Below are positions 1 through 64,000 of a stretch of 64,000 nucleotides of DNA, one piece after another. The position numbers were made by a program, and so were the translations under genes. Position 1 is the stretch's first letter; each line of letters starts with the position of its first letter. The DNA is taken from positions 1,889,040 to 1,953,039 of the forward strand of contig OY969934.1 in the NCBI GenBank assembly GCA_963704725.1, in the 5' to 3' direction. The notes under the pieces are model-generated. The model did not search any database, had not been told where the DNA came from, and was given only the letters and a program-made list of their open reading frames with translations. The DNA comes from an uncultured Actinomycetes bacterium (lineage in GTDB: Bacteria; Actinomycetota; UBA4738; HRBIN12).

Positions 1-809
1 TCTTCGCCCTCCTCGGCCCGAACGGGGCCGGCAAGACGACCACGGTCGAGATCCTGGAGGGCTACCGCCGCAGGACCGGGGGCGAGGTGCGCGTGCTCGA
101 CCACGACCCGGAGCACCTGGACCGGAAGCTGCGGGAGCGGATCGGCATCGTGCTCCAGTCGACCGGCGTCGACCCCTACCTCACGGTGCGCGAGACCGTG
201 GGCCTGTACGCCGGGTACTACCCGCATCCCCGCGACGTCGACGAGGTGATCGAGGTGGTCGGGCTGACCGAGAAGCGGGACGCGCGGGTGGTGAAGCTCT
301 CGGGCGGCCAGCAGCGGCGCCTCGACGTCGCCGTGGCGCTGGCGGGCGACCCGGAGCTGCTGTTCCTGGACGAGCCGACGACGGGGTTCGACCCCGGCGC
401 CCGGCGCAACGCATGGGAGATCGTGCGGAACCTGATCGCGCTGGGGAAGACGGTGTTCCTCACGACCCACTACATGGACGAGGCGCAGGCGCTCGCCAAC
501 CGCGTCGCCGTCATCGCCGCAGGGGAGATCGTCGCCGAGGGGCCGCCCAGCACGCTGGCGGGCCGCGACATCGCGCGGACCGAGATCCGGTTCCGGGTCG
601 ACGACGGTGCCGCCCTTCCGTCCCTGGGTCAGACCCCTGGGGCCGACGGCACGTTCGAGGTGCTGACGGACGACCCCACCCGGGTCCTGCACGAGCTCAC
701 GTCGTGGGCGCTTGGCCGCGGGATCGCGCTCGAGGCGCTCGAGGTGCGGCGCCCGTCGCTCGAGGACGTCTACCTCGAGCTCACCGGTGAGGCCGAGGCG
801 TCGGCATGA
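1..809 (+). CDS. ABC transporter ATP-binding protein, 5' partial (starts upstream of window)
   Basis: Window opens inside the Walker A motif (FALLGPNGAGKTT). ABC signature LSGGQQRRLDVAVAL and Walker B LLFLDEPTTGFD are present. Reading frame runs to the stop at 807-809. Confidence 0.85.
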   Translation, partial: FALLGPNGAGKTTTVEILEGYRRRTGGEVRVLDHDPEHLDRKLRERIGIVLQSTGVDPYLTVRETVGLYAGYYPHPRDVDEVIEVVGLTEKRDARVVKLSGGQQRRLDVAVALAGDPELLFLDEPTTGFDPGARRNAWEIVRNLIALGKTVFLTTHYMDEAQALANRVAVIAAGEIVAEGPPSTLAGRDIARTEIRFRVDDGAALPSLGQTPGADGTFEVLTDDPTRVLHELTSWALGRGIALEALEVRRPSLEDVYLELTGEAEASA

Positions 810-1591
810 GCGACCTGGCGCTGACCCTGCGGCAGGTGCGGTTCACGAACAAGGCGTTCTGGCGGAACCCGGCGTCGGCGTTCTTCACGTTCGCGTTCCC
901 GCTCATGTTCCTGGTGATCTTCACGACGCTGTTCGGGAACAGCGTCATCCGGTTCCATCCGGGGGCGGGTCAGGTGGTCGAGGTCAAGCAGTCCACGTTC
1001 TACGTGGCGGCCATGGCCGCGTTCGGCGTGATCACGGGGTGCTACACGAACATCGCGGTCAGCGTGACGTTCGCCCGGGACAGCGGGGTCCTCAAGCGGG
1101 TCCGGGGCGCGCCCGTCCCGGGATGGGTCTACCTGACGGGGCGCGTGATCCACGCCATGCTCATCGGCCTGCTCCTCCTGGTCCTGTGCGCGGCGTTCGG
1201 GCGCGCGTTCTACGACGCCTCGCTGCCCTCCGGGGTCGACCTCGCCCGGAGCGTCCTCGCGCTCCTCGTGGGCGGCGCGTCGTTCTGCGCCCTCGGCCTC
1301 GCGTGCACGGCGATCATCCCGAACGCCGACGCCTCACCCGCCATCGTCAACGCCACGATCCTGCCGCTCCTGTTCCTGTCGGACGTGTTCATCCCCGTCG
1401 AGGGCGCGCCGGACTGGGTCCAATGGGTGGGCAAGATCTTCCCCGTGAAGCACTTCTCCGAGGCCCTCCAGTCCGCGTTCATCCCCCAGGCCGTCCCGTG
1501 GTCGTGGACGAACATCGTCGTGATCGCCGCCTGGGGGGTGGCAGGGCTCGTCCTGGCGACGAGGTTCTTCTCCTGGGAGCCCCGCACCTAG
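806..1591 (+). CDS. ABC-2 type transporter permease
   Basis: 261 aa with about 6 hydrophobic helices. Overlaps the upstream ATPase stop (ATGA coupling). Typical ABC-2 exporter permease pairing. Confidence 0.75.
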   Translation: MSDLALTLRQVRFTNKAFWRNPASAFFTFAFPLMFLVIFTTLFGNSVIRFHPGAGQVVEVKQSTFYVAAMAAFGVITGCYTNIAVSVTFARDSGVLKRVRGAPVPGWVYLTGRVIHAMLIGLLLLVLCAAFGRAFYDASLPSGVDLARSVLALLVGGASFCALGLACTAIIPNADASPAIVNATILPLLFLSDVFIPVEGAPDWVQWVGKIFPVKHFSEALQSAFIPQAVPWSWTNIVVIAAWGVAGLVLATRFFSWEPRT

Positions 1592-1679
1592 CTCCGGACG
1601 CCGAAAGGGCGTGTGCTAGGCTCGCGCACGCGCACGGCCCGAGGCGTTCGCGCGCATTCCGGATCAGGGGGTTCGTCAG

Positions 1680-2645
1680 ATGCGCAAGCTCTTCGTCATC
1701 GTCGCGGCCACCGGGCTCCTGCTCGCGGCCTGTTCCGAGGACAACCCGACGGTGGGGGGCACCGGTCCCACGTCGACGGGCACCGGCCCCACCGCGACGG
1801 GCGCGACGGCCACGGGCCCGACGGCGGTGGAGACCGCCGCGAGCTGTGCCGAGGCAAACGCGACGAGCCTCGCGGCGACGGGCACGTTGACGATCGGCAC
1901 GGACAACCCCGCCTTCCCGCCCTGGTTCTCCGGGGGAGAGACCCCAGACCACGACTGGAAGTTCAACGACCCGTACACGGGTGAGGGCTACGAGGCCGCG
2001 ACGGCGTACGCGATCGCGGACACGCTGGGGTTCTCCGCGGATCAGGTGGCGTGGACCGTCGTGCCGTTCAACCAGACGTACAAGCCCGGGGAGAAGGACT
2101 ACGACTTCGCGATCGAGCAGATCTCCTACTCCACCAAGCGTGACGAGGCGATCGACTTCAGCGACAGCTACTACGACGTCCAGCAGGCGCTGGTCGCGGC
2201 CGAGGGTACACCGGTCACGCGGGCGACGAGCCTCGGGGATCTCAAGGACTACGCACTCGCCGCCCCGATCGGAACCACGAGCTATGACTACATCGTCAAC
2301 ACGATCCAGCCGAACACCGAGGCCGGCGCCTACAACTCGCTCGCGGACACCGTGGCCGCTCTGAACGCCGGCCAAGTGGACGCCATCGTTGTGGACGCCC
2401 CGACCGCCTACTACCTGGCCGACCCGTTCGTGCAGGAGGTCAAGCACGGGGTCGTCGTCGGGCTCTTCCCGAGCGCCGGCGCCCAGGAGTACTTCGGACT
2501 CGCGTTCGAGACGGGGAATCCGCTGGTCGAATGTGCCAACCTCGCCATCGCCGAGATCAAGGCCGCGGGAACCCTCGACGCGATCCACCAGAAGTGGTTG
2601 GTCGAGAAGACCAACGTCGGCGAGGTGCCGGAGTTCACGACCTAG
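1680..2645 (+). CDS. Polar amino-acid ABC transporter substrate-binding lipoprotein (SBP family 3)
   Basis: Lipoprotein signal with lipobox LLLAACSE, then a Thr/Gly-rich linker. The rest resembles SBP_bac_3 (glutamine/glutamate/aspartate binding type). Followed by a permease and an ATPase. Confidence 0.75.
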   Translation: MRKLFVIVAATGLLLAACSEDNPTVGGTGPTSTGTGPTATGATATGPTAVETAASCAEANATSLAATGTLTIGTDNPAFPPWFSGGETPDHDWKFNDPYTGEGYEAATAYAIADTLGFSADQVAWTVVPFNQTYKPGEKDYDFAIEQISYSTKRDEAIDFSDSYYDVQQALVAAEGTPVTRATSLGDLKDYALAAPIGTTSYDYIVNTIQPNTEAGAYNSLADTVAALNAGQVDAIVVDAPTAYYLADPFVQEVKHGVVVGLFPSAGAQEYFGLAFETGNPLVECANLAIAEIKAAGTLDAIHQKWLVEKTNVGEVPEFTT

Positions 2646-2654
2646 CGGCCGCCG

Positions 2655-3557
2655 ATGGGTGGCGGTGGCGGGGCGCCTGAGCTCTACCAATACGAACCGA
2701 GTGATCCGCGGCTGCCCGAGGGGGGACCCTCCAGCCGGATCCTGACTCCCCTTCGCGCCGAGGGCGCCAAGGGCGTCGCCGTGGCGGTCGTCAGCACCGC
2801 CATCGTCGCCGGATTGATCGTTTGGGCGGTCACCTCCTCGTCGAACTGGCCCGAGGTCAAGCATGCGTTCTTCGACGGCGAGGAGTTCCGGCGCAGCTTC
2901 CCCGACATCGCCCGGACGTTCAGGAGGAACGTCCAGTACTTCCTCATCGCCGAGGTCTTCATCCTGGCCTTGGCGATGCTGCTCGCGATCCTTCGGAGCC
3001 TCCCCGGGCCGGTCTTCTTCCCCCTCCGGCTTCTGGCGATCGGGTACACGGACCTGTTCCGCGGCATCCCAACGATCCTGGTGGTGTATCTGCTGGCGTT
3101 CGGCGTCCCGAGCCTGGGGCTGCCCGGAGTCCCCTCCGGCGCCGCGTTCTGGGGGGTCGTCGGGTTGATCCTGTCGTACTCGGCGTACGTCGCCGAGGTC
3201 TACCGAGCCGGGATCGAGTCGGTCCACCCCAGCCAGGCGGCGGCCGCTCGGTCGCTCGGGCTCTCGCGATGGAAGAGCCTTCGGTTCGTGATCGTCCCGC
3301 AGGCGGTGCGGCGGGTGATCCCCCCGCTGCTGAACGACTTCATCGGCCTGCAGAAGGACACCGCGCTCATCGCGTTCGTCGTCGCGATACCCGAGGCGTT
3401 CAAGACGGGACAGATCTATCAGAGCGCGGACTTCAACTTCACGCCGTTGCTCGGCGTCGCGTTGATGTTCCTGCTCATCACGATCCCGCTCACGCGGTTC
3501 ACGGACTGGCTGCTGGCTCGCCAGCGGAGGCGCCGGCAGACGGGCGCGGCCCTGTGA
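2655..3557 (+). CDS. Amino-acid ABC transporter permease (His/Glu/Gln/Arg/opine family)
   Basis: 300 aa multi-TM protein with an EAA-like loop region (IARTFRRNVQYF ... SRWKSLRFVIVPQAVRRVIPPL). Sits between the SBP and the ATPase. Confidence 0.75.
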   Translation: MGGGGGAPELYQYEPSDPRLPEGGPSSRILTPLRAEGAKGVAVAVVSTAIVAGLIVWAVTSSSNWPEVKHAFFDGEEFRRSFPDIARTFRRNVQYFLIAEVFILALAMLLAILRSLPGPVFFPLRLLAIGYTDLFRGIPTILVVYLLAFGVPSLGLPGVPSGAAFWGVVGLILSYSAYVAEVYRAGIESVHPSQAAAARSLGLSRWKSLRFVIVPQAVRRVIPPLLNDFIGLQKDTALIAFVVAIPEAFKTGQIYQSADFNFTPLLGVALMFLLITIPLTRFTDWLLARQRRRRQTGAAL

Positions 3558-4309
3558 CCGCGACTGGATCGGCGCTGGTCCTCGAGGGCGTCCATAAGTC
3601 GTTCGGCAAGCTCGAGGTGCTCAAGGGCATCGATCTCTCCGTCGCCGAGCACGAGGTCGTGTGCCTGATCGGGACGTCCGGGTCGGGCAAGTCGACCCTG
3701 CTTCGCTGCATCGACCTCATCGAGCCGATCGACCGGGGCCGGATCGTCGTGGAGGGGGAGGAGATCACGGCGCGCGGTGTGGACGTGAACCGGATCCGCC
3801 GGCGGATGGGGATCGTCTTCCAGGCCTTCAACCTGTTCCCGCACATGAGCGTGATGCGCAACATCACGCTCGGTCCCATGGAGGCGCTCGGGATGTCCAG
3901 GAGCGATGCCCAACAGCTCGCCCTCGAGCTGCTCGAGCGGTTCGCGCTCGCCGATAAGCGGGAGGATTACCCCGACCGGCTCTCGGGCGGCCAGCAGCAG
4001 CGCGTCGCCATCGTCCGCGCGCTGGCGATGAAACCGAGCGTGATGCTCCTCGACGAGGTCACGAGCGCCCTCGACCCCGAGCTCGTGGCCGAGGTGCTGA
4101 ACGTGATCCGCGAGCTGGCCGCGGGGGGGATGACGATGGTCATCGCCACGCACGAGATGGGGTTCGCGCGCGACATCGCCAACCGGGTCTGCTTCCTCGA
4201 CGAAGGCGTGATCCTCGAACAGGGCCCGCCGGACGAGATCTTCAGCTCACCCACCCAGGAGCGGACCCAGCGGTTCCTGCAGAGCATCATCGAGGCGGGC
4301 AGGATGTGA
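3556..4309 (+). CDS. Amino-acid ABC transporter ATP-binding protein (GlnQ-like)
   Basis: GTG start overlapping the permease stop. Walker A GTSGSGKST, signature LSGGQQQRVAIVRAL, Walker B LLDEVTSALD. The ORF-track 2822..4309 entry is an upstream out-of-frame extension. Confidence 0.85.
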
Positions 4310-4839
4310 CGGCCCCGATCGCGGTCCCGACGCGCGAGGAGGCCGCCGCGGTGCTCGAACTGGCCCGCGACGAGGTCCTGGCCATGATCGACGCCCTGCC
4401 GCGCCGCGCCGTCACGCTCCACGGGCTCGGCGGCGGTGAGTGGTCGCCGAAGGACCTGCTGGGGCACCTCGCGTCGTGGGAGGAGTACGGCCTCGATGCA
4501 CTCGCGGCGTGGGAGCGCGGCGAACCGGCGCCGATCGACGCGCTGTGGCGGACCGTGAGCACCACCCAGGTCAACCGGCAGAACGTCGAAGCCAAGGCGG
4601 CCTGGTCATTCGCCAGGGTCCGCCGCGACGCCGAGCGCTCACATGCCGAGATGCTCGCGGCGATCCGAGGGATGACCGAGGAGCGGTGGCTCGGCCCGGT
4701 GACCTCGCGGGGGCGCAAGCCCCTGGCGACGCGGCTCGGCGGCATCCTCAGCGGAACGGGGCCCTTCCGCCACGACGACTCCCACCTGCCGAGCCTGCGG
4801 GCGTTCGCCGCGGAGCATGCGCCCTCGCGCCCTCGGTAA
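4306..4839 (+). CDS. DinB/YfiT-like (DinB_2) metal-dependent protein
   Basis: 177 aa with four-helix-bundle DinB-like sequence features ([18 protein letters not shown]). Overlaps the ATPase stop. Confidence 0.5.
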
Positions 4840-4931
4840 CCCCGGACGCCGCATGGGGGCTCACCCTTGGCCCGCGTCCGCCGGCGGCGAGCGGAGATCG
4901 GCATGTCGGGGGTCGTCTCTACAATCGGTGG

Positions 4932-6944
4932 GTGCCGCCCTTCGTGATCCGCGCCGACCACGTGCCCACCGGCGACCAGCCTCAGGCCATCGACCGCCTG
5001 GTCGAGGGTCTCCAGGCGGGCGAGCGCAACCTCACGCTGCTCGGGGCCACCGGGACCGGCAAGACCTTCACGATCGCCAACGTGGTCGAGCGCGTCCAGC
5101 GGCCGACGCTGGTGATGGCGCCCAACAAGTCGCTCGCGGCCCAGCTCGCCAACGAGTTCCGCGAGGTCTTCCCGGACAACGCCGTCGAGTACTTCGTGAG
5201 CTACTACGACTACTACCAGCCCGAGGCCTACGTCCCGCAGACCGACACCTACATCGAGAAGGACTCGTCGGTGAACGACGAGATCGAGCGGCTCCGGCAC
5301 TCGGCCACGGCCGCCCTGCTGACGCGGCGCGACGTCTTGATCGTCGCGAGCGTCTCCTGCATCTACGGCCTGGGCTCGCCGGAGGAGTACGAGGGGCAGA
5401 TGCTGCGGGTCCACAAGGGAGTGGCCACCGACCTCGAGTGGGCCAAGCAGCGCCTCGTCGACATCCAGTACAAGCGCAACCAGGCGGCCATGGCGCGAGG
5501 CCGGTTTCGGGTTCAGGGCGACGTGCTCGAGGTTCACCCCTCGTACGAGGAGACGGCCGTCCGCATCGAATGGTGGGGCGACGAGATCGAGCGCATCACC
5601 CGGTACGACCCGATCACGGGCGAGATCGTCGGCGATCTCAAGGAGATCACGGTGTTCCCCGCCACCCACTACGTGGCCTCGGACTGGCGGCTGAAGCGGG
5701 CCGTCGCGACGATCGAGGAGGAGCTGCAGGAGCGCCTGGCGTTGCTCGAAGGTCAGCAGAAGCTGCTGGAGGCGGAGAGGCTGCGCATGCGGACGCAGTA
5801 CGACCTCGAGATGCTCCGCGAGGTGGGGTTCTGCTCGGGGATCGAGAACTACTCCCGCCACCTCGACGGCCGGCAGCAGGGCGAGGCCCCGTACACGCTC
5901 CTGGACTACTTCCCCGACGACTGGCTCTGCGTGATCGACGAGTCGCACGTCACCGTGCCTCAGGTCCACGGGATGTACGAGGGGGACAAGACCCGCAAGG
6001 AGACGCTCGTCGAGTTCGGGTTCCGGCTGCCGTCGGCGCTCGACAACCGCCCGCTGCGGTTCGAGGAGTTCGCGAAGAAGGTCGGCCAGGTGGTCTACAT
6101 GTCGGCCACGCCCGGACCATACGAGCTCCGGGTCTCCCAGAGGATCGCCGAGCAGATCGTGCGTCCCACCGGTCTCGTCGACCCCGAGGTCCAGGTCCGG
6201 CCGACCAAGGGCCAGGTCGACGACCTCATCGAGGAGATCCGCAAGCGCGCCGAGGCGAGCCAGCGGGTCCTGGTCACGACGTTGACCAAGAAGATGGCCG
6301 AGGACCTCACCGACTACCTGCTCGAGATGGGGATCCGGGTCCGCTACCTGCACTCCGAGGTCGACACGATCCAGCGGATCGAGATCGTCCGCGACCTGCG
6401 GCTGGGTGAGTTCGACGTCCTGGTCGGGATCAACCTGCTCCGGGAGGGACTCGACCTGCCCGAGGTCTCGCTCGTCGCGATCCTGGACGCCGACAAGGAG
6501 GGGTTCCTGCGCTCGGACACGTCGCTGATCCAGACGATCGGGCGGGCGGCGCGCAACGTCGACGGCACGGTGATCATGTACGCCGACGAGGTGACGGACT
6601 CGATGAAGCAAGCGATCTCCGAGACCCAGCGGCGTCGCAAGATCCAGCTCGCGTACAACAAAGAGCACGGGATCGATCCCCAGACGATCCGCCGCAAGGT
6701 CTCGGACATCCTGCTCACGATGGCGGTCGACACGTCGAAGGCGCCCACACCCGACAGACGCCGCCGCAAGCGCGAACGTCCCGAGATGCCCACCGAGGAG
6801 CTCGAGCGCCTCATCCAGCAGCTCGAGGAGGAGATGCACGAGGCCGCCAAGGACCTCCGGTTCGAGTACGCCGCCCGGATCCGCGACGAGGTCGTCGACC
6901 TCCGCAAGGAGCTGAAGGCCCTCCGCGCCGCCGGGGTCGGGTAG
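4932..6944 (+). CDS. uvrB: Excinuclease ABC subunit B
   Basis: GTG start giving [27 protein letters not shown]. Walker [10 protein letters not shown], helicase motifs, and a C-terminal UvrB/UvrC interaction motif ([10 protein letters not shown]). The ORF-track 4440 start is an unlikely N-terminal extension. Confidence 0.9.
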
Positions 6945-6968
6945 CGCTCCCGGTCAGCAGCCGGGACC

Positions 6969-8066
6969 TTGACCGACCCACAGGAGTCCCAGGGGCGAGC
7001 CCCGCTAGTGTTCGGCTCGGTGGGACGCACGCTGAAGGTCAAGGCTCCGCTCGCCTGGTTCGGGCCCGGCAGGCTCGTCCGTCATGCGGCGGTGATCTGC
7101 GACGGCGCGAGGATCGCGTTCGCCGGGCACTCGGCCGGCTCGCCGGCCGCCGACGATCGGATCGAGGTCGAAGGGTTCCTGATGCCCGCGGTCGCCGACC
7201 GCCACGTGCACGTCCGGATGTCGGATCCTGGCGCCGTGCTTCTGGGCGGGGTGGCCGCCGTCCGCGACCTCGCCTGGCCGGCCGACGAGATCTTCCCCCT
7301 GGCCGACGCCTCCGAGCTGTCCAGCTTCAACGGTCCGCTGATCCGAGCGGCCGGTCCCATGCTGACCGCACGAGGTGGATACCCGACGGCGAGCGACTGG
7401 GCGCCGCCGGGAACCGGGCTCGAGCTCGAAGGCCCCGAGCATGCGAGCCGCGCGGTCGCGGAGCTCGCCTCGCTCGGGGCGGGGGCGATCAAGGTCTCCT
7501 TGAACGCGGACGCGGGCCCGACGCCCACCGACGCCGAGCTCGCCGTGATCGTCGCTGCGGCCGCCGAGCGCGACCTCCCGGTCACCGCGCACGTCCAGGG
7601 CCTCGGCCAGGCCGAGCGCGCCGTAGGGGCGGGGATCGCCGAGTTCGCCCACACGCCGTGGTCCGAGCGCCTGTCGGACGCCCTGCTCGGGGCCGCTGCG
7701 CGGTCGATGCGGATCGTCTCGACGCTCGATATCCACTCGTACGGAGAGGTCACGCCCGAGCTCCGGGTGGCCTGCGACAACCTCGTGCGGTTCCGCGCCG
7801 CCGGCGGCACGGTCGTCTACGGGACGGATCTGGGGAACGGCCCCATCCCGCCGGGTATCCACGTCCGCGAGGCGCTGCTGCTCCACGAGGCAGTGCGGAT
7901 GACGCCCGAGGAGGTCCTGGACGCGATGACCGCCCATCGGCTCGAGCCCGGCGCACCGGCCGATCTGATCGCGCTGGACCGCGACCCGCTCGAGGAGGTC
8001 GAGGCGCTCGGGTCCGTTCGTTTCGTCGTCCGAGGAGGACGGCTGGTTGCGGCCTCGCATACCTGA
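6969..8066 (+). CDS. Amidohydrolase family protein (metal-dependent hydrolase)
   Basis: 365 aa with an HxH-type motif (VADRHVHVRMSD) and an amidohydrolase-like C-terminus (VVYGTDLGNG ... LIALDRDPLEEV). Confidence 0.65.
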   Translation: MTDPQESQGRAPLVFGSVGRTLKVKAPLAWFGPGRLVRHAAVICDGARIAFAGHSAGSPAADDRIEVEGFLMPAVADRHVHVRMSDPGAVLLGGVAAVRDLAWPADEIFPLADASELSSFNGPLIRAAGPMLTARGGYPTASDWAPPGTGLELEGPEHASRAVAELASLGAGAIKVSLNADAGPTPTDAELAVIVAAAAERDLPVTAHVQGLGQAERAVGAGIAEFAHTPWSERLSDALLGAAARSMRIVSTLDIHSYGEVTPELRVACDNLVRFRAAGGTVVYGTDLGNGPIPPGIHVREALLLHEAVRMTPEEVLDAMTAHRLEPGAPADLIALDRDPLEEVEALGSVRFVVRGGRLVAASHT

Positions 8067-8081
8067 GTGCATAACGATGTC

Positions 8082-8306
8082 ATGGAGCGCACCAGCATCA
8101 TGGCAAGGCCGGAGACGCTCGATCGGTTGCGTGCTCTCGCCCGGGACCGCGGCACGTCGCTGGCCGAGGTCGTCCGCGAGGCGCTCGAGGAGAAGGCCAG
8201 GGAATACAGGCCGAAGCCGACCTTCCTCGGCATGATGAGCTCGGGCCGCAGCAACGTGGCCCGGACGGAGGCGACCGAGCGGGTGCCGCCGCGATCGTGG
8301 CGCTGA
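8082..8306 (+). CDS. vapB: Ribbon-helix-helix antitoxin (VapB-like)
   Basis: 74 aa (MERTSIMARPETLDRLRALARDRGTSLAEVVREALEE) with RHH/CopG-like fold features. Overlaps the downstream PIN gene by 10 nt. Alternative start at 8067. Confidence 0.7.
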   Translation: MERTSIMARPETLDRLRALARDRGTSLAEVVREALEEKAREYRPKPTFLGMMSSGRSNVARTEATERVPPRSWR

Positions 8307-8713
8307 TCCTCGACACCGGACCGCTGATGGCCGCCGCGGATCGAACCGACGGTGATCACGCAGCCTGCCGGCGGCTGATCGACGAGGCGGGTGAGCTCCT
8401 CGTGATCCCCTCGCCGGTTCTCCCGGAATTCGACTATCTGTCCTCGCGTGGGGTCGGCCCAGGGCCGATGATCGCGATGCTCCGGGATATCGAAGCGGGT
8501 GCGTTGGTTGTCGAGGACCTCGAGGCGGAGGACTACGCGAGGGCTCGAGAGCTCATGGATGGGTACGCGGATCTCGACATCGGGTTCGTCGACGCGGCCG
8601 TGATGGCGATCGTCGAGCGGTTCGGCGAGACGAAGCTCGCCACCCTCGACCGCCGTCGTTTCTCGGTCATGCGCCCTCGTCACGTCGACGCGATCGAGTT
8701 GCTTCCGGCCTGA
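8297..8713 (+). CDS. vapC: PIN-domain ribonuclease toxin VapC
   Basis: 138 aa. LILDTGPLMAAADRTD at the N-terminus (first acidic residue), DLDIGFVDAAVMAIVERFG ... LATLDRR at the C-terminus (conserved D residues). Classic VapBC arrangement. Confidence 0.8.
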   Translation: MALILDTGPLMAAADRTDGDHAACRRLIDEAGELLVIPSPVLPEFDYLSSRGVGPGPMIAMLRDIEAGALVVEDLEAEDYARARELMDGYADLDIGFVDAAVMAIVERFGETKLATLDRRRFSVMRPRHVDAIELLPA

Positions 8714-8773
8714 CGGTCGACCAAGCGGGCCGATGAACCTGCGTGGTCATCCGGCTCGTCGGTTCAGAGCAGG

Positions 8774-9872
8774 CCGCGCAGCTCCGCGAAACAGCGGTCG
8801 ACGTCCGTCTCGGTGTTGAAGAAGTGCGGGCTGATGCGGAGTCCGTCGCCGCGGATAGTCGGTGCAGACGTCCCGCTCGAGCAGCGCGTGGCAGATCCTG
8901 TCGGCATCCGGTCCCACGCCGACGTTCACGATCCCGCCGCGCGCGCTTTCGGTCCCGGGGCGTCCGAACGGGCAGGCCGAGCTCGTCGGCGCGCGCGATG
9001 ACGTGGTCGGTGAGCTCGCCCTGCCGATCCCGGATCCGCTCGGGCGTCACCTCCGCGATGACGTCGAGGCCGCCCTGTGCCAGGAAGTACACGGGCGCCG
9101 GAGGCGTCCCGTGCTCGAACCGCCGCGCGGTGGGGTGGTACTCGAGGTGCTGCGCGTCGAACGAGAACGGGTCGGCCGTCCCGAACCACCCGGTGACCGC
9201 GGGCTCGAGCGTGGGGATCACCGCGCGCCGGACGTACAGGAACGCCAGCCCCGGGCCGCCGCAGAGCCACTTCAGGACCCCGGCCGCGTAGACGTCGCAC
9301 CCCACGTCGTGCAGGTCGAGCGGGACGATCCCGATCCCGTGGTAGTCGTCGAGGAACGACAGGGCCCCGCGCTCGCGCGCGATCCGGCAAACCTCCTTGG
9401 CGTCGACGATGGCGCTCGAGCGGTACAGGACGCGGTTGACCATGACGACGGCGGTGCGGTCGTCGATCGCCCGGTCGTACTCCTCCAGCGGGATCGTGAG
9501 GCCGTCGGGGGAGCGGAGCCACTCGATCTCGACGCCGCGCTTGCGCTGCGCCAGCCATACATGCCCGTCGGTGGGGAAGTCGAGCTCGGACAGCACGACC
9601 TTGTTCCGCTCGCCGAAGTCCAGGGCCGAGGCGATCGTGGCGATCGCGATCGAGATGTTGGTCGTGATGGCGAGCTCGTCCCCGTCGCAGCCGGCCAGGC
9701 GCGCGAACGTCTCCTTCAGCCCCCGCATCCGCGGGAAGATGTCCTCGAACCACACGTGGTCCGGGGCGCCCTTCGTCGCCCACGCGTCGAGGTAGCCGTC
9801 GAGGAGGGCGCGACCCCTCGTCGAGATCGGCCCCAGGGACGCGCTGATCAGGTACGTCTTGCGGGCGAGCAC
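8774..9872 (-). pseudogene. Class V aminotransferase / kynureninase-like PLP enzyme, C-terminus disrupted by two frameshifts
   Basis: The main frame (start 9872) is a good PLP-fold protein (YLISASLGPIS ... DYHGIGIVPLDL ... LKWLCGGPGLAFLYV) up to ...ELGLPVRTPRD near 8950. A plausible continuation IVNVGVGPDADRICHALLERDVCTDY is in a second frame (8747..8929 ORF). The native-looking C-terminus GDGLRISPHFFNTETDVDRCFAELRGLL-stop (8774) is in a third frame. Confidence 0.6.
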
Positions 9873-9906
9873 CGGGAACTCGTCCCGGTAGGACTCCAGG
9901 CTCCGG

Positions 9907-10216
9907 TCAGCCGTCGTCGCCGTCGGCCTCCTCGGCGTCCTCCTGCGACTCGTGCTCGAGGAGGTACCCGACGTACAGGGGGCGGAGGGCGTCGGCGAGG
10001 TCGCCCCGATCGGCGTCGATCAGGTCGTTCAGGAGCGCGAGCGGCCGCATGATGTCGGTCTCGCTGCGCGCCTCGTCCCCGACGGCGGCGCGCGCCTCGG
10101 GGATCGTGCGGAGCAGGTCCCACAGGAACCCGACGTCGAGGCGGCGCCACGCGAGCCGGGTGGCGCGGTCGTGCAGCTCGGGCGACGGTAGGGCTTCCAG
10201 TTCCTCGCGGGTCGCC
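9907..10216 (-). CDS. Hypothetical acidic protein (103 aa)
   Basis: ATG at 10214-10216 (MATREELEALPSPELHD ... EHESQEDAEEADGDDG). Sits between the S9 peptidase and the aminotransferase on the same strand. The 679-aa ORF-track entry is an out-of-frame extension. Confidence 0.45.
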
Positions 10217-10229
10217 ATTCGAGACCAGC

Positions 10230-12213
10230 CTAGCGGTTCGGCGGCATGAACCGCTCGAACCAGCCGACCATCCGCGTGCACAGGTCGATGACGGTGGGGA
10301 AGGCCCGGACGCCGTGGCCCTCCTCGGGGTACAGGACGAGCTCGGTCTCGACGCCGCTCCACCGCAGGGCTCGGAAGAACTCGACGGCCTGCCCCGGCGG
10401 GGTGCACCGGTCCTTCAGCCCGGCGGTGATGAGCGTCGGCGTCCGCACGCGGTCGGCGAACATCACCGGGCTGCGGTCGCGGTACGGGCCCGCGGCGTCC
10501 GTGGGCTCCGCCGCCAGGAAGTCGGCGTCCCACCGTCCGATGTTGCTGTTGAAGTGCTGGCTGTACCAATCGGTCACCGGCGAGACGGCCACCGAGGCGG
10601 CGAACCGCCGGTCGAGCGTCGGCAGCCAGCAGGACATGAACCCGCCGTAGGAGCCGCCGGTGACACCGATGCGTTCGGGATCGGCGACGCCCCGAGCGAC
10701 GAGGGCGTCGATCCCGGCGAGGACGTCGGCCGCGTCCGCGCCGCCCATGTCCCCCACCACCTTCGAGGCGAAGTCCCGGCCGCGACCGGCGGATCCGCGC
10801 GGGTTGGGCATGAACACGGCGTAGCCCCTGGCGACGAGGGGATGCACGGAGTGCCGGGGCCACCGGTTGGTGAACGCCCACACGGGGCCTCCGTGGACGT
10901 TGACGATCAGGGCGTGCGGGCCGGGCCGGTCGGGGAGCAGGAGCAGCCCTTCGATCTCGAGCCCGTCCGGCGCCGTCCAGGTGACCCGCTCCGTGCGTCC
11001 CACCGCGCCGGCCAGGAACCGCGTGCCGTCGTGCTCGAAGCTCGCCACGGTGCGGGTCCGCCCGCCGCGGACCTCGGCGATCGCGGGGGGATGGTCGGAC
11101 GCCTCGAGCACGATGGCGAACGCGTCGCCTTCGACCGGCCGGGCGGACGGGAACCACCCGCCTCCTCCGTCGGTGCTCGTCCAGCGTTCGTCGAAGGCGC
11201 CGGTGGCCGCGTCGACGACGCCGACGACCGTCTCCATCCCCCGGAGCCCGGCGACGAGGGCCCGGTCCCCATCGATCCACGCGACGTCGGACACGTCGAC
11301 CGCTCCCGTGTCGACCCTCACCACGCCGGCGCTCCCCGGGTCGACGAGGAGCAGCGTCCCCGCGACCAGCATGCGATCGCTGCAGAGCGCCTCGATGATC
11401 GCCCCGCGCGATCCCTCCGCGTTCGCCGCCGGAACGCCGAGCTGGACGTCGCTGCGGGCCAGCTCGCGCGCCGAGCCGGTGGCGAGGTCGATCGTCACGA
11501 GCGTGGCGTCGTACCAGGCGTCCTCGCCCGGCGCGTCGGAGACGACGGCCAGCACCGCGTCGGGACCACACCAGGTGGCCTCCCAGACGTTGGCCTTCTC
11601 GCCCGACAGCCGGCGCAGGGTTCCGGACGCGACGTCGAGGACCCACAGCCGGCGCCGGTCGTTCTCGCCGGCCCCGTCCTCGACGGCGGGGACCCACGCG
11701 GGCAGCTCCAGGGCGTCGCTCGTGACGCCGGATCCGGAGGCTCCCGCCTGGTCGGCCCCCAGGCCGGCCGAGCCGAGCAGCAGCCGTGCGCCGTCGGGCG
11801 ACCACGCCAGGGACTCCACGGTCCCCTCGACCTCGGGCAGCGCGTCGGCCTCGCCGATCCGATCGGCGTCCAGGAGGTACGCCTGCATCCGGCCGCGGTT
11901 CCTCCGGTCCGACAGGAACGCGATCCGGCGGCCGTCGGGCGACCATCGGGCGTGGCGGTCGTCGTGGGGTCCGGCCGAGATCTCGCGGAGCTCCCCGCTC
12001 TGCAGGTCGACCAGGCAGATCCGTCCCACCGGCGCCCCTTCGAGCGCGTCCAGGCGATCGCCGGTGAAGGCCGCTCGGCGCCCGTCCGGCGCGATGTCGA
12101 GGTCGACCACACCGGTGACGCGGCCGAACCCGGGCTCGAGGACGCGCCGGAAGTGCTCCTCGAGCTCGCGGTACCGGGCGGTCTGCCGGAGGTCTCGATC
12201 CACCGCCCGAGGA
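10230..12213 (-). CDS. S9 family serine peptidase (prolyl oligopeptidase / acylaminoacyl-peptidase type)
   Basis: GTG start at 12211-12213 (VDRDLRQTARYRELEEHF). Beta-propeller repeats (ARWSPDGRRIAF ... LAWSPDGARLL). C-terminal alpha/beta hydrolase domain with GVTGGSYGGFMS nucleophile elbow, plus Asp and His downstream. Confidence 0.85.
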
Positions 12214-12244
12214 TAGCCCGAGGCGTCCGGCCGGGTCGGCCGGG

Positions 12245-13147
12245 CTAAGGACGATCGGGCCGAGGCGGCGGGGGGAGCACGAGGCGCTCCGGGAGGGGCA
12301 TCGGGGGCATCTCGCCCGTGGCGGGCCCCCGGGCGACGCGCACCGCGATCACCAGTCCGACCAGGAGCGGCGCCACCTTCAGCGCCACGAACGCGGCGGG
12401 CAGGTCCTGGGCCGAGGAGAACGCCCACCCCACCACCCCGATCGTCACGAAGTTCCAGAGGGTGTGGACACCCGTCGCGAACCACACCGACCCGGTCGAG
12501 ACGCGGATCTTGCACAGGAAGACGCCGAACCCGAACAGCACGACGAGCGCCACGGCGATCTGCCCGGGCGGCTCGTTCGCCTGCGCGAGGGCCGGCACGT
12601 GGGCCGCCGCGAACAGAGCGCTCCCCGCGAGCACCGCGGATCGGCCGCCCAGGCGACGCGTCAGGCCGTGCAGGAGGAATCCGCGGAACAGGACCTCCTC
12701 GGTCAGGGCGGCCAGGAAGAGGCCGGTCATGACGAGCCCGATCACGGCCGAGCCTCGGGAGGAGACCTCGGGGATCCCCACCGTCAGCACCGTCGCGAAG
12801 AGGAAGACCCCGAGGGGCACCGTCCCCCAGCGCGTCGCGGTCCCGGGAACCAACCCCGAGGCCCGCCGCCACCCGAGCGTGGCGACGATGGCGAGGGTCA
12901 CCGCCAGCGTGATGGCGCTCGGGACGACGAGCTGCCGCACGACGACCCCCGTGGCCGAGCCGTAGGCCGAGACGTACATGGGCCCTCGCGCGACGGCGGC
13001 GAAGATGGCGAACTCGGCGCCCATGGCCAGGCCGAGCGTGCCGATGACCGCCCAGGTCGAGAGCTCGGTCTCCAGCCGGGGCGCGACGGGCGGCCAGCGG
13101 GGCGACGGCACCGCCCCCGACCGGACCGATCCCGCGACGGCGCCCAT
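12245..13147 (-). CDS. CPBP family intramembrane glutamic endopeptidase (CAAX protease / Abi)
   Basis: Multi-TM protein with the EEVLFRGFL motif and downstream FAAAH. True start may be internal. Confidence 0.7.
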
Positions 13148-13234
13148 GGCTCAGGCATCGGCCGGGCGCGGGGGGCGCTTGACCCCGGGCGGGGCCCCGC
13201 CGGGCCTTGTCGGAGGCCCCCGTAGAATGCCCCC

Positions 13235-16099
13235 GTGGGCACCGACACGCTCGTGATCCACGGCGCCCGTGAACACAACCTCAGGAACGTCACGCTCGAG
13301 CTTCCCCGCGACAAACTGATCGTGTTCACGGGTCTGTCCGGCTCCGGGAAGAGCTCGCTCGCCTTCGACACGATCTACGCGGAGGGGCAGCGACGCTACG
13401 TGGAGTCGCTGTCGGCCTACGCCCGGCAGTTCCTGGGGCAGATGGAGAAGCCCGACGTCGACTTCATCGAGGGCCTCTCGCCGGCGATCTCGATCGACCA
13501 GAAGTCGACCTCCAAGAACCCCCGGTCCACCGTGGGCACGATCACCGAGATCTACGACTACCTGCGGGTGCTGTACGCGAGGATCGGCCACCCGCACTGC
13601 CCGAAGTGCGGCCGACCCATCGGACGCCAGACGCCCGAGCAGATCGTCGATCAGGTCATGCAGCTCCCGGAGGGGACGCGGTTCCAGGTCCTCGCACCGG
13701 TCGTCCGGGGCCGCAAGGGCGAGTACGAGAAGCTGCTGCAGGATCTGGCCAAGAAGGGCTTCGTGCGCGCCCGGGTCGACGGCGAGGTGCGCGACCTGTC
13801 CGAGATGATCCGCCTCCCGCGGAACTACAAGCACACGATCGAGGTCGTGGTGGACCGTCTGGTCGCCAAGCCCGACATCCGCCGGCGCGTCGCCGACTCG
13901 ATCGAAGCGGCGCTCCGCCTGACCGAGGGGATGGCCTCGATCGCCGTGCAGACGCACGAGGGCGAGGACGTCCAGACCTTCAGCCAGTCGCTCGCCTGCA
14001 CGTACGACGGGCTTAGCTTCGAGGAGCTGCAGCCCAGGAACTTCTCGTTCAACTCGCCGTACGGGGCCTGCCCGACCTGCGACGGCCTGGGGACCCGGCT
14101 CGAGGTCGACGCGGAGCTCGTCGTGCCCGATCCCGACCTGTCGATCGAGGACGGCGCGATCGCCCCGTGGGCCGGCTCGCGCCTGGAGTACTGGTACCGC
14201 GTGCTCGAGGCCGTGGCCGAGGCCCACGGGTTCTCCATGCGGACGCCGTGGAAGAAGCTGTCGAAGAAGGCCCGGGACGTCCTGCTCCTCGGCTCGGAGG
14301 AGGAGATCTACGTCCGGTACAAGAACCGGTACGGGCGGACGCGCTCCTACTGGACGACCTACGAGGGGGTCCTGCCCGCCACCTCGCGCCGGCACGCCGA
14401 GACCGACTCGGACAGCCAGCGGGAGAAGCTCGAGCAGTTCATGCGGGAGGTGCCGTGCCGATCGTGCGGCGGCGCCAGGCTGAAGCCGGAGACCCTCGCG
14501 GTGACCGTGGGCGACCGCAACATCGCGCAGCTCACGAACCTGTCGATCCGCGACACGCTGGCCTTCACGGCCACGGTCCAGCTCACCGAGCGCGAGCACA
14601 TGATCGCCGAGCGCCTGATCAAGGAGATCCGCGAGCGCCTGCAGTTCCTGGTCGACGTGGGGCTCGACTACCTGACCCTGTCGCGGGCCTCGGGCACCCT
14701 GGCCGGGGGGGAAGCTCAACGCATCCGCCTGGCCACGCAGATCGGGAGCGGGCTCGTCGGCGTCCTGTACATCCTCGACGAGCCGTCGATCGGGCTGCAC
14801 CAGCGGGACAACCGCCGGTTGATCGACACGCTCGTCCGCCTGCGGGACCTGGGGAACACGCTCATCGTCGTCGAGCACGACGAGGCGACGATCGAGGCGG
14901 CCGACCACATCGTCGACATCGGCCCGGGGGCCGGGGCCGCCGGGGGCGAGATCGTCTACACGGGGAACCTCAAGGGCCTGCTCGAGAGCGAGACCTCGCT
15001 CACCGGCATGTTCCTGTCCGGCCGCCGGGTCATCCCGACGCCCGAGGTCCGTCGGGCCCCGGGTGACCGGTGGCTGAAGGTGCTCGGCGCCCGCCAGCAC
15101 AACCTCAAGAACGTGGACCTGCAGATCCCGCTCGGCCTGTTCGTGTGCATCACCGGCGTGAGCGGCTCGGGCAAATCGACGCTGGTGCAGGAGGTGCTGC
15201 TCCGGGCGCTGATGCAGAAGGTCTACCGGTCGCGAGCGTTGCCCGGGAAGCACCGCCGGCTGGTGGGGTGGGAGCGGATCGACAAGGTGATCGACATCGA
15301 CCAGTCGCCGATCGGGCGAACGCCGCGGTCCAACCCCGCCACCTACACCGGGGTGTTCGATCACGTCCGGACGCTGTTCAGCCAGGTGCCCGAGGCCCGG
15401 GTCCGCGGCTACCAGCCGGGCCGGTTCTCGTTCAACGTCCGCGGCGGGCGGTGCGAGAACTGCGCGGGCGACGGCCAGATCAAGATCGAGATGCACTTCC
15501 TGCCCGACGTGTACGTCACGTGCGAGGTGTGCAAGGGCCACCGCTACAACCGCGAGACCCTCGAGGTGCGGTACAAGAACCGTTCGATCGCCGACGTCCT
15601 CGAGATGAGCGTCGACGAGGGGCTCGAGTTCTTCCGGAACATCCCGGTGATCAATCGACACCTGCAGACGCTCTCGGACGTCGGGCTGGGGTACGTGAAG
15701 CTCGGACAGCCCGCTCCCACGCTCTCGGGAGGCGAGGCCCAGCGGATCAAGCTCTCGTCCGAGCTGCAGAAGCGGGCCACCGGCAACACGCTCTACGTCC
15801 TGGACGAGCCCACGACCGGGTTGCACTTCGAGGACGTCCGCAAGCTGCTGAACGTCCTGCAGCGGCTGGTCTCGCAGGGCAACACCGTCCTCGTGATCGA
15901 GCACAACCTCGACGTGGTGAAGACGGCGGACTGGATCGTCGACCTCGGCCCCGAGGGCGGCGACGGAGGCGGCGAGGTCGTCGTCGCCGGCCCGCCCGAG
16001 GAGGTTGCGGCGCATCCGACGTCGCACACGGGCCGGTTCCTCGGGGAGGTGCTCGGCACCCTGCCGTTCGAGCCGGTCGGCGCCCGCCGAGACGCCTAG
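13235..16099 (+). CDS. uvrA: Excinuclease ABC subunit A
   Basis: 954 aa with two ABC ATPase modules ([14 protein letters not shown] and [11 protein letters not shown]), zinc-finger cysteines ([25 protein letters not shown] ... CEVCKG) and two LSGGEAQRI signatures. Confidence 0.95.
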
Positions 16100-16105
16100 G
16101 CCCGC

Positions 16106-18121
16106 GTGCGCTCGTGCCGCAGGGTCCTTGCTAGGATTGCGCCCCGCATGCTCACGAAGCTGCTGCCGCTCGCCTTCATCGTCGCGCTCGCGGCGGCAGG
16201 GTGCGCCAATCCGCCCAATCCGGAGCCCGACTTCGGGTCGGGGCAGCGCTTCGTGACGTTCGTGGCCGACCCCCTGAACAACGCCGGCGTCGATCCCTCG
16301 GTCGTGGTGAACGGGGACGGGCTCCCCATCGCCGCCTACTTCGCGTTCGAGGAGGAGACGGCGGAGGGCGTCCTGCCGGCGGCTCGACCGGTCCTGGCAC
16401 CGACGCTGCCGGGGGTCCTGATGGCCGCGCTGAGCTCGGACGGGATCTGGACGCGTGGGGCGATGGCGCTCCAGGCGAAGATCCCCAACGTCGCCGTCCC
16501 GTTCAGCCCCGGGTTCGACGACTCGATCGGGACGCTGAAGGCGGACAACGTCACCGGCCTGCAGGTCGTGGCCGACGGCGACACGCTGCACGCGGTGTGG
16601 GGCTCGGCGCGGGGGACGTACTACGCCACCGGCTCGGCCGATCCCGCCTCCACCACGCAGTTCTCCGTCGAGCAGGTCTCGGGCACGCCCCCGGTCGGCC
16701 CCTCGATCGCGATCGTGAACGGCCAACCCCTGATCGCCTTCTCCACCTCGACCTCCAGCGTGGCGTCGGTCGACGTCGCGACCCCGAGCGGCTCGGGCTG
16801 GCAGGTCGACTCGATCGCCGACGTGGCCGGATGCGCCGCCTGCCGGACCGCGGTCATCGCGGCGAACGGGGGCCCGGCCGTGGCCTACACCGACGCCTCG
16901 GGCGGCGTGTCGGTGGCGACGAACGACGGCGAGAACGGATGGGTGAGCTTCGCGGTCGGACAGAGCGGCGGCGAGGGGCTCTCCGGGACGGCGACCGGCG
17001 ACGGCATCGCGCTGTCCTACTACGACGGCGATCGGGTGATCGTGGCCACGGGGTCGTCGACCGGCCCGTTCGATTCGGCCCCGGCCGCCACCGTGACCGC
17101 GGACTCGGCGGCCTCGGCCGGAGCCTCGACGTCGATCGCGGCCGACGACCAGGGGACCCTATGGGTGGGGTGGGTCGACGGCGGCCGGGGCGTGGGTCTC
17201 GCGTCGGGAGACGGGTCGCAGTTCACCGCGGTCGAGACCGGCTCGGACACCGAGAACGGCTCGATGCCGTCGGTCTCGGTGACGCCGGACGGATCGACCG
17301 CCTACGTGGCCTGGTACGACTCGGAGAACCAGGACCTGCTGGTCGGCGCGGAGGGGGACGTGTCGGGCCTGGCCATCGCCGCCCCCAGCCCCGAGCCGAG
17401 CGGACAGCCGAGCGCGGCGCCGTCGGGCACGGAGAACTGCCGGGAGGCGCAGAACGGGGCCGTCGACATCGTGGCTCAGGGCATCGCGTTCGACACGCCC
17501 TGCGTGAACGTCCCGGCGGGCCAGGCCATCACGATCCGCTTCGACAACAAGGACTCGGGGACACCGCACAACGTCCAGATCTATCCGAGCGCCGACCAGA
17601 TCTCTGCGGACGCCGCCCTCACCCAGGACGACATCATCACGGGCCCGGACACCACCGAGTACCAGGTCCCCGCCCTCGACGCCGGCACCTACTACTTCCA
17701 GTGCGACGTCCACCCCACGATGAACGGGACCTGGAACGTCGGAGGCGGCGGTGCGACCGGGGCGACCGGCGCGACCGGGGCGAGCGGCGCCGGCGGGGCG
17801 ACCGGCGCGACCGGAGCGAGCGGCGGTACCGGGGGCGGTGGCGCCATCACGGTCACGGCGATGAACCTCGCTTTCGACACCGACACGATCCACCTGCCCG
17901 CCAACACGGAAGTCACGATCACGTTCGACAACCAGGACGCCGCGACCCAGCACAACATCGCCATCTACACCGACAGCTCGGCCACGGAGAACCTGTTCAG
18001 GGGCGACCTGCTGACCGGTCCGGGGACGATCGACTACACGATCCCGGCGCTCGACCCCGGCACCTACTATTTCCGGTGCGACGTCCATCCCACGATGAAC
18101 GGGACCGTCGTCGTCGGATGA
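16106..18121 (+). CDS. Secreted lipoprotein with an N-terminal repeat (beta-propeller-like) region and two C-terminal cupredoxin (type-1 copper) domains
   Basis: Signal/lipobox LAFIVALAAAGCANP (alternative ATG at 16148). Roughly 50-aa repeats carry a recurring hydrophobic-x-Y/W-x-D motif (PAVAYTD, IALSYYD, LWVGWVD, AYVAWYD). Two plastocyanin-like modules each hold H..C..H..M ligands (TPHNVQIY ... YYFQCDVHPTMNGT and TQHNIAIY ... YYFRCDVHPTMNGT). They are separated by the G/A/T-rich linker GATGATGASGAGGATGATGASGGTGGGG. Confidence 0.7.
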   Translation: MRSCRRVLARIAPRMLTKLLPLAFIVALAAAGCANPPNPEPDFGSGQRFVTFVADPLNNAGVDPSVVVNGDGLPIAAYFAFEEETAEGVLPAARPVLAPTLPGVLMAALSSDGIWTRGAMALQAKIPNVAVPFSPGFDDSIGTLKADNVTGLQVVADGDTLHAVWGSARGTYYATGSADPASTTQFSVEQVSGTPPVGPSIAIVNGQPLIAFSTSTSSVASVDVATPSGSGWQVDSIADVAGCAACRTAVIAANGGPAVAYTDASGGVSVATNDGENGWVSFAVGQSGGEGLSGTATGDGIALSYYDGDRVIVATGSSTGPFDSAPAATVTADSAASAGASTSIAADDQGTLWVGWVDGGRGVGLASGDGSQFTAVETGSDTENGSMPSVSVTPDGSTAYVAWYDSENQDLLVGAEGDVSGLAIAAPSPEPSGQPSAAPSGTENCREAQNGAVDIVAQGIAFDTPCVNVPAGQAITIRFDNKDSGTPHNVQIYPSADQISADAALTQDDIITGPDTTEYQVPALDAGTYYFQCDVHPTMNGTWNVGGGGATGATGATGASGAGGATGATGASGGTGGGGAITVTAMNLAFDTDTIHLPANTEVTITFDNQDAATQHNIAIYTDSSATENLFRGDLLTGPGTIDYTIPALDPGTYYFRCDVHPTMNGTVVVG

Positions 18122-18185
18122 CCCCGGTCCGCCTCGGCCCCAAGCGTTCCCGGTAGTCGCAGACCCCCGCGCTACGATTGAGCGC

Positions 18186-22116
<3,931 letters not shown>

Positions 22117-22132
22117 GGGCGTCGAACCGCCG

Positions 22133-23338
22133 ATGAGGATCCGCACGCTCGACCAGCTCGGCGACGTCGCCGGCAAGCGCGTCTTCGTTCGGGTGGACCA
22201 CAACGTCCCCCTGAAGGACGGCGTGGTGACCGACGACGCCAGGATCCGGGCGAGCCTGCCGACGATCCGGGAGCTTCTGGAGGGGGGCGCCTCGGTCGTC
22301 GCCGCGTCGCATCTCGGCCGGCCGAAGGGCCAGGTGAGAGAGGAGCTCCGGATGGCGCCGGTGGCGGCCCGCCTCGGCGAGCTGCTCGGTCGCGAGGTCC
22401 GGGCCCTGGGCGAGATCGTCGGGGATGCCGCCGAGGCGGCGTGCTCCGCCCTCGCGCCCGGCGAGGTGCTGATGCTCGAGAACCTCCGGTTCGATCCGCG
22501 GGAGGAGACGAACGACCAGGAGCTCGCCGCAGGGCTGGCCGCGCTCGCCGACGTGTACGTCGACGACGCGTTCGGCGCGGTCCATCGCGCGCATGCATCG
22601 GTCGCCGCGATGCCCGAGCGGTTCCTCCAACAGGGCCGGCCGGCGGTGGCCGGCCGGCTGCTTCAGCGGGAGGTCGAGGCGCTGTCCCGCCTCCTCGCGG
22701 ATCCGGATCGCCCCTATGTGGCCGTCCTCGGAGGAGCCAAGGTGTCCGACAAGCTCGCCACGATCGGCGCGCTCGTGGAGCGGGTCGACGCCGTCCTGAT
22801 CGGCGGGGCGATGGCGTTCACGTTCCTCGCCGCCGAGGGCGGGGAGATCGGCGACAGCCTCGTCGAGCCGGACCGCTTCGACGACGTCCGGTCCGCGCGG
22901 GCCCGGGCCGCCGAACGCGGCGTCCTGATCCAGCTCCCCGAGGACGTGGTGGCAGCGGCGGAGGCGACCGTGGAGGCCCGGCGCGAGACCGTGCCTGCGA
23001 GCGCGATCCCGAGGGGGTTGAAGGGGCTCGACATCGGCCCCCGGACCGTGGAGGAGTTCGCGCGCACCATCGCGGACGCCAAGACGATCCTGTGGAACGG
23101 GCCGATGGGCGTGTTCGAGCTGGAGCCGTTCGGCGCGGGGACGCGGGGCGTGGCGACGGCGATCGCCGGCGCCAGCGGCTTCAGCGTGGCCGGCGGCGGC
23201 GACAGCCTGGCCGCCGTCAAGCGATACGGCCTGGGGGACGGGTTCGACCATCTGTCCACGGGCGGCGGCGCGTCCCTGGAGTTCCTCGAGGGCCGATCGC
23301 TCCCCGGCATCGCCGTGCTCGAGGTGGGCGACCGATGA
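22133..23338 (+). CDS. pgk: Phosphoglycerate kinase
   Basis: 401 aa (RVDHNVPL ... TILWNGPMGVFE ... GGGDS ... STGGGASLEFLEG). Confidence 0.95.
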   Translation: MRIRTLDQLGDVAGKRVFVRVDHNVPLKDGVVTDDARIRASLPTIRELLEGGASVVAASHLGRPKGQVREELRMAPVAARLGELLGREVRALGEIVGDAAEAACSALAPGEVLMLENLRFDPREETNDQELAAGLAALADVYVDDAFGAVHRAHASVAAMPERFLQQGRPAVAGRLLQREVEALSRLLADPDRPYVAVLGGAKVSDKLATIGALVERVDAVLIGGAMAFTFLAAEGGEIGDSLVEPDRFDDVRSARARAAERGVLIQLPEDVVAAAEATVEARRETVPASAIPRGLKGLDIGPRTVEEFARTIADAKTILWNGPMGVFELEPFGAGTRGVATAIAGASGFSVAGGGDSLAAVKRYGLGDGFDHLSTGGGASLEFLEGRSLPGIAVLEVGDR

Positions 23339-24105
23339 CGGATCGTCGCCCGATCGTCGCGGCCAACTGGAAGATGCACAAGACCCACCTGGAGGCTATC
23401 CAGGCGGTCCAGAAGCTCTCCTACCTGCTCGACGAGTCGGACGCCGAACGCGTCGAGGTCGTGATCTGCCCCGCGTTCACGGCCCTGCGGTCGATCGAGA
23501 CCCTCCTGCAGAGCGACCGGCTCCCGTACGGGCTGGGGGCCCAGGACGTCCACTGGGAGGACAAGGGGGCGTTCACGGGGGAGGTCTCGCCCGGGATGCT
23601 CGAGGCCCTGCGCGTGGCGTACGTGATCGTGGGTCACTCCGAGCGGCGCGAGCACTTCGGCGAGACGGACGAGATCGTCAACCGCAAGGTTCGGGCCGTG
23701 TTCGCACACCGGATGACGCCGATCCTGTGCGTGGGGGAGACCGTCCAGGAGCGGGACGTCGGCGCGACCGAGGACAAGGTGACCCGGCAGGTCCGCGACG
23801 GCCTGCAGGGTGTGCCCGCGGAGGACGCGGCCCGGCTGGTGGTGGCCTACGAGCCCATCTGGGCCATCGGCACCGGCCGCAACGCGGAGGCCGCCGACGC
23901 CGGGCAGGTCGTGGAGCTGATCCGGCGCACGCTCGGCACGCTCTACTCGACCGACGTGGCCGGCGCCGCGCGGATCCAGTACGGCGGGAGTGTGAAGCCC
24001 GGCAACATCCGCGAGTTCATGGCGCATCCCGAGATCGACGGGGCCCTGGTCGGCGGGGCCAGCCTCGATCCGGAGGAGCTCGCGCTGATCGTGAAGTACC
24101 GGTGA
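23335..24105 (+). CDS. tpiA: Triosephosphate isomerase
   Basis: ATG overlapping the pgk stop (IVAANWKMHKT, VIVGHSERR, AYEPIWAIGTG, IQYGGSV). Confidence 0.95.
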   Translation: MTDRRPIVAANWKMHKTHLEAIQAVQKLSYLLDESDAERVEVVICPAFTALRSIETLLQSDRLPYGLGAQDVHWEDKGAFTGEVSPGMLEALRVAYVIVGHSERREHFGETDEIVNRKVRAVFAHRMTPILCVGETVQERDVGATEDKVTRQVRDGLQGVPAEDAARLVVAYEPIWAIGTGRNAEAADAGQVVELIRRTLGTLYSTDVAGAARIQYGGSVKPGNIREFMAHPEIDGALVGGASLDPEELALIVKYR

Positions 24106-24259
24106 CGTTCCGGGGGGTGGGGCCCTGCCGGGACGTCAATCCACCCCGGCCGGGGGGGTCGTATACAGGGGCGATGCCGGCGGCGGGTCTGGCTTGTGGT
24201 CTGGAGTCTCCTGACCTAGAGTTCGCCCAGCCGAGGCGTCGGGGGGCATCGGGGAAGCG

Positions 24260-25243
24260 ATGAGCCAGGTCACCGAGGAGCAGGTCGAGGCAGCCGAAGA
24301 GCTCGGCATCGAGCCGAGCAGCCAGATCATCGGCCGCTCCCCCTGGCAGATCTTCTGGACGCGTTTCCGTCGGGACAAGGTGGCCGTCGTCGGCGCGATC
24401 TTCATCGTCGTCCTGGCGATCATCGCCATCCTCGCCCCCCTCATCTCCAAGTGGGTGGGTCACGGACCCAATCAGCTGTTCAGCGAGACCCTGAGCGAGA
24501 TCGGGCTCCCGAACGAGGGCCCGGGGAAGGCCTTCTTCTTCGGGGTCGACACCTCGGGCCGCGACGTGTTCGTCCGCACCGTCTACGGCGCTCGCACATC
24601 GCTGACCGTCGCCCTGCTCGCTACGGGCTTCGCCATCTCGATCGGGATCATCATGGGGTCGCTCGCCGGCTTCTACGGCAAGTGGGTCGACACGCTGATC
24701 TCGCGCGTGATCGACCTCGTGCTCTCGCTCCCGGTCCTGCTTCTTTCGATCGGCATCGCGGCCACGTGCTCGGTCACCGCGGAGGGATGCCTGAACGGGC
24801 TGATCCAGCCGGGCATCACGCTGGTGACCTTCATCATCGCCCTGTTCACGTGGCCCTACATCGCCAGGATCGTTCGAGGGCAGGTGCTCTCCCTGCGCGA
24901 GAAGGAGTTCATCGAGTCGGCCCGATCGCTGGGATCCGGCGGCGTGCGCATCATGTTCCGCGAGATCCTGCCCAACCTCGCCGCGCCGCTGATCGTGTAC
25001 GGCACCCTGATCATCCCGGCGAACATCCTGTTCGAGGCGTCGCTCTCGTTCCTCGGCGTGGGCATCCCGCCCGAGACGCCCTCGTGGGGCCGGATGATCG
25101 CCGACGGCGCAGGCAACCAGCTCTACACGGTCGCCTGGTGGATGCTCGTGTTCCCCGGGATGGCGCTCGTGCTGACGACGCTCACGTTCAACCTCGTGGG
25201 GGACGGGCTCCGGGACGCGCTCGATCCTCGGACCCAGGGTTGA
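24260..25243 (+). CDS. Peptide/nickel ABC transporter permease (DppC/OppC-like)
   Basis: 327 aa, 6 TM, N-terminal extension typical of DppC and an EAA-type loop (ESARSLGSGGVRIMFREILPN). Confidence 0.8.
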   Translation: MSQVTEEQVEAAEELGIEPSSQIIGRSPWQIFWTRFRRDKVAVVGAIFIVVLAIIAILAPLISKWVGHGPNQLFSETLSEIGLPNEGPGKAFFFGVDTSGRDVFVRTVYGARTSLTVALLATGFAISIGIIMGSLAGFYGKWVDTLISRVIDLVLSLPVLLLSIGIAATCSVTAEGCLNGLIQPGITLVTFIIALFTWPYIARIVRGQVLSLREKEFIESARSLGSGGVRIMFREILPNLAAPLIVYGTLIIPANILFEASLSFLGVGIPPETPSWGRMIADGAGNQLYTVAWWMLVFPGMALVLTTLTFNLVGDGLRDALDPRTQG

Positions 25244-25371
25244 CCGTACGTACCGTTAGGCGAAGACCGGAAAGGAGGCCAGAGGGGGGGCGGTGCCGGC
25301 AACGCGCGATGGCGCGTGCCTGCGTCCTGCGGTTTCTGAACGCGTGCTCGACACAAATCAGGAGGTGAAGG

Positions 25372-27315
25372 GTGAGAAGAAGCCTATCTATTGTGGCCCT
25401 CGCGGCCGTCTTGTCGCTGGTAGCCGCCTCGTGCGGCGGCAACGACAACGAGGGCTCGACGACGGGGGCGACGACCGGCGGCACCACGACGACCGGAGCC
25501 ACGGGTGGCACCACCGGTGGCAACGTGCCCGAGGGTGGCGTCCTGCGAGAGGAGTGGGTCAGCAGCTTCGGGTTCACGAACGCTTTCGACCCGACGGGCG
25601 AGTATCTGGGCTCGGCGTGGGCCCTCTACGGCAACTTCCTGCTCCGCGGGCTGGTGAGCTACCCCTGGCTGCCCGGCGACCAGAACGGCAACGTGCCGGT
25701 GGCGGACCTCGCGACCGATACCGGACAGGTCTCGGCCGACGGCCTGACCATCACGTTCACGCTGAAGGACGGCGTGATGTGGCAGCCGCCGCTCAGCCGC
25801 CCGGTGACCTCCGCCGACGCGGCCTTCGCGTTCCAGCGGATCAACACCAAGTCGCTGATCGCCCAGTACGGGAGCTACTACTGCGGCACGATCGTCGGGA
25901 TGGACTGCAACGGCAAGTCGCAGGACGACCCGATCGAGGGCATCGAGACGCCGGACGACAAGACGATCGTCCTGCACCTCGAGCGCCCGACCGGTGACCT
26001 GCTGTACCGGCTGGCCCAGCCCGCCGCGGCCCCGATGCCACCGGAGGTGGCCGGCTGCTTCAGCGACGCCGGTGAGTACGGGCGCTACGTGATGTCCGAC
26101 GGCCCGTACATGATCGAGGGCTCGGACCAGATGGACGTCTCGTCGTGCGACGCGCTGAAGCCGGTCTCGGGCTACGAGCCGGAGAAGTTCCTGCGCATGA
26201 TCAAGAACCCGAGCTACGACCAGTCGACCGACGACAACCGCGAGAACCACATCGAGGGTTACGTGGGTGTCGTCAACACCAACGCCGACGACGCATACAA
26301 CCGGGTGCTGAACGGCGACAGCGACCTCGCGCACGGTGCGCCGCCGACGGCGATCCTGCAGCAATACCTGACGAACCCGGACCTGCAGGACAACTTCAAG
26401 ACGGACCCGGGTGACCGGACCTGGTACGTCACGATGAACCTGATCGTGCCGCCATTCGACGACATCCACGTGCGAAAGGCCGTGAACCTCGTCATCGACA
26501 AGGCCGCGCTGCTCCAGGCGACCGGCGGGCCCACGACCGGTGACGTCGCGACGACGATCGAACCGCCGACGGTGTTGCCGGACACCGGCGACTACGACCC
26601 ATACCCGAGCCCGGACTTCGCGGGCGACGTCGATGCCGCCAAGGCGGAGATGGCGCAGTCGAAGTACGACTCCAACGGGGACGGCGTGTGCGATGCGGAT
26701 GTCTGCAACAACGTCCTCATGATCAACCGCAACTACGAGCCGTGGACGAAGTACTCGCCGATCATGCAGCAGAGCCTCGAGCAGATCGGGATCAACCTCA
26801 AGGTCCGCGAGCTCGATGTCTCGACGGCCTACACGACGATCCAGACGATCAACAACCTCGTCCCGATCGCCATCAACGCCGGATGGGGGAAGGACTACGC
26901 GAGCCCGTACGGGTTCGACTTCTACCTCTTCAACACGGCGGGCCTGGCGTGCTCGGGCAACGTGAACTACTCGCTCATCGGGATGACGGAGGATCTCGCG
27001 ACGGAGTGTGGCGACAACGTGGTCGCGGCCCTGAACGCGGTGACGAACAACGGGGCCAACCCGCTCCCGAGCGTCGACGCGGACATGGAAGCGTGCGTCG
27101 CGACTCCCGCGGGGGATGCCTACAACGCCTGCTGGGCGGCCCTCGATCAGAAGCTGATGGAGGACATCGTGCCCTGGGTCCCCTACCGCTGGGGCGCCCA
27201 GAACACGGAGCTCGGAGACGCCGTGGCCAAGTGGAACTACGACCAGTCGGCCGGCTGGAGCGCGTACTCGCGCATGGCGGTCGACAACGGCCTCACGATG
27301 GATCAGGTCAGCTAG
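25372..27315 (+). CDS. Peptide ABC transporter substrate-binding lipoprotein (SBP family 5)
   Basis: Lipobox LVAASCGG followed by a T/G-rich linker. 647 aa, a size typical of SBP_bac_5. Confidence 0.75.
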   Translation: MRRSLSIVALAAVLSLVAASCGGNDNEGSTTGATTGGTTTTGATGGTTGGNVPEGGVLREEWVSSFGFTNAFDPTGEYLGSAWALYGNFLLRGLVSYPWLPGDQNGNVPVADLATDTGQVSADGLTITFTLKDGVMWQPPLSRPVTSADAAFAFQRINTKSLIAQYGSYYCGTIVGMDCNGKSQDDPIEGIETPDDKTIVLHLERPTGDLLYRLAQPAAAPMPPEVAGCFSDAGEYGRYVMSDGPYMIEGSDQMDVSSCDALKPVSGYEPEKFLRMIKNPSYDQSTDDNRENHIEGYVGVVNTNADDAYNRVLNGDSDLAHGAPPTAILQQYLTNPDLQDNFKTDPGDRTWYVTMNLIVPPFDDIHVRKAVNLVIDKAALLQATGGPTTGDVATTIEPPTVLPDTGDYDPYPSPDFAGDVDAAKAEMAQSKYDSNGDGVCDADVCNNVLMINRNYEPWTKYSPIMQQSLEQIGINLKVRELDVSTAYTTIQTINNLVPIAINAGWGKDYASPYGFDFYLFNTAGLACSGNVNYSLIGMTEDLATECGDNVVAALNAVTNNGANPLPSVDADMEACVATPAGDAYNACWAALDQKLMEDIVPWVPYRWGAQNTELGDAVAKWNYDQSAGWSAYSRMAVDNGLTMDQVS

Positions 27316-27398
27316 GGCCGAAGCACGGAAACAGGTGGAGGCGGAGGGGCCCGGACGGGCCCCTCCGCCACGATTCGGTGGCATAGACTGAGGGCTCG

Positions 27399-28367
27399 AT
27401 GATCCGATACATCATCCGGCGGCTCATGTGGGTCCTCGTGACCCTCCTGCTGGTCGCCTTCATCACGTACGTCATCTTCTTCGTCATGCCCTCCACGGAC
27501 CCCGCCGTGAACTTCGCCGGCAAGCAGCCGACCCCCGAGCTCGTGGCCCAGGTCCGCCACCAGTTCGGGTTGGACAAGCCCTTCGTCGCGCAGTACGGGC
27601 TGTTCATCGGCCGGCTGTTCTTCGGAGACGACTACGGCTGGCCGGGACTCGGCTTCTCGTTCGTGACGCGGTCGGAGCTCAAGCCCGAGGTTCTGAGCCG
27701 GCTGTTGGTGACTGGCCAGCTCGCCCTGGGCGCCGCGGTGACGTGGCTCCTGATCGGGATCCCCATCGGCATCCTGTCGGCGCTCCGCCCCCGGTCGATC
27801 TTCGACCGGCTGGCGATGGGATTCGCCCTGTTCGGGGTCTCTGCGCCCGTGTTCTTCGTCGGTCCCGTGTCCCTCTACCTCTTCTGGTTCAAGCTGCACT
27901 GGCTGCCCGGGACCGGTTTCTCGCCGATCACCGAGGACGGCATCGGTCAGTGGTTCGTGCACATGATCATGCCCTGGGCGGTGCTGGCGCTCGCCTTCGC
28001 CGCGTTCTACGCCCGCATGTCGAGGGCGAACCTCATCGAGAAGATGAGCGAGGACTACATCCGCACCGCGAGAGCGAAGGGGCTCTCGGAGCGGCGGGTC
28101 GTCATGAAGCACGGGCTGCGCGCGAGCCTGACCCCGATCGTCACGATCCTCGGTCTGGACCTGGGCGCGCTGATGGGTGGGGCGATCATCACCGAATCCG
28201 TGTTCAACATCCCGGGCATCGGTCAGTACGCGGTGAAGTCGGTGTTCGCGGGCGACTTCTATGCGATCCTCGACGTCACGATCATCGCCGCCTTCTTCAT
28301 CACGTTCGCGAACCTCGTGGTGGACATCGTGTACGCCTTCCTCGATCCGAGGGTCAGGTACACGTGA
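27399..28367 (+). CDS. Peptide ABC transporter permease (DppB/OppB-like)
   Basis: 322 aa, begins MIRYIIRRLMWVLVTLLLV, EAA loop IRTARAKGLSERRVVMKHGLR. Confidence 0.85.
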   Translation: MIRYIIRRLMWVLVTLLLVAFITYVIFFVMPSTDPAVNFAGKQPTPELVAQVRHQFGLDKPFVAQYGLFIGRLFFGDDYGWPGLGFSFVTRSELKPEVLSRLLVTGQLALGAAVTWLLIGIPIGILSALRPRSIFDRLAMGFALFGVSAPVFFVGPVSLYLFWFKLHWLPGTGFSPITEDGIGQWFVHMIMPWAVLALAFAAFYARMSRANLIEKMSEDYIRTARAKGLSERRVVMKHGLRASLTPIVTILGLDLGALMGGAIITESVFNIPGIGQYAVKSVFAGDFYAILDVTIIAAFFITFANLVVDIVYAFLDPRVRYT

Positions 28368-28394
28368 TCCGATCGTCCCGGCTCGACCTCGGAG

Positions 28395-29420
28395 GTGGCG
28401 CACGTGCCTGAGCCGCTGCTCGAGGTGAAGGACCTCAGCGTGCACTTCCGCACGGAGGACGGCCTGGTGAAGGCCGTTGACGGCGTGAGCTTCTCCATCA
28501 TGCCCGGCGAGACGCTCGGCGTGGTGGGGGAGTCGGGGTCGGGCAAGAGCGTCACGTTCCTCACGGTGATGGGCCTCACCCGGTCGAAGAACGCGATCAT
28601 CGAGGGCGAGATCCTGTTCCAGGGTGAGGACCTGGTGAAGGTGCCGAGGGAGGAGCTGCGGCAGTTCCGGGGGCGCCGGATCAGCATGATCTTTCAGGAC
28701 CCGATGACCTCGCTCCATCCCTTCTACAAGGTCGGATACCAGATCGGCGAGGCGATCCGCGCGCACAACCGGGTGTCCAAGCGCGAGGCTTTGGAGCAGT
28801 CGATCGAGATGCTGCGCCGCGTCGGCATCCCCAAGCCGGACGAGCGGGCCAAGCAGTACCCGCACGAGTTCTCGGGCGGCATGCGCCAGCGGGCGATGAT
28901 CGCGATGGCCCTCACGCTCAACCCGGACCTCCTCATCGCGGACGAGCCCACGACGGCTCTCGACGTGACCGTGCAGGCGCAGATCCTGGACCTGGTCGAC
29001 CGGCTGAAGAGCGAGTTCAACGCGGCCATCGTCATCGTGACCCACGACCTCGGCGTCGTGGCGGAGCACGCGGACAACATCCAGGTGATGTACGCCGGCA
29101 AGATCGTCGAGACCGGCGGGCGCGACGACATCTACTACCGCGCCCAGCACCCCTACACCTGGGGATTGCTGGAGTCGATCCCCCGCCTGACGGAGACGGA
29201 GACGCGGGAGCGCCTGCACCCGATCAAGGGTCTGCCCCCGTCGTTGATCTTCGTGCCCCCGGGGTGTTCGTTCCATCCCCGATGCCCCCACGCGTTCGCG
29301 CCCTGCAGCGTCGAGGTCCCGGCCCTGCTTCCGTCCGACGGCAACCACGCCGCGGCGTGCCACCTCCCCCTCGCGGACAAGGAGCGCATCTTCCAGGAGC
29401 AGGTGATGGCCCGGTCATGA
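28395..29420 (+). CDS. Peptide ABC transporter ATP-binding protein (DppD/OppD-like)
   Basis: Walker [10 protein letters not shown], signature [15 protein letters not shown], Walker [12 protein letters not shown], and a C-terminal oligopeptide-ABC domain with a Cys cluster ([14 protein letters not shown]). Confidence 0.9.
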
Positions 29421-30478
29421 GCGTCGAGGTCACGGAACGAACGGAGCCGCAGCCCACGGGGGGTGCCGCCCCTCTGGTTCGGGTCCGGGGTCTGAAGAAG
29501 TACTTCCCCATCAGCCGGGGCATCATCTTCCAGAAGCACATCGGCGACGTCCGCGCCGTGGACGGCGTGGACCTCGACATCCACCGAGGCGAGACGCTCG
29601 GCCTGGTGGGAGAGACGGGGTGCGGCAAGTCGACGCTCGCGCGTGTGATCATGCGCCTGTACGACGCCACCGCGGGGACCGTCGAGTTCGAGGGTGAGGA
29701 CATCACGCACGCCAAGGGTCGGGAGCTGCGGATCCGCCGGCGGAACATGCAGATGATCTTCCAGGACCCGTTCGCGTCGCTGAACCCACGCAAGACGGTG
29801 GGCAGCATCATCGGGGACCCCTACCGGCTCCACAAGACCGTGCCCAAGGCGAAGATCAAGGGCGAGGTCCAGCAGCTCATGGAGCTCGTCGGCCTCAACC
29901 CCGAGCATTACAACCGCTACCCGCACGAGTTCTCCGGCGGCCAGCGCCAGAGGATCGGGGTCGCCCGCTCGCTTGCCTTGCGCCCCAAGCTGATCGTGTG
30001 CGACGAGCCGGTGTCGGCCCTGGACGTTTCGATCCAGGCCCAGATCCTCAACCTGCTCGAGGATCTCCAGGAGGAGTTCAACCTCACGTATCTGTTCATC
30101 GCGCACGACCTCTCGGTCGTGAAGCACGTGTCCGACCGCGTGGCCGTCATGTACCTCGGCAAGATCGTCGAGATGGCTTCGGGCGACACGCTGTACCACA
30201 ACCCCAAGCACCCGTACACCGGCGCGCTGCTCTCGGCGGTCCCGGTGCCGGACCCCAGGATCGCTTCCCAGAAGCGACGGATCATCCTCGAGGGCGACGT
30301 GCCGAGCCCGATCGACCCTCCCTCCGGCTGCCGGTTCCATCCGCGTTGCCCGAACGCTCAGTTCCCCACGTGCAAGGAGGAGGAGCCGCAGCTCGAGCCG
30401 CATCACGAGGGTCAGGTCGCGGCGTGCCACTTCCCGCTCGAGGACCGAGCCGTGATGGCCACCCCGCCGACCGGATAG
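29417..30478 (+). CDS. Peptide ABC transporter ATP-binding protein (DppF/OppF-like)
   Basis: ATG overlapping the DppD stop. Walker [10 protein letters not shown], signature [15 protein letters not shown], Walker [14 protein letters not shown]-terminal CRFHPRCP. Confidence 0.9.
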
Positions 30479-30505
30479 GTCGACTCGCGGGTCAGGTACG
30501 TCTGA

Positions 30506-30511
30506 GGCCGG
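30506..30511 (+). promoter_or_regulatory. Candidate -10 hexamer TAGAAT for secG (near-leaderless transcript)
   Basis: GGTAGAATCG lies 14 nt upstream of the secG GTG. The same 10-mer recurs upstream of tRNA-Leu. Confidence 0.35.
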
Positions 30512-30525
30512 TAGAATCGTGAGCC

Positions 30526-30750
30526 GTGCTGAACCTCATCGCGCTCATCCTGAACATCATCTCCAGCCTCTTCCTGATCGTGTTCATCCTGCTCCACTCG
30601 GGGAAGGGGAGCGGGCTGTCGGACATGTTCGGCGGCACGAGCACCCTGTCCGGCGGCACCGCGCTCGAGCGGCGGCTCGACCGGATCACGGTGGCGACCG
30701 GCGTGATCTTCGGCCTGTCCACGTTCTGGCTGTCCTGGAAGTGGAAGTAG
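30526..30750 (+). CDS. secG: Preprotein translocase subunit SecG
   Basis: 74 aa with two TM helices and the conserved HSGKGSGLSDMFGG motif. Confidence 0.85.
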   Translation: MLNLIALILNIISSLFLIVFILLHSGKGSGLSDMFGGTSTLSGGTALERRLDRITVATGVIFGLSTFWLSWKWK

Positions 30751-30777
30751 CGGTCCGGCCCTCCCGGCTCGGTTGGT

Positions 30778-30783
30778 AGAATC
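30778..30783 (+). promoter_or_regulatory. Candidate extended -10 (TGgTAGAAT) for tRNA-Leu
   Basis: TTGGTAGAAT ends 11 nt upstream of the tRNA 5' end. It carries a TGn extended -10 element. Confidence 0.4.
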
Positions 30784-30794
30784 GCCGGGCTCGA

Positions 30795-30881
30795 GTCGGA
30801 GTGGCGGAACTTGGTAGACGCGCTAGGTTGAGGGCCTAGTGACCTTCATTGGTCGTGGGGGTTCAAATCCCCCCTCCGACA
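30795..30881 (+). tRNA. tRNA-Leu (anticodon GAG), class II with long variable arm
   Basis: Hand-folded structure. 7-bp acceptor GTCGGAG/CTCCGAC. Anticodon stem CTAGG/CCTAG with loop TTGAGGG (anticodon GAG). 17-nt variable arm. T-arm GGGGG-TTCAAAT-CCCCC. Discriminator A. No encoded CCA. Confidence 0.85.
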
Positions 30882-32515
30882 CGAACCGTACGCACACCAC
30901 TCAAGTCCGCTTCCACCAGCACCCTTCGCTTGCTGGGCTCGTAGGTGAGTGACAGGCCGAGGCTCTCGTACAAGGCGGCTTTCTGCGCAGGTTCAGCCGC
31001 CCCCAGAACGCGGACGAGATCACCCAGGCTCTCAACCAGCGCCCGGATGTCGCCCTCGGTGAGTGCCGCCGTGTGACGCCGGTGGATCTCCCCCTCGGCC
31101 ATCCTGCGCTCGGCCTGGACCTCGGCGATCCACGCGGCGACGACGGCCGGGTCCGCGCCGGCATCGAGCGTCTCCCGGTAGCGGGCGAGTCGAGCGTCAC
31201 AGTCCGCGAGGGTCCGCCGAGCGCTCTCGTCGCGGTCACTCTCCGCGTCTGACGAATCCTGAGCCTCGGCGAGCGCGCGACAGGTCTCGTCCAGGCGGTC
31301 GGGCTCGAAGAGGCGCGAGATCCACTCGTCGAGCGGCGGGACGATGTGGGTCTCCCGGACGTACACCGTTGGCGGATGATCGGCTCCGCGGGGGAGCGCG
31401 TACTCCGAGGGGTAACGGCAGCGGTAGTACGCCTGGTCGTGGGTCCAGCTGCCTTGCATCCGGCGCTTGCAGAGTCCGCACCAAAGCAGGCCGCGGAGCA
31501 GGTAGGGGCGTGGTGTCCGGCGGGGCTTGCGGGTCGTGGTTCGCCCGTTGGCGACCCTCCGCACGCGGGCGGCTTCGAACAACTCCGGAGCGATCAGTGG
31601 CTCGTGCGCGAGGCCGGGGGAGCGGACCCAGGCCTCCTCGTCGTTCCATCGGAGCCGAGTCCTGTGACCCGCGGCGACGTCCTCGACGTCGACCAAGACC
31701 TCGTCGCGACGCTGCCGGCCCCAGACTGCCACTCCCGTGTACCGAGGGTTGGTCAGGACCGCCCGGACGGCACTCTTGCTCCAGCCCTGCCCGTTCCGGT
31801 GGGCGTTGCGACCCCGGTCATAGGCGGAGGGGGAGGAGATGCCGTCGCGGGTCAGAGCGTCTGCGATCGCGAAGAGGCCACGGCCCGACACGTACTCATC
31901 GAAGATCCGGACGACGATGTGCGCCGTGACGGGGTCGGGCTCGAGGTTGTGGATCCGGATGCCGAGGGCGGCCTTCCCCGGGTTGGGGTGAGGGCCTGCG
32001 TCCGCCAAGCGGTACCCGTACGGTGGGCGGCCGCCCAGGAATCGACCCTCGGTGGCGATCTGCGCGGCCATCGCGGTCCGGACCCTCGTTCGGATGCGGG
32101 AGCGCTCGCCTTTGCTCATGCCGCCGAACAGCGTCATGACCATGTCGTGGGCCTCGGAGCCCGGGTCGACCCGACCGCCGACCTCGGGGACCCACAGCTC
32201 GACGCCGTAGTGCTCGAAGAGCGGGAAGGTCAGGGCGAACTGAGCGCCGTAGAAGGCCCGCTGTGGCTCGCCGATGACGACGGCCTCGAAGCCGCGGTCC
32301 GGGGAACGAAGCAAGTCGAGCAGCCTGGAGGCTTCCGGCCTGCGCTTCCACGGGAGCGAGCGCGACTGTCCGATGTCGAAGAACTCGGCGACGATCTCGC
32401 CGCGCGCCGGCTCGACGTGCTCCAGGGCCCGCCGGAGCTGCCAGGCTCGCGAGGAGGCCGGGTCCTGCTGGTCCTCGGTCGAGACGCGTCCGTAAAAGGC
32501 AAAGGGCTTCGTCAT
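30863..32515 (-). CDS. Large serine recombinase (serine integrase)
   Basis: N-terminal resolvase catalytic domain (FAFYGRVSTEDQ ... nucleophilic Ser). Recombinase domain with a zinc-ribbon (CGLCKRRMQGSWTHDQAYYRCRY). C-terminal coiled-coil region. Stop codon lies inside the tRNA-Leu 3' end. Alternative start at 32539. Confidence 0.85.
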   Translation of the reverse strand: MTKPFAFYGRVSTEDQQDPASSRAWQLRRALEHVEPARGEIVAEFFDIGQSRSLPWKRRPEASRLLDLLRSPDRGFEAVVIGEPQRAFYGAQFALTFPLFEHYGVELWVPEVGGRVDPGSEAHDMVMTLFGGMSKGERSRIRTRVRTAMAAQIATEGRFLGGRPPYGYRLADAGPHPNPGKAALGIRIHNLEPDPVTAHIVVRIFDEYVSGRGLFAIADALTRDGISSPSAYDRGRNAHRNGQGWSKSAVRAVLTNPRYTGVAVWGRQRRDEVLVDVEDVAAGHRTRLRWNDEEAWVRSPGLAHEPLIAPELFEAARVRRVANGRTTTRKPRRTPRPYLLRGLLWCGLCKRRMQGSWTHDQAYYRCRYPSEYALPRGADHPPTVYVRETHIVPPLDEWISRLFEPDRLDETCRALAEAQDSSDAESDRDESARRTLADCDARLARYRETLDAGADPAVVAAWIAEVQAERRMAEGEIHRRHTAALTEGDIRALVESLGDLVRVLGAAEPAQKAALYESLGLSLTYEPSKRRVLVEADLSGVRTVRVGGGI

Positions 32516-32845
32516 CCGTGCTCCGCTCGGTGCTGGCATGCGAGCCGAGCCTGCATGTCTGATGTCGGCGGTTGAGCGCTCATCCTAGTGGCGTGTGGTG
32601 TCATCCCTCGGGCTCCGTCGGCCGGGCATGTTCGAGGACCTCCAACAGAATCCGCGCGGCTTTCGCTGTCAGCCAAGGCGGCTCCACTGGGATGGCCACC
32701 CGAAGTCGGACGTCATCGTCCACGACTTGCAGTTCCGACCTTCCATCGGACGGTGCGGCTTCCCGCTCCTCGCCCGAACCATGACCTACCGGCCCGCGTC
32801 CAGGGGGTTCGCGTTCGACCTGGCGCGCTTCGGCGCGCCCGCCCG

Positions 32846-33835
32846 TCAAGGAGCATGTCGGGGCGGAAGGGCGCGGAATCGGGGCGTGGCGGAGGCGGGG
32901 GAGATCCGGCGCCGGTGGCCGGGATCGGCGTCGGTGAAGTACCGGCCGAGGCATGGAGTTGTTCGGTAGAGGTCGCGGGATCGGGCCGCCAGGTCGACGA
33001 GCGAGAGGCGATCGCTGTCGGTTGGCACGTGCTTCCATGCCTGGCCGAGCACGCCGAGCCTGGTGAGCCGATCCTCGCTCGCCACGTGCAGCGGGAACGA
33101 GCTCGCGAGCGACCCGGAGGCATGCAGGCTCGTGGTCGCCGAGCGGTAGGCGGTGGCGACCTCCCCCTCACGCTCCTCCTCCGGGACCAGGACGAGGAGG
33201 TTCGGGAACCCGGCCAGTTCTTGCTCCCTCGTCCAACCCGCCGCGAGGCGCAGGTAGCCCTCGAGCTTGCGCGTGAGTGCGCCGCGTGCCTCGGTGGCCC
33301 GGTCGTACTCGAAGTAGAACTCGCACGAACCGCCGGGATGCAGGTACCGCCCGAAGCCGTCTGGCTTGATCTCCGCTGCCTTGGTCCGGACCCAGCGCTC
33401 GGGCCGCCAGGTGGCCAGACAATGGTCCTGGAAGGCCCTGGAGGCCTCGGCGAGGGCGCAGAAGAACGCGTTGACCCCCAGGCGGTGGGCGATGAGCTTG
33501 TTCGTCCGGTAGCTCGCATCGGGCACCCAGGGCAGGTCCGAGGTCCGGACGTCATTCGCATTTGCGATCTCGATGAGCCCTTCCTTCGTGAGGTGCCAGC
33601 ACGCGGGAGCCCTCCCCTCCCCGAAACCCCTCCCCACCGAGAAGGAGGAGACCAACCCCATCTCTTTCAGCTCCCTCATCCGGTGCTGGCACCTCCTGAG
33701 AGAGCGGAAGTGAAGGCTCGTGATCTGGTGCGTGGTGAGGATCTTGTGCTCGAGCATGCTGAGGAGGATCGCGAGGTCTCGCTCGTCGATCGCGCTCGCG
33801 CGCGCGCGATAGGTGTTTCGTTCTGCTCGAACCAT
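32846..33835 (-). CDS. Replication-relaxation family protein (actinobacterial integrative-element RepA/relaxase-like)
   Basis: About 329 aa from ATG at 33833-33835 (MVRAERNTYRARASAIDERDLAILLSMLEHKILTTHQITSLHF ... winged-helix N-terminus). Sits next to the serine recombinase. Confidence 0.6.
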   Translation of the reverse strand: MVRAERNTYRARASAIDERDLAILLSMLEHKILTTHQITSLHFRSLRRCQHRMRELKEMGLVSSFSVGRGFGEGRAPACWHLTKEGLIEIANANDVRTSDLPWVPDASYRTNKLIAHRLGVNAFFCALAEASRAFQDHCLATWRPERWVRTKAAEIKPDGFGRYLHPGGSCEFYFEYDRATEARGALTRKLEGYLRLAAGWTREQELAGFPNLLVLVPEEEREGEVATAYRSATTSLHASGSLASSFPLHVASEDRLTRLGVLGQAWKHVPTDSDRLSLVDLAARSRDLYRTTPCLGRYFTDADPGHRRRISPASATPRFRALPPRHAP

Positions 33836-35221
33836 GATTCGGGCACAGCCCTCCCCCCTCCTTCGGTGGGTGGCCTTCGGCGTAAAGGCCCCGTGACCTG
33901 GCCTTTTGCGCCATCGCACCCGGCGCGATCGCGCTGCCCACGCGCCGCGGCTCACGGCAGTGGGGCAGCGCGACGTCGCGCCAGGGCGCGTGCGCGCACT
34001 CCGCCAGATCGACGGATCTTCAGTTCGTGCCCGTGCTCACCTCCCTCCCCGCCGCTCGCACGGCGTTTCTCAGTCGCCGGCCGAGACTCGCCTTCGGCCG
34101 TCCGGCTCAGGGCTCTTTCGCGGTGATCCGCGTCCCCTCGCCGGCGCTTCAGTCCCGTTCGCTCGCCGTCCGAGCGCTCCTCCGGCCTCCGTTCGCTCCG
34201 AGCGCGCCTCCTCGTGAGGTGCCCGGGTTCGGGGCCGTCCTGATCGCTCGTCCGACGGCGTCCGTGATCGTGGCGCCGGCCTTGTCGCGCATCTCCGCTC
34301 GGTGCCCGGGCCGGTCGCCGGTGGCGAGGGAGCCGTCGCCCTCGGAGTCCTGCTCGCGGCCAAGCGGTGGATCGCCTGCACGTCTGCTGTTGTCTGCTCG
34401 ATCGTGGATGGTGCCGGTCCCCATTCAGTTCCTCCCGGCTCCACGTTTGCTCCACGTCTCGTGCCTGGAGATGGGTGAGGACAGTCGGCCGGGGCGCAGA
34501 GAAGACGTGGAGTTCGCCCGGGAGGAAGGGGGACGGGATGGGGACAGGCCCCTGGCGTCGGGCCTCTGCTCCACATGGTCGTGGTGCAGATGTAGAGACG
34601 GGTCGCCGGGGAGGGACAGGGCGGAGACACGTCTCCAGGCCCCGCGCTCCTGCCTGGAGGCCAACATGATGTTCGCGCCGCGGACGTCCATGATCCGTCG
34701 CCCCAGCCTGATGACGACAGACTCGCCGCTGGCAGACGGCAGCAGCGCGCGGTCTGGCCGAGCTTGATGGGTTGGTCATCCTCACCGGCACAAAGACAGG
34801 CAACGACCCGAACCTTGACGGCCAGGACCGAGAGTTCCGGGAAGATCCCGTGGCGACCGGCGGGCCCCACCCGGGTTCCGCACATGGGCCCGCCAGGTCG
34901 GCGCGTCGGGTCGCCCGCTGCCGATCCGATCGCGCGAGGGCTGGGCGGTAGGACCGAACCGGAACTCGATTGGCACCGGCCAAGAACCGGCGACGGCGGC
35001 CGCCGACAGGGCGGCCCCGCTAGAGCCCCGTTCGAGCCTGACCGCGACGGCGTGCTGAGCGTGATCATGTCCACCCGTACAAGGGCGCGGGAAGGCGCCC
35101 AGAGCGTGTCGGCCCACGCGGGGGAGTTCTGGGGGAGTCTCCGGAGGCGCAGGTCAGACCAGGTCTGGCCAGGGGTCTGCGGAGGGTTGGGGCGAAGGCG
35201 AGCTACTGATCGGCGAGGGGT

Positions 35222-35287
35222 TGACAGGCGGGATGGTTTCGCATTCAATCAACCCTCTAACAGGGGCTCACATAGTGGGGAGGCCGA
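35222..35287 (+). promoter_or_regulatory. Candidate promoter and Shine-Dalgarno for the Rhs toxin gene
   Basis: Consensus -35 TTGACA at 35222-35227, then a weak -10 candidate (CATTCAAT). Strong SD GGGGAGG lies 5 nt before the ATG at 35288. Confidence 0.45.
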
Positions 35288-38200
35288 ATGGTTTCGCTAC
35301 GTGTGTGCGCCCCGTGGTCCTCGTTCCGATCCCGTCCGATCTTCAGATCGCTCGGGCGTCTACGTGGGTCGATGATCTGTGGCCTCACGGTGGCTTCGCT
35401 CATTACCGTCGTGCTTCCAGTGCCCAGTGCAGTGGCGATCGCTCAGCAGGATGCCATCACCTACGTCTACGACGATCTGGGGAGACTCGAGGCCGTCGTC
35501 GATCCCGGCCAAACGAACGGCATCGCCCGCTACACGTATGACAGCGCCGGCAATCTCCTCTCGATCGCGAGGCAGAGCTCCACCGTCACCACGGTCCTGG
35601 ACTTCCAGCCGAAGACCACGACCCGCAGCTCCTCGGTCACCGTCTACGGGGCGGGGTTCAGCCCGACGGCGGGGCAGAACACCGTCCGGTTCGGTGGGCC
35701 GTCGGGCACCGCCGCGACGGTCGTCTCGGCGACAAAGACGCAGCTCCAGGTCACGGTGCCGGCCTCGGGCTCCGTCAACGGGACGGTCTTCGTCTCGAGC
35801 CCCGGCGGGAGCGCCACGAGCTCCCAGCAGTTCGCGCTCGACACGTCGACACCGCCGGCCATCACGGGGATCTCCGCCGCCGTCGCCACGATGGGATCGA
35901 CCGTCACCGTGACGGGCTCGGGCTTCGACCCTTCGGCACCGGCGATGAACAACGTCTTCCTGAACGGGATCAGGGCCCAGGTCACGGCGGCGACGGCGAC
36001 AACCCTCACCACCGTGGTGCCCCCGTTCCTCACGTCCGGACACGTCTCCGTCCAGACCCGCTGGGGCCAGGCGACCTCGATGAGCGACCTGTTCGTCCCG
36101 CCCGCCATCGACGGCGTGCCCTCCGCCGTCACCGATGTCGAGAGCACGGGACGCACGACCCTTGGTACGCCGACGGCGGTGAGCGTCACGACGCCGCAGA
36201 AGGTGGCCGTCCGGTCCTTCGACGGCACGCAGGGCGGCCGGGTCTTCATGGAGTTCTCGAGCCCGTCGGGGAACCAGGCCTGGCTGAGCCTGGTGGATCC
36301 GTTCGGCCGCGTGATGGGGAAGGACCTGATGACGACGGGCTTCCTGGAGCCCCGCACGCTGCCGGTGAGCGGGACCTACGAGGTCGTCGTCGACCCGATC
36401 GACACACAGACCGGCAACTTCACGTTCACCGCATTCGACGTCCCCGCCGACCTCTCGGGGACGATCACGCCCGACGGCGGACCGGTCGTGGCGAACATCA
36501 CCGCGAAGGGCCAGAACGCCGGCTACACCTTCACGGGCACGGCCAACCAACGCGTGTCCCTCCGGTTCAACGGTTCGGGGTGGACGGGGCTCTACTGGGT
36601 CCGCATCCTGCGGCCCGAGGGGATCGAGCTGACGAGCACGCTGAGCGTCTTCGGGTGGCAGGACCCGGTCACGCTGCCCGTCTCCGGCATCTACACGGTC
36701 GTGATCGACCCGATCGCTGGGGCCACCGGCTCCACGACTCTGACCGCCTACGACGTGCCGCCCGACAGCTCTGGGCCGATCCAGCCCAACGGCCCACCGG
36801 TGAACGTCACCGTCACGGCCGACAACGCGGGCCAGAACGCGAACCTGACCTTCGATTCGACCGTCAACCAGCAGGCGACGATCAACGTCACCGGCTCCAC
36901 GTTCCCGCAGGCCTACGCCCACCTCTACCTCGGGACCCCGCCGACGAACCCGATCTCGCTGAACCACCTGTTCCTCGGCGGGAACACCACGATCGGCCCC
37001 ATCTCCCTGTCCGCCGCGGGCAGCTACACCCTGGTGATCGACCCGATCGGCGGGTTCACGGGAAGCGCGAACATCGCGCTCACGCTGGCAGCGGGCCGTG
37101 CGACGCCGAGAGGGGGGCGGGGCGATCGCCTAAGGACGGACAGGCCGCCGTCCCCGCATTCACCGAGAGCAGCCACGGCGCTGGCCGGAGTCGTGCTCGG
37201 TCTGGACGGCTCGCCGCTCGCCGGCGTGAGCGTCGGCAGCGGAGACGTGGCAGGCGCGACCGACTCGAACGGCAGGTTCCGCCTTGCGGGCCTTCATGCC
37301 GGCCCGGGGGTCCTGGTCGTCGACGGGGCAAGCGCGTCGACCGAGGGCGCGAGCTACGGGCTGTTCCAGATCCAGGTCGAGCTCGAGCGCGGACGAACCA
37401 CGGAGCTCGGGTCCCCGGTGTGGATGCCGGAGCTCGACACGCGGCACGTCCGCCGCATCGCCAGCCCCACCCGGCGCGACGTCGTCCTTCGGACCCCGCT
37501 TGTTCCCGGGCTGCGGATCCAGATCCCGAAGGGGTCCTTGGTCAGGGATCTGGATGGTCGGGCGGTCCACGAGCTCTCGATCACGCCAGTTCCGATCGAC
37601 CGGCCACCGTTCCCGATGCCGGATGCGCCCGACTTCCCCATCTACTTCACCGTCCAGCCCGGTGGCGCCGCCGTCCTGCCCGAGGGTGCGCGGATCATCT
37701 ACCCGAATTCGGCGGCCCTGCCGGCCGGAACCGAGGTCCGGTACATGGACTACGAGCCCGCGGAGGACGGCTGGGAGTTCTACGGTCGTGGACGCGTCTC
37801 GCCCGATGGCATGCGGATCGTGCCCGATCCCGACACCCGGGTCCGTGCGTTCACCGGCTCCGCCTACCCGATCCCTCTCTACCTGTCGCCTCCGCTGGCA
37901 GATACGAACCCGCTCTCCGAGCTCGGCGAGCCCGTGGACCTGTCGACCGGGTTGTTCCACTACACGAAGACGGACCTCGCGCTGCCCGGCCCCATGCCGA
38001 TCCAGCTCACCCGGATCTACCGGCAAGGGGATCCGAACGCGGAGCCCTTCGGCCTCGGCATGACGTACAGCTACCAGTCCTATCTGAGCTGGGACTGGCC
38101 GTCCCCCGACAACCAGTGGAAGGACCTCATCCTTCCCGGCGGGGTCCGGGTGCACTTCGACCGGATCACCCCCGGGACCGACGTGGAGCACGCCGTCTAC

Positions 38201-41200
38201 GAGGCGACCGCTACACCGGGGCCGTTCTTCAAGTCCCGGATCAGCTGGGATCCGGTGCTGCGGTCCTGGCTCCTCACGCGGCGGGACGGCACGGTGATGG
38301 TCTTCGGGCTGGGGGGAAGCGGGAGCGCGTTGCGAGACGTGGCGGACCGGTACGGCAACCGCCTCGTGCTGATCGGGCCCGCCGGAACGAGTCCCCAGCC
38401 TGCCACGCAGATCGTCTCCTGGCCCTCGGGCAGGTGGATCAACCTGTCGATCTCGAACGGCCGGGTGACGCAGGCCACCGACGACCTGGGGCGGAGCGTC
38501 GGGTACGGCTACGACGGGCAGGGGCGCCTGGCGAGCGTGACCGACCCGAACCAGTTCGGCCAGCCCTCGCCGAAGTCGTCCATCTACGGCTGGGTCACCG
38601 ATCCCGACTGCACAAGTCCGGGATCCGTGCTCGCCACGATCACCGATCCCCGCAACATCACGTGGCTGTCGAACACCTACGGGCCCGGGTGCCGGGTTAC
38701 GCAGCAGACCGTCCCCACGGCGACGGGGACCGACGTCTACACGTTCGCGTACACGCCCTCGGGGCCCGGCGCCGTCACTCAGGCGGACATGACGGATCCC
38801 AACGGCAACGTGCACCGGGAGTCCTTCGACTCGACCGGCTACATGACGTCGGAGACCATCGCGCTGGGAACGCCGTCCGCGCGGACGTTCACGTACGAGC
38901 GGGACCCCACCAACCACCGCACCAGCGCCGTCGTCGATGCCTTCCACAACCGCAGGACCGAGTTCACGTACAACGCGTTCGGCCAGCCGACGTCCGTCAC
39001 CCGTCTTGCCGGCACCCCGCAGGCGGTCACCACGTCGTACACGTACGATCCGGTCTTCCGACAGCTGGAGACGATCACCGATCCACTCACCCACGTCACA
39101 CGCTTCGCGTACGACGCGGCGGGATGTCTCGACTCGGTCCAAGACCCGATGAGCCGGACGACCTTGTTCGACTGCAACGGTGCCGGTCAGATCACGCAGA
39201 TCACCGATCCGCTCACGCACGCGAGTGTGCTCTCCTACGCTCATGGAGACCTCACCTCAGCGACGGATCCGCTCGGTCGGACCACGTCTCGGTTCACCGA
39301 CGGCGGTGGGCGCGTCCTCGCGGTCACAGATCCGCTCAACCACCCGACGACCTACGCCTTCGACAAGCTGAACGAGCTCACCCAGGTCACCGATCCGATC
39401 GGCGGGCTCATCTCGTTCACCCTCGACGAAGACGGCAACCTCACCGAGGTGAACGACCAGCGCCGGGGATCGCCCAGCCGGACCGACCTCGTTTACAACA
39501 ACCTGAACCTGCCGAGCACTCGAACCGACCCACTCGGCCGTCAGGAGACGTTCACCTACGACGACCTCGGCAACCTGACGTTCTGGACCGACCGCAAGAA
39601 CCAGACGACGGAGTTCCGCTACGACGCACTCAACCAGCTGACGTTCGCGGGATACAAGCGGACGGCGGGGCCGGTTTACGAGTCCACGATCACCTACACG
39701 TGGGACGTCGGGAGCCGGCTGACGCAGATCGCGGACACGACAGCCAACGCCGGCACGATCACGCGGACCTACGATGACCTGGACCGGCTCACGAACGAGA
39801 CCTCGGTCAACGCTTCGGCCTCGGGGGTCACCTACACGTACAACCCCGATGACACCCGGGCGACGATGACCGTGCAGAACCAGACCCAGGTGCTCTACGG
39901 CTACAACCCGGCCGCCCAGCTCACGAGCCTCACCCAAGGCGGCCTGGTGGTCGGCCTGGACTACCTCGGCGACGGCAGGCTCCGCCAGGTCTCCCTCCCC
40001 TCCTCGCCGGTGCTCACGCAGACCTACGCGTACGACGCGGCGGGCGAGATCGCCTCGATCGCCTACCAACGCGGTACCGGCACCCCGGACGACCTCTCCT
40101 ACGGCTACGACCCGAGCGGGGCTCGGACCTCGGTCTTCGGCAGCTACGCCCGCACGGGGCTCCCCGCCGCCACGACGGCCACGGCCGTCTACAACGTCGC
40201 GAACCAGCTGACGTCGTGGAGCGGAGCCGCAGTGGCGAGCGACCTCAACGGCAACATGACGTCGCAGGCCGGGCTCACCTACGCGTACAACGCGCGCAAC
40301 CAGCTCACGAGCGTAAAGCAGAGCAAGACCACGCTCGGCGCCTTCGTCTACGACGGACTGGGCCGACGCGTGCGCCGCACGATCTCGTCCGCGGTCACGC
40401 GGCCCGTCTACGATGGGTGGAACGTGGTCCAGGAACGGAGCAGCGCGGGCTCGGTGACGGCGAACCTACTCGTGGGGCGCGGGCTGGATGACGTCTTCAC
40501 CCGGACCGAAACGGCCCAACGGGAGTTCTTGTCCGACGCTTTGGGCTCGACCGTCGCGCTTGCCGACACCTCCGGGGTGGTGCAGACCTCCTACACGTAC
40601 GAGCCGTTCGGCCGGACCACTGCCACCGGGGCGTCGAGTTCGAGCACTTACCAGTTCACGGGCAGGGAGAACGATTCGACGGGGACGCTCTCGCTCTACA
40701 ACCTGCGAGCCCGATACCTGTCGCCGACGTTGGCGAGGTTCATCAGCCAGGATCCGATAGGCCTCTCAAGCAGTGACGTCAACTTGTACGAGTACGCTGA
40801 TGACACGCCGACGGGCCGTATCGATCCGACCGGCCTCTTCAGCGTCTGGCCTCCAGTTGTTGGCCCAGACTTGAGCGTGCACGAGGTTGGCGGGGGCAAC
40901 CCAGCGGGTTGGGTTTGGGACAGCACAGTGGGAACCATCTCCCACCTGGATGACTGGTGGTCGATGGCACGGAAGGATTTTGAACGCCAATCCGAGTTCG
41001 TAAGGCGCGAAGGAGGGTGGATGGCCGATGACCTGTTCGGAGAGCACGGCATACTGACGTCGTTCGGTCAATGCTTGGTCGTCGGTTTGGACTACATGAT
41101 CCTCGCCACCAACGCGGGCCTGGACCCCGAGGATGCCGCTCTGTTCGGGCTAGTTGGCTGCGCGGTGGGGATGAACACTCCGCCGACGCCACCCATTACC

Positions 41201-41203
41201 TAG
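35288..41203 (+). CDS. Rhs/YD-repeat polymorphic toxin (1971 aa) with IPT/TIG-like domains, carboxypeptidase-regulatory-like domain, RHS core and a novel C-terminal domain
   Basis: Long signal-like N-terminus. N-terminal YD motif (YVYDDLGRLEAVVDPG ... YTYDSAGNLLSI). Several Ig-like/IPT segments (VTVYGAGFSPTAGQNTVRFGG). Dozens of YD repeats (e.g. YGYDGQGRLASVTDPN, FTYDDLGNLTFWTDRKNQ). RHS repeat-associated core (LYNLRARYLSPTLARFISQDPIGLSSSDVNLYEYADDTPTGRIDPTGL). It ends at 40837 and is followed by a 121-aa CT domain (40838..41200). Confidence 0.85.
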   Translation: MVSLRVCAPWSSFRSRPIFRSLGRLRGSMICGLTVASLITVVLPVPSAVAIAQQDAITYVYDDLGRLEAVVDPGQTNGIARYTYDSAGNLLSIARQSSTVTTVLDFQPKTTTRSSSVTVYGAGFSPTAGQNTVRFGGPSGTAATVVSATKTQLQVTVPASGSVNGTVFVSSPGGSATSSQQFALDTSTPPAITGISAAVATMGSTVTVTGSGFDPSAPAMNNVFLNGIRAQVTAATATTLTTVVPPFLTSGHVSVQTRWGQATSMSDLFVPPAIDGVPSAVTDVESTGRTTLGTPTAVSVTTPQKVAVRSFDGTQGGRVFMEFSSPSGNQAWLSLVDPFGRVMGKDLMTTGFLEPRTLPVSGTYEVVVDPIDTQTGNFTFTAFDVPADLSGTITPDGGPVVANITAKGQNAGYTFTGTANQRVSLRFNGSGWTGLYWVRILRPEGIELTSTLSVFGWQDPVTLPVSGIYTVVIDPIAGATGSTTLTAYDVPPDSSGPIQPNGPPVNVTVTADNAGQNANLTFDSTVNQQATINVTGSTFPQAYAHLYLGTPPTNPISLNHLFLGGNTTIGPISLSAAGSYTLVIDPIGGFTGSANIALTLAAGRATPRGGRGDRLRTDRPPSPHSPRAATALAGVVLGLDGSPLAGVSVGSGDVAGATDSNGRFRLAGLHAGPGVLVVDGASASTEGASYGLFQIQVELERGRTTELGSPVWMPELDTRHVRRIASPTRRDVVLRTPLVPGLRIQIPKGSLVRDLDGRAVHELSITPVPIDRPPFPMPDAPDFPIYFTVQPGGAAVLPEGARIIYPNSAALPAGTEVRYMDYEPAEDGWEFYGRGRVSPDGMRIVPDPDTRVRAFTGSAYPIPLYLSPPLADTNPLSELGEPVDLSTGLFHYTKTDLALPGPMPIQLTRIYRQGDPNAEPFGLGMTYSYQSYLSWDWPSPDNQWKDLILPGGVRVHFDRITPGTDVEHAVYEATATPGPFFKSRISWDPVLRSWLLTRRDGTVMVFGLGGSGSALRDVADRYGNRLVLIGPAGTSPQPATQIVSWPSGRWINLSISNGRVTQATDDLGRSVGYGYDGQGRLASVTDPNQFGQPSPKSSIYGWVTDPDCTSPGSVLATITDPRNITWLSNTYGPGCRVTQQTVPTATGTDVYTFAYTPSGPGAVTQADMTDPNGNVHRESFDSTGYMTSETIALGTPSARTFTYERDPTNHRTSAVVDAFHNRRTEFTYNAFGQPTSVTRLAGTPQAVTTSYTYDPVFRQLETITDPLTHVTRFAYDAAGCLDSVQDPMSRTTLFDCNGAGQITQITDPLTHASVLSYAHGDLTSATDPLGRTTSRFTDGGGRVLAVTDPLNHPTTYAFDKLNELTQVTDPIGGLISFTLDEDGNLTEVNDQRRGSPSRTDLVYNNLNLPSTRTDPLGRQETFTYDDLGNLTFWTDRKNQTTEFRYDALNQLTFAGYKRTAGPVYESTITYTWDVGSRLTQIADTTANAGTITRTYDDLDRLTNETSVNASASGVTYTYNPDDTRATMTVQNQTQVLYGYNPAAQLTSLTQGGLVVGLDYLGDGRLRQVSLPSSPVLTQTYAYDAAGEIASIAYQRGTGTPDDLSYGYDPSGARTSVFGSYARTGLPAATTATAVYNVANQLTSWSGAAVASDLNGNMTSQAGLTYAYNARNQLTSVKQSKTTLGAFVYDGLGRRVRRTISSAVTRPVYDGWNVVQERSSAGSVTANLLVGRGLDDVFTRTETAQREFLSDALGSTVALADTSGVVQTSYTYEPFGRTTATGASSSSTYQFTGRENDSTGTLSLYNLRARYLSPTLARFISQDPIGLSSSDVNLYEYADDTPTGRIDPTGLFSVWPPVVGPDLSVHEVGGGNPAGWVWDSTVGTISHLDDWWSMARKDFERQSEFVRREGGWMADDLFGEHGILTSFGQCLVVGLDYMILATNAGLDPEDAALFGLVGCAVGMNTPPTPPIT

Positions 41204-41209
41204 TCATCG

Positions 41210-41656
41210 ATGACACACGAAGAGAAAGACGAGAAGCGTCAGCGCAAAGGACCGTTGATGCACGATCCGTCAGAGGATGTTCGACGACGCCACGCCATCC
41301 TGCTGATTGTCGTGGGGCTCGGACTCCTAAGCGTCGGCACCGTCTCTTGGGTGCGAGGCGGCTCACCGGCGGCCATGGCTTCCATGATTCCCGGACTTGC
41401 GGGAGTGCTCGGAGGTCTCCTGCTCCTCGCTCGCCGGGGCCTAATCCTCCGCCCTACCGCGAGGTTTCTGAGCATCCAGCCCGACGTCTTGCTGAAGCTC
41501 TCGGTGGTGGCTCTGGCGGCGGCTTCAGCTGTGTACCTCGGCTGGGTAGCGGTTGTTCAGTACCGCCAGGGTAGGGCGGACGCGGGATTGACCGTCGTGA
41601 TGGCGGCACTGAGCATCTACGTGACAATTCGGGCTTTCACCAACCTTCGCCGATAG
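41210..41656 (+). CDS. Putative Rhs-toxin immunity protein, 4-TM membrane protein
   Basis: 148 aa starting 7 nt after the Rhs stop codon. Four predicted TM helices (AILLIVVGLGLLSVGTV, MIPGLAGVLGGLLLLA, LLKLSVVALAAASAVYLGWVAVV, LTVVMAALSIYVTIRAF). Lowest GC in the window (about 53%). Confidence 0.55.
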   Translation: MTHEEKDEKRQRKGPLMHDPSEDVRRRHAILLIVVGLGLLSVGTVSWVRGGSPAAMASMIPGLAGVLGGLLLLARRGLILRPTARFLSIQPDVLLKLSVVALAAASAVYLGWVAVVQYRQGRADAGLTVVMAALSIYVTIRAFTNLRR

Positions 41657-41934
41657 GACGGTTACCGGCCGTCGCTCTTCGCGGTTGGCAGGTGCAGAGG
41701 CCGGGACGCACTCAGGATGCGTGACGAGAACCTTAACAGGGGAACCGGTTCACACATCGTCCAGCAAGGTCCACGATTGGGCACCTGTGTGACCACCGCG
41801 GCCGTCCCTGCGACGGACTTGACCGCCACTGGTGGGGTTTACGGGCCGAATCACGCTGAGAGGCGAAGTTCACCTCGAAGGACGAGCCGCGTACGTATGG
41901 TCGTCGACGGTCCTCCGACACCACTGTGATGTGT

Positions 41935-43205
41935 CGGGTGCATCGTGGCCGGATGTGTCGGTGCATCGTAGCCGCCCTCACGAGGCTTGAGGCTGGTAGT
42001 CGCGGGCCGGGTCCAGTGTGAGATGTCGAAGCAGCTCTCCGTTCGCCGACACCACCCGCACGTCCAGACCGTTGATCAGCAGGATCACCCGCTTGCCCTT
42101 GTGAGCGTGACCCACGCCGATGTGGTGCAGCCGCGTTCCATGGCGCAGCGTGACCTTCCCGCCCTTGTCGATCCGGTCCCGACGCACCCGAACGCCCGCA
42201 CCCACGCGGATCCTGGGTCCTGAGGGACGCGCCTTGTCTCTGGCCTCGAACGCCGCTCTGGGCGGCCTGCGGCCCAGCGCTGCATGCGGCCTGCGGTCGT
42301 TGTAGTAGGCGACGAACCGATCGACCTGGTCTTGCAGCTCACCGAGCGAGCTGGCCTTGGGCTGACGGGCCAGGTAGGTCTTCATCGTCTGGTGGAAGCG
42401 CTCGACCTTGCCGCAGGTCTGGGGGTGATAGGGCCGGGAGTGACGGTAGTCGATACCGAGCGCCAGCAGCTCGGTCTGCATCACGTTGGGCCCTCCCCGG
42501 TGCCACGTCGTGTAGACGCAGCCGTTGTCGGTCAAAAGCGCCGCCGGGAACCCCCAGCGCGCGCCGGCTTCGCGGAAGACCTCGAGCACCTTGGGGGCGG
42601 TGGCGGTCCGCATCACCACCGAGGCCACGGCCGCCCGGGAGTGGTCATCCAGGAAGTTGCAGATGTCGACCTCGGTCCCATCCCCAAGCCGCCAGTGGGT
42701 CACGTCGGACTGCCAGCACTCGTTGGGAAGCGTGGCCTCGAAGCGGATCCAGGAGCTCCGGGGCCGCTTGTGGGGCTGGGAGACCACGAAGCCACGACGT
42801 CTCAGCACCCGCCAGATCGTCGAGATCGACGGCACCCGGTCGTGCCTCGTGCTCAGGTGGTAGGCGATCGTGGCCGCGCCGGCATCCACGCCCAGCTCCG
42901 TGAGCTCCGTGCGCAGGGCGCAGATCTCGTCCTCGAGCGCATGCAGGCGTGCGGTGCGGGATCGTCTTGGGCGCCCTCGACCGCGGGGCGATCGCCTCGT
43001 AGCCGCCCGATCGGTACCGGGCGACCAGCTTGCCGACCCAGCTCTTGGAGACCCCGTGGGCCCGGGCCACCTCCCGGTAGCTCCGTCCCTCCAGCACGAC
43101 CGCGTCCACCACGTAGCGAGCCAGATCCATCGCAGACCCCCGTTGAAGGTGTCCACGATGCTCCGACACATGTGTCCACTATCCGGTGAACTCAGGCACC
43201 CCCTC
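41935..43205. mobile_element. IS481-family insertion sequence (about 1.27 kb), boundaries approximate
   Basis: Imperfect terminal inverted repeats TGTGTCGGGTGCATCGTGG (41940-41958) and CCACGATGCTCCGACACA (43162-43179, reverse complement TGTGTCGGAGCATCGTGG). Flanked by 13-bp direct repeats CCTCCGACACCAC (41922-41934 and 43207-43219). Internal DDE transposase gene. Confidence 0.6.
41978..43169 (-). pseudogene. IS481-family DDE transposase, frameshifted
   Basis: N-terminal HTH part is in one frame (start 43169; MDLARYVVDAVVLEGRSYREVARAHGVSKSWVGKLVARYRSGGYEAIAPRSRAPKTIPHRTP). The remainder is shifted by 1 from about 42955 (ARLHALEDEICALRTELTELGVDAGAATIAYHL ... integrase core with D..D..E: WQSDVTH, LTDNGCVYT, CGKVERFHQTMK), ending at the stop 41978-41980. 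Confidence 0.7.
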
Positions 43206-43281
43206 CGACACCACCTGTCCACTATCCGCTGAGGTCGAATCGGGGCCCAGGTGAACCACGCCCGCGTCGTACAGTGCCTCG

Positions 43282-43608
43282 GTGTCGTCGAAAGGGGTGA
43301 GGCGGATGGTCGCGGTCGGATTGCTCGTCCCATTGAAGGCGAAGCCCGGCAAGGAGGATGACGTGGCGCGATTCCTCGAGGGCGGGCTCGCGCTCGTCAA
43401 CGAGGAACCGGCGACGACGGCGTGGTTCGCGATCCGGCTCGGCCCGTCCGAGTTCGCGATCGTGGACTTCTTCCCGGACGACGCGGGCCGGCAGGCGCAT
43501 CTGTCGGGCCGGGTGGCCGAGGCCCTGATGGCCCAGGCCCCCGATCTGTTCGCCGAGGCGCCCGACATCCGACCGGCTGACGTCATCGCCGCCAAGCTTC
43601 CCGGGTAG
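43282..43608 (+). CDS. Antibiotic-biosynthesis-monooxygenase (ABM/Dabb) domain protein
   Basis: About 100 aa ferredoxin-like fold candidate (VAVGLLVPLKAKPGKEDDVARFLEGGLALVNEEPATTAWFAIRL). Start may be 43306. Confidence 0.45.
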   Translation: MSSKGVRRMVAVGLLVPLKAKPGKEDDVARFLEGGLALVNEEPATTAWFAIRLGPSEFAIVDFFPDDAGRQAHLSGRVAEALMAQAPDLFAEAPDIRPADVIAAKLPG

Positions 43609-43619
43609 GAGGCTTCCGG

Positions 43620-44847
43620 CTACGCGGCGCCGTGCCGAACGGCGACCTGCCCTGCGACGATCGCGGCGTCCTCGCCGATGCCGAACAGCAGCGACGACTT
43701 CCGGGTCCGCAGGAAGTGGACCCCCACGAAGTACAGACCCGGGGAGGCCGAGCTCGCCCCGTCGGCGTGGACGGGGAAGCCGAGGTCGTCGAACGCCCCC
43801 GGCACCCGCACCCAACGCCGATAGTCGGGTCGGAAGCCGCCCGCGAACAGGACGGCGCCGAAGCCGGTCAGGTCCAGCTCCTCGGGCGAGCTGTCCTCGA
43901 ACGGGTCGGGCTCCGGGATGCCCGGCATCGGGAGGTCGCGCTCCTCGACCAGCTTGCGGATCAGGCCGGCGAACTGCCGGTAGCGCTCGTCGCCCCAGGC
44001 GACCGTCTCCGCCAGATCGGGAGCGAACCGGGCCCGGCGACCCTCGGCGCCGATGAAGTGGCCGAGCAGGGTGACGCCGTCGGCGCGGAGCGTTCGGTAG
44101 TGGAGGTCGTGCCCGCCCCCGCGGCCGGTGCCCTGGAGGTTGGCGAACAGCCGGGCCGAGGGATCGGGGAGCGCCGAAAGCGGTTGATCCAGGAACCCCG
44201 TCTCGACCGACCACCAGAACATGTCCCGGTCTCCCAGCCGGCGGGGCGACCACGGCGACCGTCCGCAGGCCAGGAACACCTCCCGGCCGACCATCCGGAG
44301 CTCCTCGGCGAGCTGGCAGCCCGTCTGGCCGCTCCCGATCACCAGCACCTGGCCGTCGGGCAGCCCCTGCGGGTTCCGGTAGTCCTGCGCGTCGAGCGCA
44401 AGCAGGTCCGGCGGGAGCGAGGACGCGGCGGCGGGACGGTGCGGCCACTGGTAGGCGCCGGTGGCCACGACGACGGATCTCGCCAGGATCTCGGCGCCGA
44501 TCGTCGTCCGGAGTCGGAACCGCTCGGCCGCCGGCTCCAAGGAGGACACGTCGACCTCTTCGCGGATCGGTGCCGGAAGGCCACGCGCGTAGCCCTCGAG
44601 GTACGCCACGAGCTCCTCACGCGGCAGGTACCCATCCGGGTCGTCGCCGTCGTACTCGCCGCCCGGAAGCTTGACGGACCAGTTCGGCGTCACGAGACAG
44701 AAGCTGTCCCACCGGCCTCGCCAGGACTCGGCCACCCGCCCTCGCTCCAGGACGACGTGCTCCAAGCCCGCCCGCGACAGCTCGTGGCTGGTGGCGAGCC
44801 CGGCCTGTCCGCCTCCCACGACGACGACGTCGATACGCTCCGCCATG
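43620..44847 (-). CDS. FAD/NAD(P)-binding oxidoreductase (flavin-containing monooxygenase-like)
   Basis: ATG at 44845-44847. Two Rossmann dinucleotide motifs (VVVGGGQAGLATSHEL and VLVIGSGQTGCQLAEEL). The 875-aa ORF-track entry is an out-of-frame extension. Confidence 0.7.
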
Positions 44848-44993
44848 GGTGTGGAGGCTATCGCAGCGCCGGCTCGACGCCGGCGAACAGGCGTTCGCGA
44901 GCCGGCCGACGCCCCCCAACACGGAGCCGCCCGGGAAGCGGCGTGGCAAGATGGTGCACGCGCGAAACGACACCCGAGGACGGGGGATCGACG

Positions 44994-46934
44994 ATGAGCG
45001 GGATGGTCCCTGAGGACGTGTACGAGCTCACCGGCGTGAGCGACCCACGGGTCTCTCCCGACGGCACGACGGTCGCCTACGTCGTGTGGTCGATCGACCG
45101 GGAGGGGTCCGCATACCGGAGCTCGGTGTGGCTCGCGCCGGCCGACGGCTCGACTCCTCCTCGCCAGTTCACGTCGGGGGCCAAGCGCGACGCCGCCCCG
45201 CGCTGGTCGCCGGACGGCGGACGGCTCGCGTTCGTCTCGGACCGCGAGGACGACCATGCCCAGCTCTTCGTCATGCCGGTGGCCGGCGGGGAGCCGCGGC
45301 GCCTCACCGAGCTCAAGGAGGACGTCTCGGATCCGGCCTGGTCCCCGGACGGGAGCAGGATCGCGTTCGCGACGCGGGTACCGGACCCCGCGTACGAGGA
45401 GCAGGACGCGAAGAAGCGCGCCCCCCGCCGGTTCACACGGCTGCAGTTCAAGCTGGACACCGTGGGCTGGACCGGCGACCGGCGCCAGCACCTGTTCACG
45501 GTGGCCGCCGACGGCAGCTCCGAGCCCGTGCAGCTCACCGACGGGGACTTCGAGGACGCCGATCCGAGCTGGTCGCCGGACGGGAGCAGGATCGCGTTCA
45601 CGTCGGCTCGGGACGACGACTGGGATCGCAGCCCCGTCCGCGACGTCTACGTCACGACGCTGACCGGGGAGCTCGAGAAGCTCACGGCGAGCGACGGTGG
45701 CGCGGAGCACCCCTCGTGGTCGCCGGACGGCACGCGCATCGCCTACCTGTACGCCCCGAGCGTCTTCGACGACCCACGCCACACCCAGGTGGCGGTCCTG
45801 GACCTGGCGAGCCGAGAGCGGCGGGTCCTGACCGCGTCCCTCGATCGCAACTGCGCGCCCTACCCGACCCTCCGGGAGCCGATCTGGGACGGCGACGAAC
45901 TGCTGTTCTGTGCCGAGGATCACGGCAACACGCCCATGTACCGCGTGCCGGCGGACGGATCGCGCGAGCCCGAGCCGATCGTCGTCGGCGACCACAACCT
46001 CGCCGGGTACGACGCCGCGGCCGGGGTGATCGCCACGGCGCCGACGACGCCGACCGCGCTCCCCGAGGTCGTCGTGGAGGGCCGACCTCTGACGCAGGTC
46101 GGTGCCGCGTTCGCCGCCGGGCGTGACCTGGCGAGCCCGGAGCGGTTCACGGCGACCTCGGCCGACGGGTCGGAGGTCGAGGCGTGGATCATGCGGCCGG
46201 CCGGCGCGCCTCCGGGCGAGCGCTTGCCGACGCTGCTCAACGTGCACGGCGGTCCGTTCTCACAGTACGGGAACCGGTTCTTCGACGAGTTCCAGGTCCA
46301 GGCCGGGGCGGGGTACGCCGTGGTGTACGCGAACCCGCGAGGGTCGGCCGGGTACTCGGAGGCATGGGGTCGGGCGATCCGCGGCACGCTCGCCGGCGGC
46401 GCGGGATGGGGGAGCGTCGACTTCGAGGATCTGATGGCGGTGGTGGACGAGGCCATCCGGCGGTTCGACTTCGTCGACCCCGAGCGCATCGGCGTGCTCG
46501 GAGGGTCCTACGGCGGGTTCATGACCTCGTGGATCGTGGGGCATACGGATCGGTTCCGCGCCGCCTGCTCCGAGCGGGCGGTCAACAACTTCCTGCTCGA
46601 GGGAGGCTCGGCGGACATCGGCTGGTGGTTCAAGGGGGAGGTGGGGGCGCACTGGTTCGAGGCGCCCGACGTCTACCTGCAGATGTCGCCCTCGACGTAC
46701 GCGCCGAACATCGCCACGCCGCTGCTGATCCTGCATTCGGAGAACGACCTACGCTGCCCGGTCGGCCACGCCGAGGACCTGTTCACGATCCTGCGGCTCC
46801 TGGGCAGGGAGGTGGAGCTCGTCCGCTTCCCCGAGGAGAGCCACGAGCTCTCGCGCTCGGGCTCACCGGTCCATCGTGTGCAGCGCTTCGAGATCATCCT
46901 GGACTGGTTCGATCGCCACCTGAAGAAAGACTGA
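44994..46934 (+). CDS. S9 family serine peptidase (acylaminoacyl-peptidase-like), paralog of 10230..12213
   Basis: Propeller repeats (PRWSPDGGRLAFVSD, PAWSPDGSRIAFATR, PSWSPDGSRIAFTSA, PSWSPDGTRIAYLY). Catalytic domain GVLGGSYGGFMTSW ... D ... H. Confidence 0.85.
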   Translation: MSGMVPEDVYELTGVSDPRVSPDGTTVAYVVWSIDREGSAYRSSVWLAPADGSTPPRQFTSGAKRDAAPRWSPDGGRLAFVSDREDDHAQLFVMPVAGGEPRRLTELKEDVSDPAWSPDGSRIAFATRVPDPAYEEQDAKKRAPRRFTRLQFKLDTVGWTGDRRQHLFTVAADGSSEPVQLTDGDFEDADPSWSPDGSRIAFTSARDDDWDRSPVRDVYVTTLTGELEKLTASDGGAEHPSWSPDGTRIAYLYAPSVFDDPRHTQVAVLDLASRERRVLTASLDRNCAPYPTLREPIWDGDELLFCAEDHGNTPMYRVPADGSREPEPIVVGDHNLAGYDAAAGVIATAPTTPTALPEVVVEGRPLTQVGAAFAAGRDLASPERFTATSADGSEVEAWIMRPAGAPPGERLPTLLNVHGGPFSQYGNRFFDEFQVQAGAGYAVVYANPRGSAGYSEAWGRAIRGTLAGGAGWGSVDFEDLMAVVDEAIRRFDFVDPERIGVLGGSYGGFMTSWIVGHTDRFRAACSERAVNNFLLEGGSADIGWWFKGEVGAHWFEAPDVYLQMSPSTYAPNIATPLLILHSENDLRCPVGHAEDLFTILRLLGREVELVRFPEESHELSRSGSPVHRVQRFEIILDWFDRHLKKD

Positions 46935-46937
46935 CGC

Positions 46938-48005
46938 TCAGGCGCGATCGACGGCCGCGGCCCGGTCCAGGACGTCCATGATCGCGGCGGCGGCGTCCTC
47001 GACTCCGACCGTCCGGTCCACGATGCCGAGCTCTGCGGCCGCCTTGGGCATCCCGTACACGACGCACGATCGCTCGTCCTGGCCGAGGATGGTGCCGCCG
47101 GCCCGCTTGAGCTCGAGCAGACCCTCGGCGCCGTCGTCGCCCATCCCCGTGAGGATCAGCGCGAGCGCGCGGGTCCCGACGGCGTGGGCGACCGAACGGA
47201 ACAGGTACGTCGCGGACGGCCGATGCCCGCCGATGGGAGGTTCGTTCGACAGCGCGACGCGGCGCAGGCGGGTCACGCCGAGGTGGCGATCGTGCGGGGC
47301 GATCAGGACGCGTCCGGGGACGAGGGGCTCGCCGTCGAGCGCGAGGTGAACCTCGAGACGGGATGCGGTGTTCAGCCACTCGGCGAACCCGCGATCGAAC
47401 CCGGAGGCGATGTGCTGCACGAGCACGATCGGAACGGGCAGGTCCGCGGGGAGGGAGGACAGGATCGTGGCGAGCGCGGCGGGGCCGCCCGTCGAGGCGC
47501 CGATGGCGATGAGGTCGATCCCACCGGAGCCCGGGTGCGGGTGGGTCCCGCCGACGAGCGGTGGGGGGCGCTCGGCGCTCGGGCGGCGAGGACGCCTGGT
47601 GACGACCTTCACGCGCGCCATGCTCTTGAGCGTCCGCAGCACCTCGTCCGCCTGCCGGGCGAACTCCGGAGCGGCCGGGCTGCCCGGCTTGTCCAGGACG
47701 GTGAGGGCGCCCGCCTCCAGGACGGGGAACGTCTCGCGCACCTCGCCGGCGTCGTAGCGAGAGCTGATGAGCACGATCGGCCGCGGGTTCCGCTCCATGA
47801 TCTCCCGCGTCGCCTGGAGGCCGTCCATGACCGGCATGTGGATGTCCATCGTGATGATGTCGGGAAGGACCGAGGCCGCGAGCGCCACCGCCTCGGCGCC
47901 GTCCGTCGCCTCGGCCACGACCTTCACGTCCGGGTCGGAGGCCAGGATCCGGTTCAGCACCTGGCGGGCCACGGGCGAATCGTCGACGACCATGACCCTG
48001 AGCAT
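46938..48005 (-). CDS. cheB: Chemotaxis response regulator protein-glutamate methylesterase
   Basis: N-terminal receiver (VMVVDDSPVARQVL ... DIHMPVMDG). C-terminal methylesterase (IAIGASTGGPAAL ... HIASGF ... LTGMGDDGAEG). Confidence 0.9.
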   Translation of the reverse strand: MLRVMVVDDSPVARQVLNRILASDPDVKVVAEATDGAEAVALAASVLPDIITMDIHMPVMDGLQATREIMERNPRPIVLISSRYDAGEVRETFPVLEAGALTVLDKPGSPAAPEFARQADEVLRTLKSMARVKVVTRRPRRPSAERPPPLVGGTHPHPGSGGIDLIAIGASTGGPAALATILSSLPADLPVPIVLVQHIASGFDRGFAEWLNTASRLEVHLALDGEPLVPGRVLIAPHDRHLGVTRLRRVALSNEPPIGGHRPSATYLFRSVAHAVGTRALALILTGMGDDGAEGLLELKRAGGTILGQDERSCVVYGMPKAAAELGIVDRTVGVEDAAAAIMDVLDRAAAVDRA

Positions 48006-48014
48006 CGGTCCCTC

Positions 48015-50381
48015 TCAGATGAGCTGACGGACGGTCTCGAGCAACCGGTCGCGGGTGAACGAGCTCTTCACGATGTAGGCGTCGGCTCCCGCCTCGACGC
48101 CGCGCTCGTGATCGTCCTCGGAATCGAGCGAGGTGACCAGGATGACGGGGAGCTCCTTGAGGCGCTCGTCGCCCCGGACCATCCGCGTGAGCTCGAAACC
48201 GTCCATCGAGGGCATCTTGATGTCGCTCACGACGAGGTCGCACCCTCCTGCCTTGAGCTGCGTCCATGCCTCGGCGCCGTCGGCCGCCACCCGGACCCGG
48301 TAGCCGGCGGCCTCGAGGATGCTCTTCTCGAGCGTGCGCGTCACGATCGAGTCGTCGACGACCATGACCGTCGCGGGCAGAGCCTGACCCGCCGTCTCGG
48401 CTGCGGTGACGGCGGGCGTTGCCACCTCCGCCCGCTCGGCGGCGGCGATGAGGTCGGGGACGTTGAGCACGAGGACGATCTCGCCCGTCCCTAGCAGCGT
48501 CGCCCCGGCGGCGCCTCGAACGCGCACGAGCGGCCAGGGGAGGTTCTTCACGACCATGTCCTGCGATCCCAGGAGCTCGTCGACGAGGAAGCCGGCCCGC
48601 CGCTCGGCCGAGCCGAGCACCACCGCCGGGTGCCGACCATCCGAGGTCGCGGCGGCCTCCTTGTCGGCGGCCGGGAGGCCGAGCGCGTCGGCGAGGTGCG
48701 TGACGACGACCGTCCCCTCGTTCATCCGCGCCACACGCCGGCCCCGGATCGTGCCGAGCTCCGCGATGTCGAGTCGTTGGATGCGGACGACGTTGGTGAT
48801 CGGCAGGGCGAACGCCCGCCGTCCCACCCGAACGACCAGGCAGTGCGTCGTCGCGACCGTCAGCGGCAGCGTGAGCACGAACCGCGTGCCGGCGCCCGGC
48901 TCCGTCTCGACGTCGATCATCCCGCGGAGCCGCTCCACGGTCTCGCGGACGACGTCCATCCCCACCCCGCGGCCGGAGATCTCGGTCACGACCGAGCTCG
49001 AGGACACGCCCGGCCTGAAGATGAGCCGGATCGCCTCACGGGCCGTGAGCGCCTCCGCCGCCTCCGGCGTGAGAAGGCCGCGCTCGACGGCGGAGGCCTT
49101 GACCCGGTCGACGTCGATCCCGGGGCCGTCGTCGGCGACCTCGAGGACGAGGTTCCCGCCACGCTGGGTGGCTGAGACCTTGACCCACCCCTCGCGCGGC
49201 TTGCCGGCGGCGACCCGGGCATCCGGGGTCTCGATCCCGTGATCCACGGCGTTGCGGATCAGGTGCGACAGCGGCGCCCGGAGCTCCTCGAGGACCGAGC
49301 GGTCGACCTCGGTGGTCGCTCCCTCGATGAACAGCGCGGCGTCCTTGCCGAGCTCGCGGGACAGGTCGCGGACCACGCGGGGGAAGGCGTCGAGGACCCG
49401 GGACACGGGCAGCATCCTGGTGCGCCGGACGGAGTCCTGGAGATCCGAGGTGACGTGGCCCATCCGGCGGCCGTCGGCCTCGTACCCGCGGAGCAGATCC
49501 TCGACCCGCGTGTGCAGCGTGTGGACGCGCTCCTCGTTCTCCTGCAGCAGGGGCTCGAGGAAGGCCATCTCCAGGCGGAGCTTCGCCAGCGAGTCCCCCC
49601 GGATCGCTGCGCCGCTGGCGTCCGCCTGGCGCAGGAGCTTGCGGTACTTGGGGCGCAGCCGTCGCCACTCGGCTTCCCAGTCCGCGAGGTCGCCGGCAAG
49701 GTCCCGGACCTGTCGAAGACGCTGCTCGCCCGCGATGTGACTGATGAGCAGCTCACCGACCTGGGCCATCAGCGCGTCGAGCTTGGCCGTCGAAACGCGC
49801 ACGCTCTCCTCGGTCCCCACCGGCGGCGTGTCCGACTCGGGGCGTGGCTGGGACCCGGCCGCGGCGGGACCCGGCGCAGGGGCGGCGACGGCCTCGCGCC
49901 CCGGCTCGGCCTCGACGTCGAAGGTGGGAGGGAGCTCGGCGTCCGGGGTCGTCGGAGGCCGGTCCGCCGGCGGCTCGGGCTCCAGGGGAGCGCCGAGGGC
50001 CCGGCAGAGGCCCTCCAGGTCGATCTCGGGCAGGGTCCCGACGGCGGCCCCCTTCACGAGCGAGCCGACGGCGTCCAGGGCTCGGTACGCGGCGTCGAAG
50101 CTCTCGGCGTCGGGCTGGAGGGACCCCTCCAGGATCCGGGTGAAGAACCCCTCGAGGGCATGGGAGAGCGTCTTGACGACGTCAAGGCCGACCTGCGCGG
50201 CGGCGCCCTTGAGCGTGTGCATCTCGCGCAGGATCTCGGCGAGCCGATGCTTGCGGTCCTGGTCGCCGGACCTCTCGAGCGCGAGCAGGTGCCGGTTGGT
50301 CGCCTGGAGGCGTTCGCCGGCCTCCGCGACGAAGATCGCCGTCAACTCGCGGAGGAAGTCGTCGCTCACGGGCTGGGACAT
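48015..50381 (-). CDS. cheA: Chemotaxis histidine kinase CheA fused to a C-terminal CheY-like receiver
   Basis: Hpt domain (MHTLKGAAAQVGL), dimerization domain, HATPase (DDGPGID, GRGVGMDVV), CheW-like domain, then receiver (VMVVDDSIVTRTL ... DIKMPSMDG ... VKSSF). Confidence 0.9.
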   Translation of the reverse strand: MSQPVSDDFLRELTAIFVAEAGERLQATNRHLLALERSGDQDRKHRLAEILREMHTLKGAAAQVGLDVVKTLSHALEGFFTRILEGSLQPDAESFDAAYRALDAVGSLVKGAAVGTLPEIDLEGLCRALGAPLEPEPPADRPPTTPDAELPPTFDVEAEPGREAVAAPAPGPAAAGSQPRPESDTPPVGTEESVRVSTAKLDALMAQVGELLISHIAGEQRLRQVRDLAGDLADWEAEWRRLRPKYRKLLRQADASGAAIRGDSLAKLRLEMAFLEPLLQENEERVHTLHTRVEDLLRGYEADGRRMGHVTSDLQDSVRRTRMLPVSRVLDAFPRVVRDLSRELGKDAALFIEGATTEVDRSVLEELRAPLSHLIRNAVDHGIETPDARVAAGKPREGWVKVSATQRGGNLVLEVADDGPGIDVDRVKASAVERGLLTPEAAEALTAREAIRLIFRPGVSSSSVVTEISGRGVGMDVVRETVERLRGMIDVETEPGAGTRFVLTLPLTVATTHCLVVRVGRRAFALPITNVVRIQRLDIAELGTIRGRRVARMNEGTVVVTHLADALGLPAADKEAAATSDGRHPAVVLGSAERRAGFLVDELLGSQDMVVKNLPWPLVRVRGAAGATLLGTGEIVLVLNVPDLIAAAERAEVATPAVTAAETAGQALPATVMVVDDSIVTRTLEKSILEAAGYRVRVAADGAEAWTQLKAGGCDLVVSDIKMPSMDGFELTRMVRGDERLKELPVILVTSLDSEDDHERGVEAGADAYIVKSSFTRDRLLETVRQLI

Positions 50382-50395
50382 CCCGAGCTCCTCCG

Positions 50396-51925
50396 TCAGT
50401 AGGTCGCCGTGATCTCCTCGAGGTGACCGGCGAGCTGGTTCAGGCTCTCGGCCGCCGCCTGCGACTGCTGCGCGCCGGAGACGAACTGGCCGGTCATCCC
50501 GCTCACGTCCTGCATGGCCTGGGAGATCTGATCCATCCCCACGCGCTGCTCGTGCGCGGCGGCGGCGATCTGCGCGGCGGCCTGCGCCGTCTCGCGAACG
50601 GTGTCACCGAGGGTGCGGATCACCTCGCCGGCCTTGCCGGTCAGCTCGACCCCGTTCTCGACCACCCTCGTGCCCTGTTCCGTCGCCGCGACCGCGGCGT
50701 TCGTGCCCTTCTGGATCTCGTTGAGGATGGTCTGCACCTGTGCGGTGGCCTGCTTCGACTGGTCGGCGAGGTTCTTGACCTCCGTCGCCACCACGGCGAA
50801 CCCCTTGCCCTGCTCGCCGGCCTTGGCGGCCTCGATCGTGGCGTTCAGGGCGAGCATGTTGGACTGGTCGGCGAGATCGTTCACCGTCGCCGTGATCTCG
50901 CTGATCTGCCCAGTCTGTTCCGACAGGGCCAGGATGTCCTCGGCGATCGCCTCGACCTTCTCGCGGATCTCGTGCATACCGGCCACGATCTCCTCGACCA
51001 CCTTGATTCCGTCGTCGGAGACCTGCACGGACGTCTGGGCCTGCCGCGCGACGTCCTGTGCTCGCTGCGCGGCCTGCTCGGCCGTGGCCCGTACCTCGTC
51101 GACGGTCGTCGTCGTCTCGCTGAGCGCCGCCGACTGCTCCGAGGCGCTGGCCGTGTGCTGGCTGACCGCGGCCAGGATCTGGCCGGTGGCCGCGCCGATG
51201 CTCTGCGCCCCGTCCTTGACCTTGTCCGTCAGCCGGCCGACGACCAGCCGTGCCCACAGGACCACCAGGATGCCGAAGGCCAGGAAGACCAGCAGGATCA
51301 CGCCGATCATCATCCGGGCGCCGTGGTAGATGCTGTCGCTTTCGGCGGCCGCGGAGGCGACGCTCCGCTGGAAGTCCTCGATCACCGTGTCGAGGGCTGC
51401 GTCGACGGGGCCGAAGGATGCCGGAAGCTGGTTGCTGGCAAGGACGTTCGCCGACACGCTGTCGCCTCGATCGACGGCGTCCGCGAGCTGCTGATCGATC
51501 CTCAGATACTCCGCCCACAGGTTCTCGTAGGCGCCGAGGTCCTCCGCCAGGGATCCGCCCTGGTCGCGCGCGAGCGCGCGGAGCGCGGTGAGCGAGGAGT
51601 CGATCTCGTCCTCGACCGCGACCCGGGTCTCCGCGAGGTTCTTCCGCTGGGTTTCGCTGAGGAGCAGGGCGCTCTGCAGGGAGAGGTCGAAGACCTGGAA
51701 CGTGGAGCGCGCCAGGATCGTCGTGTTCAGCAACCCGGCCGCGGCGACGTTCTCGATCCTGTCGGTGCTCTGCTTCAGCCTGCCGGCCTGCGAGATGCCC
51801 ACCAGCCCTACGCCGAGCATCAGGATCAGCATGATGGCGAAGCCACCGATGAGCTTGTTCCGCATCGTGACCTTCATCGTCCGCACCCCCAGTTGTGGCC
51901 TTCGCATCTCTCGTCCACTCCTCAA
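50396..51925 (-). CDS. mcp: Methyl-accepting chemotaxis protein
   Basis: Two TM helices bracketing a periplasmic sensor of about 150 aa. HAMP. Signalling domain with the highly conserved [35 protein letters not shown]. Confidence 0.9.
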
Positions 51926-52460
51926 CGCGTCTCGTCTTGCACGATCAGGCTCGGATCCGCGAGCAGGGCACCCACGTCGAGCACCGACAGCAGGTCGGCG
52001 GTGACGCCGCGGATGATCTCGGCCCCCCCGCGACTCCGCTCGGTCATCGACGTGTCGAGCTCCCCCAGCGCCACCCGGGCGATCTCGGCGGCGTCGTCCA
52101 CGAGCAGGGCGACGACGTGGCCCTGGTCGCCGACGACGACCAGGTGGGCGGCGGCGGGCGGGCTGCCGTCGATCCCCAGGCGGGCCCGCAGATCGAGGAC
52201 CGGCACCACGGTGCCCCGCAGGTTGACGAGGCCGGCCCAGGCGACCGGCGTTCCGGGCACGGCGACGAGCTCGAAGAGCGGGCGGATCTCCTCGACGTTC
52301 GCGACGTCGATCCCGTAGCGCTCGTTGCCGACCGTGACGACGACGAGCGGTCGGGATTCCACGACCTCATCGGGCGTGGGCGGCGTGGCGAGCGCACGAG
52401 CCCGCTGCTCGAGGACGAGCCGCAGCGAGGCGGCCCCGGGGTCGTGGAGGGGAGCGCTCA
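51922..52460 (-). CDS. cheW: Chemotaxis coupling protein CheW
   Basis: 179 aa from ATG 52458-52460 ([21 protein letters not shown] ... [16 protein letters not shown]). The ORF-track 256-aa entry over-extends the N-terminus. Confidence 0.85.
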
Positions 52461-52463
52461 TCG

Positions 52464-53882
52464 TCACCCCGCCACCGACGGCGCCAGCTGCCGATGCAGA
52501 TCGACGAGCTCGCGGAGCCGGCCCACGGTCAGCCCGTCGCCCTCGGCGATGGGGTCGTCGAGGGGGCGACCCTCGAGCAGCTCGAGCACGTTGTCGAGGC
52601 TCTTGTCGGCCCTGGCCGTCTCCCCGCGGCTGCGGAGCAACGTGGCGAGGGTGAAGTGGCCGAGGACGAACCGGCGATCGGCGTACACGCACCGCCGGAG
52701 CGCTCCCAGCGCGGAGTCGGTCATCCCGCGCTCCTGGAGGATGAGCGCGTAGAGGTGATGGGCGGGCGCGAACAGCGGGTCCTGCGCGACGGCGACCGAG
52801 ATCCAGTGCTCGGCCGCGTCGAGCTCGAGCCGGCTGGCGCAGGCCTTCGCCGTTCGGTAGGCGGCGATCGCATCCCGGGCAACGGGGACGCTCCGAGGGC
52901 GTTCGGGCTCAGGCCGGGGCGAAGGGCGGGACGCGCTCCACGTGAGCGGTGCGGGCTTTGCCGCGTCCGGGACCGACGGCTGAGACGTGCGAGGGGCGGG
53001 AGCCGGAGCGGGGGCGGGGGTCACGTCCCGGCGCCGGTACGCGATCGTGTCGGGGAACGGCACGACGTCGAACCATGGGTCCGCGATCGTCCGCGAGGGC
53101 TCCGCGTGTCCGACCAGCAGCCATCCGTCCCGGGTGAGGGAGCGGTGCAGGCGCTCAGCGACCATCGCGTTGGTCTCGTTGCGGAAGTAGATCAGGACGT
53201 TCCGGCAGAAGATGAGATCCATCTCGACGGTGTTGGTGATCAGGGAGGGGTACACGTCCTGCACGAGGTTCAGGTACCGGAACGTGACCATGGCGCGGAT
53301 CTCCGGATCGAGCTCGCGGTCGGCCCCCGCGTGCCGGAAGTAGGCGTGCTCGAACTCCGGGGGGACCTCGCGGAACGACCATCGTCCGTACACGCCTCGG
53401 CGGGCCTTCTCCATGGCCCGCGGGTTGATGTCGGTCGCCAGGATCGTGACGTCCCATGACCTCCGCTTGGGCAGGAGCCGGTCGATCAGCATCGCGATGG
53501 AGTAGGGCTCCTCGCCGCTGGCACACCCGGCGCTCCACACGCGGAGCCTTCGCTGGGCGCTCCGGGCCTCGATCAGCGCCGGCAGGATCGTCGCCCGCAG
53601 CGCCTCGAACTGAGGGGCGTTGCGGAAGAAGTGGGTCTCGCCGATCGTGAGCGAGGCGAGGAAGGACTCGAGCGGAGCGCGCCCCGCGACGGGGTCGGCC
53701 AGCAGGCGAAGGAGCTCCCGATCGGTGGACGAGCCCGTGTCGAGGAGCGCCTGCGCGACGGCGCGCTCGAGGTTCGGTCGGTGGATGTCGCCCAGCTCGA
53801 GCCCGCTCTTCTCGGCCACCAGATCGCGGAACCGGGTGAAGGTCCCCGCGGCGAGCGCGAGATCAGCCATCGGCCCGGTCAC
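52464..53882 (-). CDS. cheR: Chemotaxis protein methyltransferase CheR with C-terminal TPR-like extension
   Basis: CheR N-terminus and SAM-MTase core (VWSAGCASGEEPYSIAML ... ILATDINPRAMEKAR ... FCRNVLIYF). Pro-rich linker and helical repeat tail. Confidence 0.85.
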   Translation of the reverse strand: MTGPMADLALAAGTFTRFRDLVAEKSGLELGDIHRPNLERAVAQALLDTGSSTDRELLRLLADPVAGRAPLESFLASLTIGETHFFRNAPQFEALRATILPALIEARSAQRRLRVWSAGCASGEEPYSIAMLIDRLLPKRRSWDVTILATDINPRAMEKARRGVYGRWSFREVPPEFEHAYFRHAGADRELDPEIRAMVTFRYLNLVQDVYPSLITNTVEMDLIFCRNVLIYFRNETNAMVAERLHRSLTRDGWLLVGHAEPSRTIADPWFDVVPFPDTIAYRRRDVTPAPAPAPAPRTSQPSVPDAAKPAPLTWSASRPSPRPEPERPRSVPVARDAIAAYRTAKACASRLELDAAEHWISVAVAQDPLFAPAHHLYALILQERGMTDSALGALRRCVYADRRFVLGHFTLATLLRSRGETARADKSLDNVLELLEGRPLDDPIAEGDGLTVGRLRELVDLHRQLAPSVAG

Positions 53883-54360
53883 CGTTCGGGATCGTGACGT
53901 CGTCTAGCACGGCGCAGACGGCGGCGAGGTCCAGGATCAGGATCAGCCGGCCGTCCGCTCGCGCCACGGCGTCGATCTCGACCGTCGTCCGGCCGAGCGA
54001 CTCCGGGCCGTGGAGGTCTCCCGCAGGGACGCCGAGCATCCCGACGACCTCGTCCGCGATGAGCCCGACCACGCGGTCGCCGTCGCGGGCCACCAGGATC
54101 GGCGTGCGCAGGTCTGGGGTGAGCGCAGGCACGCCGAGGCGGATGCGGAGGTCGAGGACGGGGATCACTCGTCCGCGCAGATCGATCACGCCGGCGACCG
54201 GATCGGACGTACCCGGGAGAGGGGTGACCGCGACCATCCGGAGCACCTCGGCGATCCGATCGAGGGGGAGGGCGTACTCCGACTCACCAAGGGTGAAGAC
54301 TACGAAGGTCGTCGACCGCGCCTGCGGCGACAGGTTCGCGACCCCCGGTTTGAGCCCCAT
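53863..54360 (-). CDS. cheW: Second CheW-like coupling protein
   Basis: 165 aa (FVVFTLGESEYALPLDRIAEVLRMV ... GVIDLRGRVIPVLDLR). Confidence 0.8.
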   Translation of the reverse strand: MGLKPGVANLSPQARSTTFVVFTLGESEYALPLDRIAEVLRMVAVTPLPGTSDPVAGVIDLRGRVIPVLDLRIRLGVPALTPDLRTPILVARDGDRVVGLIADEVVGMLGVPAGDLHGPESLGRTTVEIDAVARADGRLILILDLAAVCAVLDDVTIPNGDRADG

Positions 54361-54458
54361 AGGACACCCCGCTAGCTGCTTTCATCTACCTATCGGAGGT
54401 GGGGCAGTCCGTCTAAAGGCGTACATCGAACGGACCGAGTACCTAGGGGAAGGTTTCC

Positions 54459-55484
54459 ATGCCAGACACGGAGAACCCCTTGAGGGGCGAGCCATTCGTA
54501 GGGTCGGAGACGGCCCCAGGCGACTCTGCGCTTCGGCTCGAGGGCGCGCGCGGGCGCGCGGAGAGCCTGCTCGTCGTCGACGACTCGCCGACGATCGCCC
54601 GCCTGCTCCAGATGGCGCTCGGCCAGGCCGGGTACGACGTCCGTGTCGCCGGCACGGGCCAGGAAGCGCTCGACGCCGTCGAGGAACGGTGCCCCGACCT
54701 GATCCTGGCGGACGTGATGATGCCGGAGATGGACGGGCTCGAGCTGACACGTCGCCTTCGGCAGGACTCTCGCACCGCGAACGTGACGATCATCATGATC
54801 ACGGCCCGGGGCATGTCGGCGGATCGGCTCGGCGGGTTGGCGGCCGGAGCCGACGACTACATCTGCAAGCCGTTCGACCTCCCCGAGGTGTTGGCGAGGG
54901 TCGGCGGGGCCCTGCGCAGGTCCAAGGAGCTGAAGGCCCAGTCCCCCCTCACGCAGCTCCCCGGCAACGTCCGCATCGAGGAGGAGATCGACGCCCGCAT
55001 CCGGGCCGGTGTGGAGTTCGCTCTGCTCTATGCCGACCTCGACAACTTCAAGGCCTACAACGACCACTACGGGTTCGCCCGGGGGGACGACCTCCTCAAG
55101 CTCACGGCTCGCTTGATCCAGGACGTGGCCATCGAGGCGGTCGATCCCGATGCGTTCGTTGGGCACGTGGGTGGCGACGACTTCGTCATCCTGACGCGGC
55201 CGGAGCTCGCGCCGAAGCTTGCCGAGGAGATCATCGGGGCGTTCGACGAGCGGGCGGCGAGCCTGTACGACCCCGAGGACGCGGCGCGAGGGTACATCCA
55301 GCAGGAGGACCGGCAGGGCCGCCTGCAACGCTTCCCGATGGTCTCGATCTCGATCGGCGTGGCCACGACGGAGCTGCGCCGGTTCACGCACTACGCGGAG
55401 GCCGTCGCCATCGCGAGCGAGATGAAGTCCTACACGAAGCGGTCGTTCGGCTCCTCGTGGGCGATCGACCAGCGGATCTCCTGA
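54459..55484 (+). CDS. Response regulator with receiver domain and GGDEF-type domain carrying a non-canonical GGDDF motif
   Basis: Receiver (LLVVDDSPTIARLL ... DVMMPEMDG ... KPF). GGDEF-like domain (ALLYADLDNFKAYNDHYGFARGDDLL ... HVGGDDFVIL). Confidence 0.75.
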   Translation: MPDTENPLRGEPFVGSETAPGDSALRLEGARGRAESLLVVDDSPTIARLLQMALGQAGYDVRVAGTGQEALDAVEERCPDLILADVMMPEMDGLELTRRLRQDSRTANVTIIMITARGMSADRLGGLAAGADDYICKPFDLPEVLARVGGALRRSKELKAQSPLTQLPGNVRIEEEIDARIRAGVEFALLYADLDNFKAYNDHYGFARGDDLLKLTARLIQDVAIEAVDPDAFVGHVGGDDFVILTRPELAPKLAEEIIGAFDERAASLYDPEDAARGYIQQEDRQGRLQRFPMVSISIGVATTELRRFTHYAEAVAIASEMKSYTKRSFGSSWAIDQRIS

Positions 55485-55518
55485 GGCGCTCCGCCGGCGT
55501 CGGCTAGCATCCCCCGGC

Positions 55519-57120
55519 GTGATCGACTTCCTGGTCGACAACCCGTTCGTGCTGCTCTTCCTGGTCCTGGGGCTCGGGTACCTCCTGGGCAAGGTCCGGG
55601 TGGGCGGGTTCGGGCTCGGGGTCTCTGCGGTGCTGTTCGTCGGCCTCGCCTTCGGCGGGCTCTCCGAGCGGATCACCCTGCCCGAGTTCGTGTACCAGTT
55701 CGGGCTGATCGTGTTCGTGTACACCGTGGGCGTCTCGGCCGGGCCGGGGTTCGTCGCCGCGCTCCGGCGCCGGGGATGGGCCGCCAACCTCGTGGTGGTG
55801 AGCGTGCTCGTGATCGCGGCCGCGACGGTCGGGATCGGGGGCCGGTCGGCGCACCTGTCTCGGGCCGTGACGGCCGGCGTGTTCACGGGGGCCACGACGA
55901 ACACCCCGGCGCTCGCGGCCGTGCTGCAGCACCAGGCCGACGCGGACGCCGGCGAGCGCGAGCTGACCGAACCGGTCCTGGGCTACTCGGTGGCCTACCC
56001 CTTCGGCGTGCTGGGGATGATCCTCGCGGTGTGGGCCGCTCGACGGCGATGGAGGCCCGACGAGCCCGACGCGCCCGAGGAGGATCTGGTGAATCTGACC
56101 GTCCGCGTGACCTCGGCCGAGGTCGCCGGGCGGACCGTCGCCCAGCTGATGACCGAGCACGGCTGGCGCGTCGTCCTGTCGCGGGTGCGGCGCGGCGACG
56201 AGGAGGCGGAGGTGCCGCTCGGAGGCTTCGTGCTCGAGCCCGGGGACCTCGTGGTGGTGGTCGGGCCCGCGGCCGACGCCGATCGGGTCGTGGCGGCTCT
56301 GGGGGAGCGAGCGGCGGAGGAGCTGCCGCTCGACCGCTCGGACCTCGACATGCGGCGGATGTTCGTGTCGGCGACGGAACCGGTGGGGGTGCGCATCGCC
56401 GATCTCCGGCTCCCGGAGCGGTTCGGCGCGATCGTCACGCGGGTGCGCCGGGGCGACGTCGACCGTCTGGCGAGGCCCGATATCGTGCTCGAGCCGGGGG
56501 ACCGGGTCCGGGTGGTGGCGCCCCGCGACCGCATGGGCGAGATCACACGGTTCTTCGGCGATTCGTACCGCATGCTCTCGGAGATCGACGTGTCGTCGTT
56601 CAGCCTCGGGCTCGTGGGGGGACTCCTGGTGGGACTGGCGCCGGTCCCGCTGCCGGGAGGCGGCACGTTCCGTCTCGGGCTGGCCGGCGGGCCGCTCGTG
56701 GTTGGCCTGATCCTCGGGGCGCTCGAACGGACCGGGCCCATCACCTGGCAGCTCCCGTACAACGCGAACCTCACGCTGCGCCAGCTCGGCGCCGCGCTGT
56801 TCCTGGCCGGGGTCGGCCTCCGGTCCGGGTACGCCTTCGTCGGCACGGTGGGCTCGGGGGACGGCCTCGCGATGCTCGTCCTCGGCGGGGCCGCCACGGC
56901 GCTCGCCGCGCTGCTCGTGATCTGGCTGGGTCGGGTGCTGCTGCATGCTCCGGTCGACGTCCTGTGCGGGATCGTGGCGGGCATGCAGACGCAGCCGGCC
57001 GTCCTGGCGTTCGCCGTCGAGCAGGCCGACAACGAGCTCCCCAACACCGGCTATGCGACCGTGTATCCGGTCGCCACGCTGGCGAAGATCCTCCTCGCGC
57101 AGATCCTCCTCGTCGCGTAG
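55519..57120 (+). CDS. YidE/YbjL/AspT-family transporter with two central RCK_C (TrkA-C) domains
   Basis: N-terminus MIDFLVDNPFVLLFLVLGLGYLLGKVRVGGFGLGVSAVLFVGLAFG. Internal duplication with two cytoplasmic RCK_C-like segments (LTVRVTSAEVAGRTVAQL ... and LDMRRMFVSATEPVGVRIADLRL ...). Confidence 0.75.
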   Translation: MIDFLVDNPFVLLFLVLGLGYLLGKVRVGGFGLGVSAVLFVGLAFGGLSERITLPEFVYQFGLIVFVYTVGVSAGPGFVAALRRRGWAANLVVVSVLVIAAATVGIGGRSAHLSRAVTAGVFTGATTNTPALAAVLQHQADADAGERELTEPVLGYSVAYPFGVLGMILAVWAARRRWRPDEPDAPEEDLVNLTVRVTSAEVAGRTVAQLMTEHGWRVVLSRVRRGDEEAEVPLGGFVLEPGDLVVVVGPAADADRVVAALGERAAEELPLDRSDLDMRRMFVSATEPVGVRIADLRLPERFGAIVTRVRRGDVDRLARPDIVLEPGDRVRVVAPRDRMGEITRFFGDSYRMLSEIDVSSFSLGLVGGLLVGLAPVPLPGGGTFRLGLAGGPLVVGLILGALERTGPITWQLPYNANLTLRQLGAALFLAGVGLRSGYAFVGTVGSGDGLAMLVLGGAATALAALLVIWLGRVLLHAPVDVLCGIVAGMQTQPAVLAFAVEQADNELPNTGYATVYPVATLAKILLAQILLVA

Positions 57121-57242
57121 CGCACCGACCGGAACCGGGTATGGCGCCACGGCCGAGCACCGCGTCGTCCGGGTCGCGCGGTAGCCTTCGCGGACCCGGT
57201 GGGCGCGCGACTCGTCGGGACTGACGGGAGGCGAACGAGGCC

Positions 57243-58871
57243 GTGGTGACGTCGGGTGGAGGACACGGCTCGAGCGATCGCACCGTGCCGGAGGACCCGG
57301 CGTGGTGGCAGCGAGGCATCGTGTACCAGGTCTATCCGTGGAGCTTCGCCGACGCCTCCGGGGACGGGGTGGGGGATCTCGAGGGGATCCGTCGGCGCGC
57401 CGAGTACCTCCAATGGCTCGGCATCGACGCGGTCTGGATGTCGCCGATCTTCGCCACGCCCGGTGCGGACCTCGGCTACGACATCTCCGACTACCGGCGC
57501 GTCGACCCCCGGTTCGGGTCGCTCGCGGATCTCGACCGGCTGGTCGACGAGCTGCACGGACGCGGCATCCGGCTCGTCCTCGACCTGGTCCCCAACCACA
57601 CGTCCAATCGGCACCCGTGGTTCCTGGAGAGCCGGAGCGACCGCGGCGCGCGGCGGCACGACTGGTACGTCTGGCGGGACGGTGCGCCGGACGGTCCGCC
57701 TCCCAACAACTGGGAGAGCTACTTCGGCGGCCCCGCGTGGACGTACCTGGACCCGCCCGGCCGCTGGTACCTGCACTCGTTCGACCGGGGCCAACCCGAT
57801 CTCAACTGGGAGCACCCCGACGTCCGCGCCGCCATGGTCCACGTCATGCGCTTCTGGCTCGACCGCGGCGTCGACGGGTTCCGCGTCGACGTGCTCTGGC
57901 TGCTGGGCAAGGACCCAGAGCTCCGCGACAACCCCCCGAACCCCGACTGGCAGGAAGGGCTCCCGGCCTATCTGCGGCTCCTCCGCGTCCACTCGGAGGA
58001 CGGTCCCCGGGCCCACGAGTTCGCCCGCCTGCTGCGCACCGTCGTCGACGAGTACCCCGAGCGGGTGATGATCGGCGAGGTCGTGCTCCCGGCCGAGCGC
58101 GCCGTCGCGTTCTACGGCGCTGAGCTGCCCGAGGCGCACCTGCCGCACAACTTCACGCTGACCCAGATGCGCGAATGGACGGCCGAGTCCGTTCGGGTCG
58201 CGGTGGAGCACTACGAGGGCGTCCTTCCCGACGGCGCCTGGCCGAACTGGCTCCTGGGCGATCACGACTTCCCGCGGATCGCCTCCCGGCTCGGCCCCGA
58301 GCGGAGCCGCCTCGCGACCATGCTGCTGCTCACCCTGCGAGGGACCCCAACCTGGTACTACGGGGACGAGATCGGGATGATCGACGCCGTGTTCGAGCGA
58401 CCTCTCGGGGTGAGCGACCCCCAGGCCGGGACGGGGGCGGAGCGGGACCGCCTCGTCGCCCGGACCCCGATGCAGTGGTCGACGGAGCGAAACGCGGGCT
58501 TCTCGACCGCCGAGCCCTGGCTGCCGATCGCCTCGGACGACCCGGCGCTCACGGTGCAGCGCCAGCGGGACGACCCGGACAGCGTCCTGAGCCTCTTCCG
58601 CGCCCTGGTCCGGGCGCGGCGCGAGATCCCGGCGCTCGCCGTGGGGACGTACGCCTCGCTCCCGGCCCCGCCCGGGGTCTTCTCGTTCGAGCGGGGGCAC
58701 CCCGCGGGGACGGTGTGGGTGCATCTGAACTTTGGCGACCGGCCCGCCGAGGTGGAGCTCTCCGGCCCCGGCGAGGTCGCGGTCTCGACCGACGCCCGGC
58801 GGGCCGGGGAGCGAGTGACGGGACGCGTCACCCTTCGCGCCTCCGAGGGTCTGGTCGTCCGGCCCGCGTAG
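57243..58871 (+). CDS. Glycoside hydrolase family 13 alpha-glucosidase (oligo-1,6-glucosidase / trehalose-6-phosphate hydrolase type)
   Basis: WWQRGIVYQVYPWSFADASGDGVGDLEGI ... GIDAVWMSPIF ... DYGYDISDY ... LVLDLVPNHTSNRHPWF ... GFRVDV ... GEV ... YYGDEIGM (GH13 conserved regions I-IV). Confidence 0.85.
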   Translation: MVTSGGGHGSSDRTVPEDPAWWQRGIVYQVYPWSFADASGDGVGDLEGIRRRAEYLQWLGIDAVWMSPIFATPGADLGYDISDYRRVDPRFGSLADLDRLVDELHGRGIRLVLDLVPNHTSNRHPWFLESRSDRGARRHDWYVWRDGAPDGPPPNNWESYFGGPAWTYLDPPGRWYLHSFDRGQPDLNWEHPDVRAAMVHVMRFWLDRGVDGFRVDVLWLLGKDPELRDNPPNPDWQEGLPAYLRLLRVHSEDGPRAHEFARLLRTVVDEYPERVMIGEVVLPAERAVAFYGAELPEAHLPHNFTLTQMREWTAESVRVAVEHYEGVLPDGAWPNWLLGDHDFPRIASRLGPERSRLATMLLLTLRGTPTWYYGDEIGMIDAVFERPLGVSDPQAGTGAERDRLVARTPMQWSTERNAGFSTAEPWLPIASDDPALTVQRQRDDPDSVLSLFRALVRARREIPALAVGTYASLPAPPGVFSFERGHPAGTVWVHLNFGDRPAEVELSGPGEVAVSTDARRAGERVTGRVTLRASEGLVVRPA

Positions 58872-58877
58872 CGGGCC

Positions 58878-59579
58878 TCAGCGCACCCCGACCTCGTCGA
58901 GGTGGCGGAGGAGATCGGCGGGGTCCTCGTAGACCCGATAGGCGCCGGCGCGCTCGAGCTCCTCGCGCCCGTAGCCGCCGGACAGGACCCCGACCCCGAG
59001 GGCCCGGGCCCGCCGCGCCGCGAGCAGGTCCCAGATGCTGTCGCCCACCACCACGCACCGCTCGATGTCGACCCCCAGGGCCTTGGCGGCGGCCAGGAAC
59101 AGGTCGGGGTCGGGCTTGGCGCGCTCGACGAGGTCGCGCGTGATGACGGGGACGCCGTCCGGCACCCCCAGGCGCTCGATCGTGGGGCCGGCCGACTCGC
59201 GGTAGCCGCTCGTGGCGATGGCCCAGGGCGTGCCCGTCGCCGTGAGCGTCCGCAGGAGCTCGACCGCACCCGGCAGGGGCCGGATGTGCGGCGCGTGGCG
59301 CGCGTAGGCGTCGGCGTGGGCCCGGCGGAGCACGGCGGCGTCCTCCGGGGTGACGTCGCGGCCGGTCTCGCGCAGGAGGGCGTTGGCGAACAGCCCGCCG
59401 CTCATCCCGATCTTGCGGTGGATCCGCCACACCGAGAGCTCGATCCCGGCCTCCTCGAGCGCGTCCCGCCAGGCGAGCACGTGCTGGTACACGCTGTCGA
59501 CGAGCGTCCCGTCGAGGTCGAACAGGAAGGAGGTGGTGGCGTCCACGACGCCATCGTAGATGAGCGGCGCGAGGGACAT
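58878..59579 (-). CDS. HAD-superfamily hydrolase (beta-phosphoglucomutase-like subfamily IA)
   Basis: FLFDLDGTLVDS motif I, S/T motif II, and K ... GDSIWDLLAA motif III/IV. Confidence 0.75.
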   Translation of the reverse strand: MSLAPLIYDGVVDATTSFLFDLDGTLVDSVYQHVLAWRDALEEAGIELSVWRIHRKIGMSGGLFANALLRETGRDVTPEDAAVLRRAHADAYARHAPHIRPLPGAVELLRTLTATGTPWAIATSGYRESAGPTIERLGVPDGVPVITRDLVERAKPDPDLFLAAAKALGVDIERCVVVGDSIWDLLAARRARALGVGVLSGGYGREELERAGAYRVYEDPADLLRHLDEVGVR

Positions 59580-59600
59580 GAGCCGATCGGCGATCCGACC

Positions 59601-60011
59601 CTACTGGTACTGGACGGCGCAGTTGATGAAGGTGTCGTTCCCGCCGCCACCGATGCAGACATCCGCGCCGTTCCCGCCGCGGATCGTGTCGTCTCCATCC
59701 CCGCCGAGCATGCAGTCGTTGCCGCCCTGACCACGGATGGTGTCGGACCCGGCGCTGCCCAGGATCAGCTCGCTCTGCCCGGTGCCGCGGAAGTTACCCG
59801 AGCCGGCCACGATGCTCGTCAGGGTCAGGGCGCTGCACTGGGGCGGCGCGAACTCGCTCACCAGATTCGCGTGGCTGAGATCGTCGGCGTGGGTCAGGGG
59901 CACGAGATTCGCCGCGGTGAGGCCGAGGACCGCGATGCCGGCGAGGCCGAACGCCACGAGCACCCCGAGAAGGGAGACCCGTCGCACCCGCCGCCGCCGA
60001 CGCGGTCGCAT
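59601..60011 (-). CDS. Small secreted protein with Gly/Asp-rich calcium-binding-type repeats and a TAAN-type signal peptide
   Basis: ATG 60009-60011 overlaps the stop of the upstream peptidase gene. Basic N-terminus plus TM (MRPRRRRRVRRVSLLGVLVAFGLAGIAVLGLTAANLVPLTHADD). C-terminal GGxGxD repeats (GQGGNDCMLGGDGDDTIRGGNGADVCIGGGGNDTF). The 229-aa ORF-track entry over-extends. Confidence 0.6.
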   Translation of the reverse strand: MRPRRRRRVRRVSLLGVLVAFGLAGIAVLGLTAANLVPLTHADDLSHANLVSEFAPPQCSALTLTSIVAGSGNFRGTGQSELILGSAGSDTIRGQGGNDCMLGGDGDDTIRGGNGADVCIGGGGNDTFINCAVQYQ

Positions 60012-61618
60012 CACGAGTGGACCCCGTTCGAGACCAGGTACCGGTAGGTCACGCCGTCCTCCTCGACGGTGTAGGCGTGGAAGCCGGCGCCCTCCTCGTG
60101 CAGGACGACGTGGCCGTAGTGGTTGGCCAGGCGCAGGAGCGCGTCGAAGCTGTCCACCTGCACGCTCCGGTCGCTCGGGGCGAGGGCGCCCGCGTGGACC
60201 GGCACGAGGAACTGCCCGTAGCGGGTCTCGATGGCGGCCGCCTCTCCGCGGCGGGCCGAGAGCAGCCGGCGGAGGACGATGGCCAGCCACCCGAGGGCGG
60301 CGACCCCGAAGACGGCGAGCGATCCGACGCGGAGCGGGTCCATCCCGAGGTCGCGGCCGAGGATCGAGAAGGTCCGCGGCTCCTCGGTCTGGGTCTTGAC
60401 GAGCCCGGCCGTGTCGGGGTGGATGGGATCGGCTGCCGCCTCACCCGTGGACGAGACGCTGGTGGGTTCGAGCTGGAGCTGCAGCGGGTCGAGGAGGAAG
60501 CGGAGCTCCGGAGCGAAGGTCTCGGCGAGCGGGCGGCCCGCCAGGGTCCCCTCGACCCGGACGTCGGGGCGGACCGCCACCGTGTAGTGGTCGCGCTCGA
60601 CGCCCGTGAGATGCTCGAGCTTCGCCGTCATGGCCAGCAGTGCCTGAAGGTCGAGCTGGCCCTCGACGTGGACGCCGGCGCCCTGGAACGCCGTCGCCGG
60701 CGCGAGCTCGATCGTCCGCGTCCAGCCGTTCACGTCGGAGAGCTCGGCCACCATCCGCACCGTCCCCGAGGCGTCCACCGTGGCCGAGCTGTCGATCGCG
60801 TAGTCGAACGCCACCTGCAGCCGGCTCGTGAGGTGGAGGTACGCGGGGTCGCCGGTCTGGACCGCGCCGGCTCCGTAGGCGTCGTGGCCCTCGGACGCCA
60901 CGAGTCCCGTGTACGAGAAGGTCCCCTGCTGGTCGTAGGTCACGTCGTGCTTGGTCGTCACCGTCGGCGAGAGCGCGAACAGGAGGCCGCTCAGCGCGAG
61001 GGAGAGGATGGCGACGCCGGCGAAGGCCGGCACGAGCCCGGCCGGCACGATCATCCGGTGCGCCGTGGGGGCGGGGCCGGGGCCGTGGCCGTTGCCGGCC
61101 TGTAGGGCGGGGGCTTCTTCACGCGCCGCGGCGGCGCGCCGGGATCCGCGACGCATCCGGCGTCGGCCGCCGAAGACCGCGAGCCCGGCCAGGGAGACGA
61201 TCGCGCCGATGCCCCACGGGGTGCGGACCGCGCCGAGGCGCATCCCGAGGTCGGGCACGTGGAACGCCATCGATCCGAAGATCTCGGATGCCGCGGGGTG
61301 GTAGTCGTCCATCCAGCTGTTGTTGTCGCCCTTCACCACGAAGCGGTCGCCGTCGAGCGCCACGATCCGGTGCAGGACGACGTGGTGGATGTCCGGATTG
61401 CGGTAGGCGACGACGTCGCCCACGACGTACTCGGAGCTGGGGTAGACCACGGCCAGGTCGCCGCCGTGCAGGAGAGGCTCCATGCTCGTCCCCGTGGTGG
61501 TCACGTAGGACGCCCGCCCGCCGAGCTGCCGCGGAGCGAAGAAGTACCAGCTGACGATGAGGAGGGCCGCGCAGGCGCCGAGTGCGGCAGCCCGTGCGAC
61601 CCTCCTCCGCGTGCTCAT
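60011..61618 (-). CDS. SipW-type (S26B, Ser/His dyad) signal peptidase fused to a large C-terminal membrane/extracytoplasmic domain
   Basis: N-terminal TM. Catalytic block GTSMEPLLHGGDLAVV ... HHVVLHRIV ... VVKGDNNSWMDD. Second TM. About 390 extra residues with two further predicted TMs (AFAGVAILSLALSGLLFAL and VGSLAVFGVAALGWLAIVL) and a cytoplasmic tail of about 70 aa. Confidence 0.65.
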   Translation of the reverse strand: MSTRRRVARAAALGACAALLIVSWYFFAPRQLGGRASYVTTTGTSMEPLLHGGDLAVVYPSSEYVVGDVVAYRNPDIHHVVLHRIVALDGDRFVVKGDNNSWMDDYHPAASEIFGSMAFHVPDLGMRLGAVRTPWGIGAIVSLAGLAVFGGRRRMRRGSRRAAAAREEAPALQAGNGHGPGPAPTAHRMIVPAGLVPAFAGVAILSLALSGLLFALSPTVTTKHDVTYDQQGTFSYTGLVASEGHDAYGAGAVQTGDPAYLHLTSRLQVAFDYAIDSSATVDASGTVRMVAELSDVNGWTRTIELAPATAFQGAGVHVEGQLDLQALLAMTAKLEHLTGVERDHYTVAVRPDVRVEGTLAGRPLAETFAPELRFLLDPLQLQLEPTSVSSTGEAAADPIHPDTAGLVKTQTEEPRTFSILGRDLGMDPLRVGSLAVFGVAALGWLAIVLRRLLSARRGEAAAIETRYGQFLVPVHAGALAPSDRSVQVDSFDALLRLANHYGHVVLHEEGAGFHAYTVEEDGVTYRYLVSNGVHS

Positions 61619-61646
61619 TGCGTGCCTCCCGACACCGTCGACGTAA

Positions 61647-62021
61647 CTAGTCGGCGATGATGATCCGCAAGTTGTTGGCGCTGAGCACCGGCTCCCCGGT
61701 CACCGTGCAGACCACGGGCGCGGCCACCGGGCACGTGTACCAGGTGCCCCCGTCCACGACCTGGACCCGGATCGCCGACCCGGCGGTCACGGCCGGGGTG
61801 GCGGTGAAGGTGACCGTGTCCATCGTGCTCGGATCGGTTGCGTTCAGTCCGTAGTGCACGCCGCTGATCGCGTATCCGGAGATCACGGTCTCCCCGTCGC
61901 CGGCGTGGCTGTCCGCCGGCATCGTGTTGGCCGCGGTGAAGGCGTAGGTGCCGGCCACGATCGCCCCGGCGAGGATGAACACCGTGGCGAAGCGCCCCAT
62001 CTTCGAACCTCTGCTGCGCAT
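61647..62021 (-). CDS. Small secreted protein with a TAAN-type signal peptide (putative SipW substrate)
   Basis: 124 aa (or 117 aa from the second Met). Signal MGRFATVFILAGAIVAGTYAFTAANTMPADS. Mature part is Thr/Val-rich and beta-rich in character. Confidence 0.55.
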   Translation of the reverse strand: MRSRGSKMGRFATVFILAGAIVAGTYAFTAANTMPADSHAGDGETVISGYAISGVHYGLNATDPSTMDTVTFTATPAVTAGSAIRVQVVDGGTWYTCPVAAPVVCTVTGEPVLSANNLRIIIAD

Positions 62022-62327
62022 CCGACCGTCCTTTCGTCCGTCCGTCCGTCTGTGCGCCTACGTGGTTCATCGGCAGGTCGAGGTGCGGGCTTATCCCTAT
62101 CTTTCGGTAAACCCCGCACCTCGCTTGGGGGTCCCCCCATCGACGAACCGGGCGGTCGGACGTCCGGGCGACGCTGGAACGCGGTCGAACGGCGCGGTAC
62201 CCTCTTTCAGGTATGTGACAGCTCATCGGGCATGGCGGCGCCGTTTCGACGCGCTTGTGCAGGGAGCCGTCCACCGTGTCCATCCTTCGCTCCATCTCCT
62301 TCTCTCATCGACCGTTCGGGGCATCAC

Positions 62328-63926
<1,599 letters not shown>

Positions 63927-64000
63927 GCACGGCGAGGCCGGCGGCTCGCCCTCCGGCGCAAGGCTTCTCGTAGAACCAAGCGGGAGCCGGGCGTATGCTC

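What the first reader, a model, noticed from the sequence alone, without database searches (positions are those of the whole stretch)
30795..43220. About 12 kb lower-GC integrative island inserted at the 3' end of tRNA-Leu(GAG)
The stop codon of a large serine recombinase gene (30863) lies inside the tRNA-Leu 3' end (30795..30881), the classic attL geometry of tRNA-targeting integrative elements. A replication-relaxation family protein follows directly. The island then carries a 1.3 kb gene-poor stretch, an Rhs polymorphic toxin with an immunity gene, and an IS481 copy. Spot GC counts fall from about 72% in flanking housekeeping DNA to about 53-65% inside the island (41221-41280 is about 53%). 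The tRNA 3'-end motif CCCCTCCGACAC (30870-30882) recurs at 43206-43218 and CCTCCGACAC at 41922-41931, giving candidate attR remnants. A recombinase plus replication-relaxation pair resembles actinobacterial integrative elements. No conjugation genes are present, so this could be a decayed or satellite element.
Basis: partly seen in the sequence, partly recalled or inferred. Interest (0 to 1): 0.75.

Follow-up and report, generated by a model that had tools for sequence, protein, structure and literature searches.

The report
Serine-integrase island at tRNA-Leu gene
An 11-kb mobile island, inserted by a large serine recombinase at the 3' end of a tRNA-Leu gene in an uncultured soil actinobacterium, carries an Rhs toxin and lies beside an insertion sequence that targets tRNA gene ends; the kind is known, but a serine recombinase using a tRNA gene is rare.

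Summary
tRNA-Leu(GAG) lies at 30795-30882. An intact large serine recombinase (LSR) gene ends at a TGA inside the tRNA T-loop. A Replic_Relax (MOB_C-type) gene, a 1.3-kb stretch without ORFs, an Rhs toxin, a four-helix membrane protein and an IS481-family IS follow.

Comparison with related loci fixes the ends. The attL core CCTCCGACAC is at 30873-30882. The attR core is at 41912-41921, preceded by a P arm conserved in four other elements. The element is about 11.0 kb (30883-41921).

The third copy of the motif (43202-43211) is the far target duplication of the IS (41925-43201). That IS lies outside the element. Its relatives sit at the 3' ends of six different tRNA/tmRNA genes.

About 30 related genomes keep opp-secG-tRNA-Leu but lack the island genes. 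Related LSRs occupy the same tRNA with other cargo. 76 of the 120 closest homologues end in a tail encoded by a tRNA T-arm.

The "low GC" claim is weak: 68.1% against 70.1% for the window. Only the Rhs tip and the membrane-protein gene are clearly low (61-62%).

Best reading: a serine-integrase integrative, probably mobilizable, element carrying competition cargo. It is a new variant of a known kind, of moderate interest.

The parts
30795..30882 (+). tRNA-Leu(GAG), the integration target. It is intact after integration.
   Evidence: ARAGORN; Rfam RF00005, 52.3 bits. The opp-secG-tRNA-Leu synteny is conserved in about 30 related genomes.
30873..30882 (.). attL core CCTCCGACAC, the last bases of the tRNA gene. 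The B arm (tRNA T-arm) lies to its left. The P' arm (GAACCGTACGCACACC..., the 3' end of the LSR gene) lies to its right.
   Evidence: The same junction occurs in L084, L099/L100, L102/L103 and L015.
30863..32539 (-). Large serine recombinase gene. The likely start is 32515, giving 550 aa. The catalytic motif YGRVSTEDQ and the zinc-ribbon cysteines are present. The last five codons and the stop lie in attL and the tRNA.
   Evidence: Pfam Resolvase, Recombinase and Zn_ribbon_recom; translation; P0001 is 100% identical at 550 aa.
32846..33955 (-). Replic_Relax (PF13814) protein, a candidate MOB_C-type relaxase. By homology the start is probably near 33808.
   Evidence: Pfam E=3.9e-36, covering profile positions 4-189 of 191. 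Orthologues lie next to the LSR in L081 and L102/L103. PF13814 = CONJScan MobC in PMC5357655.
33956..35287 (.). Stretch without credible ORFs, 70% GC. Possibly decayed genes or an oriT/regulatory region; function unknown.
   Evidence: ORF translations are low-complexity and Arg-rich. No Rfam match. No similarity to related elements beyond about 34235.
35288..41203 (+). Rhs/YD-repeat polymorphic toxin. A probable Sec signal peptide begins at M29 (nt 35372). The core ends with PTGRIDPTGL. The 121-aa C-terminal tip (40838-41203) has no known family.
   Evidence: Pfam RHS_repeat E=8e-50, DUF6531, TIG; NCBIfam YD_repeat_2x and Rhs_assc_core; motif position; no Pfam hit for the tip.
41210..41656 (+). 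148-aa protein with about four hydrophobic helices, a candidate immunity protein. With the Rhs tip it forms the only clearly low-GC part (61-62% GC; GC3 0.70-0.74).
   Evidence: Translation; composition.
41746..41921 (.). Conserved non-coding right end. It holds the P arm (about 80 nt) and the attR core CCTCCGACAC at 41912-41921.
   Evidence: 77-79% identity to two copies in L085, plus a 29-nt block at 96.5%. Five-way alignment with L084, L085 (two copies) and L015; L102. Reconstructed attP and attB.
41925..43201 (-). IS481-family insertion sequence, 1277 bp, outside the LSR element. Its ends are TGTGATGTG... and ...CTCAGGCACC (the C before the flanking repeat may belong to either). The transposase is frameshifted near nt 42940.
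   Evidence: Pfam rve and rve_3; NCBIfam transpos_IS481; frames. 75% nt identity to the IS at the same place in L102. Ends fixed by copies at other tRNA genes.
43200..43214 (.). Far-side target duplication of the IS (CCCCTCCGACACCAC). Its partner is 41910-41924 (GTCCTCCGACACCAC; 13 of 15 identical). Host DNA resumes at 43215.
   Evidence: Perfect 15-bp duplications flank other copies of this IS.

Best explanation
The segment 30883-41921 is an integrative genetic element of about 11.0 kb. Its own large serine recombinase (LSR) placed it at the 3' end of tRNA-Leu(GAG). The element's attP and the host's attB share a 10-11-bp block, (C)CCTCCGACAC, which is the 3' acceptor end of the tRNA. The tRNA therefore stays intact.

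Shown:
- attL is tRNA T-arm + core + LSR 3' end. attR is a conserved P arm + core + host flank.
- The LSR ORF runs across attL and stops at a TGA supplied by the tRNA T-loop.
- Related genomes have the same tRNA locus without these genes.
- Related LSRs occupy the same site with entirely different cargo.

Inferred:
- The crossover lies inside the shared block. The exact dinucleotide is unknown.
- The Replic_Relax protein is a MOB_C-type relaxase. If so, the element is an integrative mobilizable element that borrows another element's mating apparatus.
- The Rhs toxin and the downstream membrane protein are a secreted toxin/immunity pair. They would serve inter-bacterial competition and make the island costly to lose.

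The neighbouring IS481-family IS (41925-43201) is an independent element. It targets the 3' ends of tRNA and tmRNA genes and makes duplications of about 15 bp. Its far duplication is the third copy of the tRNA-end motif. Because the IS replaces the host (B') arm of attR 3 bp beyond the core, it has probably reduced or abolished excision of this copy.
For: Anatomy.

Empty or differently filled sites: 36 related loci were examined and about 30 carry opp-secG-tRNA-Leu. None has the LSR, Replic_Relax, Rhs or IS downstream. In L021, L050 and L003 a HAD-hydrolase gene follows the tRNA within 0.8-2.6 kb; its window homologue is at 58.9 kb.

Same site, same junctions: L084 (LSR 82% identical), L099/L100 (82%) and L102/L103 (71%) all show secG-tRNA-Leu-LSR. 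L015 keeps an 80-nt relic of the LSR 3' end plus an attR-like site 1 kb away.

attR: the P arm plus core is conserved in the window, L084, L085 (two copies), L015 and L102. It is followed by host tRNA-downstream sequence in L084 and L085.

Clade-wide: 76 of the 120 closest LSR homologues end in VG[GE]G[IT], a tail encoded by a tRNA T-arm.

Cargo differs between elements: Rhs here; a ResIII-like helicase in L084; giant kinase-STAND-WD40 proteins in L099 and L101; a HerA-like ATPase in L102.

Replic_Relax = MobC class: PMC5357655.

IS.
Against: - No excised circle or truly isogenic empty site was found for this element. The nearest relatives are different species (86% or less identity on a conserved ATPase).
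- Thirteen metagenome contigs carry an attP-like junction. Most have truncated or interrupted LSR genes and none is demonstrably circular.
- No recombination directionality factor, oriT or coupling protein was identified.
- Relaxase function of PF13814 proteins in Actinomycetota is untested. The same family has been linked to plasmid replication and described as a predicted regulator (PMC3424549).
- Compositional contrast is small.
- The IS flanks are asymmetric: P-arm type on the left, tRNA type on the right. This suggests the LSR integrated next to a pre-existing IS, without a normal B' arm, which is unexpected for a serine integrase (notebook).
- L107 looks like an element-free version of L104 (1 mismatch in 1832 nt). 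It could equally come from recombination between IS copies or from chimeric assembly.
Confidence: 0.8

Rival explanations
1. A reduced actinomycete integrative-conjugative or plasmid-derived element. Replic_Relax would be a replication initiator rather than a relaxase. The element would replicate as an episome after excision, and it has lost its FtsK/TraB-like transfer gene.
For: PF13814 was first linked to plasmid replication as well as relaxation (PMC3424549). The host is an actinobacterium. The 1.3-kb ORF-free stretch could be a decayed transfer gene. The relative L102 has a 619-aa P-loop ATPase beside Replic_Relax.
Against: There is no FtsK/SpoIIIE, RepSA/RepAM, Nudix or Spd gene in the window's element or in any relative examined. 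The L102 ATPase matches anti-phage HerA (1e-14 to 3e-23). Its matches to coupling proteins are weak: TrwB_AAD_bind E=0.015 and TraD E=0.056.
Confidence: 0.12
2. The island is larger, or there are several. Everything between the tRNA and the HAD-hydrolase gene (30.9-58.8 kb) would be accessory DNA accreted at a tRNA hotspot. The LSR element would be only the newest layer.
For: In L021, L050 and L003 the HAD homologue lies 0.8-2.6 kb from the tRNA. In L006 the flavin-monooxygenase homologue lies 4.3 kb from it. Sequence just downstream of the tRNA differs in nearly all relatives, and several contigs break at the tRNA.
Against: 43.2-58.8 kb has host-like GC (72%), GC3 (0.90-0.93) and tetranucleotide usage. 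It encodes a chemotaxis cluster, a transporter and an alpha-amylase, with no mobility genes. No further copy of the core exists in the window. The relatives are distant species, so the difference may be ordinary loss of synteny.
Confidence: 0.15
3. A prophage remnant. Large serine recombinases are typical phage integrases, so the rest of a prophage would have been deleted.
For: LSR domain architecture. Small LSR-bearing prophage-like elements are known in actinobacteria (for example phiRv1; own knowledge).
Against: No phage structural, lysis or replication gene occurs in this element or in any of about nine related elements. The viral contig collection has no attP match. A relaxase-class gene is conserved beside the LSR instead.
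Confidence: 0.03

Closest known systems
Integrative and mobilizable elements (IMEs) with a serine recombinase, such as the Tn4451 family and streptococcal IMEs (review PMC5704250)
   Same: Small size. A single large serine recombinase serves as the integration module. A relaxase-class gene is present but no mating-pore genes. Cargo is variable. Streptococcal IMEs with a PF13814/MobC relaxase are described (PMC5357655).
   Different: Described serine-recombinase IMEs come from Firmicutes. They usually insert inside dispensable protein genes and disrupt them, flanked by very short repeats. This element sits at a tRNA gene 3' end with a 10-11-bp shared block that preserves the gene. Its host is an uncultured actinobacterium; the 2017 review lists only one actinobacterial IME. 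No transfer has been shown.
tRNA-gene genomic islands integrated by tyrosine integrases (classic attL geometry)
   Same: The target is the 3' end of a tRNA gene. The tRNA end is regenerated. The integrase gene lies next to attL. The site acts as a hotspot with different cargo in different genomes.
   Different: The enzyme is a serine recombinase, not a tyrosine recombinase. The shared block is only 10-11 bp, not the usual 15-60 bp. In the TIGER survey only 14 of 297 serine-integrase elements used a t(m)RNA gene, and the authors asked for experimental proof (PMC7192596).
SCCmec and the Ccr recombinases
   Same: Large serine recombinases insert a non-conjugative cargo island at the extreme 3' end of a conserved housekeeping gene without inactivating it. 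NCBIfam gives weak CcrB/CcrC similarity.
   Different: The target there is rlmH (orfX), not a tRNA. Similarity is far below the family cut-offs (25 bits against 900). SCC elements have no relaxase-class gene.
Gram-positive Rhs/WapA-type toxin-immunity modules
   Same: A Sec-type signal peptide, YD/RHS repeats, Rhs_assc_core, a PxxxxDPxGL boundary, a short variable C-terminal tip and an adjacent small immunity-like gene of lower GC.
   Different: The tip has no recognised toxin family. The module is carried inside a site-specific integrative element. Toxicity and immunity are untested.
IS481-family insertion sequences with about 15-bp target duplications
   Same: DDE transposase with HTH, rve and rve_3 domains; a TGT terminus; about 1.3 kb. 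A subset of IS481 members makes duplications of about 15 bp (PMC10045372).
   Different: Every copy examined abuts the 3' end of a tRNA or tmRNA gene, or a copy of such an end, in one orientation. I found no description of this in the searched library.

Membership tests
Large serine recombinase (serine integrase) | N-terminal resolvase catalytic domain with the nucleophile serine | tested here: met
   PF00239 E=2.4e-11 at residues 14-162. The motif YGRVSTEDQ is present.
Large serine recombinase (serine integrase) | C-terminal Recombinase domain plus zinc ribbon (with coiled-coil region) | tested here: met
   PF07508 E=6e-21 and PF13408 E=1.9e-7. The coiled coil was not examined.
Large serine recombinase (serine integrase) | Catalyses attP x attB recombination with a 2-bp crossover | not testable with these tools
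   attL, attR and reconstructed attP/attB share a 10-11-bp block. The crossover position and the activity need experiments.
Integrative genetic element / genomic island | Bounded by attL and attR that are hybrids of element and host arms | tested here: met
   B arm + core + P' at 30873-30882. P arm + core at 41912-21. The P arm is conserved in L084, L085, L015 and L102, and host-type B' follows it in L084 and L085.
Integrative genetic element / genomic island | Absent from the same locus in related genomes | tested here: met
   About 30 related genomes carry opp-secG-tRNA-Leu. Among 36 related loci examined, none has the island genes. They are different species, so no isogenic empty site is available.
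Integrative genetic element / genomic island | Excised circular form (attP junction) detectable | tested here: inconclusive
   No match in viral contigs. Thirteen metagenome contigs have an attP-like junction. Most have truncated LSR genes and none shows terminal overlap.
Integrative and mobilizable element (IME) | Encodes its own relaxase and/or oriT but no mating-pore (T4SS) genes | tested here: inconclusive
   A PF13814 gene is present. It is equated with the MobC relaxase class only through PMC5357655. No T4SS genes were found. No oriT was identified.
Integrative and mobilizable element (IME) | Transfer depends on a helper conjugative element | not testable with these tools
   The host is uncultured and no helper element is present in the window.
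Actinomycete integrative and conjugative element (AICE) | FtsK/SpoIIIE-like Tra protein and a replication module (RepSA, RepAM or prim-pol) | tested here: not met
   None of the Pfam scans of all candidate ORFs between 30.8 and 43.3 kb gave such a hit. Relatives lack them too.
Rhs polymorphic toxin | YD/RHS repeats, an Rhs-associated core ending in PxxxxDPxGL, and a variable C-terminal tip | tested here: met
   The tip is 121 aa with no family hit.
Rhs polymorphic toxin | Cognate immunity protein encoded immediately downstream | tested here: inconclusive
   A 148-aa membrane protein starts 7 nt after the Rhs stop. It matches no family beyond a sub-threshold DUF6249 hit.
IS481 family | DDE transposase matching the IS481 profile, with TGT terminus and flanking target duplication | tested here: met
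   NF033577 E=1.6e-55; the score of 188.6 bits is below the 224-bit cut-off because only the C-terminal frame was scored. The terminus is TGTGATG. The flanking repeat is 13 of 15 bp. This copy is frameshifted.

The most novel reading that the evidence does not exclude
This LSR clade would be a dedicated tRNA-gene-targeting family of serine integrases. Its attB recognition would rest almost wholly on the conserved tRNA half-site, because it appears to have integrated next to a tRNA whose downstream arm had already been replaced by an IS end. It would share that safe harbour with an abundant IS481 lineage that itself homes to the 3' ends of many tRNA and tmRNA genes and rebuilds them with a 15-bp duplication. 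That would mean two unrelated recombination chemistries converging on the same few bases.
Probability: 0.3. Interest if true: 0.65.

Novelty: new variant of a known kind. Interest (0 to 1): 0.45.

Why it matters
Serine integrases are the main tools of genome engineering, yet they are seldom linked to tRNA genes. The largest survey I found counted 14 such cases among 297 and asked for proof (PMC7192596).

Here a whole clade sits at one tRNA 3' end. Four independent full-length occupancies were seen, and most of the 120 closest homologues show the signature. The att arms can be written down, so an attP x attB assay is immediately possible. The target is conserved across a broad group of uncultured soil Actinomycetota.

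The family also shows how small integrase-plus-relaxase platforms move toxin and apparent defence cargo in these organisms.

The neighbouring IS offers a second testable question: how does a DDE transposase find tRNA gene ends?

Tried and rejected
- Exact-protein look-ups of the window's LSR (two versions) and SecG found nothing. The source record and any sister strains could not be retrieved.
- The IS was not found at the DNA level in the plasmid collection, apart from one weak Arthrobacter hit.
- A crossover in the anticodon loop was considered because L081 and L085 carry only a tRNA 3' half beside the LSR. I rejected it. No displaced tRNA 3' half exists in the window. The attR sites share only the last 10-11 nt with the tRNA. 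Those two loci are better explained by other events at a duplicated or disrupted tRNA.
- The idea that the IS was carried inside attP was rejected. The bases after the core in both flanking repeats are host-type (CAC in the window, CC in L102), not P'-type (GAA).
- The L102 ATPase was tested as a coupling or TraB-like protein. It matches anti-phage HerA instead.
- The Replic_Relax protein has no solved relative by sequence and no NCBIfam or PADLOC hit.
- Rfam found nothing in the ORF-free stretch.
- PADLOC hits to cargo in relatives are at domain level only, so "defence island" stays a suggestion.

Full report
**1. What is in the sequence**

ARAGORN finds one tRNA in the window, tRNA-Leu(GAG), at 30795-30882 on the plus strand. 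Rfam agrees at 52.3 bits.

To its left lie housekeeping genes. These include pgk, a five-gene oligopeptide ABC transporter and a 74-aa SecG.

To its right, on the minus strand, is an ORF at 30863-32539 with Resolvase, Recombinase and Zn_ribbon_recom domains. The serine motif YGRVSTEDQ is intact. Its stop codon is the complement of the TCA in the tRNA T-loop.

The following features come next:
- A Replic_Relax (PF13814) gene at 32846-33955, E=3.9e-36.
- 1.3 kb with no believable ORF and no Rfam match.
- A 1971-codon Rhs protein at 35288-41203. It has a probable signal peptide, TIG domains, DUF6531, RHS repeats, the Rhs-associated core and the boundary motif PTGRIDPTGL. A 121-aa tip of no known family follows.
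- A 148-aa protein with about four hydrophobic helices at 41210-41656.
- An IS481-family transposase on the minus strand. It carries one frameshift near codon 62-65.

**2. Composition**

The "lower-GC island" is mostly not there. The element is 68.1% GC and the window is 70.1%. The right flank is 71.6%, but the opp operon on the left is only 66.4%.

Only the Rhs tip (61.2%), the next gene (62.4%) and the right-end non-coding DNA (63.6%) stand out. That pattern is usual for swapped Rhs tip/immunity modules.

GC3 of the LSR and Replic_Relax genes is 0.85-0.86, against 0.92-0.98 for host genes. Tetranucleotide distance is raised over 30-44 kb, and also over the opp operon. Composition is therefore supporting evidence at most.

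**3. Where the element ends**

The 10-mer CCTCCGACAC, the last bases of the tRNA gene, occurs three times on the plus strand: at 30873, 41912 and 43202. The expected number is 0.6, and 1 of 100 shuffles reaches 3.

Chance alone would not settle this, so I used related sequences.

A scan of one genome per species with the adjacent ABC ATPase returned 80 loci. About 30 of them, all uncultured Actinomycetota, carry the same opp-secG-tRNA-Leu(GAG) arrangement. Among 36 related loci examined, none has the LSR, Replic_Relax, Rhs or IS downstream of the tRNA.

Downstream sequences differ in almost every genome, and several contigs stop at the tRNA. In L021, L050 and L003 a HAD-hydrolase gene follows the tRNA within 0.8-2.6 kb. 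Its window homologue is at 58.9 kb.

LSR homologues are plentiful, with thousands at E<1e-30. The contexts of those I looked up:

| Locus | LSR identity | Context |
|---|---|---|
| L084 | 82% | secG-tRNA-Leu-LSR, same junction ...CCCCCCTCCGACAC/GAACCG... |
| L099/L100 | 82% | same arrangement and junction |
| L102/L103 | 71% | same arrangement; the sequence after the core differs (GATCTTG...) |
| L015 | relic | about 80 nt of LSR 3' end beside the tRNA |

At the other end, window 41845-41922 is 77-79% identical to two segments of L085. Each of those ends in CCTCCGACAC.

L084, L015 and L102 each have one further copy of the core on the far side of the LSR. It is preceded by a similar arm (consensus ...GGTTCG.c.ACGGyC). 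In L084 and L085 it is followed by the terminator-like sequence that lies downstream of the tRNA in unoccupied relatives.

This is the hybrid-site architecture expected of site-specific integration:
- attL = B arm (tRNA T-arm) + core + P' (LSR 3' end).
- attR = P arm + core + B'.

attP and attB can be reconstructed for five elements. They share a block of 10-11 bp. The P arm carries GGTTC at the same distance from the core as the GGTTC of the tRNA T-loop.

The window's element is therefore 30883-41921, about 11.0 kb. The L084 element is about 5.2 kb.

**4. The stop codon in the tRNA**

The LSR ORF reads through P', the core and into the B arm, giving the tail ...RVGGGI*.

Of the 120 closest homologues, 76 end in VG[GE]G[IT]. 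Among the 35 closest, 29 do. I read this as a signature of integration next to a tRNA T-arm of this type.

In the excised form the ORF would instead run on into the P arm for about 20 more codons. This is derived from the sequence and was not tested.

**5. Cargo and core genes**

Only the LSR is common to all the relatives examined. Replic_Relax is present in the window, L081-83 and L102/103.

| Element | Cargo |
|---|---|
| Window | Rhs plus membrane protein |
| L084 | ResIII-like helicase fragment |
| L099, L101 | 1434-1925-aa BTAD-kinase-STAND-WD40 proteins; L101 also Hen1 and Pnkp |
| L102 | HerA-like ATPase |
| L089 | nucleotidyltransferase-like pair, judged from the sequence alone; PADLOC gave no supporting hit |

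PADLOC gives only domain-level matches for these proteins. "Competition/defence cargo" is a reasonable description, not a demonstrated one.

**6. What Replic_Relax implies**

Coluzzi et al. list PF13814 as the domain of the MobC relaxase class in streptococcal IMEs (PMC5357655). Steczkiewicz et al. place it in the PD-(D/E)XK fold (PMC3424549).

No mating-pore, FtsK-like or replication gene is present in the element or its relatives. The closest known category is therefore an integrative mobilizable element with a serine recombinase.

The 2017 IME review states three relevant things (PMC5704250):
- Such elements are known from Firmicutes.
- They usually disrupt dispensable genes.
- Only one IME was then known from Actinobacteria.

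Mageeney et al. found t(m)RNA use in 4.9% of serine-integrase elements, against 44.5% for tyrosine integrases. They noted it had not been reported before and needed proof (PMC7192596). I found no paper in the library linking a serine integrase to tRNA-Leu.

**7. The IS and the third repeat**

The IS spans 41925-43201. L102 has an IS that is 75% identical, in the same place and orientation. Similarity starts in the P arm and stops right after the second core.

The bases following the core in both flanking repeats are host-type, so the IS was not carried in attP.

The repaired transposase has hundreds of homologues at 81-88% identity in soil metagenomes. I fetched copies for three exact protein variants.

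In all 15 loci the TGTGATG end lies 2-4 nt beyond sequence that reads as the 3' end of a tRNA or tmRNA gene. ARAGORN calls the gene itself in most of them; the exceptions are contigs that break off there and L115, which it does not call. The genes are:
- tRNA-Leu(GAG)
- tRNA-Ala(GGC)
- tRNA-Ser(GCT)
- tRNA-Val(GAC)
- tRNA-Tyr(GTA)
- tmRNA

Five loci show perfect duplications of 15-16 bp made of the tRNA end plus 3 nt.

Duplications of about 15 bp are known for part of the IS481 family (PMC10045372). I found no report of tRNA-end targeting.

In L104-106, L108 and L111 the IS sits in attL, between the tRNA and the LSR.

The window's third motif copy is thus the IS duplication, and host DNA resumes at 43215.

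**8. Loose ends**

- **Asymmetric IS flanks.** In the window and in L102 the outer two bases of the left repeat are P-arm type and those of the right repeat are tRNA type. With a 15-bp duplication, this fits an IS that arrived first and an LSR element that later integrated between the tRNA and the IS. That would mean integration without a normal B' arm. Alternatively the duplication was only 13 bp.
- **L107.** It equals L104 minus the LSR element, with 1 mismatch in 1832 nt and the breakpoint at the core. This could be excision, recombination between two IS copies, or a chimeric assembly. L116-L118 have mismatched flanks, which shows such joins occur.
- **attP-like junctions.** The 13 metagenome contigs carrying them are mostly decayed and not circular.
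- **L081 and L085.** They have only a tRNA 3' half beside the LSR.
- **The flank at 43215-43234.** It resembles the IS's own subterminal sequence.

**9. Verdict**

The finding is real and its interpretation is essentially correct. It is a serine-integrase integrative element, probably mobilizable, at the 3' end of tRNA-Leu(GAG), carrying an Rhs toxin module. A separate tRNA-end-seeking IS has probably crippled its attR.

It belongs to a known kind of element. Two features are unusual: a serine integrase clade devoted to a tRNA gene, and a DDE insertion sequence converging on the same bases. Interest is moderate.

Noticed in passing
window 41925-43201; loci L102, L104-L124: The IS481-family IS belongs to a very abundant soil lineage. 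In all 15 fetched loci its TGTGATG end lies 2-4 nt past sequence that reads as the 3' end of a tRNA or tmRNA gene (Leu-GAG, Ala-GGC, Ser-GCT, Val-GAC, Tyr-GTA, tmRNA), always in the same orientation; ARAGORN calls the gene in most of them. Duplications of 15-16 bp rebuild the gene end. I found no report of this targeting in the literature searched.
   Followed up: partly
window 41910-41924 vs 43200-43214; L102 3960 vs 2672: The two IS flanking repeats differ in their outer two bases: P-arm type on the left, tRNA type on the right. This holds in both the window and L102. It suggests the LSR element integrated next to a tRNA whose downstream arm was already an IS end.
   Followed up: partly
L104 vs L107 (JGI samples 3300037704 and 3300037482): Two contigs differ by 1 base in 1832 nt across IS-tRNA-secG and diverge exactly at the att core. 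One continues into the LSR and the other into host flank. This is either a natural presence/absence polymorphism or an assembly or IS-recombination artefact.
   Followed up: partly
window 30863-30882 and 120 LSR homologues (P0001-P0120): The LSR's last codons and its stop come from the host tRNA. 76 of 120 homologues share the tail VG[GE]G[IT]. In the excised form the protein would be about 20 residues longer.
   Followed up: partly
window 43215-43234 vs 43173-43191: The host flank just after the IS duplication (CTGTCCACTATCCGCTGAGG) resembles the IS's own subterminal right end (TGTCCACTATCCGGTGAAC). It may be a relic of an earlier IS copy.
   Followed up: no
L081 11660-11700; L085 11515-11572: In two relatives the LSR abuts only the 3' half of tRNA-Leu, starting at the anticodon loop (TTGAGGG). 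L085 also has two attR-like sites, and L018 has two tandem tRNA-Leu(GAG) genes. This points to repeated events at this locus.
   Followed up: partly
window 43216-58870: 15.6 kb separates the island from the HAD-hydrolase gene that follows the tRNA closely in some relatives. It encodes an ABM-like protein, a flavin monooxygenase, an S9 peptidase, a cheB-cheA-MCP-cheR-cheW cluster, a GGDEF response regulator, an Asp-Al_Ex transporter and an alpha-amylase. Its composition is host-like.
   Followed up: partly
L087/L088, L092/L096, L094/L097/L098, L101: A recurrent second left-hand context, ...CCACTC(C/A)GGATGGCA.TTCG.GGACTTCGGyCCTCCGACAC, is joined to the LSR 3' end. It is read through by several homologues (tail VGGPKSP...). 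It may be a shorter P arm (true attP or tandem copies) or an alternative target.
   Followed up: no
window 42937-42950: There is a single frameshift in the IS transposase relative to the intact 390-aa L102 orthologue. It is either a pseudogene or an assembly error.
   Followed up: partly

Follow-up and report, generated by a model that had tools for sequence, protein, structure and literature searches.

The Rhs/YD-repeat gene described here, found in a window of 64,000 nucleotides from an uncultured Actinomycetes bacterium, ends in a putative toxin tip that, judged by sequence and profile comparison, belongs to no described toxin family. The tip comprises 121 codons (40838-41200, followed by TAG at 41201-41203) and lies just upstream of an ORF for a predicted membrane protein. 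Together they may form a cassette in which a Sec-exported Rhs toxin bears a membrane-depolarising tip and the neighbouring gene supplies a membrane antidote, an arrangement that resembles Tse5/Tsi5 and falls outside the described families; we put the chance that this reading is correct at about even. The features of the locus are collected in Table 1.

The Rhs protein starts with a signal-peptide-like N-terminal segment (an alternative start is M29, at 35372), followed by an IPT/TIG domain, three repeats of ~105 aa, a CarboxypepD_reg-like domain, DUF6531, the YD shell, the core, and the tip. The shell repeats by which Rhs/YD-repeat polymorphic toxin systems are recognised are present: Pfam RHS_repeat (PF05593) matches in 12 stretches (E 8e-50) and TIGR01643 in 9, and there are further matches to DUF6531 and TIG in Pfam and to YD_repeat_2x and Rhs_assc_core in NCBIfam. 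The Rhs_assc_core model (TIGR03696) spans residues 1771-1850 (E 8e-19), and this region ends in DDTPTGRIDPTGL, which carries the PxxxxDPxGL motif used as a criterion for such cores. The first-pass annotation had placed the end of the core at DPTGL (nucleotide 40837), and this boundary is borne out by the end of the TIGR03696 match and by two sets of alignments. Solved Rhs structures in the PDB, including Tse5, RhsA-like proteins, and teneurins, align to the Rhs protein only as far as residue 1850. In the best 120 relatives listed, ~80% of a 600-aa query is aligned, which corresponds to the core only, and the alignment stops at the core end.

How might such a protein leave the cell? Pfam and NCBIfam searches of the full-length protein found no PAAR, VgrG, LXG, or WXG100 N-terminal domain, and no T6SS or T7SS delivery genes are present among the ~30 neighbouring ORFs scanned, which encode repair, transport, chemotaxis, and mobility functions. 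Identification as a T6SS- or T7SS-delivered effector was rejected on these grounds, namely the lack of a PAAR/VgrG-binding or LXG/WXG100 domain and of secretion-system genes among these neighbours. For the idea that the protein is a Sec-exported Rhs/YD-shell carrier of a polymorphic-toxin cassette with a membrane-depolarising tip, the case for and the case against appear evenly balanced.

The sequence becomes hypervariable exactly after the core motif in about 170 relatives, and the tips of 47 related Rhs loci show no significant similarity to one another. This pattern, the position of the tip after DPxGL, the closely spaced small ORF, and a local trough in GC content all support the earlier proposal of a swapped toxin/immunity cassette. 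The trough itself is real, and its depth had been overestimated: the Rhs core has a GC content of 68.1%, the tip one of 61.2% (not 57-60%), and the downstream ORF one of 62.4% (not 53%), while GC3 falls from 0.90 in the core to 0.73 and 0.70, respectively. The tip and ORF together (819 nt) have 61.8% GC compared with 70% for the window, of which they are the unique minimum; only 0.5% of all 819-nt segments are equally low, and every one of these overlaps the tip/ORF region. Neither ORF is disrupted, and the GC3>GC1>GC2 coding pattern persists in both, which supports the reading frame.

Table 1. Annotated features of the Rhs locus and its surroundings (positions in the window).
Feature	Position	Strand	Basis
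tRNA-Leu(GAG)	30795..30882	+	ARAGORN, Rfam
Large serine recombinase	30863-32539	-	Pfam Resolvase, Recombinase, Zn_ribbon_recom
Replic_Relax protein	32846-33955	-	Pfam Replic_Relax
Rhs/YD-repeat polymorphic toxin gene, 1971 aa	35288..41203	+	ORF listing, translation, Pfam, NCBIfam
Rhs-associated core domain, ending in DPTGL autoproteolysis motif; shell/tip boundary	40598..40837	+	TIGR03696
Trp-rich acidic segment, tip residues 1-47, WPP..GGG.P.GW.WD....L.D.WS..RKD	40838..40978	+	BLASTP, Smith-Waterman, HMM
Predicted amphipathic charged helix, tip residues 37-58	40946..41011	+	AF2 single-sequence, low confidence
Two moderately hydrophobic predicted helices, tip residues ~75-92 and ~97-113	41048..41176	+	Hydropathy, AF2, motif scan
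Uncharged Pro-rich tail NTPPTPPIT and TAG stop	41177..41203	+	Alignment with L079 module 2
Candidate immunity gene, 148 aa, four predicted TM helices as two hairpins	41210..41656	+	Translation, hydropathy, AF2
IS element, rve-family transposase, 39-nt imperfect inverted repeats	41942..43182	-	Pfam rve, rve_3, HTH_32

Which toxin family does the tip belong to? There is no match in Pfam, NCBIfam, PADLOC, or the PDB sequences, as the first-pass annotation had anticipated in calling the toxin type unrecognised. Against Pfam, nothing was found at E<=1 except DUF1427 (E 0.2), and against the PDB sequences nothing at E<=10 except one spurious match; a profile built from the tip together with its L079 relatives (see below) matched neither Tse5-CT nor any other PDB entry. 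A regular-expression scan of the tip found no HxE, CxxC, RES, RxxR, or Wx[ST]IP, which agrees with the prior statement that deaminase and RES motifs are absent. Profile searches and Foldseek likewise assigned no known nuclease or deaminase fold, the Foldseek query being an unreliable AF2 model (3-4 helices, pLDDT 48). The toxin-family search does work, since a few related tips give matches to Ntox10, the Pput2613 deaminase, Tlde1, or TNT. Known enzymatic tips (HNH and other nucleases, deaminases, ADP-ribosyltransferases, RES, NADases, Tlde1, TNT, and Ntox) were rejected for lack of a family match, and an enzymatic identity was rejected at the motif level by the absence of the HxE, CxxC, and RES patterns.

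Unclassified tips are the rule and not the exception in related Rhs proteins: about 43 of 48 tips from related loci have no Pfam family. The cassette can thus be regarded as an ordinary example of polymorphic-toxin dark matter. Close spacing of a downstream ORF with TM segments is repeated in dozens of relatives, including two of the closest, P0006 and P0008, whose hydrophobic tips of 77 and 95 aa are followed by a 4-TM and a 3-TM ORF, respectively.

By alignment, the tip is not wholly novel, and its first ~47 residues are common with L079, a metagenomic contig (Ga0394876_0000903) that contains three tandem Rhs C-terminal modules, P0085 among them. Tip residues 1-~47 are homologous to the post-DPxGL segment of all three modules at about 41% identity (42% for P0085, with a pairwise BLASTP E of 4e-12), and Smith-Waterman comparison of residues 1-47 gives z = 12-20 against shuffles. 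An HMM built on the segment and run against about 200 Rhs relatives matches only the gene described here and the three L079 modules. These modules are uncharacterised metagenomic sequences and not a described family. For the tail of the tip, beyond residue ~47, there are no significant relatives; modules 1 and 3 carry unrelated tails. Module 2 aligns weakly to the whole tip (118 residues, 30.5% identity) and has the same end point; the similarity of its tail is weak and collinear (z = 3.0, 6/500 shuffles). As module 2 stops at the equivalent position, the C-terminal end of the tip is genuine and not a truncation. Since the first ~47 residues are held in common with L079, the truly unique part of the tip amounts to ~74 residues.

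The first-pass annotation described the second half of the tip as strongly hydrophobic, which is an overstatement. Hydropathy shows two moderately hydrophobic stretches, of which just one has a 19-residue window above a TM threshold, at a Kyte-Doolittle value of 1.63, and the second extends over ~15 residues; Asp85 lies within helix 1, and residues 71-121 contain no basic residue and have a net charge of -4 (-11 for the entire tip). The two predicted helices contain the small-xxx-small motifs G71-S75-C79-G83 and A100-G104-C108, are linked by the acidic turn NAGLDPEDA with its three acidic residues, and are flanked as a hairpin by Cys79 and Cys108. The preceding helix (residues 37-58) has a hydrophobic moment of 0.53 and a mean hydrophobicity of -0.47.

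The position of the candidate immunity ORF, 6 nt after the tip stop (and not 7 nt, as proposed earlier), and its size, for which the earlier value stands, fit a cognate immunity gene. NCBI and Logan call the ORF from M17 (ATG 41258), giving 132 aa. Four hydropathy segments (KD 1.7-2.35) and four long helices in the AF2 model (20-50, 53-75, 91-120, and 125-147; pLDDT 67.6) agree with the four TM helices that had been predicted. An N-in/C-in topology is suggested, because the N-terminus and the middle loop are basic. Database searches with the ORF return only itself, and the tip and the ORF are each present as a single copy across all collections searched. A small 2-TM ORF follows each of the three L079 modules, as opposed to four TM helices here, and no homology between these ORFs and the present one is detectable; this includes the ORF in the same place after module 2, the sole full-length relative of the tip. 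Co-conservation of the downstream ORF, which the first-pass annotation had named as a check on its proposal, thus finds no support in these sequences.

How might the cassette act? The Rhs shell would cleave itself after DPTGL and keep the tip inside. Upon contact with a competitor, the tip would be released and would attack the cytoplasmic membrane. The Trp-rich acidic segment at its start (~47 residues) would dock at the membrane interface together with the amphipathic helix, and the two hydrophobic helices, with their glycine-zipper-like motifs, would insert and oligomerise to form an ion-conducting pore, with the loss of membrane potential; a Cys79-Cys108 disulfide may staple these helices together. 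In the membrane of the producer, the downstream protein would bind the helices within the bilayer, and thus block their insertion or oligomerisation.

We infer membrane action from the modest hydrophobicity of the tip together with the candidate membrane immunity protein. A pore is consistent with the 4-TM downstream ORF, the amphipathic helix and two hydrophobic small-xxx-small helices, the 2-TM ORFs after all three L079 modules, the hydrophobic tips of P0006 and P0008, and the lack of an enzymatic motif or family match. Against it stand the borderline hydrophobicity of the tip and its unreliable model, and the single copy of both tip and ORF, which provides no signal of purifying selection or co-conservation. 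Translocation of the hairpin would be costly because of Asp85 in helix 1, the three acidic residues in the turn, and the net charge of -11. Moreover, a membrane immunity protein alone is weak evidence for a pore, because ORFs with at least two TM segments follow the tip in 19 of 47 related cassettes, whose tips differ widely.

One rival reading is a soluble toxin. The tip would then be a small all-helical protein, either an enzyme or a tight-binding inhibitor, whose target lies inside the cell or on the outer side of the membrane; its hydrophobic helices would form the core of a bundle and not span the membrane, and the 4-TM protein would be a membrane-anchored immunity protein. The modest hydrophobicity, the acidic residue in helix 1, and the net charge are in keeping with this, the four helices predicted by AF2 could pack as a bundle, and TM immunity ORFs accompany many unrelated tips in this Rhs clade. 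However, a catalytic motif is lacking, as is any match to a family, a PDB entry, or a fold; the variable part of ~74 residues is small for an enzyme, and the tips of the closest relatives are shorter still and more plainly hydrophobic. A soluble toxin is, on balance, rather unlikely.

A close parallel to the membrane-depolarising reading is Tse5 (RhsP1, PA2684) of Pseudomonas aeruginosa, an Rhs effector with a 149-residue tip after DPXGL; the tip contains amphipathic as well as TM helices, makes ion-selective pores, and causes cells to depolarise, and the immunity protein Tsi5 has two TM regions (PMC9637101). In both cases a short tip (149 aa in Tse5, 121 aa here) without an enzymatic signature comes after a shell that ends in DPxGL, with predicted amphipathic/TM helices in the tip and an integral membrane partner (a predicted one here) encoded directly downstream. 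Pore formation and depolarisation are activities of Tse5-CT, and for the present tip they are proposed by analogy. Tse5 is delivered by a T6SS in a Gram-negative bacterium, whereas the protein described here has a signal-peptide-like N-terminus and no PAAR/VgrG in the gene, and Tsi5 has two TM regions in contrast to four. Membership of the Tse5-CT family was rejected: there is no sequence or profile similarity, Foldseek found nothing (with an unreliable model), and the alignment to the Tse5 shell stops at the core end.

Tox-WTIP, a domain with two TM helices at the C-terminus of RHS-repeat proteins, is predicted to form pores and is described from proteobacteria (Zhang et al. 2012, PMC3482391). 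It shares with the present tip the position of a C-terminal toxin domain with two hydrophobic helices on an RHS-repeat protein. The first TM helix of Tox-WTIP is marked by RxxR and the second by Wx[ST]IP (PMC3482391); an assignment of the tip to Tox-WTIP was rejected, as both are absent and no Pfam model matches. The CDI ionophore toxins of the CdiA-CT EC93 type form a five-helix bundle, and their entry domains use known inner-membrane receptors (PMC11630599). They resemble the tip in their two-part organisation, in which an N-terminal module common to different toxins precedes a C-terminal helical membrane-active module. In contrast, CDI toxins are delivered by CdiB/CdiA (T5SS) and not by an Rhs shell, and the five-helix bundle is larger than the ~74-residue tail. 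A CDI identity was rejected, since Pfam finds no CdiA, filamentous-haemagglutinin, or PT-VENN domain and the low-confidence prediction gives just 3-4 helices. Among the CdiI immunity proteins, which are integral to the membrane, polymorphism is high, and even members of one group are just ~30% identical (PMC11630599). Similar polymorphism would explain why homology between the ORF described here and the L079 ORFs is undetectable.

The proposed Sec-dependent delivery has a parallel in the Bacillus subtilis protein WapA, which Koskiniemi and colleagues are said to have described in 2013 as a T6SS-independent, wall-associated surface YD-repeat toxin with a downstream immunity gene. WapA tips are reportedly tRNases with soluble, cytoplasmic immunity proteins. 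Both systems combine a Sec-exported YD protein (here with a signal-peptide-like N-terminus), a polymorphic toxin after the core motif, and an immunity candidate downstream, but no nuclease signature is seen in the present tip, which is paired with a predicted membrane protein.

What is the role of the shared 47-residue segment? It is seen with four different tails, each with its own membrane ORF as candidate immunity gene. The modular entry domains of the CdiA-CT ionophores offer an analogy: the segment might be an undescribed portable pre-toxin or membrane-entry module that docks varied short hydrophobic tails at the target membrane, a proposal that we regard as quite unlikely. If true, the stapled two-helix tail would be among the smallest Rhs-delivered pore formers.

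The Rhs locus sits on a small integrative island of 12.3 kb at tRNA-Leu, whose mobility genes are those for the large serine recombinase and the Replic_Relax protein. The 3' end of this tRNA gene (CCCCCTCCGACAC, 30870-30882) recurs as a direct repeat at 43199-43211 in the alignment, and the two copies are candidates for the attL and attR sites of the island. The IS element lies ~290 nt downstream of the candidate immunity gene. In an independent assembly of the same sequence from short reads, there is a break at 41966.

This setting raises the question of whether the cassette is a relic, that is, a non-working pair that recombination left where an Rhs gene carried by a mobile island ends, with the downstream ORF an unrelated small membrane protein or no gene at all. 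The proximity of the IS and the singleton status of tip and ORF in every collection searched would fit, and there is no obvious Shine-Dalgarno sequence before ATG 41210 and no terminator or promoter signal. Conversely, both ORFs are intact with their codon-position pattern kept, the tip stops at the same relative position as L079 module 2, and the close spacing and TM ORF match the pattern in dozens of relatives. The housekeeping proteins PGK, UvrA, and CheB of the same genome are likewise singletons at 90% identity, and singleton status therefore reflects a poorly sampled lineage and not decay. We consider a relic decidedly unlikely. It is highly improbable that tip and ORF once were, or through TAG read-through still are, one polypeptide with six hydrophobic helices: only TAG and two codons (9 nt) separate the last tip codon from ATG 41210 in the same frame, but a shared frame is a one-in-three chance, L079 module 2 has a comparable Pro-rich tail, ends equivalently, and is followed by a distinct ORF, and the toxin and immunity genes are separate in all relatives.

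Where does the conserved part of the Rhs protein end and its variable tip begin? The protein carries 12 RHS_repeat stretches, DUF6531 and IPT/TIG (Pfam), together with YD_repeat_2x and the Rhs-associated core domain TIGR03696 at residues 1771-1850 (NCBIfam); the last of these ends exactly at ...DDTPTGRIDPTGL, nt 40837. Solved Rhs and teneurin structures in the PDB that match the last 600 residues, Tse5 included, give alignments that all end at the residue closing the core. The first-pass annotation had placed the end of the core at DPTGL (nt 40837), where both kinds of alignment finish, and its length of 121 residues for the tip agrees with the codon count. PAAR, VgrG-binding and LXG domains were absent from the Rhs protein in Pfam and NCBIfam searches. 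Its N-terminus resembles a Sec signal peptide (MICGLTVASLITVVLPVPSAVAIA/QQ, with Arg-rich sequence ahead of it). N-terminal to the shell, a unit of ~105 residues occurs in three tandem copies (36349-37062, Rhs residues ~355-590). These copies are spaced by 315-333 nt, share the motif ...SGxYxVVIDPI... and have no Pfam assignment; they may serve in surface display or adhesion.

Features of the Rhs locus and of the related module array
Feature	Coordinates	Strand	Remarks
tRNA-Leu(GAG)	30795-30882		abuts the end of the large serine recombinase gene
Rhs gene	35288-41203	+	one ORF, 1971 aa
Tip	40838-41200	+	121 codons after DPTGL, then TAG
Immunity ORF	41210-41656	+	148 aa, 6 nt after the tip TAG; candidate immunity gene
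IS element	41942-43182		rve transposase, 39-nt imperfect terminal inverted repeats
L079 module array	L079 3312-7540		modules of 264, 412 and 416 aa; a small 2-TM ORF follows each one

The tip has no match in Pfam, NCBIfam, PADLOC or PDB sequences, whether it is used as a single sequence or as a profile query; the best sub-threshold match is to DUF1427 (E 0.2). HxE, CxxC and RES motifs are absent in a motif scan. Its initial description as a toxin of unrecognised type stands against the libraries searched. The one two-helix pore-forming domain described on RHS proteins is Tox-WTIP (PMC3482391). In contrast to that domain, the tip lacks the signatures RxxR and Wx[ST]IP in the motif scan. Judged by its sequence, the tip falls outside every described toxin family, and such a status is normal in this Rhs clade.

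How typical is this arrangement? From 77 related genomic loci, 47 further distinct tips were taken together with their downstream ORFs. They range in length from 64 to 372 residues and are unrelated among themselves, and about five of them match Pfam (Ntox10, PT-HINT plus Pput2613 deaminase, Tlde1, TNT). The ORF after the tip has at least one predicted transmembrane (TM) segment in 25/47 cases and at least two in 19/47. The closest Rhs relatives among the matches listed are 58-64% identical in the core. One of them (P0006) has a hydrophobic tip of 77 aa followed by a 4-TM ORF of 122 aa, and another (P0008) has a hydrophobic tip of 95 aa followed by a 3-TM ORF of 94 aa. These closest relatives share the design of a hydrophobic tip and a TM ORF, with the exception of P0005, whose soluble TPR partner is the sole such case among those listed. 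The immunity ORFs of the related cassettes resemble each other in topology but not significantly in sequence. A proposed family of Cys-bracketed hydrophobic hairpins, comprising this tip, P0006, a further relative (P0024) and one module of the array discussed below, was rejected, as 46/1000 shuffles reached the score of a leave-one-out HMM; what remains is no more than a pattern, G-x-C-L ... G-C, that brackets the hydrophobic helices.

Base composition changes at the core boundary. The Rhs core has a GC content of 68.1%, within the 67-70% reported at first, whereas the tip (61.2%) and the downstream ORF (62.4%) are less depleted than the earlier figures of 57-60% and ~53%. The drop itself is a genuine trough: only 0.5% of the 819-nt windows across the 64 kb are as low in GC as 40838-41656, and every one of them overlaps that region. 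GC3 falls from 0.90 in the core to 0.73 in the tip and 0.70 in the downstream ORF. The pattern GC3>GC1>GC2 runs on in the Rhs frame through the tip and the downstream ORF, and both thus look coding. This bears on the possibility that the tip is an inactive relic, or the downstream ORF an unrelated gene, a reading that we consider decidedly improbable. The downstream ORF had only its own sequence as a match in database searches. That tip and downstream ORF were once one polypeptide, or still become one by read-through, is scarcely credible, even though both ORFs share a frame across the TAG plus two codons (41198-41212, ACC TAG TCA TCG ATG).

The downstream gene had been described as a 4-TM protein of 148 aa beginning 7 nt after the Rhs gene. 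Its size and its four hydrophobic segments (Kyte-Doolittle 1.7-2.35 over 19 residues) were borne out, while the gap is 6 nt. In public gene calls the ORF begins at M17 (nt 41258) and is 132 aa long. Structure prediction, which had been proposed for both partners, was of use for one of them: a single-sequence AlphaFold model of the immunity ORF shows two hairpins formed by four long helices (pLDDT 67.6), while the model of the tip (pLDDT 48) is unreliable and offers no usable fold. The latter places helices at residues 37-58, 62-66, 75-92 and 97-113 and has no Foldseek match in the PDB (best E 1.1). Two other ideas about the immunity ORF were discarded: neither an internal duplication nor homology to the L079 ORFs, the P0006 4-TM ORF or the P0008 3-TM ORF was significant.

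The second half of the tip had been called strongly hydrophobic, which overstates the case. A single 19-residue window reaches a Kyte-Doolittle value of 1.63, the second hydrophobic stretch is ~15 residues long, Asp85 lies within helix 1, and an acidic turn (NAGLDPEDA) connects the helices. The net charge of the tip is -11. The tip could be a small soluble helical toxin with a membrane-anchored immunity protein, an alternative that seems unlikely. The two hydrophobic helices carry small-xxx-small motifs (G71-S75-C79-G83 and A100-G104-C108), and the tip has an amphipathic helix (hydrophobic moment 0.53).

With the architecture, boundary, hypervariability and compositional break established, along with the partner's character as a membrane protein and the lack of known catalytic signatures, how might a membrane-active tip work? 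The reading of the locus as a toxin/immunity cassette is well supported by its context. The Rhs protein would be exported by Sec and shown on the surface, and would cleave itself after DPTGL, with the tip kept inside the shell until delivery to a neighbour cell. There, the Trp-rich acidic segment and the amphipathic helix would contact the membrane interface, and the two hydrophobic helices, maybe stapled by Cys79-Cys108, would insert and oligomerise into an ion-conducting pore. The 4-TM protein would prevent pore formation within the membrane of the producer. Tse5/Tsi5 offers a precedent for the proposed pore mechanism (PMC9637101), and CDI ionophores provide a model for the two-module logic and for fast-diverging membrane immunity proteins (PMC11630599). 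We infer the whole scheme, from Sec export to pore and immunity, and regard it as evenly poised between right and wrong.

Should the tip prove to form pores, it would represent a new, very small membrane-active Rhs toxin family with a membrane immunity partner, from a poorly sampled high-GC lineage and with delivery independent of a type VI system. By itself, the single locus is the kind of thing a specialist would expect; the lesson at the level of the group is more useful. Since most tips of the clade are unannotated and ~40% precede ORFs with at least two TM segments, short membrane-targeting tips may be major, largely uncharacterised interbacterial weapons in soil bacteria.

The search for relatives of the tip has to be read with its limits. 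A k-mer and HMMER search of 5.8 billion proteins returned no relative, and it also missed the parent Rhs protein, which is present in the collection. Because the 1971-aa parent was missed and all matches listed in a later search were of at most 1047 aa, this negative is weak for tips on full-length Rhs proteins, which may be invisible to the k-mer search. An exhaustive phmmer search of 1.84 billion cluster representatives gave nothing beyond two eukaryote-like repeat proteins, rejected because their scores were sums of weak repeats; this negative is limited in turn, as the cluster representative of a long Rhs protein can bear another tip. Relatives of the tip or the immunity ORF were absent from the 77 Rhs loci from genome contigs, two metagenome scans, plasmids and viral contigs, and no extra orphan modules were found elsewhere in the window. 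Among ~15 billion proteins, PGK (22133-23335), UvrA (13235-16096) and CheB (46941-48005) each stand alone in their 90%-identity cluster. Orphan status is therefore expected in this poorly sampled lineage, and arguments from missing homologues are weakened by the lack of a close sequenced relative of the host.

Relatives came instead from the Rhs core. The last 600 Rhs residues retrieved 1784 Rhs relatives; of the best 120 listed, nearly all cover ~80% of the query, that is, the core only. Among these 120, one protein (P0085) extends into the tip, with 42% identity over the junction (pairwise E 4e-12) and E 9e-6 against the tip alone among 124 sequences. It is encoded on L079 (JGI Ga0394876_0000903), a metagenomic contig with three tandem Rhs C-terminal modules, all of which carry VGWPPIAPPYEGGGFDPVGWLWDRLAYGWDWLQDGWSKCRKD after DPxGL, then diverge, and are each followed by their small ORF. 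Module 2 is 30.5% identical to the tip over 118 residues (pairwise E 3.5e-14, z = 19.6) and ends at the equivalent position, after a similar Pro-rich tail. The ~47 residues at the start account for most of this signal; compared by themselves, the tails score z = 3.0, a value reached by 6/500 shuffles. An HMM of this segment matches only the Rhs gene here and the three modules among ~200 Rhs relatives examined, and the modules, being near-identical upstream, count as one independent lineage. The most far-reaching reading, and quite an unlikely one, makes the shared 47 residues a module for membrane entry, or of pre-toxin type, that is portable between short hydrophobic Rhs tips. The segment also offers a handle for finding more such tips.

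The L079 array directly follows housekeeping genes, and a full-length Rhs gene is absent upstream within the fetched stretch. The GC drop there begins after the shared segment (42 residues in that contig) and not at DPxGL. The tail of module 1 (~4014-4060) repeats, in degenerate form, the G.G..P.GW..D.LA motif of the shared segment (AVGAGAGPIGWAFDALA); the motif may be a repeatable unit.

The wider setting of the Rhs gene suggests mobility. Thirteen nucleotides of the tRNA-Leu 3' end, CCCCCTCCGACAC, recur at 43199-43211, 12.3 kb away and just past the IS, and are followed by CA, as in the tRNA CCA end. This repeat suggests that the Rhs locus is cargo of a 12.3-kb integrative island (~30870-43211). 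Its copies enclose genes for a large serine recombinase and a Replic_Relax protein, then the Rhs gene with the immunity ORF, and last an rve-family IS. The putative island has 68.1% GC, against 70.6% for the rest of the window, and chromosomal genes flank it (uvrABC, pgk, an oligopeptide ABC transporter, S9 peptidases and che genes).

In the P0006 locus, a Replic_Relax gene 31% identical to that of the window lies beside the Rhs cassette (relatives' loci: L080 3562-4236; L082 5400-6646), and the P0008 locus neighbours a phage terminase as well as a DNA methyltransferase. Mobile elements may carry this Rhs subclade. The ~1.3 kb that separate the Replic_Relax gene from the Rhs gene (33956-35287) hold no convincing gene; the two ORFs that a public pipeline calls there (34027-34767 and 34764-35375) are rich in Arg, Pro and Ser, match no family and are probably not genes. 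A promoter and terminator scan found no signal of either kind. The 451-aa ORF of the IS (41978-43333) extends beyond the right repeat, and its real start is therefore probably internal. An independent short-read Logan contig is identical to 33852-41966 and terminates inside the left repeat of the IS, a break expected for a multi-copy element.

Follow-up and report, generated by a model that had tools for sequence, protein, structure and literature searches.

Biofilm fibres of Firmicutes (TasA, BsaA) and of archaea (Tafi, AbpA/AbpX) depend on dedicated peptidases of the SipW/Sec11 type and on the cognate substrates of these enzymes. At the junction of signal peptide and mature protein TapA reads ...|AFHDIE. 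The corresponding junction of TasA is ...TWA|AFNDIK, its mature start at A28 verified against 8AUR. In Bacillus subtilis mature TapA starts at A44, tapA and sipW overlap at stop and start (PMC10151520), and it is by donating a strand from its mature N-terminus that the minor protein nucleates the polymerisation of the major one (PMC10151520; PMC9674648). The sipW-bsaA-bsaB-bsaC locus of Clostridium perfringens specifies a TasA-family fibre locked by an Asn-Lys isopeptide (PMC11580942). DUF5305 and a dedicated signal peptidase I mark the donor-strand fibre loci of Tafi and AbpX, and processing of TafA needs TafD (PMC11821415; PMC12337348). The relevant passages of these two papers and of bioRxiv 10.64898/2026.01.04.697558 have calcium involved in AbpX assembly; those that mention, in passing, peptidase-DUF5305 fusions in bacteria contain no description of the neighbours of the fusions or of the motif considered below.

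The 64-kb stretch of DNA analysed here (‘the window’) carries three adjacent genes, A, B and C, that probably constitute an uncharacterised three-gene secretion and fibre-assembly cassette. Their features are:

61647..62021, minus strand: gene A, predicted 124-aa secreted protein, founding member here of an unannotated family
61917..61943, minus strand: motif of A, A27-F-T-A-A-N32-T-M-P35, at the predicted junction of signal-peptide c-region and mature N-terminus
61872..61928, minus strand: N-terminal extension of A, N32..Y50 (NTMPADSHAGDGETVISGY), with the invariant G41 and G49
61650..61871, minus strand: core of A, residues 51-124, modelled as a six-stranded beta-sandwich, with conserved Cys C97 and C105
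60011..61618, minus strand: gene B, 535 aa, predicted fusion of an ER/archaeal-type signal peptidase I and a DUF5305 module
61253..61534, minus strand: peptidase domain of B, residues about 29-122, with predicted catalytic Ser45 (GTSMEP) and His83 (LHR), then GDNN..D
60344..60964, minus strand: modelled extracytoplasmic beta-sandwich of B, residues 219-425, between TM3 (195-215) and TM4 (426-456)
60029..60247, minus strand: modelled cytoplasmic alpha/beta C-terminal domain of B, residues 458-530
59601..60011, minus strand: gene C, predicted 136-aa secreted RTX-repeat protein
59898..59921, minus strand: motif of C, L31-T-A-A-N35-L-V-P38
59628..59786, minus strand: calcium-binding RTX nonapeptide repeats of C, residues about 76-128 (PF00353)

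The genes and their products

The ATG of gene A at 62021 has an AGGA ribosome-binding site 10 nt upstream (the NCBI start is M8, giving 117 aa), and the start codon of C shares bases with the stop codon of B (TGATG). Locus L001, where A is 33% identical, and locus L085 have the three genes in the same A-B-C order, while the genes beyond differ from locus to locus in every locus compared. Many clades have A and B and no C, so C is dispensable. Rfam, promoter and terminator scans of 59-63 kb gave nothing credible, and a riboswitch was not found upstream of A.

The preliminary description had placed a SipW-class peptidase between two small secreted proteins, and gene B bears this out with 56.2 bits against TIGR02228, the NCBIfam model of archaeal/ER-type signal peptidase I (curated cutoff 51.85). 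Among 120 homologs S45 (GTSMEP), H83-R84 and D98/N100/D104 are each conserved to 90% or more, an arrangement of Ser/His, not Lys, and of the folds in the PDB that of human SEC11A (7p2p_A; E 9e-4, probability 1.00) matches best. Against PF17231 (DUF5305) the window's B gives 27.6 bits where the gathering score is 29; a precomputed PF17231 match is present on the identical database protein (P0019) and on most homologs. In the AF2 model (pLDDT 87.8) transmembrane segments at 195-215 and 426-456 bracket the beta-sandwich at 219-425, with alpha/beta following at 458-530, which agrees with DUF5305 as described in bioRxiv 10.64898/2026.01.04.697558. By sequence and model, then, B is a Sec11/SipW-type signal peptidase I fused to a DUF5305 module, with predicted activity.

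Protein A has at least 220 homologs, all ‘hypothetical’ and none with a Pfam domain, and several loci have multiple A paralogs. In its AF2 model residues 51-124 form six strands at pLDDT >90 and residues 25-50 are coil at pLDDT 55-72, the value over the extension N32..Y50 being about 70: a beta-sandwich with an N-terminal extension unstructured in the monomer, as is characteristic of subunits in donor-strand fibre systems, and the same pattern as in the published monomer predictions for AbpX. Comparison of the core fold gave only generic Ig/FN3-like matches, with no TasA-like fold among them, and neither sequence nor fold similarity of A to TasA, AbpA or Tafi subunits was detected. At about 75 residues the core is far smaller than known subunits of the donor-strand fibre class (substrate size in the cassette is about 95 residues), and the extension is Gly-rich (AGDGxG), unlike a classic amphipathic strand.

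Protein C belongs to the RTX family by its score of 49.4 bits against PF00353 (gathering score 23). The RTX repeats are conserved in 14 C-type orthologs, and four conserved Cys are spread across the mature protein. When full-length C was compared with a library of 1.84 billion representatives, the best 150 matches were all giant RTX proteins of 1,700-7,700 aa, which says nothing about the C family itself. The n-region of C is very Arg-rich, without a clear twin-arginine consensus.

The junction motif and its association with the peptidase

That TAAN is common to both small secreted proteins beside the peptidase had been noticed earlier, and both sequences are indeed in the window: ...AGAIVAGTYAFTAANTMPADSHAGDG in the N-terminal region of A (61647..62021, minus strand) and ...GIAVLGLTAANLVPLTHADD in that of C (59601..60011, minus strand). 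When the full 64 kb were searched for TA[AS]N in six frames, exactly two matches came up, at 61926-61937 and 59907-59918, and these are the copies directly after the N-terminal hydrophobic stretch in A and C, the proteins flanking the peptidase gene. The hydrophobic core followed by TAANxxP that was described at the outset holds, but the acidic segment said to trail it is no general trait, most orthologs having NTVPA(S/T)KAGDG, and a better rendering of the conserved core is A-(F/L)-T-A-(A/S/T/G)-N-(T)-(V)-(P). The window's RHS protein has an ordinary signal, ...PSAVA|IAQQ. Three familiar kinds of signal can be set aside: the type IV pilin or class III signal, with the motif after and not before the hydrophobic stretch; the lipobox, there being no Cys; and the N-glycosylation sequon, N-T-V not being N-x-S/T.

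Two findings had been named in advance as telling against a system-specific motif, namely its absence from orthologs and its being common in unrelated signal peptides. Retention was found throughout, in 131 A relatives and 14 C-type partners. In the A-family alignment (131 members, mean column identity 23%) position -5 is A in 128, -4 F in 120, -3 T in 123 and -2 A in 130; -1 takes only small residues (S/A/T/G), -3 is limited to T/A/S, and these two restrictions make the pattern expected for a signal peptidase I site. The Asn at +1, N32 of the window's A, is N in 131/131, and the family's other invariants are G41, G49 and Y57. No stretch of the family is conserved as strongly as A-F-T-A-x-N, and nowhere in the alignment is the information content higher than in the motif. 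The C-type partners, aligned from 14 loci, keep tA.N.Vp with the Asn invariant, and the motif spans two phyla, Actinomycetota and Chloroflexota.

As to unrelated signal peptides, none elsewhere in the window has the motif in any frame, and in the other loci and in metagenomes it is linked to the peptidase. Across 80 peptidase loci the motif in signal-peptide context adjoins the peptidase gene, and an open reading frame matching the A HMM adjoins B in 71/71 genome loci with upstream sequence (69 counted by script, with L028 and L064 judged adjacent from ORF coordinates). On long contigs every A-family match has B immediately downstream. An unbiased metagenome scan for the motif codons gave 80 DNA matches, most of them out-of-frame or internal chance matches; those in signal-peptide context were A-family in 11/11 cases, with the peptidase adjacent in all seven that had downstream sequence. 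Across these loci, contigs and metagenome matches the motif in signal-peptide context is specific to this peptidase system. Retention in orthologs and this specificity support the earlier proposal that it is the cognate recognition sequence of the flanking peptidase, from which we infer recognition and cleavage by B.

The likeness of A and C does not end with the motif, the common region running about 10 residues past the Asn (consensus NTVPATKAGD). Within a locus the two extensions have more residues in common, derived ones included, than between loci (p about 5e-5 and 0.0015), a modest effect for which gene conversion could partly account. The motif is only the beginning of a longer N-terminal module that A and C share, and this module probably has an assembly role as well, as in TasA/TapA.

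What the cassette might do

The reading that we favour, and think rather likely, likens the cassette to tapA-sipW-tasA: a dedicated peptidase, the cognate junction at which it cuts, and an N-terminal assembly module common to the two substrates. A-B-C would be a self-contained three-gene cassette with A and C as dedicated substrates of B. Both would be exported by way of an N-terminal signal peptide whose c-region and junction carry A-(F/L)-T-A-(small)-N, and membrane-embedded B would recognise this junction and cut inside it. Where would the scissile bond lie? The -3/-1 rule allows three candidates, A|FTAxN, AFT|AxN and TAx|N, with TAx|N the most compatible across both protein families, so that mature A and C may start at or just before the invariant Asn. 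Each mature protein would then bear the shared extension, about 12-18 residues long with the consensus NTVPATKAGD..., which in A comes ahead of the small beta-sandwich and which could be an assembly element of the donor-strand type. In the putative polymerisation A would be the major subunit and C an accessory one (nucleator, tip or anchor) docking onto A by the same extension, roles that would mirror those of TapA and TasA around SipW. Cleavage by B, the bond that it cuts and polymerisation are all, it should be stressed, what we infer.

Might TAAN instead be a by-product of common ancestry, of gene conversion or of lineage-typical signal-peptide composition in a high-GC, Ala/Thr-rich genome, with no specific function? 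Ala and Thr are abundant in high-GC proteomes, and composition leads one to estimate about 2-3 TAAN by chance in 128,000 six-frame residues; however, the two matches occupy equivalent sites in the proteins on either side of the peptidase, all 131 A-family sequences have the Asn despite so low a mean column identity, two phyla have the motif, and neither the loci nor the metagenome scan yielded one in signal-peptide context away from B. We give this explanation next to no chance: Asn invariance, motif statistics, the metagenome scan and the 71-locus linkage effectively refute it. It also seems quite improbable that the junction serves assembly or interaction alone, as a donor strand or docking peptide, with a housekeeping signal peptidase doing the cutting and B being, e.g., a scaffold or release protease. 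Such a role would suit conservation and A/C similarity that reach about 10 residues past any plausible peptidase subsite, an invariant Asn and a G41/G49 pattern that look structural, and the precedent of TasA, TapA and AbpX, whose conserved N-terminal residues are donor-strand residues (PMC10151520; bioRxiv 10.64898/2026.01.04.697558). It sits badly with where conservation peaks, positions -5 to -1, which lie before at least one candidate bond, in the signal peptide, and follow the small-residue pattern of sites for signal peptidase I. It also sits badly with a B that keeps its complete conserved catalytic set and is genetically inseparable from A, and with the related dedicated peptidase TafD being experimentally required for processing of its pilin (PMC11821415).

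Processing of A and C by B need not imply a fibre. The two could be monomeric or heterodimeric secreted or cell-surface proteins, e.g. a Ca2+-dependent adhesin pair, with B only controlling release from the membrane. We judge this unlikely: in the sections of the literature that bear on it every characterised system of signal peptidase I with DUF5305, or of SipW, makes donor-strand fibres, the multiple A paralogs of several loci are as in major/minor pilin sets, and the N-terminal extension is unstructured in the A monomer model. Yet the absence of a fold match of A to any known fibre subunit, the tiny A core, the Gly-rich extension, and the complete RTX beta-roll and disulfides of C are what such an adhesin pair would lead one to expect. 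To return to the favoured peptidase-and-module scheme, a bolder version of it is conceivable, which we offer tentatively and would not wager on. Actinomycetota and Chloroflexota would have a minimal surface fibre of a kind not seen before, with A (core about 75 residues) as its subunit, built by the single fused Sec11-like/DUF5305 membrane enzyme without chaperone, usher or sortase, and with AFTAxN cleavage mechanistically coupled to strand donation. The invariant Asn, placed at the new N-terminus or beside it, would be needed beyond recognition, for the register of the donor segment or for a chemical step distinct from the Asn-Lys isopeptide lock, and C would make initiation Ca2+-dependent.

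Relation to described systems

With the RTX (HemolysinCabind) proteins of type I secretion C has in common bona fide nonapeptide repeats; it differs in being just 136 aa long, with four conserved Cys and an N-terminal signal peptide bearing the cassette motif, and in having a signal peptidase, not a T1SS ABC/MFP pair, for its neighbour. BsaA is a SipW-dependent subunit whose N-terminal donor segment has an Asn (N35) essential to its function (PMC11580942), but no Lys or Glu/Asp partner is conserved in the A family and the mature A of the window has zero lysines, so an N-E-K isopeptide lock of the BsaA kind is not supported.

The B. subtilis tapA-sipW-tasA operon is alike in its order of substrate, peptidase, substrate, in its ER/archaeal-type (Ser/His) peptidase, in the short sequence across the cleavage site, here a putative one, that is common to both substrates and in a stop/start overlap of neighbours, here B and C. 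The sequences at the junction are different, AFTAxN-TVP as against xA|AF(N/H)D, and the A-family alignment has no conserved acidic residue two positions after the aromatic one, as an AFND-type mature N-terminus (x-aromatic-x-acidic) would have. The TasA core is about 230 aa and that of A about 75 aa, TapA has an Ig-fold where the partner here is an RTX beta-roll, and SipW lacks the DUF5305 module that B carries fused. Neither A nor C matched the TIGR04088 SipW-cognate signal models, the TasA NCBIfam model or the camelysin/TasA Pfam families, and for neither of them did any NCBIfam model score above threshold; with the TasA model one of 36 relatives gave E=0.08, and hhalign against TasA gave a probability of 0.6%.

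A full-text literature search for the motif strings found no paper, and no description was found of such fibres in the groups of Actinomycetota named below or in Chloroflexota. Archaeal Tafi (TafA/C/E/F with the TafD peptidase and TafG, DUF5305) and AbpX resemble the present system in the pairing of a dedicated signal peptidase I, of TIGR02228 type, and a DUF5305 accessory and in several small secreted beta-sandwich proteins with N-terminal extensions. They differ in that peptidase and DUF5305 are here one polypeptide, in there being only 2-3 genes, without regulator or membrane-anchor genes, in the Sec-type substrates being much smaller and not detectably DUF1102- or TasA-like, and in the hosts being Actinomycetota and Chloroflexota. 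Being very small, with a single chain for peptidase and accessory, the cassette lends itself to studying how such peptidases select substrates and what DUF5305 does, and its two unannotated substrate families come with a crisp signature, A-F-T-A-x-N-T-V-P, that could be converted to an HMM for genome annotation. The logic of dedicated peptidase and cognate substrate, familiar from the fibres of Firmicutes and archaea, would with this cassette be carried to soil and groundwater Actinomycetota (Blastococcus, Arthrobacter, Conexibacter, Baekduia, Acidimicrobiia, Gaiellales) and to Chloroflexota.

A compact cassette around an ER-type signal peptidase

The secreted protein A, the SipW/Sec11-type peptidase B and the RTX-repeat protein C are encoded by genes packed tightly on the minus strand of the window (GC ~70%), with TGATG as the overlap of the B stop with the C start and a ribosome-binding site, GGGAGG, ahead of B.

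61647..62021, minus strand: gene A, 124 aa
60011..61618, minus strand: gene B, 535 aa
59601..60011, minus strand: gene C, 136 aa
59979..60011, minus strand: n-region of C
58878..59579, minus strand: HAD-type hydrolase gene, starting 21 nt past C
62260..63926, plus strand: ABC-F type ATPase ORF, divergent, upstream of A
35288..41203, plus strand: RHS ORF, 1971 aa (RHS repeats, DUF6531, IPT/TIG domain)

Scanning of the cassette region found no Rfam element, clear promoter or terminator. Neither the hydrolase nor the ATPase neighbor is kept in the other loci compared. The distant RHS ORF resembles an RHS polymorphic toxin and lies where GC is lower (0.64-0.67) and the GC skew, near 38-40 kb, is strongly negative.

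B scores above the curated TIGR02228 cutoff for archaeal/ER-type signal peptidase I (56.2 versus 51.85 bits) and also matches Peptidase_S24/S26. Its C-terminal DUF5305 scores 27.6 bits where the gathering score is 29, with an identical database entry having a precomputed PF17231 match. Ser45 (GTSMEP), His83-Arg84 and the GDNN..D block each show 90% conservation or more across 120 homologs. In the AF2 model (pLDDT 87.8) TM1 is followed by the peptidase beta-domain and TM2, then by an Arg-rich disordered loop leading to TM3; a large beta-sandwich (residues 219-425) separates TM3 from TM4, after which comes an alpha/beta domain on the cytoplasmic side. Among PDB structures the model best matches SEC11A from the human signal peptidase complex (7p2p_A, E 9e-4, probability 1.00); second-best is the uncharacterised Archaeoglobus fulgidus Af_0446 (3but, E 9.5e-4, probability 1.00).

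C carries RTX calcium-binding repeats (PF00353, 49.4 bits) and four Cys. C-type n-regions are extremely Arg-rich (the window's C, L006, L011, L065, L085 and L087, L-numbers being homologous loci or metagenome contigs compared with the window); that of the window's C has 8 Arg among its first 11 residues, and others show RR-x-hydrophobic patterns. Tafi subunits of haloarchaea travel by the Tat pathway, and C may do likewise.

In the AF2 model of A (131 sequences, pLDDT 81.7) a helical signal peptide leads into coil (residues 25-50, pLDDT 55-72) and then a six-stranded beta-sandwich with the conserved Cys pair (residues 51-124, pLDDT >90). A Foldseek search of the PDB with this model returned generic Ig/FN3-like domains only, none of them below E=0.4; subunits of TasA, AbpA, thread or Tafi type were not among the matches. 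Nor did A match Pfam, NCBIfam or PDB sequences.

A junction conserved in A and linked to B

A (MRSRGSKMGRFATVFILAGAIVAGTYAFTAANTMPADSHAGDG) and C (MRPRRRRRVRRVSLLGVLVAFGLAGIAVLGLTAANLVPLTHADD) have, after their N-terminal hydrophobic stretch, a junction of the type A-(F/L)-T-A-(small)-N-(T)-(V)-(P). The preliminary description had seen TAAN after the hydrophobic core of both proteins, and a six-frame scan for TA[AS]N bears this out, giving exactly 2 matches in the window, the A and C sites. As 2-3 TAAN tetrapeptides are expected by chance per ~128,000 six-frame residues (an estimate from amino-acid composition), the number is unremarkable; what is remarkable is the placement, with both copies ending the signal-peptide hydrophobic core of the peptidase gene's two neighbors.

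Searched as a single query against 5.8 billion proteins, A detects only 18 relatives, which retain ...GTYAFTAANTVPA.KAGDG... with invariant F28, A30, N32, G41, G43, G49 and Y50. Profile search extends the family to at least 220 proteins, all 'hypothetical' and none with a Pfam domain. L001 has an identical A-B-C order, an A 33% identical to the window's and a C reading ...ISAMAASNAVPQTG. Across 131 A-family sequences mean column identity is 23%; only N32, G41, G49 and Y57 are invariant, with conservation of 90% or more at A27, F28, T29, A30, G43, F72, C97, C105 and V120. The Asn is preceded by a median of 26 residues (n-region and h-region together) and followed by ~103. The counts below make the junction the best-conserved part of the entire protein.

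Residues around the Asn (+1) in 131 A-family sequences
-7: T/A/G
-5: A 128
-4: F 120, Y 10
-3: T 123
-2: A 130
-1: S 67, A 26, T 22, G 16
+1: N 131
+2: T 100
+3: V 91
+4: P 95

The Asn is invariant only within this main family, since a divergent A-like subclass upstream of some B genes (L010, L020, L021, L026, L056, L070, L083; AAYTNSISG..., AAFTTAIASF...) keeps A-(F/Y)-T and has N-S-I-S-G... or T-A-I-A-S-F-P... in place of A-x-N-T-V-P; of the two parts, A-(F/Y)-T may be the determinant that holds more universally. A Dehalococcoidia C-type protein (L033, 2300..2794; ...VVQAAASTVPATKMG) has the TVP segment and lacks the otherwise invariant Asn. Between A and B of L087, a truncated 65-aa A-like ORF (5365..5562; ..AFSASNTVPSASLGQGANAISPY..) may be a decaying paralog; the same locus encodes a second, complete A paralog as well as a C-like protein whose RTX repeats are degenerate.

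B is much more widespread than A, its full-length homologs numbering at least 233. When one genome was scanned for each species, 80 loci emerged, from Actinomycetota (Blastococcus, Arthrobacter/Pseudarthrobacter, Terrabacter, Kineococcus, Marmoricola, Conexibacter/Baekduia/Solirubrobacteraceae, Acidimicrobiia, Gaiellaceae, Nitriliruptoraceae) and Chloroflexota (Anaerolineales, Dehalococcoidia, Tepidiformaceae, Thermomicrobiales). ORFs with the motif behind a signal-peptide-like stretch sit immediately upstream of B in 78 cases and downstream of it in 23; the only 8 matches not adjoining B appear to be noise. With the A-family HMM, an A-type ORF abuts B in 71/71 loci having at least 450 nt upstream (69 scored by script, 2 with the match inside a longer stop-to-stop ORF ending at B). 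Conversely, every A-family protein on a long contig from the profile search has an S24/DUF5305 gene immediately downstream, and genes beyond the cassette are unrelated between loci.

An unbiased search of metagenome contigs for T-A-[A/S]-N-T-V-P codons (80 loci) gave 11 matches in frame behind a signal-peptide-like stretch: 11/11 are A-family, and B is present in 7/7 of those having downstream sequence. The remaining matches are out-of-frame or internal, by chance, and no other passenger type carried the motif. A recurrent short frame, '*W TA. NTVPNR(I/M)TSSTAAN...', in many unrelated contigs matched by the DNA pattern (L090, L093, L095, L105, L106, L112, L137, L139, L142, L158, L159, L161, L165) probably reflects a conserved gene read in another frame, unrelated to the cassette.

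The preliminary description proposed a cognate recognition sequence, an idea that absence of the motif from orthologs, or its commonness in unrelated signal peptides, would refute. Neither occurs: the Asn stands in 131/131 A-family sequences, the motif is linked to B in all these scans, and the window's RHS protein has an ordinary signal (...PSAVA|IAQQ, AxA type).

Cleavage, co-variation and the role of the junction

The -3/-1 small-residue rule is satisfied in 131/131 A-family sequences by three bonds, A|FTAxN, AFT|AxN and TAx|N. C-type residues at -5/-4 vary (G-L, A-M, V-V...), and in three C-type loci, as we read the sequences, A|FTAxN is disfavored by a Val that would occupy -1. TAx|N suits all C-type proteins except one, which makes it the candidate that applies most widely. 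A non-significant hhalign alignment of A with TasA (probability 0.6%) pairs N32 with TasA N30 (AFND), which would equate to AFT|AAN.

The region common to A and C extends beyond a cleavage site. The consensus following the Asn is TVPATKAGDGSG in A and TVPATKAGDSSR in C, and A and C share 4.5 identities in +1..+10 within a locus versus 3.4 across loci (permutation p ~5e-5; for +4..+10 alone, p ~1e-4). Common residues differing from both family consensuses number 13 versus 6.5 expected (p = 0.0015).

Co-varying segments of A and C
L065: A PDAALGQG; C PPTNIGQF
L067: A PASNAGDG; C PASNLGED
L077: A PGTEAG; C PGGTVS
L087: four motif proteins, three LGQG, the C-like one IGQF
This window: A PADSHAGD; C PL-THADD; one-residue offset

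The invariance of -5..+1 suggests a partner that is itself invariant, for which B's conserved active-site region is the simplest candidate; the variability of the co-varying part suggests a co-evolving partner, the simplest being a binding site on A itself. Part of the resemblance may come from gene conversion between the 5' ends of A and C.

We think it probable that B is the dedicated peptidase of A and C. B would recognize the A-(F/L)-T-A-small-N junction in both, leaving mature proteins with a common N-terminal extension serving assembly; A would be the major subunit and C a Ca2+-binding accessory confined to the 'AGDG' subclade. Dedicated processing of A and C that do not polymerise, with which the PDB search with A would agree, seems unlikely. 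Somewhat less likely again is a motif that is solely an assembly element, with cutting by a housekeeping peptidase, which accommodates the resemblance of A and C past the Asn and leaves the constant adjacency of B. A similarity without function, or one typical of the lineage, as the chance-level TAAN count might allow, is effectively refuted by the conservation of the motif and its linkage to B.

Relation to known fiber systems

The SipW substrates TasA and TapA have ...A|AF(N/H)DI in common at their cleavage sites, and the mature start of TasA, A28, was confirmed against 8AUR. The likeness to SipW/TasA in the preliminary description holds for logic: as in tapA-sipW-tasA, two substrates, here putative, flank the peptidase and have common sequence across the cleavage site. 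When membership was tested, A and C fell outside the TasA/camelysin and SipW-cognate signal families. TasA polymerisation is started by a strand donated from the TapA mature N-terminus (PMC10151520, PMC9674648). In Clostridium perfringens BsaA an N-terminal Asn bonds Lys in an intermolecular isopeptide (PMC11580942); mature A lacks Lys altogether, and neither Lys nor Glu is conserved in the family, so such a role for the invariant Asn is not supported.

Through its DUF5305, B recalls the Tafi and AbpX systems of archaea. In the parts consulted of PMC11821415, PMC12337348 and bioRxiv 10.64898/2026.01.04.697558, a TIGR02228 peptidase (TafD) and a DUF5305 protein (TafG) accompany donor-strand fiber subunits, TafA processing is shown to need TafD, Ca2+ is needed for AbpX assembly, and peptidase-DUF5305 fusions in some bacteria are mentioned in passing, with no description there of fusion neighbors or motif. 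Motif strings are absent from the literature searched by full text. As far as the literature and family libraries were searched, the motif is undescribed, as are the two substrate families, the minimal cassette with its fusion and the phyla that host it; the principle, a dedicated ER-type peptidase with its cognate junction, is already established.
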